Below, piece after piece: positions 1 to 64,000 of a stretch of DNA of 64,000 nucleotides (its first letter is position 1; every line of letters begins with the position of its first letter). The notes beneath the pieces are model-generated. The model saw only the letters and a list, made by a program, of their open reading frames with translations. It was not told the DNA's origin and made no database searches. Made by a program: the position numbers and the translations under genes. Source of the stretch: Takakia lepidozioides (Eukaryota > Plantae > Bryophyta); contig CM060732.1 of NCBI GenBank assembly GCA_030704615.1, positions 52,452,001 to 52,516,000 on the forward strand. The letters are read 5' to 3'.

Positions 1-727
1 ATGACTTGCAAGTCTGACCCGACTGTGTTGAGGTCAACCAAAAGAGATCACACCAAATTGAATGAATGAGTGAAGGCTCTAAGCATGACAAATGAATAAA
101 TACATGAAAAAGGCACTGAATGTTTTCTTCTATCTAGAATCACTTCTAGTCTAGTGCACTCCTACTTCCTCCTCCCTCTTCTGGGTGGCCCACAGTTGAT
201 TCACATAATTCAATGATCTGCAGATACCAACACAGATACCATTGCTTATGGCTCTTGCAGTCTCATGCTCAGTACAACCGGATACAGTCATTTGATCCCC
301 CCTCCTTTTTCATACTGCTCTTCCCGCCAAGAGTGGACTACACAATGTACACAGTAAGTAAAAGAATGAATGACTAACTGACAGGCTCCCAACTGGAAAT
401 GAAGCCCTAGACCTATCTGACCACCTGTTCTACTATACATCACCACCCATCACAATACACATGCAACCCTCTCTGCAACGCCCTCAAGACTGCGAAGCAT
501 CTGATGGTGTTCCCTTCAACGCTGCCAAGCCATTCCAAAACGCCCATAGCTAAGTTAGTCAATGCTGTTCTCTGGTCAAACTCCATCCTTCCAAAAACCT
601 GGCTTTCCCATGCCTGCCCAGTTGTCCACAAATTGATAGAAGTTTCAGCTCTGAGGAAATACAATTCAACTTTGAAAGCAACACAGATCAACCGCCACCC
701 ACTCCACTGACTTCTGTTACCAGACAA

Positions 728-1377
728 TCAACTAACCAAGCTCTGCTTGGCCATAGCTGGGACTACACACAGCTCTGCAACCACTTCCTCCATTACGACC
801 CCCTTAGACCAAACCCCTGTAATGACTCTCTCCATATACAGTAGTTCCGTCCGTTCGACCCCCAACTAGGCTATATCCACCCAAAACCCAACATACACAA
901 GAATACAAGACGGTAGGACTGATCGGCCACACAGAATCGGAACAATCAGCCAATTTGATAAAGTGTCCGCTCTGACCATCGCACAGACCATTTTGAGGGA
1001 AAACCCTCACCTTCATTAACGGCAGTCGGTGCAGGCCATCCCATGGGCACAATCATGGCAAACAGCTCCCCTTCGGTGGCTGGTTCTATGGCAGATGCGG
1101 ACACTGCCTTAGCCTTCTTTTTCTCTTCAGGAGGAACCCAAAAGGATCCGCCAGGAAGCAGTGGGAGCCAATCCGGGGCGGCCTTTTGAATTCGGAACTC
1201 TTTCAAAACCTGCTCCAAGGCCCTGCTGCCACTCTTTTCACCCTCCCCCTCCGTACTCTCCTCCCACCATGCTACTCCTGAACAGCACCTGCTCCCCACT
1301 TGCATCAACGGCGTGGCCTTCTGGACCATGCACCATCTGGGTGCTAAGCACGCCAAACCCCGTGATACAGCCGCCAT
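728..1377 (-). CDS. Small conserved plant protein of unknown function (PDWLP-x-x-PG-x-S-[YF]-WVPP ... GWP family); probable exons 1377-1011 and 774-728
   Basis: ORF 946..1377 contains APDWLPLLPGGSFWVPP and EGELFAMIVPMGWP, motifs I recall from an uncharacterised land-plant family. Donor GAAG|GTGAGG at 1011/1010 and acceptor GTTGCAG| at 775/774 give the C-terminus ELCVVPAMAKQSLVS*. Confidence 0.65.
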
Positions 1378-2982
1378 TGACAGATTGGTTAAAGAAATTG
1401 AGTTCGAAAGGTAGCACTCAATCTATAAGAGCACACACAGAGAGAGGAAGGGCAGGGCAAGGGGCAACCCAGATCAGAGAAGGTCTGTACAGTCTGTATA
1501 GCCCCGCCACGCGGCCACCCACCTCCTGCACAACACCTGTCTCCCTGCTCCTCTTCTTCTTATCCCTGTCTCGCACTTCTTTACAATTCTTCAACAAGCA
1601 ACTGCAATCAAAGCCCCCTAGAGATGACGACCATATTTCTAGTGCAGGACGCACAGGGGACCTGCTCCATTAGAATCAGAACACGTGTCATACACGTACA
1701 GGATGAAAAAGTTGGCGGGTCATAACTCTTCACAAATGGCGCTGCTCTCCTGAGAAGAGCTCTCAGGGAGAAAGCCACCCACATACAAGCCGAGCGCTTT
1801 TCCTTGTAGTGCTTGGGTGGGAAGCTCGAATCCATGCAGCAGAGAGCGGACCAGGCTGTGGAGGTGAATTGGGTATGCCTGGGCTCTGGGGAAACCCAGA
1901 TGGCCGGGACGACGCCCCGGCCACCAGAGATAACCAAGGAAGGTATATATATGTAAATTTGTAGTGCTTTTTGGGTTTTGGAGCGATGTAAGGTCCGTGT
2001 TGTCCTCGATCCTTCTAAGAGCTGCAAGCATTCACTTTTCAATGTCGAGGGTCAGTTGCCAGAGGTGTGAGACAATTTTCCGTGGTCCGTCTGGAACGTG
2101 CAGAGAGACATCCGCCACTGAGGGATGGGTAAAGGGCAGAGACAGAAGTACTCATGTATGGTTTCCAGGAAGGCTATGACGAATTGTGAGGGCTTTGTCT
2201 CTGCGGAATATCAAGCCTCGCCGAGGTTGTCGCGTATTGTATTGTGCATGGTACGGACTCAGACCCAAACGCTGTAATGCTCACGCTCTGAAAAGGACAG
2301 GGAATTATGCATGGATGTAAGGGCTGTTCTAGACAAATGCTAGAAAAGAGTAACGCTAGAAAAGAGTTCTGCATTGCTACTCACAGTTGTGACACATGTG
2401 GCTGATTACACTGCCAGCCACACAGCGCTTTGGGTAGAGAGAGAGAAGGGGGGATATAATGCTTACACTAACAATGATAATTGAGACTTATCTCAATTGG
2501 AACAAGTGGCTATTGGAAGCTGCAAGTTTTCTGATGAAGTTCTTGAAGTGCTGGCATACAGGTCAATCAATTAGCATGGAATGGGACCGGCAGGAGTTCT
2601 TCTCAGAGTTTTTTCACCTGTTCACAGAGGTGGGACAACAAATTTGAGAAGGTGAGGCTATCTAATGGCAGAAGGCTTTAAGATAGGATTATATTTGCCT
2701 GTTTCATAGATTAATTCAGTGCTCCTCCTGTGAAAAGCAGCAGAAAAGTATCTTGAGTTGGTGCCAGTAGGTTTTTCTTTCTTTTCATGAGGGCATGAAA
2801 GTGGGTTGCTCGGGTTGCTCAAGGTCGATCCCTATTATTGGGAAGGTGGCTGGAGATTCATTGCCAGCTCCATGCAAGGCTGTGGTTGAAGCTGTGGTTG
2901 GTCAGCTGGCCACAGGTAGCTTTCACAGAGAAGTCCACGATCCCCAAACTTCAGACATGAGCGCATAAAGGAGGCCCTGTGG

Positions 2983-5634
2983 ATGGAGAATTGCTTGAAC
3001 CCTTCTTGGGTGAAAGCAGAGCTAGCTGCCGTGATACCAGGTAGAGCACAATCTGGTGACAGTTCAGGTTATGGGGTACAGACAGAGTGGGGTCAAAAAT
3101 GCCCTCAGACCGAATTTGAGTATCACCCACAATCTGTCGCTCGTGATGGACTGACGCTGAGAGTCATTAAGAACTCTTCTGGCGATTGTGTGAGGACATT
3201 ATGCAAGGCAGGACGATTGAAAGAGGCACTGCAAATCTTGAACCAAAGAGGCTTTCTGGCAGACTCCAGCACTTATGTCTCTCTCTTGCAGGAGTGTGTC
3301 AACATGAAAGGCCTAGCAGAAGGAAAGCAGGTGCACACTCACATAATCCAGAGTGGATTCAAACCTAATATTTATCTGTTCAACAGCCTTGTTAACTTGT
3401 ATGCGAAGTGTGGGGCCGTGCTGGCTGCATGCCAAGTGTTCAACCAAATGCCAGAACGTGATATGTTTACATGGAATACAATGATAGCAGGATATGCCAA
3501 GCATGGGTATGGTAGGGAAGCTTTTGAGGTCTACAAGAAAATGATACAGAAAGGGGTGATGCCAAACACGGTGACGTTCACTTGTATTCTTAAGGCATGT
3601 GCCAACCTAGCAGCCCTAGAAAAGGGCATAGAGGTCCACACTTATATTATCAAAATTGGAATTGCACCAGATCTCATTCTCCAAAACACCCTCGTGGACA
3701 TGTATGCCAAATGCGGAAGCATACAGGATGCACGTCAAGTGTTTGACAATATGGCTAAACGAGATGTGGTGTCATGGAACTCCATGATCACAGGATATGC
3801 TCATCACGGGTGTGGTAGGGAGGCTTTCAATCTCTACGAGCAAATGATTCAAGAAAGGTTTTCACCCAACAGGGTCACGTTTATTTGTGTTCTTAAGGCG
3901 TGCGCCAGTCTGGCAGCCCTAGAAAAAGGTGAAGAGGTCCACGCTGACATCATCAAAGCTGGAATTGTGCCAGATATGATTCTGGAGAATACACTCGTGG
4001 ACATGTATGCCAAATGCGGGAGTATAAAGAATGCGGGACAAGTCTTTGACAAAATGGTTAAACGAGATGTCGTGTCCTGGAATGCCATGATCGCCGGATA
4101 TACTGAGCACGGGTATGGTAGGGAGGCTTTGAAGATGTATCATCAGATGCAACAGGAAGCATTGATGCCCAACGGGATCACATTCACTTGTGTTCTGAAG
4201 GCTTGTGCCAGCCTCACAGCCCTGGAAAAGGGCATAGAGGTCCATCAGGACATCATCAAAGCTGGAATTGCATCACATATCATTGTGGAGACTGCCCTTG
4301 TCGACATGTATGCCAAATGCAGAAGCATAAAGGATGCCCGTCAAGTATTTGACAATATGGCTCAACGCAATGTGGTCTCTTGGAGTGCCATGATTGCAGG
4401 ATATTCTGAGCATGGGGGTGATAAGGAAGCCTTTGACATTTATGAGAAAATGCTACGGGAAGGGGTGAAGCCAGACAGAGTGACATTCATCTGCGTTCTT
4501 AAGGCGTGTGCCAGCCTGGCAGCTCTGGAAAAGGGAATAGAGGTCCATGGCGACATCTTCAGAGCTGGAATTGTGCCAGATATCATTCTGGAGAATACCC
4601 TCGTTGATATGTATGCCAAATGTGGGAGCATAAAGGATGCCCGTCATGTATTTGACAATATGGTTCAGCGAAGTGTGGTGTCATGGAGCGCCATGATAGC
4701 AGGACTTGGTCAGCATGGGTGTGGAGTGGAGGCCCTCCAACTGTTTGAACAAATGCAACAGGAAGGCTTGAAGCCAAATGAGACCACCTTTATATGTGTT
4801 CTCTCTGCATGTAGCCATGTGGGCCTGGTAGGTGAAGGGCTTCACTACTTTGATTCCATGAGTCGAGATCATGGCCTCCACCCTAAAGGGGAGCATTTTG
4901 GTTGCATGGTGGACCTTCTTGGTCATGCAGGCCAATTAGAGGAGGCAGAGGACTTGATGAACAAAATGCCAATAGAACCTGATGGTGCAGTGTTGGCTGC
5001 CTTGCTTGGTGCCTGCAGAATTCATGGCAATGTGGAGGTAGCAGAGCGTGCGGCAAAATGCCTTCTGAAGCAGGATCCAGGGCATGCTGCAACTTATGTG
5101 CTGCTATCAAACATCTATGCTGCTGCTGGAAGGTGGGACGATACTGAAAAGGTGAGAAAAATGATGCAGGACAGAGGGGTCAGAAAGGAGGCAGGGCACA
5201 GCTGCTTTGAGGTGGACAACCAGGTGCATACATTTGTTGTAGAAGACAAATTGCATCCACATATTGAGGTTATACATGCTAAGCCGAAGAGTTTGTCAGG
5301 GCAGATGAAGGAGGCTGGGTATGTGCCTGACACTCGCTTTGTGTTGCATGATGTGGAGGAGGAGCAAAAGGAATTTTCTCTTTGCCACCACAGTGAGAAG
5401 CTGGCAATTGCTTTCGGTCTTATCAGCACGCCGCCTGGGACTCCTATCTGTGTCAACAAGAACCTTCGGGTGTGTGGTGACTGCCACACAGCCACCAAGT
5501 TCATCTCGAAGATTGTTGAACGAGCAGTAGATTGTGCGGGATGCCAATCACTTTCACCACTTTCAACATGGGGTTTGTTCTTGTGGGGATTATTGGTGAA
5601 CAAGAAATTTTGTGGAAAAAATGCTTGGCTTTAG
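2983..5634 (+). CDS. PLS-class pentatricopeptide repeat protein with E and DYW cytidine-deaminase domains (organellar C-to-U editing factor); 1-nt frameshift near 5530 removes the DYW tail
   Basis: Tandem P-L-S repeats (LVDMYAKCG / DVVSWNAMI / TFTCVLKAC), PG-box-like RKEAGHSCFEV, GYVPD, HSEKLAIAFG and CGDCH. The tail IVRDANHFHHFQHGVCSCGDYW* lies in another frame at 5531-5599. Confidence 0.95.
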   Translation: MENCLNPSWVKAELAAVIPGRAQSGDSSGYGVQTEWGQKCPQTEFEYHPQSVARDGLTLRVIKNSSGDCVRTLCKAGRLKEALQILNQRGFLADSSTYVSLLQECVNMKGLAEGKQVHTHIIQSGFKPNIYLFNSLVNLYAKCGAVLAACQVFNQMPERDMFTWNTMIAGYAKHGYGREAFEVYKKMIQKGVMPNTVTFTCILKACANLAALEKGIEVHTYIIKIGIAPDLILQNTLVDMYAKCGSIQDARQVFDNMAKRDVVSWNSMITGYAHHGCGREAFNLYEQMIQERFSPNRVTFICVLKACASLAALEKGEEVHADIIKAGIVPDMILENTLVDMYAKCGSIKNAGQVFDKMVKRDVVSWNAMIAGYTEHGYGREALKMYHQMQQEALMPNGITFTCVLKACASLTALEKGIEVHQDIIKAGIASHIIVETALVDMYAKCRSIKDARQVFDNMAQRNVVSWSAMIAGYSEHGGDKEAFDIYEKMLREGVKPDRVTFICVLKACASLAALEKGIEVHGDIFRAGIVPDIILENTLVDMYAKCGSIKDARHVFDNMVQRSVVSWSAMIAGLGQHGCGVEALQLFEQMQQEGLKPNETTFICVLSACSHVGLVGEGLHYFDSMSRDHGLHPKGEHFGCMVDLLGHAGQLEEAEDLMNKMPIEPDGAVLAALLGACRIHGNVEVAERAAKCLLKQDPGHAATYVLLSNIYAAAGRWDDTEKVRKMMQDRGVRKEAGHSCFEVDNQVHTFVVEDKLHPHIEVIHAKPKSLSGQMKEAGYVPDTRFVLHDVEEEQKEFSLCHHSEKLAIAFGLISTPPGTPICVNKNLRVCGDCHTATKFISKIVERAVDCAGCQSLSPLSTWGLFLWGLLVNKKFCGKNAWL

Positions 5635-6099
5635 ATGTAAGTGAGCCCAGGTTGGATCTTTTCCGGCATACTTCTATACTCATAACCTGATAGGCTATGA
5701 CAAGCATGCAGCTTGGGTGGGAGGTTATGTAAGAAAATTGATGTGTAGCTCGCATGGAGACTTCCTCTCTTCTGTAGTAAGACTATGCATCATGTTGAAG
5801 TCAATGTAGAAAATGTAGTTGAAGGACCTTACACAGTGTTAAGGCTCCGATTGGTGCTGAGTCATGCCCTTAGTCTCGCCTCCCCCTTATCTTTTCCCAA
5901 AGCAAGACTAAGAGAGGAAAGCACTGAAACTGAATTAAAAAGAGGTTGATTACAAAAGAAACATATAACCTCAATAATGTGGATTAGGAAAGCAGAGCGT
6001 TTCCTACGAAGGGGCTCAAAATTCAAATACACTTTCAATTTTGAGTTCATAATTTTATGATGCCTAAAGGAAAAGTTAATAATCTCAAGAGGGTGCTTG

Positions 6100-6420
6100 G
6101 ATACTGACCTTGACAACAAAGCTGGCGCAAATAGAGCCGAGTGCTTGGCATGTGACTTATAGTATGGTTTGTACTGAGCTGCTTTACCCCGTCAGCATAG
6201 TTGCAACTGAGATTAACGGGTTGAGATGTCCGCCAGATGCAGCCAGAATACAGAAAGACAGAATGGCGCCTTGTATTATTGCAAGTGCTATGATGGGACT
6301 GGAATAGCCCTGCTCCAGGATTGAAATTGTGGCAGAGATGCTCATAAACATTAGGGTCAAAGTGGCCACAAATTCCATGGCCACTGCCCTCCATATCTGA
6401 GCCAAGACATCCATATAAGA
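6100..6420 (-). pseudogene. Aquaporin (MIP) N-terminal half, XIP-like, with in-frame stops
   Basis: IWRAVAMEFVAT...ASGGHLNPLISVATMLTG* then SSSVQTIL*VTCQALGSICASFVVK. MIP signature SGGH-x-NP with the variant NPL. Two TAA stops; no second NPA half found. Confidence 0.8.
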
Positions 6421-7672
6421 TCATTTCTCTGAATAGTTGAGGCCCCTCCAAGGTTTCTAGAGCTCTACGGGTGGTCTTCCAGGCCTCCAGTTTATTTTGT
6501 CATCCGGATGTGCAGAAGAATTTCACAAATTAGGAAAGCCTCGAGCAATTGACAAAGTTGGAGGACCAGTATCTCTGCTAATCAGAAAGCTAATCAGAAT
6601 GTCAAATGCAGAGGATGTTACACCTGTCCCTCGAGGCATTGAAATCATGAAGAAGAATCTATTGTTTGTTTTAAAAACATCTAATGTAATTGATGCAAAG
6701 CACATATTCCACGTTTTATCTCCTTTAACAAGTAAATCATGTGCAAAGCAGCCTTTAAAGCTGTGGTCGGTGGATCTTGTATGGGATTAGACACGCTTAC
6801 AACGGCATTTCCATAAATGCTAGAGAGCTAAAGTTTTGTGACAAGTCCAGAAACCACAAGAACTTCATGTGCATCAACCAGATGCAACTCCATGCTAATA
6901 GAGTATACCACCTTCCAAGCGACATTAAAAAAAGACTGGACCTTATTCCAATGAAATATGCAAAATTGGTAAGCACAGTCAGTAAGCAGCCAGACTGTTT
7001 CAGACTTAAAAGTTGAGAGACACGGAAGCTGGTTCATCTGGAGGATCCAGAAACCTGAACACCGCTTCAGTCAAAATGCAAGAGTCATGAACACTAAGGA
7101 AAATGGGTAAGGAAAATGGGAGCCACCTAGGGCCACCCTCGTACGAGTTCTGAGAAAATTGCAAGGCAGCACTGAACCAGAGGTCCTAAGCCAAAGCACA
7201 AACCTAAGCTGAGAACCAGAATGACAACCCATCAAAGCATGAACAAGCAACCAGAAAAAAGACAGAAGGCATATCTCAATCTGGGCCAGCCAGAAACCAG
7301 GAAACAGCCTTACTTCGAGCAGCCTAGAGACTACAGCTAACAAGGCACTGGATGGTCAAGCAAGAGAATGAAGCCTTCACCAGCTGGGCTTCAGAAACAA
7401 ACTCCATCAACGCTTTTGCCTGAGTGATTCAAATTTTAGATGTGCGCGGACATTAGAATCCCGATTCTTTTCTATGCCTCCAATTGATGTCCTATCCTCC
7501 GGGAATCCGGGGGAGGCTCGGTAACTAGGAGAGTCCCCAATCGACTGGAGGTCGAGGTGACCAAGTGACTCTATCTCCCTCGCGTTTGCACAAAATTCCA
7601 AGGTAAGCCCATTCTGCATCAAATTGTGCGAGCAGGGCTGTCCTCCTGCTCTCAGGACATCTGCGAATCATG

Positions 7673-8272
7673 TTATATTGCAACCTTTTTGGTGCTTTCT
7701 TCAATCCACTTCAAGTATTTGTCATTACCTCCAGTGATGGGCAAGGCGATGACTTCTGGCGTATCATAGGGATGATTGGACTTCACATGAGCAGTGAGAG
7801 CATCCAGGAGAGATTGCCGTGTCTTGATTATCAACAGCAGCTCTGACTCCACCTCAACCTTGCCCTCCCACCAATATGTGGACTCTACCCCGGGAACTTG
7901 ACTGACACAAGCTGCAAGCTTATTTTCTATAATGCTTTGTGCCAGCTTTGTACCTGTTCCTTTGTCAGGCACGGTAACATAGACAACGATTACAGGCACG
8001 CCTTCATTGGCCATTGCATGCGCACTAGAAGCTGCTACACTTGCAGAAGGCTGCTGGAACATGCGTACCCAGCCTGGGCTGCAAAGAAACCAGTTGGAAA
8101 AAGAAAGCCTCAAAGGATTCCTCAATAAACGGAGAGGCAGAAAGGACGGAGCAGGTAAAACTCTCTGACTTGGAACAGCACCAGCGAGCGATGAAGCCAG
8201 AGCTCGCATGGTCATTCTTGCAGCGTAGGAAGAAGACAACCCTATTTCCGTTTGTGAACAAATAGACTTCAT
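7673..8272 (-). CDS. CUTA: CutA divalent-cation tolerance protein with N-terminal transit-peptide-like extension (intronless)
   Basis: IVVYVTVP...LAACV...STYWWEGKVE...LLIIKT...HPYDTPEVIALPI..G..YLKWI is the CutA1 core. The N-terminus is Ser/Ala/Arg-rich. The true start codon is uncertain. Confidence 0.93.
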   Translation of the reverse strand: MKSICSQTEIGLSSSYAARMTMRALASSLAGAVPSQRVLPAPSFLPLRLLRNPLRLSFSNWFLCSPGWVRMFQQPSASVAASSAHAMANEGVPVIVVYVTVPDKGTGTKLAQSIIENKLAACVSQVPGVESTYWWEGKVEVESELLLIIKTRQSLLDALTAHVKSNHPYDTPEVIALPITGGNDKYLKWIEESTKKVAI

Positions 8273-8328
8273 TATTATTATTATAGAGGGCTCGTTATTC
8301 CGACAATCCCATTATTCCTCAATGGATA

Positions 8329-8714
8329 TAGGGTAGCATGTGCCGTTGGCCCAAGTGTCCAGTGTCATCTAAGCCCAAGTGCAAACTCCTATGTGTGTCT
8401 CCCATGTCGAGGCCCAAGTGCGACCTCTAGTAGGGTAGCCTCTCCCGTTCGCCCAAGGGTCTAATATCATCTAAATTCAAATGCATTTTTTTTCCACAGA
8501 GCCTACGACCAGATTTGAACCGGAGACCTTTCCCTTGATATCTCTCCTCTCGAGGCTCCAACCATTGTCCCAGGAATGCCCACTTTGCCATTTTTGCTAT
8601 TTTTTGTGAATTTCCAGCGACCAAAAGTACTTGGAATTCCACATCTCCCACACCGCAGGTCCAAAAATCATGAGACCAAGCCCATGCACCCCTCCTCATA
8701 GAGAGCTTTCCAAC
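8329..8714 (+). repeat. Dispersed non-coding repeat, copy 1 (terminus TAGGGTAGC-x-TGTGCC, internal CCCAAGTG sub-repeats)
   Basis: Homologous to 8766-9665 and to the reverse complement of 21484-21834. Confidence 0.75.
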
Positions 8715-8765
8715 GGTACCAAGCACCAGGGCCGGGGCAACAAACATCTCGCTTCATATATTGAC

Positions 8766-9665
8766 TAGGGTAGCTTGTGCCATTGGCCCAAGTGTGCAGT
8801 GTCATATAAGTCCAAGTGCAATCCCATATGTATCCAAGTGCGTCTCATATGTCGAGGCCCATTTGTGAAGAAATGAAATCTAAGACCAAGTGCAATTTTC
8901 TCTATATCCAAGTGTGTCTCCTATGTCGAGGCCCATGTCGTGCGCATACATATCGCTACACAACTACATCGATGTCCAAACCACACCACGCATACCTTTA
9001 TCTCTCTCGAGTGATAAAAAAGAACTAAACTCAAATAACAAGAGAAACACAAAACACAACACCATCACTCTTTAAAATAATAGTCGAGCCAAGAGCACCC
9101 CAAGCTATGGGGACTCCACCCCACAACAACCTATCATCCCTTCATAAGCACATTCGGGTTCTGGACGGTGAAGGAGCTCGGTCGTGCTCAACTCGAGAGA
9201 GATGAGCCGCACGACTGACGCTCTCATGAAGATAAGACGGTTCAGGTGTCAAACTAAACTTGACACTTGACTTACCACTTGAACTAAATCCAAGTGTTAA
9301 ATACAAATAACTAGCTTTATTCTAGTTAATTTCACACTGTGTTTATTTAACTTTACACCCATTTAAGCCCCAATGCAATCTTCTATTCATGTATCCAAGT
9401 ACATCTCCCATGTAGAGCCAAGTGTCCAATGTCATCTAAGTCTAATCATTTTTTTTCAAAGAGCCTACAACCAGATTTGAACCGGAGACCTTTTCCTTGA
9501 TATCTCTCCTGTAGAGCCTCCAACCATTGTCCAGGAGAGCCCACTTTGCTATTTTTCCCAAATTTTCAGCGACCCAAAGTACTTGAAATTCCACATCTCC
9601 CACACCGCAAGTCCAAAAATCATGAGACCAAGTCAGTGCACCCCTCCTCATCGAGGGCTTTCCAG
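8766..9665 (+). repeat. Dispersed repeat, copy 2, interrupted by a solo retroelement terminal unit
   Basis: Same terminus and the same ACCAGATTTGAACCGGAGACC...GTCCAAAAATCATGAGACCAAG block as copy 1. Confidence 0.75.
8936..9357 (-). mobile_element. Solo terminal unit (B-A) of the DNMT/PHD Gypsy family
   Basis: Begins TGTCGTGCGCATACATATCGCTACACAACTACATCG, as at 54235, and ends ...TAACTTTACA, homologous to ...TAACTTGACA at 54745. TG...CA ends, flanked by the direct repeat CCCA (8932-8935 and 9358-9361). Confidence 0.85.
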
Positions 9666-12600
9666 CCCAACCAAGCACTGAGGGTGGGGCCCCACAGTTT
9701 GGGACATCTCAAATATACAAAACAAAACAAAACAAAACAAAGTCTCAATTCATATATTGATAGTTATGATTCCTATTCAGGTTGTAAAGCTCCATACTTG
9801 CTTATGCCTGGAAATAACCCGTTTCATCCAAAACGGCGATACACATTATAGTGTTTTTTTTGGCGTATAAAGCCGTTAATCCGTTACAATGATGTTTAGG
9901 TTAGGGTTAGTTTAGGCTGGTGGCTTGATCCTGGCCCTTCATTGATCTAGGGCTGCAAGGCAGCACCGTGGGTTTGGGCCTATAATGCCTCACCACGCGG
10001 CGGGCCACTACGGTTAGGCCTTTTATATAAAGACGGCGCCCTGACACAAGGTCAGGGCGGTGTACTCAGGTGTTGTTGTATATGTGTTTTTGGTGTACAA
10101 GTTTTTGGATGAGAGCTGTTTAGCGTCTGATTCGTGTGTTTGATCCTCCTCTCGCGCGCTGCTTGCTCTTTGTTGTGCAACTTCGCTTCTTGAGAGGAAA
10201 TGAGTATATGCTTCAGGCTTGTTTTATGGTGGAGAGGCCGGGTACTCTAGGCATGGTGGATCCTGCCCACACTGTCAGGATCAGTTAGGTCCTTCGCGGG
10301 ATTTGTTCTACGTCCTGCTGCCTAAGTGGTTCGCTAATACGTGCTATCGATGGTGGCTCCTCGCTTTGGCCTATTTTTTCCTGCTGCTGTGATTTTGTCG
10401 TCTCACGATGTGCGTTGGGATATGATTGCAGGGGATGGCTACAGTTCGTGACTTGTTTTGTGTAGCTCGCAGAGAGGGGGAGAGCCTATTCCTTCATATT
10501 AGCGTGGCACTTGCTATCGAAGCTGATCCTAGTATAGAAGTTGACCCTGCTGCCATTTCTCATTCTGTTGGTGTTGATGTTGTTGCTCCTCATCCCTTCG
10601 TTTCTCACCCTGCTGACATTCTTGCTGTTACTAACACTACCAACGGCGCGCGGCCTGGCAGTGTTGCCTTGCTAGTGTCGCCTCTTCCTGAGCCCGTTGC
10701 TTGCGTTCCAGCCCTTGTTGTTTCATTGGGTTCTCCTGGTGGTAGTGATTATGATGATTTAGGAGAGGCAAAAGCCTGGTCGCCAAGATTTGAGAGGTCT
10801 GACAGCTCTCTAGATAGTTGTGACCCGGACTACTATAACTTTGACAATTTTGTGGATCCAGGCCCTGAATATTTTTGAAAGTAGGCAGCAAGCAGCAGAA
10901 TTGGAGAGAGACATTGAATTGTCACAGGAAATAGATGATTTGTTGTGTGAAACATGTGACGAAGACCAGCTGTGGTTTGAGCGTGTGGAGAGAGCTGTTG
11001 TAGGTGATCTTGCTGCACTAACCAATCATCACGAGGCCCTATTCACGCGACCTTTGCTTGAGCCCGGTGCGGTGATATCCAGGGCCAGACAGCTTGTTAG
11101 GTGCGAATTTGAGCTACGTAACGAAGTGCGTCTACCATCCAGGCCAATCAAGTCGCGTTTTCTCAACCATCATGAATTAACTTGGTTGGAAGTTGGCTTG
11201 TATCTACCTCTTTCTGGTGTTCGAAGTGCAGAGCTTCATCATGGCCCTGGTGTGGTAGGGCGAAGTTGGTTGTCGTTGATGTTACAAGGCACGGGGGCTT
11301 TGATCTTGAGGGCACTACGGTTTCAGCTTCGGCCCTGCGCCTTGGCACTTACTTATTCACTGTTAATTGATGGTCTGACGGGTGGGGCCTTGATAGTACA
11401 GTCGTCTGCTCTAGTGGTCCTGGGTGTGGGCACTACCTTTGCTTCACAGCGAATGGCTCGCCCAAGCGCATTTGAGAGGCTGAGTGACTGTTCAAACTCG
11501 ACTGTGCTTTCGCGCACCTAGAGAGAAGGTGACACCACCCGCGTTGGCTTTTGGCTTAAAGGAGCTGATGGTTGGGAATAGCTGGCGTTGGGGATCTACG
11601 AGTTACAATCACATAAGGTGCTGAGGGTGGTGTATTGTTCCACTTGGGTTCCGGAAGACAGCTCGCCAAGCGCTCGGCCCACGCTCCACATCCCTGCGGC
11701 TTAAAGGTTATGCCTCCAATCCAACCTCGTTTCTTGCATGCTAGGTGATTCTAGAACCACTTGGTTGAGATCCGGAAGACAGAGGTCCATGAATAATTCA
11801 GGAGAGCCGCTGGCCGAAAGTATAGTAGAGGTGAATGAAGGATCGGACAACCTGCAGGCAGGTAATTTCATGGTGAATGAGGGGCTCAAGATACGATCCA
11901 TCCTACAAAACATCATCATGCCAGCTTCAGTCACAAGCCCTCGCTCCTTGAACTCTTTCACACTATCCTCACCTTATCAAACCTGTTGTCCGAGGCTTGT
12001 TGCTTCATCTGCATCAAGACCTGTAAGACCATAAAAGCTTTGCCGGTTTCTGGTTGCCTCAGAGTGCATTAAGAAGCCTGGCACTTCAATGTAGATCTTC
12101 AGCCTTCTTGATTAAACCTGAGGTAATTGAGGAAGGCTACTGTAGACCTCATCTACGTTCAATTCTTCTTCTCTCACAACCTCTCTATCGCCTCTCTTCT
12201 CACACTTTCAAGTGCAGTGCCAAGGAGCCTGACAAAGAGAGAGATGGCGCAGACCGAAGTCAGTGTAAACATGAGGCAGCCCTGTCATAACTCTCATAAA
12301 ACCTGGTGGTTATTTCCGCCCGACCAAACAGGGCATATCCCACACGGACTATGGCCCTAAGCAAGCAACCTAACTAAATAAAGCTCCCCCACTGGCAGAG
12401 TGGAGAGAACATAAATATATTAGATATTCCAATAGATCGTGAAGGACCTCAACTCCCATATGACCAAGAAGTGAACCGACATGATCTTAGTTTCTGCTTA
12501 CTGTCGATACTGCATACAATGTAGATCCAAATGAAGTGTCCAACTGTTTGCATGCCTCTACCTTTCTGCAGTGTCCCTGGAGATTGGTGGACGGTCATCG

Positions 12601-13502
12601 TCATCACTTGCAAGAGCTGGGGCCAAGCTAGATACCCATCTTAGCTCTTAATCTGCTGGGTGATGAGAGGCTCCCCACCCGGACAGCACAAGGAGATGAC
12701 ACGGCCTCTCAATGAGACTGCTGGAGTTGCTGTGCCGAGTTAGAAGCAATGAATGCTCTAGCTCTGAATTTTTAGCTGAATCCTTCACAACATGTCTCCA
12801 TTTCCCAATTCATTTGAATGCAAGGCTGTTGAATCCTCTTTAACAACCCATGTGAGACAGCAATGAGTGCATGGCTACCTCTGGATCTTGCCCAGCAAGA
12901 ATGGGTTTTACTGGCCCCTGTTTGCTGCTATGCTATCTCTTGAGGAGGCGGCAGGCATCCATTGGACACACACCCACACTTACTCACTCTCTCTCTCTCT
13001 CCAATGGCAATCTCTTTCAATTGGTGACCTCCGGTTCTGGCCTAAGATAACCCCTGGAAATCCTTTCTCCCTTTTGCTGCAGAGCGAAGTCCCGTTGAAT
13101 CCAAAATATGATGCCAATTATCTCAATTCATTTGTGGTGCTCGCCCTTTCCAGTAGAGCAACTGGTTGTTATCTCTTCTGACTGCGCGAGTGGCTCCGGG
13201 TCTGGAAGATGGCCTCAAACAAGGCCATCCCGAATCTCTATCGGAACCCCTCCTCCCCGACTTCCACCATCGATTTTTCTCGCTCATTTCCTCTCCACCT
13301 GTTAATTTCTTTCTTACACATCCATTTTTCAAAGTTTAACGACTACGACTTTCTTTTAGACTACGACTTTCTCCTTAGGTTTTCGCTCACCTGCATATGA
13401 AACGGTGTGCTTCATCCGAAGATTAAACATTACGAGAACATATTGAAGAACTCTTTGGTATGGTGGCACAGCCCAGAAGGATTGCTGCATTAAGATCCAG
13501 GC

Positions 13503-16500
13503 ATGTTGCGGATGCGTTTGTGGGCGCGAATTACAGCCAGGGTGGCCGCAAGATTCTCGTGCAAAGGAATGGAGCGAAGTTGGTCAGTGATGTGGAGACC
13601 GGTGGTGGTGACTGGAATACTGCTTCTCATGACAGGCTGCCTGTCTCTGACTTATATATGGAACCTGCTCGTAAGTGTTGTCACATTGTTGCTCAAGCAG
13701 AGGGTAAGAAGTCCGCGGGAGATCGGGAGTTGATGATTATTTTGTTGGGGGATGGAACTGCTGAAGCTGGGAAGTACCTTCAAGCAGTGCATGTCAGTAG
13801 ATGCAGTAAACATCGGGGAGGCAGCTAATGGGTGCTGTCTATTGTTTTCATTAAGTTTCTCTGACTGCCAGTTGTGTCCAGATAGTTAGTTTGTGATACC
13901 AGGATTTGGTGCGCTACGCCAACATGGTTGCTGAGAGTACTTCTAATCTTTTGATCTTTCCATCATGTCAGAGTAAAGTTGACCCTCTTCACTTTCTCCT
14001 TTTTTCTGTTATTTATTTCTTAATTCTTGTTGAGGGGGTGCAGAATCCGCCGTATTTGTGCGAGAAGGAAGGGACGGCATTGCATTGTCCCCCGGTAAGG
14101 TCACTGTGCCCTTTGGTAAGGCCCTAAGAAGGCCCAAGCTTGGGTTGCCTGCCACGTTGCCCATATTATTCCCCCTTCATCTATGTCCTTGCCTCCATGT
14201 TTTCTCTTCCAGTGCAATCTGCCCTCTCAACTGGGTCTCTTTGAATTATCGGCCAAGTGGCCCTTCTTATACTTTTGCAGAGTTTTTTCTATCATACTAT
14301 TGTTTACAGAGCATATTGCTTTCAGCTTAGGACTAGAGACTGACTTGTATGTATCACTGGGAGAAAGTAAAGCATGACAGACTGGCCTCTATCTTGTGAT
14401 ATTGTTGGGAGGAGGATGACGGCATAGTTAGTTGACAATTACGAGTGGTTTGCATGCCATACAGGTGCAAGAGCCACCGTCTCTGTGGGAGAATCCCTAC
14501 TCTGCTACTACCTCATGGAAGCCTTGTGCGGAGCAGAGGGGCCCTCATTACCTTCGTAATCTTCTTCTTGGACCTCTATCTATGTGCATGTGTGGGTATA
14601 TGAATGTAAGTACAGTGTAGGGCATAAGAACATGTATGCAAGAAAGTTACAAGGTCTCTTTATCACACCAGCAGACATTTTCCATAACTCCTGTGACAAA
14701 TCCTCCTGTAAATTCATCCATTTGGGTTGGTACAGATGTCCAGTTTATCTGGCTTGAGATAACCTTGACTTCGGCTTAGTTACTTGAGACAGGCCGTCAC
14801 CCACCCCAGCCTTGGAGGTGCCTCTGAAGTTAGCCATGATTTCAAGGATCTGCTTGTGTATGTTGATTTCTCTCTGGTCCCTTACACTCACTGTTACTTG
14901 GTGCATGTTGGTGTCTCAGCTCCAGCAACAGATGAAGATGGCCACGGGTATATGGCCATCCAGGCGGAGGGAGGCCTGAATCAGCAGCGAATTGCTGTGA
15001 GACTTCTTTGCAACAAACAGATGAGACGATAGTAGGTTTCAGTAGTCAGTAAAAGTTTTGTTGTTAAATCAGGCCTGTTTGGACCACGATCTTTTCTATA
15101 CTTCATCAGGATTTTTGGGCGGTCTGTGTCTGCACATGTGCATCAGTGTCATGGTCAATGTTTTAATGCAGTGTTTCTTTGACTTGCAGAGTAGTTGACT
15201 GTTACTTTCTCTTGGTCGTGTCCTCCTTTCTCTTTTTTATTGCAAGAGAGGATGCCTCGCATTTCCATTCGCTGAGTTTCCCTCATAGGATGCTGGTTTG
15301 CAGAGAAACAAACTGAAGGCATGAGGGAGGTGCATGCAGATCTGCAATGCAGTGGCAGTGGCACGGATCATGAATGTGACACTGATCATGCCTCTGATGA
15401 AGCAGGACCAAATCTGGAAAGACCAAACGTGTGTGCCCCATTGACCCAATGCTTTTCCTCCTTTTCCATTTCACATTTATGGAGTCTCCTTGCCAGCAGT
15501 TGTTTAGGGTAGGTAAGCATACAAGCACACAGAGGTGCTCTGACAGCAAGAAACAGCAGGCACAATTCTCATAGATTTGGGGAAATGGTGTCCTAAAATG
15601 TCAACAGAATGGTAACTGATAAATGGGTGGGACGGAGCAGGCGGTTTGAGGATATATTTGATGTGGATCACTTCATAGAGTACCTCAAAGAGGATGTGCG
15701 TATTGTGCGGGACATCCCAGTTTGGCTCCCAGACCGAGGAGATCTCTATACCAGTATGAGGTTGGTCCCATACCTGCCCTCTGCAGCTCACAGGGGTACC
15801 CTGGCCTTGTACATGAATGTGCATTTGTAAATAGCATGTTGCTGTACAGATGATGCAGATATGTCCCTGTAGGAGATTTGATCATGGTGCATGAATTCAT
15901 TCCTAGAAAATGGGCAACAGAGCTTCATCACTTTTGCTGGAAACAGCACAAGCAGTAGGTATTTTTGCAAGGTCCTCATTTCCATTTCATGAAAGGTGAC
16001 ACATGATGTAGGTGTACTGTGAAGAACATCCCCAAGTATGCGTCAGCACAATTCTATCTGGACAATGTGCTTCCACGCATAAAGGAGAAGAGAGTTATGG
16101 CTCTGAAACCCTTTGTGGACAGGCTTGGGTATGAACCTCTAAAACCTGTGTGTTCTGTTTGGAGTCTGTAGGGAGCAGAAGAGGGGGTCAAGGTTTTTCC
16201 AGGGTGTTAACTCTGCTCATGGGCAAGGCTGGTGATAAGAGTGCCTTGTAAAGAATATGGCACATGTTAAATCCCAAAGCGGATGTACATGAACAGCTAT
16301 GCATGGTATCGTGGCCACCACAGATGAGTAAGTGTTTATGCTGGTGCTGTGTGCGCATAGCTAAAGTTAGAATGAAATCATCTACAGATATTGTTTCTCC
16401 TGATCATGTCTCCCATGCCTCAAGAGATCTTTTGAATGTAGACCTACATTGCCTACTTCCAGCTTCTGTCATTCTTCGTTATTCTCAGGTTCACAGCAAT

Positions 16501-18025
16501 CAAAGGGTGGGGACACCAGGTAAGTGATATACTGTTGTGGACTGCAGGTATGAAAATGTGCCAGCAGAGATAAATCGGTTGAGGTGTCGAGTGAACTACC
16601 ATGCCCTCAAGTTTCTTCCGCACATTGAGGAAATGGCTGAAGTGCTGGCTTCAAGGATGCACAATCGCACTGGTACTCCACACCCTTACATGTACGATTG
16701 CTGACTTCTCATCCCCTCATTGGTTTTGAGCATCTCTTAAGTGTAACTTCCGCTGTACTATCTTTTACTTGGAAGAGCGCCTCTATTGGTCTACACAATG
16801 TGGAGGCCTCATTGATACGAAAAGTAGACTTCTTGGATTATTACTTGATGAAGACAGAACACATGGTTTATGTATCCTACCAAAATTCTTGGATTGTTTG
16901 TGGCATTTGAGTTGGCTAGTGTGAAACCCCAATGACATGTATTGTTGCGACACCAAGCAGGGCATTACACTTGCGGTTTGAAAAGGGTATGGTGGGTCTC
17001 TCTTTTTGTGATTTTGTGGGAAACCGGAAGGAGAAGGCCATGATGGCAGGTTACAGGCAGAAGGAGTGGCCTCGCCGCTTTAAGGTTCCATCTTCATAAT
17101 CTTCTCTTTATCTTGCTTGGATCTTCTTACCCCGTCTTGCTCTGTTCCAGGTTGATGGTTTAAGGTCTGCTTCGTGACCAAGTGTGGGTTCCTGTTTGGG
17201 ATTGCTTCCTTGTGTTACCGCAATGCATTTCACCGATGGGCTTTTTGGAAAGGGCTGATAAGTGTTATCTGGTGGTGGCATGCAGAATGGATCACATGTC
17301 TGGAGGCAAGCGCTGAACAAACGTAAGGAGGGTAGGTGCCCTCTTGAACCTGGTGAAGTGGCGGTGGTGCTTATGGCAATGGGCTACCCCAAGGACACCC
17401 AGATCTATGTTGCATCAGGACCTGTCTATGGTGGTGATAAGCGTATGGCTCCCCTCCGCAATATGTTCCCCAATTTGGTATGCTCACCCCGTCTCCTGAT
17501 CTTGTCTCTTTGTCCTCTGCGGCTGCACCCTATCCATTTAGGGTTTTCTTGTAGGTTTCATTCTTATGCCATAAGCTCTTTGTTCTTTTTATGGTATTCT
17601 TATATCTTTCCTTCTTTTCTTTCCTTTCTTTCATCCTGCTGCATTATTTTTGGATGGAATGAAAGGTGCGAAAGGAGGAGCTGGCAAGTGAGGAGGAGCT
17701 AGGGCCATTCCAGAAGCATGTGACATCACTAGCAGCACTAGACTTTCTGGTGTGTCTGAAGGCAAATGTGTTTGTGATGACACATGGTAGCAACTATGCC
17801 AAGCTCATCATAGGTGCGCGCCGTTATCTGGGCCATCACCTCAAGTCCATCAAGCCCCATAAAGGGCTCATGGCAAAGATACTTGGAGACCCCACACTTG
17901 GGTGGCCAGCATTTGTTGAGGATGTTGCCTTTATGCATGAAGGCCGGACTGGTTTGCCAGAACTTACCTTTCCTGGTTATGATATCTTTGAAAACCCTCT
18001 ATCACACTGCATGTGTCGGGCTTAA
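13503..18025 (+). CDS. PAGR: O-fucosyltransferase family (DUF246/GT106) protein, PAGR-like; exons 13503-13670, 14044-14094, 14465-14555, 14920-14996, 15340-15428, 15641-15760, 16012-16128, 16548-16691, 16961-17084, 17286-17477, 17666-18025
   Basis: Phase-consistent GT-AG splicing gives a TM anchor, then PYLC, SLWENPYSATTSWKPCAE, AEGGLNQQRIAICNAVAVA, FEDIFDVDHF, LRCRVNYHAL, ALHLRFEKGM, GRCPLEP, LAALDFLVC and the end ENPLSHCMCRA*. The start codon is uncertain. Confidence 0.92.
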
Positions 18026-19788
18026 GTTCCACTTGTACAGTATTCTGATTTGTGAGACTCCTTCTGGATGGAACCTCTCCAGTCTATAATTGTGGAAGAA
18101 AGCGCAACTTGTTATACTAACCTCAGTTTGTGGTATCACAACCATGTTGACAAAGTATGACTGGATCCCATGAGCAGCCTATCTATCTCCCTGCGTTATC
18201 GCCACACTGCCTGCAGGCTCAATTTGCAGAAGCAACATTAAGCATCCACTTAAGTTGCAGTCCCTATGAAAGTCTTTTATGGTTATTGTAGCTGCGGTAG
18301 CAGTTGACTCTTTCAAAAGGGGAAAAGGAGCAGAAGATAGATCCAGGCCTATATTGAGCTGTTGCTGAACCTAGCACTTGCTAGCCAGGGTTGGAAGATA
18401 TTTAAAGAGGGTTGCCAAAAGTGGAGGTACATTCCTGCTGAACCCCTTCATTTTCCAATTTCTGTGAAAGAGGCCATGTTTGGCCAAATGCTGAATAGTA
18501 GTGTGCCATCGGGCACAAAGCAGTGGGTTGCAAGTGATCAGACTCAGTATTGTTCCAGTAGGATGGCAAATGCCAAACATATAAAGTCTTGGGGGCGAAG
18601 GGGGAAAGGAAAGTCGATATGTCTCTGCACCAAATTTAAGGAGGGAAGCTCCAGTCTAAAGAAAGACTCTATATCGAGTGTACACTTCCATCAGATGCTA
18701 TCGTGTGAAGTGTGACCCCTGTGATTTTGTTTGCAGTAGTAGTGCTGGAGTAACATCATAAATTTGGAAATTATTCCCACTTAGAGAATGTACTCATAAG
18801 ACGCCGTTTGCAGTAGCCTTGTACCCCGCGCCCAGTTATTCCCACTTAGAGAGAGAGAGAGGTCTCCAGCTAAAGCTGGTGTAACTAAGAGCCACTTCAC
18901 CTTGTGGTTGCTGCCCCCTGTCGGGGGTAAATTGGTTCCCACTCACATTGTATGATGGCATGATGCAGGCCTCCCTTTGGAAAGTGGCAGTTCCCTACCC
19001 AAGATCCCTAAACTTCCCAGGCAAAGCAAAATATGTTCTAGAGCTAGTACTACTGTAACATAGGTATCATCACCATCACATTACCAACAAATGCATGGTA
19101 CATGCAAGCCATGCTCTCTGGTTATGCTAGCCTTGAGACACTGCAGGTTAGGAAAAGACACCTACTACTTCATGAAAAAGGTGTAATTGATGGTCATTTG
19201 TTGCAGCTGTATACCCTTGAAGCATTGTTTTTTTTTAGTTTGGAAAATAATAGGAGTGGCTACTGAGTTTTGCAGGAAATCTGTTCAATCCACTGAAATT
19301 TGGATAGAATCATCCTCTTCTGTACTTTCATCCATGTATATCGTCCATATTTGGCAAATTCATCCATCATTTGTATTTTATTTGGAGAAGTTTGGCAATT
19401 TCATCCATGACAAAACAGGGAATTTGTGACAGAATATTCTATTTTATTTGTTGAGGGCGAACTTTGCGAAAATTCGCCAGAAATAAAAACACTGCCCTGA
19501 AGGTATGAATATATCTTCAAGATTAATCCACTCTAAAGATCCAGTCATCTTTTCCCGTTCCTGCTTTGCGCCTTTTAGACCACGGCCAATCCACGGCCAG
19601 AATGCTGCAACAGAATGCTACAATGTCTACCATTATATGCAGCCAAAATAAACGCCGCGTTAACATTATCTTACAGCAGCAAATATGTTTCATCCAAAAC
19701 CAAAATGGAAGTCAGATGGATGACAATCATCCAAAAACATTTGTCCCGTGAAAAGCTGGTCCCGTGACAAGCGGGAGAAACCATTGCG

Positions 19789-19964
19789 TAAAGGATTTTG
19801 GGGGCAGATTCTGCCATTTTTCAGGCAAATTAGCAAAGCAGAAAATCGACGCTCCACGGCGCTGGCGCATTCTGCATTCCGAATCGGCTGTTTGACTCTC
19901 CTAATCGGCAGTTTGGCCTGCAGCCAATCGGGGCCTCGCAGAATCTGCCCCCAAAATTCCTTTA
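19789..19964. mobile_element. MITE with about 26-bp terminal inverted repeats, TA-flanked
   Basis: TAAAGGATTTTGGGGGCAGATTCTGC (19789-19814) versus GCAGAATCTGCCCCCAAAATTCCTTTA (19938-19964). Confidence 0.75.
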
Positions 19965-20009
19965 GACCAGGGAACGCGTCCCCTAGGGCGCATTATGGCA
20001 CCTAGTTCG

Positions 20010-20330
20010 TCTTATTGGATTCACTGTTAGAGAGGGAAAAAAATAAAATGCTACAAATTGCCGGTGTAGTGCTGAATTGTTTGTTGGTCCTGCCCTCAGG
20101 CAGAGACTACGTACTAGTGAACGCTCCCCCTAGGGCGCATTATGGCACCTAGTTCGTCCTAGGTCTCGGCCTCGCCCTAGTGACTCACTAGGAGCCATAA
20201 TGCGCCCTAGGGGGAGCGTTCACTAGTACGTAGTCTCTGCCTGAGGGCAGGACCAACAAACAATTCAGCACTACACCGGCAATTTGTAGCATTTTATTTT
20301 TTTCCCTCTCTAACAGTGAATCCAATAAGA
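20010..20330. repeat. Near-perfect long inverted repeat (144-bp arms, 33-nt loop)
   Basis: 20010-20153 is the reverse complement of 20187-20330, with one mismatch seen. Confidence 0.95.
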
Positions 20331-20696
20331 GTGCCTTTACGTTTTGCATTGATAGTCGTCAATGCATATTCCGGCCTTGGCGAGGCCAAGCACGGAAAGT
20401 GTCTGGCGTCTGGATCATGGAGCTTACCCCGTCCTTCAGCTGTTGCGGATGCCTCTTGCGTAGCCCCTCCCCAAAGGGGTCTTCCACAGTATGGTCTTCT
20501 CATCCCATTGGTCTATCGCTTTCCTGGCCACATGGGTATGCTAGTCTCTCTCTTCATCTAAATTGTCGTAATCTCGTTGTATTTCACCTGCATTACAAAC
20601 TGCTATTATAGGGATCTTGAAGATAAGGAGAGTTCTAGAGTTTTCTTCTCAACATGCAAGTAGTTCATTTCAATCTACAACCATCATTTGCATATG

Positions 20697-21483
20697 TTTT
20701 TGTTTTTTGTTTTTTGTTTTTTTTTTAAATTAAAGAGGGACAGTGGCCTCAAAACTTTATAGATATTGGACATAAATCGTCCGACATTACAAAGAGGAAA
20801 AAATAACCTCTTAAAGAGTGCCATGAAGGCTGATCAAAGAAAGACCCTGCTTCGTAACCCACACATAGAAAGGGAAGAGGGAGAAAAAATGGATCTGCCT
20901 ATATGAAAGCACAGATGAGCATAATTCTAGAGCAGAAGCAAGATCAAGAGAACTGCTTCAAAAGGAAGTTACAAACTACCTATTTTCCTTTCGAGAGGTT
21001 TGAAGGATAACTGGGCTTTGGACCTGCTTCTTCTAATAGACCTACAATGCCTCCAATTGACCTCCTGATCCTCACCCTCAACTGGAGAAAGTCTCGCACT
21101 ATGCGAGCTGCCAACCTATAGGGATGTCATCATTCCATTGAATTTGAGAATATGATTCTCTTGAACAGATGTGAGCCCCCTTTCCCCGGGTGTTGTCAAA
21201 TTCCTGGAGAGAACCTATCATCTTCTTTGGCCACATCTGCAAATAACTTCACAAAACCTGCCATGCCTTATGAGCCTCAGACAACATGTCTGAGCGAACT
21301 TGTGCAAAATGTGGACCTCACACTAATCAGTTTGCCATCAAAGACTAAGGAACAACGAGCTTTCCAGATATTCCATAGCGTGTGGGCTCTGAGAGTAGCC
21401 CACACAGGGCAAGAAGACCAGATAGTACCATCAGCAAAAATAAGAAGGATAATAGATGGATCAATAGAAGAGAGAGCTTTCCA
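20697..21483 (-). mobile_element. 5'-truncated L1-type LINE fragment with A-rich tail
   Basis: Minus-strand peptide WATLRAHTLWNIWKARCSLVF resembles the ORF2 C-terminus FETLRASTMWHLWKLRCKNTF in ORF 37551..38252. The T-rich run at 20697-20726 corresponds to the poly(A) tail. Confidence 0.7.
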
Positions 21484-21834
21484 GTTGGAAAGCCCTCGAT
21501 GATGAGGGGTGCACCGGCTTTGTCTCATGATTTTTGGACCCGCAGTGTGGGAGATGTGGAATTTCAAGTACTTTTGGTCACTGGAAATTCGCGAAAAAAT
21601 AGCTAAGTGGACTTCCCTAGAGCAGTGATTGGCCCTTCATGTGGCAGATTTGGAATTTCAAGTCGTTGGAAATATATGTATATGAAGCCTCGACAGGGGA
21701 GATTGCAAAAATAGTATGAAAAAAAATTGAAATTGAACTAAATTGATTTTTTTAAATGATTGTAAATATATATTTGAAGCCTCGACAGCACATGGGCTTA
21801 GATGACACTTGGGCCAACGGCACAGGCTACCCTA
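21484..21834 (-). repeat. Dispersed repeat, copy 3
   Basis: Reverse complement of the 8329/8766 family; ends GCACAGGCTACCCTA. Confidence 0.75.
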
Positions 21835-21949
21835 GTGGTACATTAAGCGTGCGGGCCGTAATTGGATATATCCCTACCCTTATTCATCAGGTATAAGAGG
21901 GTAAGATAAGAGTAGGGTATGTTGCCAGAGGATATGAGCATATTTAATC

Positions 21950-24900
21950 TGTCGTGCACCTAAGCATCGTGCCACAACATACATCGTTGTCCACCACACA
22001 ATCTAAGCACACAATCCTAGAAAGCTATACCACAATGATAAGAGATGAGAAATGAGAGAAGTAGAAAACAATGAAGGCTCTCAAAGCATGAAGCAATCAC
22101 ATGAAGAACAAGCCCTAGTCTTTCCAAGTGAAATCCACTCTATCACATAAACTAAGTCAAGCCAAGGGCACCTTTGCTAAAAGAATCCACCCTACAAAGC
22201 CCTCAACACACTCCCTCTCAATACCTAGAGCTATGGAGGTGAGAGAAGCTCATGGAGGCTCAACTACAAGAAGATGAGCCTCCTCAACACTCACAAGGGG
22301 AAAACCTATTTCCATGTCTCAAGTGAGGCTCGACACCTCACTTGGCATGTGAGACCAAATGAAGTCCCAACACACAAAATATAAATATAAATATCTAAAA
22401 TGTCATAGTTAACTAGAAGTAGGTAATTCTAGATAACCATGACTAAAACCATGACAGCTGTCGTGCACCTAAGCATCGTGCCACAACATACATCGTTGTC
22501 CACCACACAATCTAAGCACACAATCCTAGAAAGCTATACCACAATCGCCCCCCTAGCTGGTGGTTAGGTCCCTCTAACTCCAGATAGCTACAAGATGTAA
22601 TAGCCACAGCCGTACTAAGTCCTCTATCACTTATTGTACTCAAACTCTATAGACCAAGAGGCCGGGTACAAGAGCAACCCCATCATTAGTTGTCGTCTTG
22701 CAATCTGTGAACTTGAGTCAGGATCTCGTGTGTTGGTCTCCTAGTAACTTGGCCTTGCATTTCTTGTTAGCCTTCCATGGTTGTATCCACTCCCACTATC
22801 CAATGCAATGCGGACATAACCAATCCCCATCAGGAACCATCTCAAGAGGTGGAGTCAAGCATCCCATATGCCAACCTCTAGAGCATTGATCACACACCAG
22901 CATGGTGGCTGCCCCTCTAGCAGACCCACACAACATGCACCTCAAACTTGCAGATACCACTGCCAGGTTTGGGTCAATCCTGCCATCGACATTCGGAAGG
23001 TGACATGGCGCACAATTACGCACATGGTCCTTCCAAGTTATGTCATCCCGACCCTCCAAGATCAAGACGCCTGAGGGCAAAACCTCTCGAACCCTCAAAA
23101 TAACACGTCATGCAGTCACATCCAATGTCGTAGGAGCAGTCTGCTGCAGATAGACATAGTCACCAGGGTTGAATCTCCGAACCCCAGGACGATAGCCCCC
23201 ACCACGTATGGTAGCATACCTCAACGTATCACGATGGTGTGCAATGGCAAGGTTTCGAAAGCCATGGGCATGACTTTCTTGAACAACTATGCACGCTGCT
23301 CACATGCACGTGCCCACACATCTGGATCGTCAAGGTTAAGAACTGTAGCAGCTTCTCTGCGAATGGATGTAGGCAAATCCGACTCTCGGCCAAAGAGAAG
23401 AAAGTATGGTGAGAATGAGGCAAATGATGCTTGCTTGCTGAACCTGTAGCCCATGGCTAACCAGGGTAACTGAAGGTCCCAATCTCCTAGGTGTCCCTTC
23501 TGCAAGCCATACTTGAGCAAACCCCTCTTTATTATCTGAACAACTCTCTCTGCCAAGCCATCGGCCTCAGGATGATCCCGAGAAGTGGTGCGGTGGTCTA
23601 TCAAGGCCTTGTCACACAAAGCCTGAAGCTCCCCCAAGAACTCTCTCCCTTTGTCCGTGAGTACCTCAGCTGGAGCACCGAATCGGCTAAGCACACAATC
23701 CAAGAATGCATACGCAGCTCCCTCACTAGCCTTATCAGGCAATGGAACCAATTCAATCCACTTGGAGAAGTGCTCCACCATCACCAACACGTACTTGTTG
23801 TGGCGCATGGTCAGTGGTAACGGCCCTGCGAAGTCAAGACTCCACTTGTAGCCCAATCCCATGATCGGAAGAGGGTGCAATTGTGGAGTAGGGGCGTTGA
23901 ATGAAGCACGCACCCTGTCACACACCATGCACCTAGCCACAAATTGTTGCACCTCTGTGTGCATACCACGCCGCCAATACTGCCCCTGCAGTAGACTATG
24001 AGTGCGTCGCACCCCAAAATGCCCTAACTCCTTATGGGTATGCCGCACTAACCGTGCCCGCTGTGTTGGGTGAGGCACAATCCTCACTCGACCATCCTCC
24101 CACACTCGGAGCAGGTGTGTCCCCTCCCACTTGAACCTCTTGGCTCGTTGTAGGATCCGATCCCTCTCCTTGGCAGTCACAGTGGCTGCAGTGTCTCCAA
24201 TGCGGAGGTAGTCCAACACAACTGAATCCTCGTGTATATCTTTGGCGCCACCTTGCTCATTGCTGACCTCAGGGTCCTCAGACACTTGATCTACAGTCAT
24301 CCCTGTTGCAAGTCCAACCTGGCCTTCCGCTGCCAAGATACATAAAAATGCAGATGCATGCCATCCGGGCACCATCTCCTCGTCCGTCTCACCATGCCAC
24401 CGAGCTCCAGTGTCATCCTGCTGGCTCGTGCATGGATTGCGACTCAACCCATCTGCATTGCGATTGACCAAACCTGATCGATGCACCACCTGAAAGTCAT
24501 ACTCTTGAAAGATGAGTGCCCACCGTGCAAGCTTCCTCGTAATCTTGTCTGACTTCATCAACCACTTGAGTGGTTGGTGATCCGTGACAAGGGTGAAGAG
24601 ATTGTCGTATAGATAGTACCTGAAGTGTGCCACGGCCCACACTGCAGCTAAGCATTCTCCCTCATATGAGCTATACTTAGACTCTACAATGTTGTTCGAG
24701 CGGCTAGCATAAGCCACTACGAACTCTCTTCCCTCATCATCCACCTGTGTGAGCACCGCTCCAAGCCCCAGCATGCTCCAATCTGTATGCAGCTGAAAAG
24801 GACGCCCCCTGATAGGTCGTCTCAAGATGGGCGCCGAGGTCAACCTCGCCTTGAGCTCTTGAAAAGCTTGTTCTTGCTCATCTTCCCACTGCCACTCCTG

Positions 24901-25490
24901 GTCCACCTTGGTCAGCTTGGTTAGAGCCTTTGCAATGGCACTAAATCCCTTAACAAACCATCTATAATAGTTTGCTAACCCCATGAAAGCTCGAACTCGG
25001 CTCACATCCGTGGGGCGTGGAACCTGTGCAATGGACTCTACCTTAGTCTGCTGTACCCCCAATCCTCCAGGATATATCATGTGACCCAGATACTCAATCT
25101 GGTTGTGGAAAAACTTGCACTTTCCTGGATGTAACTTCAATCCGTGCGCCCTCAAGCGCTCAAATACCCCCTGAAGATGTCTCTCATGCTCCTCCACCGT
25201 AGCACTAAAGATGATGATGTCATCTATGTAGCACCGAGCAAACTCCACCCCTGCTAGAATCCTGTCCATGACTCTTTGAAACTCAGCAGGAGCGTTTTTA
25301 AGCCCAAATGGTAAGAACCGCCACTGGTATAGGCAATCCTTCCCGTGCTCATTGATCCCCCAGAATGTCGTCTTTTGCTTATCCGCCTCCTTGATCGGCA
25401 ACTAGTGATATCTGGATCGTAAATCCAACGTGCTAAAGACCTTGGCATGCCCAATGGCATCAAAGATCTCCTCTGGTGTTGACATGGCAT
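21950..25490 (-). mobile_element. Gypsy-type element copy 1 (5'-truncated): partial RT, RNase H, integrase, PHD finger, PPT and A-B-A terminus
   Basis: ORF 23287..25401 has PFGLKNAP, YIDD, LHTDWS, TDHQPL, the HHCC zinc finger and the DDE core. PHD is in ORF 22796..23098. PPT at 22544-22553. Identical 85-bp repeats at 21950-22034 and 22459-22543. Confidence 0.95.
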
Positions 25491-26059
25491 TTTAGTCCGG
25501 GGGTCGTAAGCCGCGACGCCCTGGCGTCGCGGAGACCGCCACCTTGCCTGCGCCACGTCTTTTTTTAATATTAAATATAAAACAAAAGCGACGCCGGAGT
25601 GTCGCAACAACCCACACCCAGGCATGGCGGAGACCGACTCCTGCTCCTGCTGTTTTTTTGCCACGCCCAATAGTCGCTTGGCGTACCACCCGGCTTACAC
25701 CACGTGTTTTTGGGTTTTAGGATGGGACTCCCGGGCAGGTTAGAAAAAAAAAGGGGATGCGACGCCACGCCGGCGCCCCCACCAACGCCGTCGGCTGGAG
25801 GGCCACGACGGCGAGACGTCGCTCGAAGAGGCCCCTGCCATCGGCGCGGACGGCCTGAAAAATCGATGGCGGGCAGTCGTGGGAGTTGGGGCGGGGGCTC
25901 GCGACCCCTATACGTCGCATTTTTGCGATGTCATTTTGGCGACGCCCATACGACTGCCGGGCATCTCAAATTCTGCGCCTGCCACGTGCCCGAAAATGGT
26001 GTTTTCCCGACGTTGCGGCGTGGCGCGGGCGTCGCAAATGCCCCCATTTTCCTGTAGTG
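25491..26059. mobile_element. One-ended CACTA (En/Spm) DNA transposon fragment
   Basis: Ends TTTTCCTGTAGTG, the reverse complement of CACTACAGGAAAA. Many GCGACGCC/GGCGTCGC subterminal repeats in both orientations; GC-rich; no second TIR. Confidence 0.8.
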
Positions 26060-29000
26060 GATGCTGAGTAGAGCTGCTATTGCAGGCTTGGGCCTTACGA
26101 AGGCAGATATGGAGCCTTGTCCTTTCCAGATACAGACGTCTTTGGGAGGATCGGAGTAGGCTCGGGGCATGACATGGCGTGAGTTGGCTATCAGACTACG
26201 GCTGGATCACCCTACAGATGACTCAGTGATGCGAGCCAAGGCCATTGTGACAGACGCGGTCTTGTACGATGTCTTGGTTGGTGGGGCAGAGTTGTACCCC
26301 ATGGGCTTCACCCTAGATTTTTGGGAGGAGTCAGCTTCCTATAGGCCTGGATAGCAGTCAGGGGAGGGCCGGTGTGTGCAGCTCCCTCTGACGGTCATAG
26401 GAGGAGTTGTGGTTGCCCAGCGAGGCAAGATGTCGACACTAACAACATTCACAGCTGCAGTGAGTTGGCCTGGAGAGTTGCTTGAGAGCAATGCTCATTC
26501 AGAGGATGTGTCACCTCCGGGAGAGCAGGATGACATGTATGGTATGGCGGAGTTGCCTGCCATGGTTGCTCAAACTCCATTGTGGGGCACGAGCAAGGAT
26601 TTGCAGCGGGTTGCTGATCGATGGGTGCAACAAGCCTGGGTGGAGACTTTTGTACCATCAAGAGAGGAGGAGAGTGCGGAGATTGCACCAGGACCACCTC
26701 AGTTGTCTCCATTGGACACCACACCTATTGTGTGGCAGTATCCGGATGAAGGCATTTGTCTTCTGGACTTGTTTGGCGGGATCAGCACCGGATTGGCTGC
26801 TGTGTTACAGACAGGTGTACGAGTTCGGCGTTACCTATATGTGGAGAAGGATGAGACTGCACGACGCGTTTCACTTTGTCATGTTGCTTAGTTGGTTCTG
26901 CAGTTCGTGGATACCAGCAGGCCTTGCCAACAGACATGTCGTTGCTGGGGGCGCAGGATTTGGAGCGGGTTGGCTCCATTGATCTGGTAGTGGCAGGTTG
27001 GCTCTGGCAAGGGCATTCATCAGCCGGGCATGGCAATGGATTGCGAGACTCGAGGTCGGGTCTGTTTTGGAGTTTTGCGCCACTTCCAGCTTCATCAAGC
27101 TGTATCTCCAACATACATCTTGGAGAATGTGCCACTGATGGGCGATTCTTGGGCCAGATGGCCAGTGTGCATTAAGTCCGGTCGTGGCTTGGGTCAGTAG
27201 TGTTGCTGGATGTAGCTGTAGTGGGGTCACGGGCTCATCGTCCACGGCTATGGTGGACTAACTTGATGCCACCCGCACTACTCAAGCGTGCATTTGATAG
27301 GGTGCGGCCAGCACACCTCACAGTGGATAGCATTTTGGACACATGGAGGCAGTCTCAGCGTGTGAGACACAATGACCGTTTGCCTTTGGTAGTGGTCAAC
27401 AGGGTAGGTCAACCACGAGCAACATTACCTACACTGCTCAGCTTCCCAGGATCGCATGCTTTCCGGGATAGTGGACCTGGCCTCCTGTGGGATGCTCAGT
27501 TGCAGCAGTTAGTGGAGCCTAATGCTGACGAGCGGGAGTGGGCAATGGGTTTTACCACTGGTACCATGACGGTGTCGTCTCTTTCTGAGGCATCACGTCG
27601 TCAGGTGTTGGGGCAAGCAATGGATCTCAATTGCTTGACCTGGATTATCAGCTTGGCTATGGCTGAGCAACGCAGAGTGCGGAGTACACTTCCCTTGCTG
27701 GTCTCTCTTCCTACCGAGATGGTACAGGCAGTGAGTGGGGGCGAGCATGTGAGGACCACGGGGTGCAGGCATCCATGGCACACGTGGGAGGTGCTCGAGG
27801 TTCAGAGGGAGTTGGCAGCCAAGGTGGCGGTGATGGATGAGGTTGGGGATTTTTCTCGGGTTGAGGAAGTCCTCGAGGATGAGATGATGGGGCAGGATGA
27901 GGCCTTGTCATTGACTGAGTAGGTAGGGAGTACTGCTCAAGAGGTTGCAACATAGCAACCACTGGACGCGTCCTCTATCTGTAAGCCCACTAGACTTAAG
28001 GTTACAGTTACTGAGGACAATTAGGAGCCTGACATTGGACCCATTGTCATCGGAGGAGAGAGACGATGTATACGGCGGTTCCTGAGGGCTTACAGGAATT
28101 GCTTTGCCTTCAGTTTGAAGGACTTGGGAGCACTGAAGGGTCAAGAGATCCGTATTGAGTTGGCCACTGACACGCCAATCTTTCGGAGACCCTATAGATA
28201 CAGTGACATGGAGAGGTCTTTGATTCAGATGAGGACTCAAGATCTCTGGGAGGCAGGTTTGGTGGAGCTCTCTGGTGGAAAGTATGCTTCAGCCACAGTG
28301 ATGCCAGCCAAGAAGGATGTCTATGGCAATTGGACGGAGAGACGTATGTGCGGTGATTACCGGCCTGTAAATCGTCAGACCAAGTCCGATAAGTATGCCA
28401 TGCCAACAGCAGAGGAGATCTTTGATGCCATCGGGCATGCGAAGGTCTTTAGCACTTTGGATTTAAGATCCGGATATCACCAGTTGCCGATCAAGGAGGC
28501 GGACAAGCAGAAGACGACATTCTGGGGGATCAATTAGCACGGCAAGGATTGCCTATATTAGTGGCGGTTTTACCATTTGGGCTTAAGAACGATCATGTAG
28601 AGTTTCAGAGAGTCATGGATAGGATTCTAGCAGGGGTGGACTTTGCTTGGTGCTACATAGATGACATCATCATCTTTAGTGCTACGGTGGAGGAGCATGA
28701 GAGACACCTTCAGGTGGTATTGGAGCGCTTGAGAATGCACGGATTGAAGTTGCATCCGGGGAAGTGCAAGTTTTTCCACAACCAGATTGAGTATCTGGGT
28801 CACATGATATATCCTGGAGGATTGGGGGTACAGCAGACTAAGGTAGAGGCCATTGCACGTATTCCACGCCCCACGGATGTGTGCCAAGTTCGAGCTTTCA
28901 TAGGGTTGGCAAACTATTATAGACGGTTTGTCAAGGGATTTAGTGCCATTGCAAAGGCTCTAACCAAGCTGACCAAGGTGGACCAGGAGTGGCAGAGGGA

Positions 29001-31732
29001 AGATGAGCAGGAACGAGCTTTTCAAGAGTTCAAGGCGAGGTTGACTTCGGCGCCTATCCTGAGACGAATTATCAGGGGGCGTCCCTTTCAGCTGCATACA
29101 GATTAGAGCATGCTGGGGCTTGGAGCGGTGCTCACACAGGTGGATGATGAGGGAAGAGAGTTCGTAGTGGCTTATGCTAGCCACTCGAACAACGCTGCAG
29201 AGACTAAGTATAGCTCATATGAGGGAGAGCGCTTAGCTGCAGTGTGGGCCGTGGCACACTTCAGGTGCTATCTATACGACAATCTTTTCACCTTGTCACG
29301 GATCACCAGCCACTCAAGTGGTTGATGGAGTCAGACAAGCTTATGGGGAAGCTTGCACGGTGGGCACTCATACTCCAGGAGTATGACTTTCAGGTTGTGC
29401 ATCGACTGGGTTTGGTCAATCGGGATGCGGATGGATTGAATCGCAATGCATGCACGAGCCAGCAGGATGACACTGGAGCTCGGTGGCATGGTGAGACGGA
29501 CAAGGAGATGGTGCCGGGATGGCATGCATCTACCTTTTTGTGTATCTTGGCATCGGGAGGTCAGGTTGGACCTACAACAATGATGACTGTAGACGGAGTG
29601 TCTGAGGACCTTGAGGCTAGTGATAAGCCAGGTGGTACCAGAGATATACATGAGGATTCGGCTATGTTGGACTACCTCCGTACTGGAGACACGGCAGCCA
29701 CTGTGACTGCCAAGGAGAGGGATCGGATCCTACAATGAGCCAAGAGGTTCAAGTGGGAGGGGATACACCTGCTTCGAGTGTGGGAGGATGGTCGGGTGAG
29801 GATCGTGTCTCACCCAACACAGCGTGCACGGTTAGTGCGGCATGCCCATGAGGAGTTGGGGCATTTTGGAATGCGATGCACTCACAATTTACTGCAGGGG
29901 CAGTATTGGTGGCGTGGTATGCATACAGAGGTGCAACAGTTCGTGGCTAGGTGCATGGTGTGTGACAGGGTGCATGCTTCATTCAATGCCCCTACACCAC
30001 AGTTGCATCTTTTATCAATCAGGGGGTTGGGCTACAGGTTGAGTCTTGACTTTGCAAGACCGTTGCCACTGACTATGCGCCACTACAGTTATGTGTTGGT
30101 GATGGTGGAACACTTCTCCAAGTGGATTGAGTTGGTTCCATTGCCTGACAAGGCTAGTGAGGGGGCTGCGTATGCATTCTTGGATCGTGTGCTTAGCCGA
30201 TTCGGTGCTCCAGCTGAGGTACTCAGAGACCAAGGGAGAGAGTTCTTGGGGGAGTTTCAGACTTTGTGTGATAAAGCCTTGATAGATCACCGCACCATTT
30301 CTCGGGATCATCCTGAGGCCGATGGCTTGGCAGAGAGAGTTGTTCAGACGGTGAAGAGGGGTTTGCGCAAGTATGGCTTGCAGAAGGGACACCTAGGAGA
30401 TTGAGATCTTCAGGTACCTTGGTTAGCCATGGGCTACCGGTTCAGCAAGCAAGCATCACTTGCCTCCTTCTCACCATATTTTCTTCTCTTTGGCCGAGAG
30501 CCGGATTTGCCTGCAGCCATTCGTAGGGACACTGCTCAAGTCCTTAACCTTGATGATCCGGACGTGTGGGTACGTGCATGTGATCAGCATGCAGAGTTGT
30601 TCAAGAAAGTCATGCCCATGGCTTTTGAGAACCTTGCCATTGCACAGCACCGTGATACGTTGAGGTATGTCACTATACGTAGTGGAGAATATCGTTCTGG
30701 GGTTTGGAGGTTTAGCCCTGGTGACTATGTTTATTTGCAGCAGACTGCTCCTACAACCCTGGATGTCACTGCAGGGCGTGTTATTCTGAGGGTTCGAGAG
30801 GTGTTGCCCTCAGGAGTCCTGATCCTGGAGGGTCGGGATGGCATGACTTGGAAAGACCATGTGCGTAATTGTGTGCCATGTCACCTTCCCAATGTCGATG
30901 GTAGAGTTGACCCAAGCTTGGCAGTGGTACCTGCAGGTTTGAGGTGTATGCTCTGTGGGTCTGCCAAAGGAGCAGCCACCATGCTAGTGTGTGATCGATG
31001 CTCAAGAGGTTGGCATATGGGATGCTTGACACCACCTCTTGAGAGGGTTCCTGATGGAGATTGGTTATGTCCACACTGCTTGGGATAGTGGCAGTGGACA
31101 TGACTAGAGGCAGCTAACAAGACATGGGAGGCCAAGCTCATAGGAGTCAATACACGAAATCCCAGGCTCAAGTTCACAGGTTGCAAGACGACGACTAATG
31201 ATGGGGCAACTCTTGCACCCGGCCTCTTGATCTATCGAGTTTGAGTGTAGTAGAGACAGTGGTGGAGGACTTAGTGAGGCTATGGTCACTATCACATCTT
31301 GTGGCTACCGCTGGACTTAGAGGGACCTAAGCACTAGCTAGGGGGGCGATTGTGTGGACTAGTGACTGCCATAGTGGGCAGCATAGTGGCAGCCTAGTGA
31401 CTGACTAGTTGTAGCCTAGTGGTTGGACTAGTGGCTGGATTAGTGGTGGACTAGTGATATACTAGTCTGTGGTGTGCACATGTGCTGTGTGGTTTTGGAC
31501 AACGATGTAGTTGTGTAGCGATACGTATACCATACATATTGACATTTGGGATTGGCCCAAGTGTCAATCCAGGGGGTCAAGGCAGATTTAGGCCCTGGAG
31601 TGGTTATCTTCACGGCAAGCGCGGGAGGCTCATCTTTCTCGAGTTGAGCCTCACCGCGCCTGGCTATGGCACCGTAATGTGGATTCCCCATGGCGTGGGG
31701 TACACTTGGCTTGACTTGTATTTGAGTGATGA
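26060..31732 (+). mobile_element. Gypsy-type element copy 2: protease C-terminal half, C5 DNA methyltransferase, RT, RNase H, integrase, PHD, PPT, truncated A-B terminus (decayed)
   Basis: YDVLVG (protease-like), DNMT motifs at 26751-27630, RMCGDYRPVN/LDLRSGYHQ/YIDD, RNase H and integrase, PHD at 30945-31079, PPT GGGGGGCGAT at 31341-31350, repeat A from 31351. Multiple stops and frameshifts. Confidence 0.95.
26751..27630 (+). pseudogene. DNMT3-like cytosine-5 methyltransferase domain within pol (degenerate)
   Basis: Motif I LLDLFGGI, motif II YVEKD, motif IV IDLVVAGW[LW]QGHS, motif VI YILENVP (27114-27134, different frame), motif VIII SRAHRPRLWWTN, motif IX EREWAMGF, motif X RRQVLGQAMD. Confidence 0.9.
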
Positions 31733-32455
31733 TGTATAGTACTTGAACCTAGGGTCGCAAATTCGAACCTAGAGGGCACAATTGTTACTTTGTTACTTTT
31801 GTTTGCTTTACTTTGTTGCTTTTGTTGTCCTAGAGGGCACAATTGGCACTTCTTGTTCAGACGTCAAGTAGGTTTGTTGCTTGGTTGGAAAGAGAGAAGG
31901 GAGGAGGGCGATCCAGGAGGGTTTAGTGAAGTTGTGAATTTCATTCTAAAAAAAAAGGTCTCACCTGATGACGAGTCTCAGACACATGAAGGATATGGCT
32001 CGTACCTAACGATCCTGTCCAATGTTGGACCGGTATATAGGTCTTGGGCGGGTATCAACTAGGGTAAGGGTAATGGTATACATGATCATACCAGGCAGGT
32101 ACCTTGGGCAAAACCCGGCAATAAGATACATGGACTTCTAAAACCCTGGCTCAAAACATACCAGTCCGGTCTTCTTCCTCGCACTACCACTCCAATACCC
32201 GGCATGCGTTGGTTGAGGGACCAGATGTAGGGGTAGGGTTTAGGGTAGTTTTCATTAGGGATACTAACTACATAGAGCGTTTTCAAGAGGGCACTTCAAT
32301 GAGGATGGAGGCGCAGATTTGAGGCAAATTTGACGAGATTGTGGCGCTGGGAGGCATTTTTGCATGGCTACGCCTTCATGTCTAGAAGTTTGGTAGGGTT
32401 TTCAGTCAGATTTCCTCTTCTTAAATGTGCATCTGCTGTTGTTTTGCTTTGCTTT

Positions 32456-32683
32456 GTTTTGAAAACATATATTACCTCAACAATAGTTTTTGAGGGAGGT
32501 AAGAAACAATTGTTGAGGTAATATCTGTTTTGAAAACCAAAAAAAAAATTTTGAAAAGAAAATTACCTCAACAATAGTTTTTGAGGGAGGTAAAAAATAA
32601 TTGTTGAGGTAATATCTGTTTTCAAAACCATTACGTTTTTTTTTAAAAAGAAAATTACCTCAACAATAGTTTTTGAGGGAGGT
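32456..32683. repeat. Tandem array (about 2.5 x 90 bp) of an internally palindromic unit
   Basis: ATTACCTCAACAAT...ATTGTTGAGGTAAT at 32471 and 32563, with a half unit at 32653. Confidence 0.85.
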
Positions 32684-32770
32684 GAATAGTTGAAATCTTA
32701 ATATGATTTAAAGGGCCTCCGTCTTTATTTATTTATTTAAAAACCAGACCCTGGCACATACCAGGCTGGT

Positions 32771-35700
32771 ATGACTTTTAAACGTCGAATCATTATGGAT
32801 AACATCAGCAGATCTCAAGAATTTCCTGCAAACCAACCTACCCAATACCAATTCACAAATTCTGTTCAAGGGGAAAATTCAGCAGTTCTTCCTCAAGCAA
32901 CAAAAACATTATTCAATTTCACCCCTCACCAAAATCTCATGGGGGGCATACATGGAAGACTATCCTGGACTTAGTGTCAAACCTTCAACCCACATTCTAG
33001 CTCTCATGGAGGATGCAGAAATTTATGCCTCGCCTCCACCGACAGAGGCTATCTGGATTTCTGAGGACCTGCTCTCAGCCCCCAGAGGGAGTCACAGTTT
33101 GCAAATTCGAAACCAGGATACCCTGATAAATGGGTTTCAGTTGCTGGGAGCCCACTTGGACTCTGAAGTGGATGGGGAAAATTACAGAATAGATCGGTTC
33201 AAAGGACAAGAGATCATATTAATGGCACCAGACGGACAGATCACTCTCACTCTTCCTCAGACTCCCAGGTGGAATCTTCAACGCAAGAGGAGAATCACAA
33301 CATGATGGACTCGGTGAAAGGAGCTAAACAAGTATCCTCCCCAACAATCATTGACACAACCCAGGCTAACTCGATGCCGAACTCTCAAGTGACTTCTCCA
33401 CCCAAGGTCTTAACTCCCTCCTCCCCACCTTCCCCAAACAAGGTACCATCCTCTCTCTCACCCTGTTTCATTTATCAGGTCTTATCTGGGAACCCTGCTA
33501 GATGCTGGATGTTATGCAAGAAAGAGAAATATGTGGGGGGGAAGCAGGTCAGACATAGGCTACCAGTGTTTGATTTGCCAGAAAACATGCCCTCTGGAAC
33601 TCTTCCCTCCGATGGCTCAATCAGTGAGAGATACCCGGGTTTTAACGATCTTTTCAACGCGATGTTCTTCCCGACTGAAGCCTCGGTTTTATCTGTAACC
33701 ATCTCCACAGTGTCTACAGAACAATTCCTTTCATCCCATGACCTACCCAAAAACACAAAACCAAGAGGGGTTTTCATACTCATCCAAAACAAAACTCGCA
33801 AGCCCCCGGACAATTATGTCTGGAAAAATGCCCTGCGACCAAGAGACAGTAGGGTTAAATTTTTCCATCACACTTCTAGGCTATCAAATGAGACTGTCAG
33901 CCTCAGCCTACCTCGACCTGCCAATGATCTTTAACCTCCATTCATGGAACATAAGAGGGTTGGGAGCAAACCCAGCTTCTCTAAAAGGCTGAAAATCAAA
34001 ACCTGGCTGACTCCCTTCCTTGCAAATCATTCCATCATATTCCTGCAGGAGCATAAACTAGATCAAGGGAAAATAGATAGCCTCACTGATTATCTATGGC
34101 CATTAGCTAACTCCTTATGGAAACCCACCTCCACGGGTACGAAAGGAGGTACTGCAATACTTCTTTCACCTACCATTCAACCGTTCCTCACAACGCAGGA
34201 CACCTGGCTCCCCGGAAGATTGCAATTTTGTGCCTTATCCCTACCCAATTCAACAGGTCCGATTGGGTTGGTGAATATCTATGCACCCAATGATTCTACT
34301 GACAGAGCAGAATTTTGGAACACTCTCAACACAAAAATGAGGGAACAACCTTCAATAGATAGTTGGATATTGTCTGGAGATTTTAATATGGTGGAGATGC
34401 AAGAGGATAGAAGAGGCGCGGGGTTATTTACCTCAAACCCAGATGAAATGGACCAGTGGTTCAACTGCATGCAAACACACAACCTCACAGAAGCAGTACC
34501 AATCTTTGGACAATCATCAAACATCACCTTTACCTGGTCCAATAACCGTTTTCTAGCAGATCTAAGTATGGCTCATCTTGATAGAGCTTACCTTTCCCTT
34601 CACTTAGTTCAATATGCTAAGAGAGCCCCTCAAGAACCAATACCCTTATGATTTGACCATGCACCAATTTACCCTCTCTATAACCCTACCAGACTCTTAC
34701 AGAAGGGGTAGAGGCCTTTACAAAATAAATAACCTCATCCTTAAGCTGCCAAGCTTCAAGCAAGGCCTGCTAAGGGCTTGGACTCAGGCGGGAAGTGACC
34801 TCCTGGACCCTACGCATCTCTTCCTGGCCAAGCTGAAGGCTGTCAATAATTGAAAGTCAGAGGATGAGTCAGGAACTAGCAAGCATCAGGAAGAGGAAGG
34901 TCATAGCCTTAAACAAATGCCTCAAAGTTTGTCAATCGAAAATAGAATCCACTCGCTGTGATGAAGACACATACCGTACATATGTCCAGGCTAGAAACAA
35001 CCTGGACATTCATCACAAGACCCAAGAGAGGAAATGGAAGCGTGTGTCAACGGGTCCACAAAAGGAGAAAAAATGAATAAATATTTTTTCGACAAAACAA
35101 GATTGAGACGTGCCTCTCAAAAAATTTCTGAGCTCATTGAACAGCCATCAGGCACTTCAACTTCTACACCAAAGGCCATGGCCATGCTGGTTGGCAAGCA
35201 CTTCCATAATCTTTTTCATAGTGACCTCAACTCCCTGCAACCAACAGAAGAACAAACATCCTGTTTGATACACACCCCTACCCTGTTGTCCCAACAATTC
35301 GCCTCCCAATTAGAAGGAGAGTTCACAGATATAGAGCTGGGTGAAGCATTATTGAAACTACAGAACAACAAATCCCCAGGCATAGACGGTTTATCGGTAG
35401 AATTTTACAAAGCATTGTGGCCGGAAATCTCCAGGGATTTCACTACAATGGCAAACCACGTGTTTCAACGGGGACACATGCCCACAATTATGACACAATG
35501 AGTTATAACCTTACTCTATAAAAAGGGTGATAGAACAAACATATCGAATTATCGGCCCATAACCCTCCTCAATGTAGCTTACAAGATAGTGGCGAAGGCA
35601 CTAGCCCTTAGATTGCAGCCTCTGCTTCCAACTATAATTAGGCCAAATCAAACAGGGTTTATCAAGGGTAGATACATATTGGATAACCTCCTTCTAGCCC

Positions 35701-38690
35701 AGGAAATTCCAGACTTCGCGGCTAGAACAGACCAAGCTATTGCCCTCCTCCTTTTAGACTTTGAGAAGGCTTTCGATCGTGTTGAATGGTCATACCTGCT
35801 GGCAGCCCTGGCCAAATTGGGTTTTCCCCAATCCTTTTGCAAATGGGTCAGGATATTACTCACCGATGCATCTAGCAGAGTCTCAATCAATGGCCATTTA
35901 TCAGCTTCGTTCCCTCTGCAACGCTCAGTGAGGCAAGGGTGCCCCCTCTCACCTTTCATATTTCTGGTGGTAGCAGATACACTTGGCTATATGCTACAGC
36001 AAAATCAGTTTATAAAGGGCCTCAGGGTCACTAACTACATTACTAGGCAGTACAATTTCTTGGTGGACTCTATGTTCGTTGATGATACCTTTTTAATGTT
36101 GCAAGCCACCCCGGAAAACTTGGACCAGGCAGGGTTTACCTTGAACAAGTTTTGTGCAACATCTGGATTCAAAGTAAACTGGAATAAGACTTCAGGTTTA
36201 CTGGTAGGGGACCTCTCAAAATCCACAATGGGATCCCCGCCCTCATGGGGAATGGATCAAGGGCTAAGGTGGCTCAAACTTGGGGAGACCACAACACTAC
36301 TAGGCTACACATATGGAATTGGTCTGACAGACCAGCAGATTTTTGCTGCCACAATGACCAACTTGAAGAGGAAACTGACTTACTGGGGTTCAAAACATCT
36401 CTCAATTACGGGAAGAGCCCTTGTTGCTAATCAGATTCATTCAGCTGGATTATGGTATTATGCTTCTTCCTGGCGCCCAAGCTCTAAATAGATTCAGGAC
36501 ATCAAGCGCCTGCTTAGGAACTTTGTTTGGGGAGCGAAGACCTCATCCTAAAACAAACGACTGCTTGTAGTCTGGGCCCAAATCTGTTTACCCAAAAAAA
36601 AGGGGGGGTTAGGGATACTCGATCCAGAAACACAGATTGTAGCTCTTCTTGGCAAATGGATACCCAGGTTTCTAGGGCCAGAGGGGGGATGGTGGAAATT
36701 CTTGGTCTATGACCACATTACAAAGTCCTCCCCTCTCAAGACTACCCGATGGAGCCCCTCCCTTTGTTGGCTCACTCAAGGATTTAATCTGAAGACAGTG
36801 GGGTCTGCTCTATGGTCTAACATCTGGTCAGCCTGGGGGCGGCTAAGGAAACTGCTTGTAAAAGCCCAGCCAAGTATCTTCTATGAAGTTAAGAGACAAC
36901 ACTTGTTTCTAAATGACACTCCTCTGACCCCTTCTCAGAAAAACCAGGCAAAAAGGTGGTCCAAACGGGACTGCCTTAGCATTAGACAAATTCATAACAT
37001 ATGGTCAGGGATTGGTTTCATATTTCTACAATCTATGGCTCAGGCTGTAGGCCTCGCAAGGGCCACAAAAGGCCTCCAACAACTTGTTCAATCTGTACCA
37101 GTGCAGTGGTTGGCCACCCTTTCCGCAGGCCCTCCGGAACCAATCCCAAAATCCTGGGCACTCATCATACTTCACAACCAGCTTACCATTGTTTTTGTAG
37201 ATGACATATCCATAAATGACATAGCTGTTTTCACATTCGCCATCAACACCACCTCCCTAAGACTCACACTTACCTCTACAGAACCTTTGACAATCCAAAC
37301 TATGCCTCTCACCCCTATCTGGGTCTACTGCTGGACAGCCATAGATAAGGGTATGAATCCCCAGCCACCCCTCACTATCACCACTAGAGCTTGGCTAACA
37401 ACCAACTCCTTTGTATGGATTTTGGGTAGGCCACAGGTAGAATTGGATATTGACCCCTTCGAATGGTTATGGAAATTCAACACCACCCCATAACCCTTCT
37501 TTGCATACACAACCAAAAAGGGTTACAAAGCCCTGTTAGTCACCCAACCCATGAACAAGAAATGGGAATCAAAATGGGGGCTCTACAACTTCCGCGATGA
37601 GAATTGGAAAATCATTTGGGGCTCAGTGTGGATCAAAACCCGGCCATCAAAGATTGCAGCTTTCCTTTGGCAGGTTGTTAATAGAGTTCTCAAAGTGGGG
37701 GAATGCCTACAGTTCCAGGGAGCCCTCTTGTGTGCTTGCTGTTCCACTGCAGTATTGGAATCCATTGAACATTGCCTTCTCTCATGTCAAGCATCAGCCA
37801 AAATCTGGCCTTATGTTAAGTCATTCTATAGATATTGGGACAGAAGACAGCTCACGGATACATACCTCTTTCTTAACTATGACCCAGCTTCCTATAATAG
37901 AACCCTAAATTGCCCAGTGTTTGAAACCCTCAGAGCCTCTACGATGTGGCACTTATGGAAACTACGTTGTAAGAACACTTTCCAAGGCCACACAACAACA
38001 ACATCCTCTCTCCTTGCCATTGTATTTTGGGACTTACAAACTGAGGCTAGGAAAGCATGGGGCAAACTCTATGCAGACATTGAACGTGACGCCACGAATG
38101 TAGCTGCGCTCCACAGGAAGTTTCAACAAACCTGGGGCAGACAGGGCCTCATATGCAGCAACCCTGTGCAAGACCAATGCAACTGGAACGAGCTCCCCCC
38201 TCAAGCTTGGCGAGATCTTCGTGCACCACTCCACTCTTTCCCCGGAGTTTGAACGAGACATTAACTGGAAACATCAAAAACCTTCATCGACTGCTTCTAA
38301 GCTGCACTATAGATAGATCTCTCTCTCAGCCCCCCCTTATTCAAAGATCTTCTTACTCTCTCCCGACATCGCTCTCCCTGCGTCATCGTAGACAGGGTAG
38401 GGTATGTGTTGTTAAGATTTAGGTCTCGGGCAGAGAGCCCTGTTTTTTGGTCTCTTGGACTTTCCTCCAACCGGAGGTGTTTGGCTCCTGGATCTAGGAT
38501 CTTTGTGTAAGTGTCCATTAGTAGTGGCACGGTATTTTGTTCTCTAGACTTAATCTCCATCAGGAGATGATTGGCTCTTAATACACTGAATACGGTGTGT
38601 GTGCCTTATGGCGACAACGGGGGTTTTAATTATTTTCCCCTCAATAATTATCAATAAAGTAACCAGGGATTCAATAAAAAAATAAAAAAT
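32771..38690 (+). mobile_element. Near full-length decayed L1-clade LINE (ORF1 remnant; ORF2 with APE endonuclease, RT and zf-RVT)
   Basis: SWNIRGL, FLQEHK, NIYAPN, GDFN, LDRAY; KSPGIDG, YRPITLLN, QTGFIKGR, LDFEKAFDRV, RQGCPLSP, FVDD; CACC..ESIEHCLLSC. ORF2 ends at 38252 and an A-rich tail lies at about 38673-38689. Boundaries are approximate. Confidence 0.93.
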
Positions 38691-39084
38691 GTTTAATACC
38701 ATACCAGTCAGATTTTCACTTTGATACCCTACCATATACCATACCAGGCTTTAAATTTATACATCATTTGATACCAGTACCATACTGGTTTCAATAATTC
38801 AACTGTACCCCAATACATTTACCCTAGTGGTATCAAAAAACCACGATACCAGTCCAACACTGGTCCTGTCCTACCATTGCAATGTCGGGTCATAGTCGGG
38901 GCTCTCTCAGAAGACGGACTGACGTGGGCTTGCCCGTGTGCAGTGGGAGGCATGGATGTGGAGAAGTCCTGTAAATGTTGGCATTGTGGAAAAGACCTCG
39001 ATATCACCTTTGCTTTCATTACATCCCAACATTGATATTTGTGGTGAGGCCTTTCCTTTACCTGGGACTGCACATGTTGAAGTG

Positions 39085-39785
39085 GGAGATGTGGGTGAGG
39101 GGAGGATGATATGTTTGGCATGGAGGGGTATGAGGGAGACTCTGCTGATGAGTTGGATTGGGAGAACCAGTCGGTTGATAGTGATGAGGAGTCTGAATTG
39201 AATCCTTCCTTTGTAGAAAGCTCCTTTGCTCCTACAAAATGGGAGTGCAAAGACACAACATTTTGTTCTCAATAGACTTGTTTTCTCAGGACCAACACCC
39301 GGGCCATGTTTGCCTAACATGGAAGTCGACAACGTCACTGGTTTCTTTTATTTGTTTGCCGAGATGGCGCAATGGTGCTCGATGGATGGTCCCTACTTCC
39401 CCTGCACTAAAACATTATGAGGAAAATACGAGGGGCGTGGATGTGCAGGATCAATTGAGAGGGTATTATAGTGTGCAAATCAGAGACCACAAATGGTGGC
39501 ACATGCTTTTTTTCCATGAAGTGGACACCACAATATATATATATATATATTTGTTGTATGGTGTTTGGATGAATGCCAAAGGGAAGCCCAGATCTCACTT
39601 GCTTTTCAATTTGGAAGTTGCCATGGGTCTAATTGCAGGGACGTGGGCTGACCTCCCAGGCGAACAGTTGGTGAAGTGACACCTATTCCAAATGATCTCG
39701 AGGCACTTCACTTCTCCCAAAAATCATCTAGGAGGAGGAAATGTGTTTAGTGTGGGGCAAAACAAAGGTATTTTTGCGTTCAGTA
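39085..39785 (+). mobile_element. Internally deleted piggyBac-like transposase remnant
   Basis: Acidic N-terminus, FSGPTPGP..GFFYLF, then HYEENTRGVDVQDQLRGYY...KWWHMLFF (piggyBac YN..MGGVD..DQ / KWW pattern) and a Cys-rich tail RRRKCV*CGAKQRYFC. Confidence 0.75.
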
Positions 39786-40359
39786 TGAGACAAACGAGGG
39801 TAGCTACCGTGTGAGCAGCTCACGTGAGCAAGCTCACGTGAGCACACTAATCGTGAGCAGAATCCTTAAGCGTGAGCAGATTAGCGAAGCAGAGCCTACA
39901 GCCGACGTACTATAGGGCCTATTGCCGTGGACGCAAACTGTTCTGAATGCAAATTCACGTAGGCGGCTAGGGACCACTCCATGTTGTGCTCCATGCATGC
40001 AATGTGGGATGAATATGTCATAAAAAACGGACGGATGAAAGAGGCATGGATGAATGAAAGAAGGTGATGGATGAATGATGGATGAATGTGAGTCCTGAAG
40101 AGTGGAGGATGCATGGACTGAAATAAAATTGATTGTACGGCAAACACGGCATTGACGACAAATTCTATACCCGGGAAAACACAGGGAACCCGTAACTACA
40201 AACACTGATCCCGCAACCCAAATTTCAAACCCCCATGGAAAACCGTAAACCGACAACCCATGCCCGCAATGATGAACCCAAACCCCAAACCTCAAACCCC
40301 AAAGGAGAAACGGAAGCCACAAACCCGGAACGGTAACCCTAATTCAAACGACACATGGG

Positions 40360-41000
40360 AATCCAACCCAAAAACCAATTAAAACATTTAAAATTAAAAC
40401 AAACCTAAGCAAACAGCCATGTTCTACCATTGAAACACGCTGGGCATTAAGGTGGCGTCATTTGCAGCCCTCACAAGGAACGTGACAATTCAACCCAAAA
40501 ACCAAAAATTAAAAATTAAAATAAAATAAAAGCCTTGGCGAGGAGCCATGTTCATAGAGGGAAACAGGCTCGGCATTATGGTAGCGTCAACGCCACCTTA
40601 ATTCCCAGCCCCCGTTAGAGCTTAATTCTAGCCCAGAAGACTTAAGGTGTCGTCAATGACACCTTAATTCCCAGCCCCAGTTGGAACATGACAATTCATC
40701 CCAAAACCAATAAAAACAATAAAAACAAAATAAAAGCCTTGGGGAGGAGCCATGTTCGTAGAAGGAAACAGGCTCAACATTAAGGTGGTGTCAATGACAC
40801 CTTAAATCCCAGCCCTTGTTGGAACATGACCCCAAAAACAATAAAAACAATAAAAACAAAATAAAAGCTTTGGCGAGCTGGCCATGTTCGTGAAGGAAAC
40901 AGGCTCGGCATTAAGGTGGCGTCAACGCCACCTTAATTCCCAGCCCTTGTTAGAGCTTAATTCCAGCCCAGAAGACCAACCAGATTAAGGTGTAGTCAAT
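40360..41000. repeat. Degenerate tandem repeat with a recurrent 26-bp palindrome TTAAGGTG[G/T]CGT-CA-A[C/T]G[C/A]CACCTTAA
   Basis: Copies at 40576, 40642, 40780 and 40911; half-sites at 40447 and 40985. Confidence 0.85.
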
Positions 41001-41205
41001 TCCTCCCCCCGTTTCTTTTGTCAAAAAAAAGAAAAAAAGAAAAGAAAAAGAACTTTGTAGAGAGGGTGCCGGTGAGAGTGATATATGAAGAACATGAAGA
41101 GGAAGAAGCCCTAAAAGTGCAGGGGGTAGGAAGGCGGCCGAGGATGTAAGCTAAGTTAAATTACGTTGTAGGGATCGTTGATCGTTGCGAGCGTGCTAGC
41201 CATCC

Positions 41206-43742
41206 ATGGCAGCCATGGCGCTGCAACGCTTGCTGCTTGTGGTAGCCATCATAGCCCTACTGGGTCTCACCAGGGCAGCAGACACGGCGTTTATGGTAGT
41301 GCACAAGAAGGCGAATATCCAGAAAGTGAAGGCTGCTGAGCGTGTTACTGTCACCATCGCGCTTCACAACGCCGGATCTTCGTCAGTCTCTCCCCTTCTC
41401 TCGTTTTTCCGTAAATGTGTGATCAGGCTTGAGCACCCAGTTAAACATCTGAGTGGGAGTGGGTGTTTGAGCAATAGTAGAGTGCATGGGGTTGGAGGTT
41501 ACAACACAGGGATGTCATAAAATTCAGAGGCATGTAATTGGAAAATGTTTAGTTGTACGTGCCCGTCTGCAACCTTTGTTGCAATTTCGTGGCTAGATTT
41601 TGTGCCCAGAACTTTAATGAGCAAGTGTAAGTTTAGTGCATTGAAGATGTCGTTTTGGATTGTATACACACAAAAGAAGAGGGAAATATGGGTACTTAGA
41701 GCGATCTGTAGTTTAAGGTCACACCTTTGTTTACAGATCACTCTACCTAGCTGTCGCTGCGTCTCGTTTATGTGTGCTCACTCCTTAACCACGATTCCAC
41801 CTGGCCTCTTCAATGCACGAAACTTATACTCGCAGCTCGGGGAAAAGCATGAAGGGACCGAAATCTCGTTACTACTCTTGTCTTCGACTTTATTTTCCCA
41901 GTCTTGCCTTTGTCACCTTACGGTTTGAATGGCTATTTGGTTGGAGTTATCTCCAGTTCATTTGCTAAATGTTTCTGGACTGTACGTCCTACTGTTTGGC
42001 ACTTTATGGAAGTAATACAGTTTGTGACTGTCTATATGAAAAATTAGGGTACTCTCATTGGCACTGATTGATGTGAGGCACCCAGTCTCCGGGTCAGGGA
42101 TTGAAGCACACTGAGGGTGACAAAATTGATAACTTTGGCTCCCTTCAATTCATTCACTAAAGCACTTGATGTTATCTCTTCCAGCAACCATATCTCCCCA
42201 TGTAGTTTAGAAACGATTCTCCTCGTGTAGTTTAGAAAATTCTCTCAGATAGGCCACCACATTGTCCAGCCTCTCAATATCAACAACAATTGCAGAAAAC
42301 ATGCTTACTCCAAGTCCAGGAGGCTGTGAACCAATCCATCTGGGTCGGGTAAAAAATGGCAAGATTGCACATACTTAGTTGTGCTCAGGACAGATGTGTT
42401 ACTACTATCCCTGGTGTAGGAACTTGTGGGGTATTGCTGCATGTTTGGGAATCACCCATGGATCCATGGACATTCTCTGGGACAGTCTCCATATGATGAT
42501 GCCTACACACTCCACAGTACCCTTCTGTTTAGGCACAGGAGTGTCTGGTCATGTGACCATGTTGGGTTTTGGCAGCACGGCATATGATGTGAGCTTGACT
42601 GATGATACTTGGCCATCTGCACGCTTCAACCTGGTCTCTGGCAACTTCTCCAACTCATGGGACAAGCTTGAGGCGTGAGTGCAATCAATTTTACATGTAG
42701 TTGTATTTGGGCTCCTTGTTCAATCAAGAGAAGCCAGTTGCTGTGTGGACATGAAGGTAGTGCAATGTGATGTCAGAATGTGCAAGTGCAGGTGGATTGG
42801 ATTAATTAGAAGGACTAAAGTTTAGCTGTTTTTCCAACATAGTTGACTAAGCGCCTTCAGAATTCATGAGAACATAACCAGGCAAATCTGACTGAAGAAG
42901 TTGGAATACAGGGGTGGATCACTGGCACATTCTTTTGTGGTGGAGTCAAGGACGAAAGGACCTTTCTTTGGAGCCCCAGCTGTTGTGAAGTACCGAGTAG
43001 CTGCTAAGTCAGCACTGCAGGTGGGTGCTCCTTCCTTCATGTTGGTGGATGCAGTACTCACTAAGCCCCTGGAGACATAAAACTATTAGTTCTAACTCAA
43101 ATTTGTGTGTGTGGCAGGAGGCATTCTCAACACCCCTTCCTGAACTTGACATTCTTTCGGATAAGCCAGCTGAGAAGAAGTATGACTCGGTAAGGACTTC
43201 TTGTAAAAATACCAGACAGTAGAAGTGTTTCAGTGGATGTGATTGGATAAAGAAAATGAGATTTGTAGGAGGTTTTGTTCTACTCTGTGTTGACGGAGAC
43301 CATGCTGACAATTTGGTTGGTGGTGGGTGGTTGGGTTGGCATGTGCGGTGGGCATGCTGCAGTTGAAGGTGAGAGCTCATTAGTTGCTTATCCTCTTGGT
43401 ATCTAAGTACAGGCTTTCTCATGCATGTTGCATTGTTACTAGACTATACAGAAAAGGGAAGCTGACCAGGGACTCAGCCTGATGATTCTCATGACCCCAC
43501 GTATCACTTCATCAGTATTTGTCTGGCATTTCACCTCAATCATGGGCGTGATTTTCTGAGCACTTCATGGAGGTATGAAGGTATGAAGCTAAGACAGGGA
43601 AGGTGGAATGGTGGGAATGCAGAGATTTGCGGTGAAATATGGGCCGCTTATGATAGTGCTCTCGATTGTAGGGCTCTTCACCTACGTGCTAATCAGCCCA
43701 GCTAAGTCGAGAAAGTTTTCCAGAGCTAAGAAACGCAGATAG
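41206..43742 (+). CDS. SSR2: Translocon-associated protein subunit beta (TRAP-beta); exons 41206-41381, 42576-42674, 42912-43020, 43118-43189, 43623-43742
   Basis: Signal peptide, FMVVHKK, ERVTVTIALHNAGSSTAYDVSLTDDTW, PAVVKYRV, EAFSTP, DILSDKP, C-terminal TM and basic tail. All splice junctions are GT-AG and in phase. Confidence 0.9.
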
Positions 43743-44645
43743 TTGATTGCGGCTTTTTGTTGCGAAACAGTGCGGGGAGTTGTTGCTTAGTGGTGGCTTC
43801 TCTTCGATCTTTATCAGGACAATTTTGTCGGAGATAAACCCCACTGTACTTGAGGACTTGAGAAGCTTTGTGGAGCTGATTTGCCTGCTTACTGTGGCTT
43901 CTGCATGGAAATTTGGTAGTTGCATGTAGTTGTGGACATGAAAGTACTGTTATATTCACAGTATGGAAGAACTGCCAGAGGATCTTTCAAGAGCTTTTAA
44001 CAAACGCATTTATACTTACCCCAGATAGTTTGTGGTTTTGTATTCGCAACAGTCCATTTCCCCTTTCTGTGTTGTTCAACTTTAGGCTTGTTGTATCTTA
44101 GATATGTCATTGGGCACATTGGCTGACATAATGTGTGTTGCAGATTGAGAAATTTATTTTTGACAATGGTTTAAATAAATTATACCACAGATGTCTGCAT
44201 GTAATTTTCATGAGGAAGAGATTTAGATTGAGTTACACTCCAAAATGCAGGTGTGATGTGGAAGATAGACTGTTTGTTATGAAAGTGTTGATGGGTTACA
44301 GGCCTCTGTTACAAACCGTGAATGCTGAAACTCTCAGAATCAGAGAGCTTCCACCATGATCTTCACCTAAAGGTCTCAGGGAGAACAGAATTGACAAGCT
44401 GCCGGCTCTTTGTTAAACATTATAGAAGCAACGGCATGCCTACAGTATTGTGTATTGTTGGATACAATCTCATCTTTGGCACAGCAATGCACCTTTGACA
44501 CAATCACTGTTCAGATATCTGTCAAGCATTGGCTAAAGGCTCAATTCAGCATTCAAGCACCAGCACACTGATCCCATCTAGCTCATAAGAGAAATCTTCT
44601 AATCCTGGCTATCAAGGATTCAAGGGCTAGAACCTTCACAATGTT

Positions 44646-46232
44646 CTACTCAATTTTATACACCTCTGGTATCTCCACTGGGAATTCATCAATGCAGTGA
44701 GCCCAGGCTGACTGCTTTGAAGGCTTGATTGTGCGGAGTGCTTGCCACACAGCACTATTGCACTTGAACCCACTTCCAAAAGCAATTTGCCAGACTCTGT
44801 CACCTTCGCGCATCCGTCCTTTAGCTTCCGTATATGCCAACTCGTACCAAATTGACGACGAGGAAGTATTGCCAAACCTGTACAGAGTCATGCGAGAAGG
44901 TTCGCAATGCTCTGTGGTCAGCTGCAAGTTCTTCTGCAGTTCGTCAATGACTGCTCGTCCTCCAGCATGAATGCAAAAATGGTCAAATGCAAGCTTGAAA
45001 TCGGGAATGTAAGGCTTAATCTTCATGTTTAACACTTTCCTGGCAAAAAGGAATGCGAAAAACAAAATTTGTTCTGAAAGAGGAAGGACAAGAGGCCCGA
45101 GTGTTGTAATGTTTGTCTTCAAGGCATCCCCAGCAATGGCCATGAGATCCTTGGACAGGACAACTCCCATCACTCCTTTCTCATCTTGCTCCTGGTAGAC
45201 ACAATGGTAGCACTTGTCATCTGCACCTTTATGTGTCCTCACGACATGGTTGAGCTTGTACTTGGATCGTCGCTTGTCCTTACCCATGTTGGACAGAAGA
45301 ATGGCTGCCCCACCAACTCGGAACAGGCAATTGGGGATGAGCATCGAGCGGCGATTCCCGAAGTACCAGTTCTGAGTAATGTTCTCAGTGCTCACTACAA
45401 TTGCATACGTCCCCCCATGAACTTGTAACATATCCTTGGCGAGGTCAACCGAGATGACTCCAGCACTGCATCCCATCCCCCCCAAGTTGTAGGTTCGAAT
45501 GTTTCCCCGCATTTGGAACTTATTCACAATCATGGCCGACAGAGACGGGGTGGGATTGAACAGACTACAATTGACTACAAGCACCCCAATATCCTTGGGC
45601 TTCACCCCTGTTTTCTGGAACAACTCATCCAAGCATCCAAACATGACAGCTTCCGACTCCTCTCGCGCTGCGCTCATGTTGGGACTCGGTGGAATGGTGT
45701 GCATTGCAGGAGGAAAACACGTGTTCTGTCCCAAGCCCGACCGCTCCAAGATCTTCTGCTGAAATTCGGTACTCCTCTCATCAAAGAGCCCTGAAATTCG
45801 GGTCCTCTCTATGAAAAGCTCGTGGGTGACCTTAAGGGCCTCCTGCGGCAAGTAGCAAGCAAAATCCACCAGGTAAACTGGCCTGGGCCTTGACATAACA
45901 TACAATGTGACACCGAACACCAGCAGTGCTGAACATGTCATCACACTGACAAGGTTGAACTGCAGGTTGTCCCACAGCTGCCTCATATCCTCAGGCCCCA
46001 TCCTTTTAACCTCTAGAACAATCGTCATGACCAGCGGGATGAAGAGCAGTGTCAAGAGATGCTTAATCAGATAATGATAGCCCAGTTTCACATACTTCAA
46101 GTTCACTGACTGCAAAAAGTCTGGCAACCGCCGCCGCGCGTTAATCTGCACAGACACCCTCTCCCCCTTGATGCTACTCCTTGCATCAAGGGGAGAACAA
46201 CCCATGGCTCCCCCTTGCCCACCCTTTGCCAT
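44646..46232 (-). CDS. KCS: 3-ketoacyl-CoA synthase (FAE1/KCS very-long-chain fatty acid elongase condensing enzyme)
   Basis: 528-aa intact ORF with [30 protein letters not shown] (catalytic Cys), [21 protein letters not shown] and [13 protein letters not shown]. Confidence 0.97.
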
Positions 46233-47689
46233 GGCGCCCCCTCTCTGTCTTCACTCAAACTCAACAATCCCTTCCAAAGGACCTTACCAAAAAAGACAAT
46301 CCAGAAAACCAGTTGAATCAATCAAATATTTCATATGACGACACAGCCTTCTACGATCCTGCAGGTCCCAAGAGGGGAGGGAAGCAGAGAGATGCACGGA
46401 AAATGAAAGGGGTCAAGCCGCAGCAGTTTCTCGAAAAGGTTGGAGCATTGGACCCTACTACGGGCCAAAGTCCAAATCCACGCACCCAGCAAAACCCACA
46501 ACCTCTTTTGTACTCCGGAGTCAGAACACAGAGAGGCAATACTTCCAAATCCAGGCACACTCTAGACCTCCAAGCTGGATGAGAGCGAGAGAGAGAGAGA
46601 GAGAGGGGGGGAGGATAAACAGGGACCCTGACACTTTAGCGGGCAGGTCAGAGGGAAGAACAACCGAGGATAAGCGGGCAAGGACGATCTACCAAAAATT
46701 AAAACCAAACCTACTCCACCTATCCAGCGATTGCAGCACAACTAGCAAGCCGAGGGAATCATTCCAAAGAGTCCACAACCCACTCGGACGCCAGCACAGG
46801 GGACCAACACACGGATCACTGGCATGGAATGCGGCAGGTCAATGCCCAATCGCAGCTTAACAGCTTAAACTAAGCAACACCCCCTCTACAGTAGGTCGCT
46901 GGACACCTGTGCGAGAAGCTTCCCCACCACCAGAGCCCTCCTCCTCCTTTGCTCTCGGCTAAGTAAGTTACAAGCCTCCTCCCCCCTTCGTGGATTGCCA
47001 GCTCGCATACTATTATATTGCGTGCAGCAAGCTTCGTCACGATGTTCACAGACTTCACCAACGAAAACTTCACATGTGCTTAGCGTCACTCGCCTGCGTC
47101 ATCCGCATCGTCCAACACTGCTGCTCTACACTCCCTTGTGCTCTCCTGCACTTGTACTCGTCCTCCCGCAGGCTTGTTCGGACCCACCATCCATCCCTGC
47201 AATCCCCAGCACGATCCAGCCAACTAAACAAGAAAAGCAATGGAGATGGAATATTATTAGTAAAGTGTAAAGCGTAAAGTTTTCCCCATTCCATTGTTCT
47301 CATTCTACCCTCTGACATGTCTACACTCAAGGCCAGTGCTTTTATGGCGTCAATACTCTCTGTTGCCACCATAATATACACTGACTTTGTTAGTATCTGT
47401 GAGGTCTCCAATCAATGGGCTCACTGCTGAGCTTCCCTGATAATAATAATAATAGAGTTTGGGCATGCACCACAAGTTCCCACACCCTATCCTTAGTCCT
47501 TCATATCATATCACTCATGTATATTGCATAAAAATCTTGTAAGACCCAACGGAAAGTACCCATCATTGGCTGGAAAAGCCTGCCATGGCTCTCTGTTGTG
47601 GTTATGGTTTTCACACCTATTTTTTTTACAGGGCCTCTAAGTCCCCCATTTTCTTACCCGGTTGAAAAGGGGGGAAAAGAAAACCAAGA

Positions 47690-48930
47690 GGGGAAGACTC
47701 ATAAGGCTCTTATTTAATATGACTGGCTTTGGTGGGTGGCCAGATTTCTCTCTCAAAATTGCATGGGTGGGAACATAATGATGGAGTAATTGCACAAACA
47801 TGATAATAGATGTTGAGCATTGGTCACTATTCTACATATATCTGTGCATGATTAATGTAGAGTATACACCTTCTTGTAAACCATTTATAACAAAGGTTGA
47901 ACAAGTTACATAGGACTCACGAGTCACCACAACCGCAAAGTACCCCCGAAACGAAGAGGCTCTTCTTTAAGATGGTAGGCATCCTCTCTCTCTCACAAAA
48001 TTCCGGGGGCTGTAGCATGATAGTGGAGTAATTTGCAAACATGGTAATAGAGTTTGGGTATTGGTCACTATCCTACACATATCTGGCACGATTAATGTAG
48101 AGTATAGACCCTCTTGTAAACCAATTATGGCAAAGGTTGAAAAGGCTACATCTGACCACAAATGCAAAGTACCCATGAGGCCAAGAGGCTCTTATTCAAG
48201 ATAGCTGACTTTGGTGGGTACTGGATACTCAAAATTGCGCAGGCGGGAACATGATAATGGAGTAATTGCACGGGCGGAACATGATAATAGTTGGGCAAGG
48301 GTCACTATCCTACATATATGGTTGCACGAAACTATACACCTTCTTGTAAACCGTTTATTGAAAAGCTCTGCATCATGGGACCAAAGATGCTATAATTCAC
48401 TGTCTTTCTTTCAAATCTGGACAAAAGTACCCAGGAGGGGAAGAGGCTCTTTTTCTAAGACAGACTGGGTATCATGTATCATGTCTCTCTCAAAATTGAG
48501 CAGGTGGGAACATGATGGAATAATTGCACGGGCGGAACATGATAATAGAGTTTGGGCATGGGTCACTATCCTATGTATATGTGTAGAACTTTTTATTTTT
48601 ATTTTTATTTTTAAGGTAACAGGGGACAGAACTGTGTGTAGAACTAATGTGGGCTGATCACCGTAAATGCAAAATACCCATAAGGCGAAGAGGCACGTAT
48701 TAAGATGACTGACTTGGTTGGTGCCAATCTATCTCAAAATTGCTCGGGTGAACATGATAATGGGGTAAATGAAGGGGTGGGAACATGATAATACAGTGAC
48801 TGCTCAAACATGATACTAGAGTTTGGGCTGTTATCCTGCATATCTGTGCATGACTAATGTATATTACATACTTTCTTGTAAACCCTTTGCAACAAATGTT
48901 GAAAGGTCTACATCGGACAGAGCACAAATG
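47690..48930. repeat. Degenerate tandem array, about 5 units of roughly 250 bp
   Basis: Recurrent blocks CTCAAAATT...CATGATAAT...GGTCACTATCCTA...CTTGTAAACC...AAAGTACCC...AAGAGGCTCT. Confidence 0.85.
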
Positions 48931-49667
48931 CAAACGACAGTTCATTCAACTGGCCACAAAGACAGTCCTTGCAATATTCGTGCTATTTGGTCAGCATATT
49001 GGTCCTCCTAACAGAATTTGTAAGAGCGAAAATTCTTACCAGAGGATCCAGTCATGCTCTTGAGGCTAACTCCAAAATACTCCATGGAAGTCCGAGGGTA
49101 AGAATTTCTTCATATCCTGTCCAAGCCCGTTCCAAAAATTTCCCCTGCCCCTATTCTGGATTACAAACTATTGGGGCCATCTCTTGACCCACTCCAATAT
49201 AAATACCATCACGAAGGTTCTTGGTGCGCCGGCGTGGGTATGCTGTGTGTTGGTGAAACTAAAAAGTCCACTAAAAATGGCGGTCGGATGATACTCAATC
49301 ATTGATATCCACACCGAGCCAAAATTAAATCAAAGGAAAAAAAAAGTATCCTTGCACGTTTACATCGTACACGTTCTCACTCACGTTCGTTAAGGCCAAG
49401 CATATTCTTACAACCCTTGCCTACAAAATCCGCACCTCCGGTCACCTTTCATTCACAACTAGTAACATGCTCATGTATGTAACACTTGACCGTTGAAACA
49501 CGTTCCTAAACTACGTCCCCCCCTACCTTCACCTAAAATTTCATGGCATTATTCCACCGGAATCGGAAATCTATAAACTGTTTGCGAATCGCAGAATCGC
49601 AGAAAAAAATTTATTCACAAATCTTTGCAAAATTCCCAAATGGCTGAGCCATTTTTTTATTTTTTTT

Positions 49668-50043
49668 TATTTTTTGGTCCAACTTTTTTATTTTTTTTAC
49701 CTCTTATAACAGGAAGGTGGACACCTTCATGACACACCAGACCGTGGTTTGAACCCACAACCACATCCAACGTGGTATGTGCCCATTACCACTGGTCTAC
49801 ATGCTGGTTGTCAGCCAATTGAAACCAACTTCCACGAGAACATGCCTCATCATGCTGGCCACCTTCCCCTAATTTTTCCATTATTTTATTTTATTTTATT
49901 TTTGGTCCAACTCTTTTTTATTTTTTACCTCTTATAACAGGAAGGTGGGGACACCTTCATGACACACAAGACGGTGGATTGAACCCACAACCACACCCAA
50001 CGTGGTATGTGCCCATTACCACTGGGCTACATGCTGGTTGTCA
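49668..50043. repeat. Direct duplication of about 145 bp
   Basis: TTTTTGGTCCAACT...GAACCCACAACCAC...CATGCTGGTTGTCA at about 49670-49814 and 49899-50043. Confidence 0.9.
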
Positions 50044-51404
50044 TAATTTTTGGGTCATATTTTGGTATAATTTGGTATATTCTGTTGGAAACAATTTGGT
50101 GGAAAACAGGAGGGGACCGGGACCTAACTTATTGTTGGCGACTGTCCTCATAAATCTTGCATTCAATTCTCGTTCTCCTCGTTCCCCGTACATTAAACCT
50201 CCAACTCTCCACTGCCCCTTTGTTTCGCAGGGCTGCTCCAATGGGCCGCCCCTCCGAAGATGGGGTCAACCCTCTCCAGCCAGTCCGCGGGCCCGACCTG
50301 CCACCCGCCATTCATCGCCGGCCGTGTAACGGGCGGCACTCCCACATGCCCCACTTTATACCCGCAGGTAGCTGTACCCGGCGGGCAGCGGGCAGCGCAT
50401 ATGCAGGGCCGATCTGCCCGCGTTCCATTGAGTTTGGATGCGCAAGTCGCCATAAATTTCTGCCACCTGAAACATTTATTTATTTATTTTGTGGGCAGGT
50501 GCCTTGGCAATGCCCTTGCACAATTTTTGCGTTTACTACTTAGGGCCGAGTACGTGGAAAGTTTTTTTTTTAAAATTTAAATTTAATTTTTTTTCCCGGC
50601 TAACATATCAGGCCTCGTAATTGTAGCGAGGTGCTCCCCATTGGTAATTTGGAGTGCCTTCTAGAAATTACCCTTACGGTGGTTCACATTAAATAATACA
50701 GTCGTGGTTGATGAATCTTATTAATTGTTCTTTATAGATTAGGGTTAGTTATTGTTGGAGGGGGTTTGGTGTTTGGAGTGGGCCATGTGGCCCACCGAGC
50801 TCTTCAACAGCCAAAACTATGGAAAAGTAAGTATTTGTTGTATTTATACCCTCAAAAGGCACCGACCACGGGCAAACGATATGGGATATGTTTTTCCGAT
50901 GGCGTGTTATGACAGGTACCCCACTCCATGCTATGTGGGTAGCAATACTTAATTGTGGAATGGTCACAAACAAACAAAAAATGCATGGGAGGACGCAATG
51001 GGGGCGGTGAAGGTGTTTGTTACTCTACAAATGTCCAGTGCTGGTAGTTAGGGGTTTCTGGGGCTGACACGTACGGGTATGGGGCCGGAACAGTCTTCGA
51101 GAAGGCTGGACCACCGCTTCAGAAGATGGCCCCTTCCTTAGTTTGTTTTGTTTTGTTTTTCGGTTTCTTTTTTAAATAATTATAAAAAGGGAAACACCTG
51201 GGAGCGACAGCTCACAAATCAGGCCCGTGAGAGGAAAAATTAACCTCTTTCAGAGTAACCGCGTTCCTTAGTACTTACCACATAGTAACTAGTTCACAGG
51301 CCCCTAAAAAAGCAAACATCACAACCATAGCTATATGAATTAATAGAAAAGTGCAAAGGCGTGTATGCTTGCTATTGTTTAGTTATCTACAGCCAGGTAC
51401 GGTC

Positions 51405-51562
51405 CAGTGTTGGGCAGTTCTTGCATTTGTGAAGGAACCTTCGGTTCCGGTTCCACAATTATTTCAAGAGACGGTTCCGGATCCAACTTTTAAACATGGG
51501 GGCGGTTCCGGTTACCGGTTAGTTGCTGATAAAAACCATCGGTTCCGGTTAGGTTCCGGTTC
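51405..51562. repeat. CGGTTCCGGTT sub-repeat cluster, probable end of a non-autonomous DNA transposon
   Basis: Starts CAGTGTTGG; several CGGTTC(C) motifs within 160 bp. Confidence 0.5.
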
Positions 51563-51979
51563 TATTTTAAAAATATATTTGTTTAATTTAATTAGATTTA
51601 AAATATTTTATCAGTCCGGTAGATTAAATAGCAGTGTATTCACATATTTGAACTAAAATCCAACGATTTTGTTAGTTTTCACTAACACAAAAAAACAAAC
51701 AAAAATACTCTAAATAAACTGGTAGAAGAAAATGGGTAAAATTTTATGGGTTGAAAGTACTATTCAGCTACCTGGCAAGTATTGGCATCTTCAAACATTT
51801 TATTAATGAACTTAGCCAGGATATCATGGAGCTGGAGATTGAACCCAAGATCTCATGGCGCTGAAGCATTGAACATAGAATCTCATGGCCTTCAAGCATT
51901 GAACCCAGGATCTCAGGAGCTTGAGAGCATTAAATAAGTTTTGCCCTGGGCCCACCAGCGCCACCAAGGGGTCAAGGCG

Positions 51980-52063
51980 GGGCCTGTAGCTCAAAGGATT
52001 AGAGCACGTGCTCCACCGCTTGTGCGCCCCCGTCAATTCCTTTGAGTTTCATTCTTGCGAACG
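51980..52063. pseudogene. Plastid-like mosaic (NUPT): 5' part of tRNA-Arg(ACG) on + fused to a 16S rRNA fragment on -
   Basis: GGGCCTGTAGCTCAAAGGATTAGAGCACGTG at 51980-52010. 52005-52063 is the reverse complement of CGTTCGCAAGAATGAAACTCAAAGGAATTGACGGGGG..GCACAAGCGGTGGAGCA. Confidence 0.85.
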
Positions 52064-54234
52064 AACCAAGAACAGGACTTAGAAGCGCTTTGGTAGGTAC
52101 CCACATATTAGGCACCCAGTTGATCAAGTAACCCCCTTTTATAGCATAATGGGTGACATCCACTATACACATATATGGCTTTGAACCCAAGACCACTTGT
52201 ACGATGTCCTTGTGCCCCTAACACAAACACTGGGGCATGAGTCTGTTGGATGCTGAGCCAAGTTCAAAGTTCAAACCAAAAAGTAGAGCGACAGCAAAGT
52301 AGTAAGTTAAGTAAGAAATGTGGTTGATGATTTTACAAGCAAGCTCTTGATCTGCCAGATCTTCAAACGCATTGACTCAATTGTGCAATGGTAGTTTCAG
52401 CTTCACTTCCGAGCGTTTTCTTTTTAAAACAAAGGAAACACCCCGGACATTGAGATCGATTGCAACTTCGTATTTTTGTCAACAATCATGATTAAACGAC
52501 ATCTGATTTGTAAAAAACCCACATTGCGCCTCATTGTTGCAAGAGCTCTTTCATGTCTTTTGCAGTTTGCGGGCTTTTGGCATTTTGATGTAGCTCTAAA
52601 AATTTGGGACTTTGATTAGCAGCAATCTCTGAAACAATTGAGATTGATGTAAAAGCATTGTGGCAAGCATTCCGGTTGGGGTTGGCGCCTCCTATCGCTT
52701 TTGGTCTTTACGAGACCATCCGTGCATGCAGCACCCAACATGCTCTGACGCCCCAATGGCCTTCTTTAAAAAATGATTGAAAGCTCCAAAATGACTTTCC
52801 ATGCACACTATGTTAGGTAGAAATAATGTTGGATGAATCTGACAGTTCACCAAACAAGTTGAGTGGTCCAATTTGGTGGACAAGAAATGAATAAATGTTT
52901 TTTGACCCATTTAAAAACATAAATGAATAAATACTTTTTCGACCCATTTTCTAACGGCTTTTTGACATGGTAGGGCCCGTTGGCCGTTGGGCGGGCTGCA
53001 TGTCAAATCCCCACCTTCACGCTCCCCCTGTCAAGGTTATATTATTATTATTTTCGTTATTATATTATTATTAGTAGGGGAGGAGCCTGGCCAGGACTCA
53101 GGTTGAAGAGGGGGAGAAAGCGGCAGTGGTGGAATATCAGGTGCCTGATAGATTCTGCCATCAGACACCTGTTAAAAACGTGACATCTGTCATATTGCGA
53201 ACTTTCCAGAGGTGCCAGCTCGTTATTACCGCCACGTGGGCGCTGAAATGAATAGGGAAAAAAACCTTTTATTTTTTTAAAAATAATAGTGAAGCACCTG
53301 GGAGCGAAGCTCACAAATCAAGCCCCTTAATAGTGAGAGGAGAAAATAACCTCTTTAACTGTAACCTCGCGATTCAGGGGGGCATTCCACCGGTGCGTTA
53401 CGTCTTACCTGGATACCCAGCCAGTATATCCGAGTATAAATCTAGATTATGTATCACCCAGATGGATACCCTTATGTTAACATATATTGTTACTATATAC
53501 CAGTGTTGTCCTGGTACCAGACGTATCGTAAAACTTTCATACTAGTCTGGTCTATATAATGGTAGATGTCTTTTTTTTCCAGATACTGGTATGAGAATCA
53601 TGACCACAATACCAGCTGATATAATTCTGCTATCATTCAGCCATCTTTGAATTACAAGTTTATCAAATAGCAAGTATCAGGTGAAAACAAATACAATATG
53701 TAAAGCAGTTTCATTCGGCCCGGTTAATTCTAGAGTGGTCTAGGAATTAGCGTGGTCCAGGAGTTAAAAGAGGGGGCCAATGTATTAAGGCCACTTGTAT
53801 TATTTAATGAAATGAAGGGTCCAAAAATTAAGGATTGACTTTCTAGCGTGGGCTTTCTAGATAGTTCTAGTTCTAGCTGACTTTCTACATAGTTCCAGTT
53901 TCTAGATACTTCTACTAATATGTCGGTCCGGTGAGAAGCAACTGACTAGTTGCTTGTAACTTGTGTCTTCAACATGTTGGCACAGGCACTAGTAGTGTGT
54001 CTCACTAGTGGTTTGAGATCCAGAGCCAGCGTGAGTAGTTGTTTGCTATGTTGGGGGTCGGGCTAGGTATGGCATGTAGGATCAAAGTGGCTGCAAGAGG
54101 GAAAGACAAGGCGGCGGAGGGCGCAGAGAAATTCATAGAGGCAAGTGTTACTATCGGTCCCCTTTATTCCACTTGATTTAGTGACACTCACCATGCATTT
54201 TAGTGACTGGTGGCTTCCTATATAGCAACCTGCA

Positions 54235-57200
54235 TGTCGTGCGCATACATATCGCTACACAACTACATCGCTGTACAAAACCACACAACACATGTGCACG
54301 CCACACACTAGTATATCACTAGTCCACCACTAGTCCAACCACTAGGCTACAACTAGTCAGTCACTAGGTTGCCACTATGCTGCCCACTATGGCAGTCACT
54401 AGTCCACACAATAGATAAAGAAGAAGAAGAAGAATACAAGCACAAGCTCATGCGAGCTCACAAAGCTGAAGCATCAACTCATGCATATATAAACTCATCA
54501 CTCAAATACCAGTCAAGCCAAGTGCACCCCACGCCATGGGGAATCCACACTACGGCGCCATAGCTAGGCGCGGTGAGGCTCAACTCGAGAAAGATGAGCC
54601 TCCCGCGCTTGCCGTGAAGATAACCACTCCGGGGCCTAAATCTGTCTTGACCCTTGGATTGACACTTGGGCCAATCCCAAATGTCAATATGTAAAAGCTA
54701 GCTATTTCCTAGCTAGTTTCACACTAGTGATAAAATAACTTGACAGCTGTCGTATGCATACATATCGCTACACTACATCGTTGTACAAAACCACACAACA
54801 CATGTGCACGCCACATACTAGTATATCACTAGTCCACCACTAGTCCAGCCACTAGGCTACAACTAGTCAGTCACTAGGCTGCCACTATGCTGCCCACTAT
54901 GGCAGTCACTAGTCCACACAATCGCCCCCCTTAGTTGGTGCTTAGGTCCCTCTAAGTCCAGGTAGCCACAAGATGTGATAGTGACCATAGCCTCACTAAG
55001 TCCTCCACCACTGTCCCTACTACACTCAAACTCGATAGATCAAGAGGCCGGGTACAAGAGTTGCCCCATCGTTAGTCGCCGTCTTGCAACCTGTGAACTT
55101 GAGCTTGGGATCTCATGTATTGACTCCTATGAGCTTGGCCTCCCATGTCTTGTTAGCTGCCTCCAGTCATGTCCATTGCCACTATCCCAAGCAGTGTGGA
55201 CACAACCAATCTCCATCAGGAACCTTCTCAAGAGGTGGTGTCAAGCATCCCATATGCCAACCCCTTGAGCATCGATCACACACTAGCATGGTGGCTTCCC
55301 CTTTGGCAGACCCACAGAGCATGCACCTCAAACCTGCAGGTATCACTGCCAAGTTTGGGTCAACTCTGCCATCGACATTGGGAAGGTGACATGACGCACA
55401 ATTACGCACATGGTCCTTCCAAGTCATGCCATCCCGACCCTCCAAGATCAGGATCCCTGAGGGCAACACCTCTCGAACCCTCAGAATAACACGCCCTGCA
55501 GTAACATCCAGAGTCGTAGGAGCAGTCTGCTGCAAATAAACATAGTCACCAGGGCTAAACCTCCGAACCCCAGGACGAGATCCTCCACCACGTATAGTGG
55601 CATACCTCAACGTATCACGGTGCTATGCAATGGCAAGGTTCTCAAAAGCCATGGGCATGACTTTCTTGAACAACTCTGCACGCTGATCACATGCACGTAC
55701 CCACACGTCCGGATCGTCAAGGTTAAGGACTTGAGCAGTGTCCCTACGAATGGCTGCAGGCAAATCCGGCTCTCGGCCAAAGAGAAGGAAATATGGTGAG
55801 AAGGAGGCAAGTGATGCTTGTTTGCTGAACCAGTAGCCCATGGCTAACCAAGGAACCTGAAGATCCCAATCTCCTAGGTGTCCCTTCTGCAAACCATACT
55901 TGCACAAACCCCTCTTCACCGTCTGAACAACTCTCTCTGCTAAGCCATCGGCCTCAGGATGATCCCGAGAAGTGGTGCGGTGGTCTATCAAGGCTTTATC
56001 ACACAAAGCCTGAAACTCCCCCAAGAACTCTCTCCCTTGGTCCGTGAGTACCTCAGCTGGAGCACCAAATCGGCTAAGCACACGATCCAAGAATGCATAT
56101 GCAGCCCCCTCACTAGCCTTGTCAGGCAATAGAACCAACTCAATCCACTTGGAGAAGTGCTCCACCATCACCAACACATATCTGTGGTGGCGCATAGTCA
56201 GTGGCAACGGTCCTGCGAAGTCAAGACTCCACCTGTAGCCCAATCCCATGATTGGTAAAGGATGCAACTATGGTATAGGGGTGTTGAATGAAGCACGCAC
56301 CCTGTCACACACCATGCACCTAGCCACGAACTGTTGCACCTCTGTATGCATACCACGCCACCAATACTGCCCTTGCAGTAAACTGTGAGTGCGTCGCACT
56401 CCAAAATGCCCCAACTCCTCATGGGCATGCCACACTAACCGTGCACGCTGTGTGGGATAAGGCACAATCCTCACCCGACCATCCTCCCACACTCGAAGTA
56501 GGTGTATCCCCTCCCACTTGAACCTCTTGGCTCGTTGCAGGATCCGATCCCTCTCCCTGGCAGTCACAGTGGCTGCCGTGTCTCCCGTGCGGAGGTAGTC
56601 CAACACAGCCAAATCCTCATGTATATCTCTGGCACCACCTGGCTCATCACTAGCCTCAGGGTCCTCAGACACTCCGTCTACAGTCATCCCTGTTGTAGGT
56701 CCAACCTGACCTCCCGATGTCAAGATACACAAAAATGCAGATGCGTGCCATCCCGGCACCATCTCCTCGTCCTCACCATGCCACCGAGCTCCAGTGTCAT
56801 CCTACTGGCTCATGCATGGATTGTGACTCAATCCATCCGCATCCCGATTGACCAAACCCGGTCGATGCACAACCTGAAAGTCATACTCCTGGAGTATGAG
56901 TGCCCACCGTGCAAGCTTCCCCGTAAGCTTGTTTGACTTCATCAACCACTTGAGTGGCTGGTGATCCGTGACAAGGGTGAAAAGATTGCCGTATAGATAG
57001 CACCTGAAGTTTGCCACGGCCCACACTGCAGCTAAGCACTCTCCCTCATATGAGCTGTATTTAGCCTCTACAACGTTGTTCGAGCGGCTAGCATAAGCCA
57101 CTATGAACTCTCTTCCCTCATCATCCACCTGTGTGAGCACCGCTCCAAGCCCCAGCATGCTCCAATCCGTATGCAGCTGAAAGGGACGCCCCCTGATAGG

Positions 57201-59470
57201 TCGTCTCAGGATAGGCGTCGAGGTCAACCTCGCCTTGAGCTCTTGAAAAGCTCGTTCCTGCTCATTTTCCCACTGCCACTCCTGGTCCACCTTGGTCAGC
57301 TTGGTTAGAGCCTTTGCAATGGTACTAAATCCCTTGACAAACCGTCTATAATAGTTTGTCAACCCCATGAAAGCTCGAACTCGGCTCACATCCGTGGGGC
57401 GTGGAATTTATGCAATGGCCTCTACCTTAGTCTGTTGTACCCCCAATCCTCCAGGATATATCATGTGACCCAAATACTCAATCTGGTTGTGGAAAAACTT
57501 GCACTTCCCCGGATGCAACTTCAATCCGTGCGCTCTCAAGCGCTCCAATACCACCTGAAGGTGTCTCTCATGCTCCTCCATCGTAACACTAAAGATGATG
57601 ATGTCATCTATGTAGCACCGAGCAAAGTCCACCCCTGCTAGAATCCTATCCATGACTCTCTGAAACTCTGCAGGAGCATTCTTAAGCCCAAATGGTAAGA
57701 ACCGCCACTGATATAGGCAATCCTTGCCGTGCTCATTGATCCCCCAGAATGTCGTCTTCTACTTGTCCGCCTCCTGATTGGCAACTGGTGATATCCGGAT
57801 CGTAAATCCAAAGTGTTAAAAGACCTTAGCATGCCGATGGCATCAAAGATCTCCTCTGGTGTTGGCATGGCATACTTATCGGACTTGGTCTGACGATTTA
57901 CAGGCCGGTAATCACCGCACATACGTCTCTCCGTCCAATTGCCATAGACATCCTTCTTGGCTGCATCACTGTGGCTGAAGCATACTTTCCACCAGAAAGC
58001 TCCACCAAACCTGCCTCCCAGAGATCTTGAGTCCTCATCTGAATCAAAGACCTCTCCATGTCACTATATCTATAGGGTCTCCAAAAGATTGGCGTGTCAG
58101 TGGCCAACTCAATACGGATCTCTTGACCCTTTCGTGCTCCCAAGTCCTTCAAACTGAAGGCAAAGCAATTCCTGTAAGCCCTCAGGAACCGCCGTATACG
58201 TCGTCTCTCTCCTCCGGTGACAATGGGTCCAATGTCAGGATCCCAATTGTCCTCCGTAACTGCAACCTTAAGTCCAGTGGGCTTAGAGGTAGAGGACGCG
58301 TCCAGTGGTTGCTATGTTGCAACCTCTGAGCAGTACTCCCTACCTGCTCAGTTAGTGACAAGGCCTCATCCTGCCCCATCATCTCATCCTCAAGGACTTC
58401 CTCCACCCGAGAAAAATCCCCAACCTCATCTTTCATCGCCGCCAACTCCCTCTGAACCTTGAGCACCTTCCACGTGTGCCATGGATGCATGCACCCCGTG
58501 GTCCTCACATGCTCGCTCCCACTCACTGCCTGTACCGTCTCGGTAGGCAGAGAGACCATCGAGGGAAGTGTACTCCGTACTCTGCGTTGCTCAGCCATAG
58601 CCAAGCTGATAATCCAGGTCAAGCAATTGAGATCCATTGCTTGCCCCAACACTTGACGACGTGATGCCTCAGAAAGAGACGACACCGTCGTGGTACCAGT
58701 GGTAAAACCCATTGCCCGCTCACGCTCGTCAGCATTAGGCTCCACTAACTGCTGCAACTGAGCATCCCACAGGAGGCCAGGTCCACTATCCCGGAAAGCA
58801 TGCGATCCTGGGAAGCTCAGCAGTGTAGGTAACGTTGCTCGTGGTTGACCCACCTTGTTGACCACTGCCAAAGGCGAACGGTCATCGTGTCTCACACACT
58901 GAGACTGCCTCTCTGTGTCCAGAATGCTATCCACTGTGAGATGTGCTGGCCGCTGCACCCCATCAAATGCACGCTTGAGCAGTGCGGGTGGCATCAAGTT
59001 AGTCCACCATAGCCGTGGACGATGAGCCCGTGACCCCACTGTAGCTGCATCTAGCAACACTGCTAACCCAAGCCACGACCGGACTTGATGTACACTGGCC
59101 ATCACCCTGGCCCGAGAATTGCCCATCAGTGGCACATTCTCCAAGATGTATGCTGGAGATACAGCTTGATGAAGCTGCAAGTGGTGCAAAACCCGCACCA
59201 TCTCCCAAAACAGACCCGACCTCGAGTCTCACAATCCATTATTATGCCCGGCTCATGAATGCCCTTGGCAGGGCCAACCTGCCACTACCAGATCAATGGA
59301 GCCAACCCGCTCCAAATCCTGTGCCCCCAGCAACGAAATGTCTGTTGGCAAAGCCTGTTGATATCCACGAATTGCAGACACCGACAACAACTCAGGGTAC
59401 CGCTGCACCAACTGAGCAACATGGCGAAGTGAAATGCGTCGTGCAGTCTCATCCCTCTCCACATACAGAT
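54235..59470 (-). mobile_element. Gypsy-type element copy 3: C5 DNA methyltransferase (motifs II-X), RT, RNase H, integrase, PHD, PPT and complete A-B-A terminus; interrupted at 59470 by another Gypsy
   Basis: IDLVVAGWPCQGHS, YILENVP, SRAHRPRLWWTN, ERERAMGF, RRQVLGQAMD; YIDD; PHD at about 55191-55325; PPT at 54921-54930; repeats at 54748-54920 and 54235-54410. Confidence 0.95.
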
Positions 59471-60218
59471 TGTCGCGGCCCTTTGCCTTGAGGGCAGGGG
59501 GTCGGGACACATCAGGGGCTGCCCCTGTGGTGGGGGCAGCGGCAGCGATAGGTATGGGGGGGGGCTGAGGCACCCTTGAGTGCCCAAGGCACTCAGGGAA
59601 GCGGAGGCGCTCACTAGGTGGAGCCCCGCACACCGGGTTGCGGTGGGGGTGGCTCCACAAGCGTGGGGTTGCTCCACAGGGGTGGTGGTAGCTTAGTGGG
59701 ACTTAGTGGGGGTGGCATAGGACTCACCGTGGGGGCGGAGACCTCGTGGTGGGAGTCGTGGGGAGTCTTGGGACTCATCACGGTCCATTGGGGGCCGCGG
59801 TGAGTGGGCCAAGACTCACCGCGACTCACCACCGGGAGTCGAGGGTTTTCGTGGTGGTTCGCCATAAAATGGCATGGCTGGTTATGAAACCCCCGCGGAC
59901 AGCTACAGAAGTATATATAGGGAGTAGTAACCCCGAGAACGGTGCAAGCCCGTTGGTGACCAAAAACTAGTGAGTAAGCGAGCGAGCCGGAAAGCGACCA
60001 AAGAGTGGGGAGCTGTTCCGGACTGCCATCTACCAAAGGGAATTCTCCTAGTCCCAAAGAGGTGGAGGGTTTAGAGGGAAGCGAAGGGGGACCGTTATGT
60101 CCCGGTGAGCAGCCGAAGCTCCAAGTTGGCCCGGGCGGCCAGGTTGGGAGTCAGGCGCGCGCATCAAAGCGAGTAACTATGACTTGAAGGGGAGCTTACC
60201 GGAGTGAGGTGCGCGACA
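59471..60218 (+). repeat. 5' LTR (748 bp) of the nested Gypsy element
   Basis: TGTCGCG...CGCGACA inverted termini; TATATA box at about 59912; followed by a PBS. Confidence 0.92.
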
Positions 60219-60220
60219 CT

Positions 60221-60232
60221 TGGTATCAGAGC
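60221..60232 (+). other. Primer-binding site complementary to initiator tRNA-Met
   Basis: TGGTATCAGAGC, 2 nt after the LTR end. Confidence 0.92.
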
Positions 60233-63200
60233 TTAGAGTTCAGTACGCGATCGTCCTTGGGATTGGCCTCATCATGGGGTCGGGCAAGCCGAAGCGAAAG
60301 CGGAACGGCCCAAAAGATGATGATCCCGGTGAGCCCGATGGGGGCGACGTGTCACCGAGGCGGCCGTTTGAGGAAGCGATTAATGTTTCCGAAAACGAGG
60401 CCGCTCAGGAGCGGGAGGAATCCGAGGAGTCGGAGCCCGAGGAATCTTTGAGAGCTCCGACAAACCAAGAGATGCCTCCCATGCCGGCAGCCTTTTGGGA
60501 AGGGTTGTTGGCGCAGTTTGGCGGGACGTTGAAAGACGTGTTGAAGGCGGCTAATGCCACTTCCACCAAGGCAAAAGTTTAAGGTGAAGCCTAAGGAACC
60601 CGCACCTTCGAGGGCGTTCGAAACCGGAAGGCACTCAACACCTGGCTCCTGGAGCTAGAGCAGTACTTCCGGGCGGCCAAGTTGAGTGACGAGGATCGGT
60701 GGAAGTGGCTCCCACCTATTTGAGGGGCTATGCTCAACAATGGTGGCAGAAACGCCTTCACGACCGAGGCCCCAAGCCCGGAAACCTTGAACTGGAGTGA
60801 GTTCAAGGAATTGATGAGAGACAGTTTTTGTGCCCCTCAACGCATCCTTGCTTGCCCGGGACAAGATGAGGAATTTGAAGCAAACAGATGACATTCGGGG
60901 GTATGTCCAGGCTTTCAATGTGCTGTTGCTCGAAGTCGCGGACATGGCAGAACCAGAAATGGTCTCAACTTTGTGGCGGGACTGCCCCATGGGCTAGGCG
61001 GAAGTTGGAGGAGAAGCCACCCAAGACTTTGAACGAGGCAATTGAGAGAGCTGAATGTTCTCGGATGTCCCTAGGGGTGAGAGACAAGGCCGTACGGAGC
61101 TGAACCACAAGAAGACCCGGCGGGAAGGGACTCCTCCCGACCGGAAAAGAAGTGGGATAGGCCACGCGGCGAAAATGGCACGTGGAAATCGAAGGGAGGT
61201 CCTTCACACGTCAAGGCGGCACCCGGTGCTTCGAAAGGAAAAGCGGGTGGAGCGACTTATGGCGGACAGAAGGCGACCTTTGATGGAGTGTGTTTCAATT
61301 GCGGGGAGCCCGGGCACATGGCCAAGAAGTGCACGAAGCCCCGGCAATTGAACATGACTCGGGCGACCACGGAGCTGTCGGAAGATACCATCAGTCGCTT
61401 GGTGGAAGCGGTGGTCGCCAGGACTTGCAAGGTAGGCAAATTTTCTTGTGAGTTGTATCAGGAAACTGGCGCCTTACGAAAAGGGAAGTCAGTTATGGTT
61501 CGTGGATGGGGAGCGTCGCACTCCTTCATGACGGCGGCGGCGGCGCGAAAGTTGGGACTCCCGACAAGTGACGTGGGGGCCTCTATTGAGGTGCGCTCTG
61601 CCAAAGGAGAACCTCAGTTGGCGACAAGGTTGGCGTTTGATGTTCCTCTTCAACTGGGGAGTTGGGAGGGACGTGAGAACTTCACTATCTGCGAGATCGA
61701 TGGAGTGGATCTCATTTTGGGAATGACTTTTTGAGCAAATCCGGAGCGGTCATAGATGGCCGCAAGAGAGTAGTCACGCTGCCATGTGGGAATGGTGGCG
61801 AGGTTTTACGAGTGTCGGAAACGCCCAAATCCGTGGGAGGGCGAATAAAACCTTCTATCAGCAAAGGAGTGGGCCGTGGAGGAGACACACGGAGTCAGTT
61901 TTTGCTTTACATTAGAGAAGTGAAAGGAGAAGGCGATGGGGAGCCGAGCCCAGATTGGATCAAGGGGATTTTGGAGAAATACCAGGATGTGATGCCGGAG
62001 GAGGATTTACCAAGCGGCTTGCCACCGCGAAGAGGAGTTGACCACAAGATTGAGGTGATACCGGGATCGGGACCGCCTGCCAAGGCGCCCCTACCGGTTG
62101 AGCCACAGAGAGTTGGTCGAGCTGAAGACTCAGCTCAAGGATCTAATGTCAAGGGGTACATCCGGCCGAGTAAGTCACCTTACGGAGCCCCGGTGCTATT
62201 TGCAGACAAGAAGGATGGGACGCTGCGGATGTGTGCGATTACAGGGCTCTGAATAAGGTGACTATCAAAAAACCGGTACCCTTTGCCAAGGATCGACGAC
62301 CTCTTCGATCGGTTGGCAGGAGCGAAGTATTTCAGCCGGATCGACTGGCGCTCCGGCTATCACCAAATTCGGGGGCGGGGAAGGAGATGAGGAGAAGACC
62401 GCGTGCAGGACAAGGTATGGTTCATATGAGTTCTTGGTGATGCCTTTTGGGCTCACCAATGCACCAGCGACATTTAGCACGCTGATGAACAGCCTTTTCC
62501 AGGAGTGGTTGGATGACTTTTGATCGTGTACATCGACGACATCTTGGTGTACTCGAAAACAAAGGAGGAGCACCTGGAGCACCTCAAAAGGGTGTTCCAA
62601 AATTGCGAGAAGGGAAGCTGTATGCCAAAGCTTCAAAGTGCGAATTCGGGGTCACAAAAGTGGAGTTCTTGGGGCACGTGTGATTACACAGGATGGGATC
62701 AAAATGGATGACAGAAAGGTGAGGGCGATCTTGGACTGGGAGCCTCCGACTTCGGTCCGGGAGTGCGATCCTTCCTAGGACTCGCCTCCTATTACCGGAA
62801 GTATGTGAGAAATTTCGCCAAGATCGCGGGGCCGCTGTCGGACCTTCTGTGTAAATCCAAAGTCTGGGTATGGAACACATTTTGTGGCCAAGCTTTTGCT
62901 GAATTGAAGCAGCGGATGACGGAAGCTCCAGTCTTAAAAATCCCGGAGTTCGATCGTCCGTTTGAGATTCATACAGATGCATCAGACTTCGCAATTGGGG
63001 GTGTACTTATGCAAGATGGACGTCCAGTGGCTTACGAAAGTAAGAAACTGAATGAAGTGGAGCGACGGTGGCCGACGCACGAAAAAGAGATGAAGGCGGT
63101 GGTACATTGCCTTGAACTCTGGCGCCACTATGTTGGTTCCAACCCAGTGAAGGTGTTCACGGACAATGTCACGGTGAAGTATTTTGCCACGCAGCCCAAG

Positions 63201-64000
63201 TTGTCCCCAAAACAACTTAGGTGGCAAGATACTTTGGCAGTGTTCGACGTGGATATCCAGTACAAACCGGGACGGGACAATGTGGTGGCCGATGCTTTAA
63301 GTAGAAAGCAGAAGCTCTTGTTGGTGTACAAGGGCGAGACGGCGCTCCAAAGGAAGATCCGGAAGGCTTGCCGGAAGGATGAGCTGGCAAAGTGCGTGAT
63401 GCAGAACTTGAGAATGGGGGTTAAATCGCAGTTCCACTTGCAAAACGGACTGCTCCGGTATAAGCAAAAACGTCTCTATGTGCCAAAGGGAGGGATCAGG
63501 GATAGTCTCTTGAGAGAATGCCATGATAGCCCGCTTGCGGGCCACGGTGGAGCCAAGCGCACTGCGGCACTCTTGAAGAAAGAGTATTTCTGGCCCAAAC
63601 TGAGGGAGGAGGCAGAGGAGTATGTAAAGACATGCACCACATGCCAACAAAACCGGAGCGAGTATAAAAAGCAAGCGGGGCTGTTACAACCCTTGCCGAT
63701 TCCAGAGGGGACTTGGGAAAGCGTCTCGATGGATTTCATGACTGCTATGCCGCTGTCAAAAGGATTCGATGCAATCATGGTGGTGGTAGATAGGTTCAGT
63801 AAAATGGCCCATTTCATCCCCACCAAGGAGACGGCAACTGCGCAGGAGACAGGGCGACTTTACTTCGCCCACGTCTTAAAGCATCATGGAGTCCCGAAGG
63901 ATATTGTCTCGGACCGCGACCAAAGTTTACGAGTAAATTCTGGAGAGCACTTTGGAAGAAGATGGGGACGAGGCTGAAGATGAGCACCGCCTTCCGACCT

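Follow-up and report, generated by a model that had tools for sequence, protein, structure and literature searches.

The window, that is, the whole stretch of 64,000 nt of Takakia lepidozioides DNA that was analysed, contains decayed copies of a Ty3/Gypsy retrotransposon family whose first reading frame, ORF1, ends in a DNMT3-like methyltransferase (Table 1). All three copies (copies 1, 2 and 3) are dead. Copy 1 lacks the methyltransferase because it is cut inside the reverse transcriptase (RT), and copy 2 lacks gag and the protease active site because a terminus that we take to be CACTA-like cuts it at 26059. Over 2.7 kb, 26,042 contig pieces from one run could be aligned, which indicates many copies and does not represent a copy number. 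A few contigs came from a run presumed to be RNA, which we do not take as evidence on expression.

Table 1. Features of the retrotransposon copies and their neighbours in the window.
Feature	Position	Strand	Remarks
Copy 1	21950..25490	-	Related subfamily (ca. 89 %), broken off inside RT
Copy 1, 3′ end		-	PPT-A-GC-B-A; palindrome at 22453-22462
GC-rich insertion	25491..26059	.	Presumed CACTA-like terminus at 26059; truncates copy 2
Copy 2	26060..31732	+	Protease half, C5-methyltransferase, RT, RNase H, integrase, PHD
Retropepsin, C-terminal part	26061..26351	+	Match to protease region of relatives; lacks the active site (cut at 26059)
DNMT3-like C5-methyltransferase	26760..27685	+	Motifs I-X, frameshifted, catalytic PC changed to LW; fragment matches PF00145, E 0.019
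In-frame TAG CAA CCA	27953..27961	+	Predicted leaky stop, ORF1/pol boundary
RT and RNase H	28043..29390	+	Broken; RVT_1, RT_RNaseH
Integrase	29739..31088	+	H2C2, rve; C-terminal PHD finger at ca. 30945-31080
Polypurine tract (PPT) and repeats	31340..31732	+	Repeat A (from 31351), repeat B remnant; deletion of the A|B junction, no second A
Copy 3	54235..59470	-	Ca. 92-95 % identity to copy 2; 5′ part removed by nested Gypsy
Copy 3, 3′ end	54235..54930	-	PPT and repeats
Copy 3 repeats		-	A1 54920-54748, GC, B 54745-54413, AT, A2 54410-54235
Copy 3 palindrome	54742-54751	-	GACAGCTGTC
TAG CAA CCA	58306..58314	-	In RT frame, as in copy 2
DNMT3-like domain	58572..59468	-	Motif II to X in a single frame; GWPCQ preserved; interrupted by two TGA stops
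Unrelated Gypsy	59471..64000	+	gag-pol; nested in copy 3 methyltransferase
LTR of nested Gypsy	59471-60218	+	Primer site TGGTATCAGAGC

An earlier note on this DNA had described in copy 2 a C5-methyltransferase lying between a protease-like segment and RT, with motifs I (LLDLFGGI, at 26760), II, IV (GWLWQ), VI (ENV), VIII (RAHRPRLWWTN), IX and X in order, and we see both this placement and this order. The motifs are distributed over three frames and, relative to copy 3, 28, 11, 4 and 3 nt are missing at ca. 26897, 27070, 27157 and 27304. The upstream segment gave no Pfam match when searched alone, and is named protease on the basis of homology to relatives whose protease region, in some cases, matches Asp_protease_2. 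Downstream of the methyltransferase, RT, RNase H, integrase and PHD were all matched in Pfam, the integrase region with E-values of 6e-15 for Integrase_H2C2, 4e-12 for rve and 3e-11 for PHD; the PHD finger is nearest to the CHD4, KDM5 and PHF21A types. Copy 2 had been drawn as ending at 31088, and we now extend it to ca. 31732. Copy 3 does keep the catalytic motif GWPCQ (59279–59265), as had been stated, but its domain is not intact, two TGA codons (59255 and 59231) interrupting it shortly after this motif; with X at the stops, it matches PF00145 with an E-value of 1.2e-13 (51.6 bits versus a cut-off of 22). That the domain occupies the same position as in copy 2 holds for the RT side only, because the LTR of a nested, unrelated Gypsy begins at 59471, leaving motif I and the protease side outside the window.

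The best solved relatives of the methyltransferase are DNMT3 enzymes and not DRM2, in agreement with its previous assignment. A sequence search gave E-values of 2.9e-9 for DNMT3A and 0.024 for DRM2, a profile search gave 3.6e-21 versus 3.6e-5, and Foldseek, run with a predicted model (pLDDT 78), retrieved DNMT3 entries only, among the matches listed in the top 50 ranks. DRM enzymes require a circularly permuted catalytic domain; the motif order here is non-permuted, and the hallmarks of DNMT3 (non-permuted motifs I–X, the Cys, ENV and the motif VIII Arg) are present. The catalytic Cys is kept in 228 of 234 full-length domains and the motif VI Glu in 232 of them, and the motif VIII Arg and motif I Gly hardly vary between architectures. 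Values of dN/dS between lineages were 0.08–0.23 for the methyltransferase, which indicates purifying selection; its rate of evolution is roughly threefold that of RNase H and integrase (0.12 versus 0.04). Comparing copies 2 with 3 gave dN/dS values for DNMT and RNase H that frameshifts distort, and these were excluded as evidence of relaxed selection.

Beyond the two window copies, Marchantia, Calypogeia, Sphagnum, Closterium and chlorophytes also have relatives, and the family spans far more than land plants. The homologue searches returned no match named Klebsormidium, a scan of viral contigs gave only weak, phage-type methyltransferases (30 loci), and an Atlas search gave general C5-methylase clusters only. 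The DNMT and RT trees were concordant on the chlorophyte-type clade, the former having five phage-type methyltransferases from viral contigs as outgroup and no host DNMT3 or DRM among its sequences. The methyltransferase had also been proposed to be a fixed part of the polyprotein: it is a fixed domain of the family, but it does not form one open frame with RT.

The two are divided by a family-wide TAG, located at 27953 in copy 2. A stop followed by CAR between methyltransferase and RT was found in 48 of 54 distinct loci, versus 30 of 557 decay stops, and positions 27900–27999 showed no variant at or above 3 % among 555 and 149 aligned contig pieces. An intact relative, L030, consists of 1369 open codons, TAG CAG TTA, and 1047 open codons. 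Its first Met downstream of the stop is residue 117, and neither L030 nor copy 2 has a Met ahead of RT. Judging from these sequences, the methyltransferase is the predicted end of an ORF1 coding for Gag-protease-DNMT3, with a conserved stop before RT, and the L030 junction is a putative leaky stop of the tobamovirus type. The sequence UAG-CAR-YYA is the tobamovirus readthrough motif, functional with UAA too (PMC3542737). The majority of relatives contain CAA CCC after the stop, one base off the CARYYA consensus; since an ATG lies three codons past the stop in this subfamily, reinitiation is possible there. Additionally, single-ORF relatives occur elsewhere in the group, and some Marchantia and Sphagnum gene models, which are unverified predictions, have DNMT and RT in one protein. 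We found no paper on CARYYA in retrotransposons in the literature searched. A leaky stop downstream of the DNMT3 would mean that the enzyme is produced at the level of Gag.

The order protease-RT-RNase H-integrase, the DDE (rve) integrase, the TG...CA ends and a target duplication within the range of 4–6 bp are those of Ty3/Gypsy elements. Two complete, identical LTRs are absent; the repeats are instead arranged as B-coding-A-B-A or B-coding-A, the full insert being B-coding-A-GC-B-A with ends TGTC...GACA and a palindromic A|B junction. The PPT directly precedes A1, from which it is separated by the same two bases as B from A2 (GT in most relatives, AT in the window). The region at the transcript start and the sequence following the 5′ B pair along as many as 16 nt, and the B|A2 joins of two loci (L062 and L070) contain filler or deletions. 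No 5′ B preceded by A was seen, so only a single permutation was observed, though a circle has two A|B junctions. Target duplications were scored in relatives, the window copies having no 5′ ends: among two-ended loci, five of eight had an exact 4-bp duplication, as compared to none of 56 mismatched pairs, and three of eight had one with a single mismatch. The layout and the palindromic junction suggest that the integrase may cut inside the LTR. Three known groups did not fit. DIRS/PAT elements need a tyrosine recombinase, and here there are rve and H2C2 domains as well as target duplications, with no recombinase match in a Pfam scan of the element ORFs; Troyka, a split-repeat Gypsy, has CG...CG ends, a 3-bp duplication and metazoan hosts, none of which applies here. 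Chromoviruses are defined by a C-terminal chromodomain on the integrase (PMC12440569), in place of which this family has a PHD finger.

The sequence carries no trace of self-methylation, because CpG depletion in the element (observed/expected 0.5–0.6) is no stronger than in host genes here (0.38–0.52). Transitions between copies 2 and 3 amount to 9.2 % in CG, 6.3 % in CHG and 2.7 % in CHH contexts. Both the depletion and the context of the transitions fit ordinary host methylation and do not constitute a test of self-methylation. The suggestion that the element shapes the host methylome finds no support here, all three window copies being dead.

For active members of the family, we slightly favour (probability of about 0.55) a cycle with low-rate readthrough of the stop, packaging of the methyltransferase in Gag amounts and methylation of the element's own new cDNA. 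The major product would be the ORF1 protein, Gag-protease-DNMT3, with pol produced via UAG readthrough; the protease would release the methyltransferase within the particle, and the reverse transcript would be methylated there. Self-primed reverse transcription would yield an ordinary cDNA with an LTR of A+GC+B at both ends. Both ends would then be joined and the integrase would cut the internal palindrome, GACA^GCTGTC, and insert the resulting ends, which would explain the permuted LTRs, while its PHD finger would steer insertion toward nucleosomes with an unmodified H3 tail. Candidate benefits of methylation to the element are passing as host DNA, protection, or pre-silencing.

The domain could instead bind DNA or chromatin, be a structural part of the particle, or act on RNA or, during insertion, on host target DNA, leaving the element's own cDNA unmethylated. 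We consider this rather unlikely, even though the Klebsormidium domain showed no methylation in yeast, a result that its authors deemed inconclusive (PMC5890265), 100 of the 234 domains have Glu in place of the motif IV Pro, RNase H and integrase are under stronger constraint, and a signature of self-methylation is missing. Against it, PC is kept in 47 of 49 land-plant-type domains, and the near-invariant catalytic Cys, motif VI Glu, motif VIII Arg and motif I Gly across architectures argue for catalysis. Still less probable is the neutral capture of a fragment of a host DNMT3 by a local family; the three dead window copies and dN/dS values of 0.66–0.82 between dead siblings would agree with it, but it is refuted, to a very small residual probability, by the distribution of the domain, which liverworts, mosses, Closterium and chlorophytes all have, and by dN/dS ≤0.14 in unsaturated between-lineage pairs; the 513 clusters (50 % identity) that match at E ≤1e-10 and the concordant trees also stand against it.

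Expression and integration could likewise proceed otherwise, if pol came from a spliced transcript, reinitiation or an internal promoter and the split repeats were copied as in DIRS elements, starting at the internal A|B junction; the linear cDNA would then have B at one end and A at the other, with neither end-joining nor an internal cut. Such a route would account for B-coding-A-B-A being the sole layout seen, and the ATG after the stop in one subfamily and the fused gene models point the same way. We nevertheless judge it improbable: the PPT before A1 and the pairing after the 5′ B are as in ordinary LTR replication, the irregular B|A2 joins speak against DIRS-like copying, L030 and copy 2 offer no Met before RT, and the fused models are unverified.

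Beyond the preferred cycle of readthrough and cDNA methylation, we tentatively propose that a green-plant-wide Gypsy lineage may have captured DNMT3 once, before the split of chlorophytes and streptophytes, the domain later occupying two slots, and that the bryophyte branch would combine the leaky stop, enzyme in Gag amounts, cDNA pre-methylation and a palindrome cut inside the LTR of end-joined cDNA. If true, this would be a natural retroelement that normally inserts via a 2-LTR-circle-type intermediate. The family raises the question of why a transposon carries the class of enzyme that silences transposons. Because Marchantia has open Gag-protease-DNMT3 frames with intact PCQ, this can be tested in a genetic model plant; naturally intact domains include those of Marchantia Mp4g09160 and Mp8g17980 and that of L030. 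The leaky stop predicts that particles are rich in the enzyme. The permuted ends suggest that integration takes a path unlike the textbook LTR cycle, and they would hide such elements from search tools based on paired LTRs. Several Marchantia gene models with PF00145 are elements of this kind, which bears on counts of plant DNA methyltransferases.

The literature searched on Gypsy split repeats, on circle-junction integration and on a DNMT3-like domain in land-plant Gypsy elements did not describe this element, an earlier mention being possible; the earlier note had likewise named no land-plant case. As in tobamovirus type I readthrough (PMC3542737, PMC5382211), an in-frame UAG or UAA with CAR-YY precedes the polymerase; here, however, the predicted readthrough stop lies between a Gag-protease-DNMT3 frame and a retrotransposon RT, and many copies have CAA CCC. 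Comparable to the cut proposed here, the foamy virus integrase cleaves at a palindromic junction and thereby produces processed ends (PMC1180852), but that palindrome is the LTR-LTR join of a 2-LTR circle and the provirus has normal LTRs, whereas the palindrome of the present family is internal to the LTR and its inserts are permuted. EpiLTRs/DAM-LTRs are also Gypsy elements with a DNA methyltransferase and a chromatin reader, although these are a DNMT4-like DNMT, DAM and a chromodomain, and their authors consider them distinct from streptophyte Gypsy-DNMT3 (bioRxiv 10.64898/2026.05.21.726589). SymbioDIRS-Dnmt3 from Symbiodinium is another retrotransposon with a DNMT3 and split repeats, whose domains methylate CG de novo in yeast, but it uses a tyrosine recombinase (PMC5890265) in contrast to the DDE integrase and 4-bp duplications found here. 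The closest published kin, as compared by description, is KnitGypsy-Dnmt3 from Klebsormidium nitens (de Mendoza et al., 2018; PMC5890265). The term PHD is absent from the main text of that paper, in which we found no account of termini, a target duplication or a model of integration. Both share the Gypsy domain set, a non-permuted DNMT3-like domain under purifying selection and DIRS-like split repeats, with one repeat flanking the coding region followed by B-A-B. They differ in that the host of KnitGypsy-Dnmt3 is an alga and its DNMT is in one ORF with RT and RNase H, whereas here the host is a land plant and a stop lies between them. The family from Takakia extends a kind of element that we found described only in an alga.

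The window does contain a Ty3/Gypsy element carrying a methyltransferase, represented by members of one group that are all dead. In copy 2, the motifs I to X described in the earlier note do occur in non-permuted order before RT, the domain being split among three frames and having LW in place of the catalytic PC. The GWPCQ reported as intact in copy 3 is likewise present, in a single frame spanning motif II to X, but this frame contains two TGA stops, and motif I and all sequence upstream were displaced from the window by a nested, unrelated Gypsy. A total of 26,042 contig pieces from one public run, which is not a copy number, align to 2.7 kb of copy 2, showing that the family is large in the source species; their loose ends at 26060 indicate that other copies extend further upstream. 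Placement of a single gene, the 3-ketoacyl-CoA synthase of the window, points to an early-branching moss as the likely host.

Coordinates of features in the window and of one related element (L030)
Feature	Position	Strand	Description
PPR gene	2920-5634	+	E, E+ and DYW domains; organellar RNA-editing factor type
Match to repeat A end	8934-8993		brief; perhaps leftover of another insertion
Inverted repeat	20010-20330		near-perfect; 149-nt arms, 98% complementary, 23-nt loop; MITE or hairpin RNA
Copy 1	25490-21950	-	related subfamily; truncated within RT; no methyltransferase
A-B junction, copy 1	22453
Copy 2	26060 to ~31732	+	protease-like segment, C5-methyltransferase, RT, RNase H, integrase, PHD finger
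LINE	33935-38252	+	decayed; endonuclease and RT
3-Ketoacyl-CoA synthase	44646-46232	-	intronless; identity 79-80% (named mosses) and 77-78% (liverworts); in a 36-row tree, joins the moss clade at 100/99 but none of the sampled Sphagnum and Bryopsida subclades
Copy 3	59470-54235	-	~92% overall identity to copy 2
A-B junction, copy 3	54742
L030	976-8227		apparently intact element body (metagenome contig)

By sequence and by structural model, the methyltransferase domain is DNMT3-like, in agreement with the initial assignment to DNMT3 rather than to the circularly permuted DRM type. The copy 3 domain, with stops read as X, scored 51.6 bits against PF00145, and its best solved-structure match was DNMT3A (E 2.9e-9), followed by DNMT3B (6e-6), HhaI (6e-4) and DRM2 (0.024); a 21-sequence profile widened the gap (3.6e-21 for DNMT3A vs 3.6e-5 for DRM2). 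All Foldseek matches listed for the predicted model (pLDDT 78) were DNMT3 entries. The retrieved proteins yielded 234 full-length domains, a partly redundant set that includes cluster members. The catalytic Cys is retained in 228 of them and the motif VI Glu in 232; in 100 of the 234, motif IV is of the GWECQ type, with Glu for Pro and the Cys kept. Between lineages, dN/dS of the domain was 0.08-0.23 where computable, not near 1, with several pairs saturated; the cleanest pairs gave 0.14 (dS 0.26) and 0.12 (dS 1.4), the latter against 0.04 for RNase H plus integrase. Values of 0.66-0.82 among dead sibling copies are as expected from decay after insertion.

The domain had been proposed to be a fixed part of the polyprotein before RT; streptophyte-named proteins do have it there, but a stop parts it from RT. 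In copies 2 and 3 this is TAG CAA CCA, 30 codons upstream of RT. Both the end of the DNMT and the start of RT were present in 61 of 82 surveyed sequences (80 metagenome loci and the 2 window copies), corresponding to 54 loci once those sharing 98% identity were merged. In 48 of these 54, which, the loci being related, are not 48 independent events, a TAG or TAA with CAR directly after it lies 24-31 codons ahead of RT; four have other stops and two none. CAR follows just 30 of 557 decay stops within domains. The signal extends across lineages with DNMT identity as low as 49%, as exact CARYYA in seven loci and as CAA CCC in most others. Variants at 27953-27961 are all below 3% in source-species runs, the adjacent bases having variants at 5-67%. 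UAG-CAR-YYA is described as the tobamovirus readthrough signal, UAA being also functional (PMC3542737, PMC5382211). We infer that ORF1, the frame before the stop, would encode Gag-protease-DNMT3, pol being a predicted readthrough product. Reinitiation could be an alternative source of pol in a subfamily with an ATG three codons past the stop. In L030, 1369 codons precede TAG CAG TTA and 1047 come after it, the earliest Met among the latter being residue 117, which already lies within RT. Additionally, 49 of the 234 proteins terminate soon after the domain, without RT.

The terminal repeat is split into two parts, A and B. The 3′ ends of copies 1 and 3 read polypurine tract (PPT), A, GC, B, AT, A, and whole relatives are either B-coding-A-GC-B-A (L036, L037, L062 and L066, the same as L067) or B-coding-A. 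The A-B-A ends were found in 7 distinct loci plus the 2 window copies and single-A ends in about 8; none of the loci whose ends were counted had A ahead of the 5′ B. Inserts start with TGTC and end with GACA. Among 8 two-ended loci, with three of the insert ends placed manually, five showed an exact 4-bp duplication and three matched at 3 of 4 bases, as compared to 0/56 full and 9/56 3-base matches in mismatched control pairs. The A-B junction is the palindrome GACAGCTGTC, and the B-A join bears the same two bases as those after the PPT; in L062 and L070 this join shows filler or a deletion. A tRNA-type primer site was absent from all 13 loci examined; the nucleotides past the 5′ B are complementary to a segment within B, over 16 nt in three loci and 6-13 nt in the rest, which resembles Tf1-type self-priming. 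In L002, L036 and L051, this segment, at position ~165 of the 5′ B, lies ~25 nt downstream of TATAAA. The simplest reading of these sequences is that the true LTR would be A+GC+B, the cDNA ends being joined and the integrase cutting the internal palindrome. A palindromic circle junction is reported to be cut by foamy virus integrase (PMC1180852). Counting against this reading is the occurrence of just one permutation where two would be possible.

Clusters (50% identity) reaching E 1e-10 or better numbered 513. Named relatives among the matches listed were Calypogeia (74%), Marchantia (up to 72%), Sphagnum, Closterium and six chlorophytes (P0069, P0122, P0439, P0431, P0461 and P0163, under the names Hariotina, Scenedesmus, Monoraphidium, Haematococcus, Chlamydomonas eustigma and Cymbomonas), and none was a named vascular plant, hornwort, Chara or Klebsormidium. 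The main group of metagenome loci has 58-72% identity to Sphagnum and liverwort proteins. The domain lies before RT in streptophyte-named proteins and between RNase H and integrase in chlorophyte-named ones, an order accounting for 135 of the 234 domains. This chlorophyte type, of which we found no description in the literature examined, forms a single clade in RT (99) and DNMT (100) trees, which are quick trees with distant outgroups and an uncertain root. Its members P0429, P0190, P0430 and P0443 have a PHD plus a G-patch (PF01585) or chromodomain (PF00385).

In the likely mechanism, the particle would be built from Gag-protease-DNMT3, RT and integrase would come from a minority readthrough product, and the methyltransferase, once released, would mark new cDNA, as proposed for algal elements in the discussion of PMC5890265. 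That paper reports the Klebsormidium domain as inactive in yeast and CG methylation by two dinoflagellate domains. Sequence composition of the element gave no signal beyond host methylation. The PHD finger, whose nearest relatives are those of CHD4, KDM5 and PHF21A, which bind unmodified H3 tails, would guide insertion.

Literature searches found no land-plant description of such an element, and later papers from the group that published KnitGypsy-Dnmt3 of Klebsormidium nitens cite only 'streptophytes'. Methyltransferase-bearing Gypsy elements are a known kind, and the present data add mosses, liverworts and chlorophytes to their range. What is new and testable is the predicted leaky stop, together with ends that are permuted and joined at a palindrome. 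KnitGypsy-Dnmt3 and the window element share a Gypsy body, a DNMT3 and split repeats. However, the authors placed the DNMT of the former in the RT ORF (de Mendoza et al., 2018, PMC5890265), whereas here a stop separates the two, which makes the window element a variant of KnitGypsy-Dnmt3 rather than a member.
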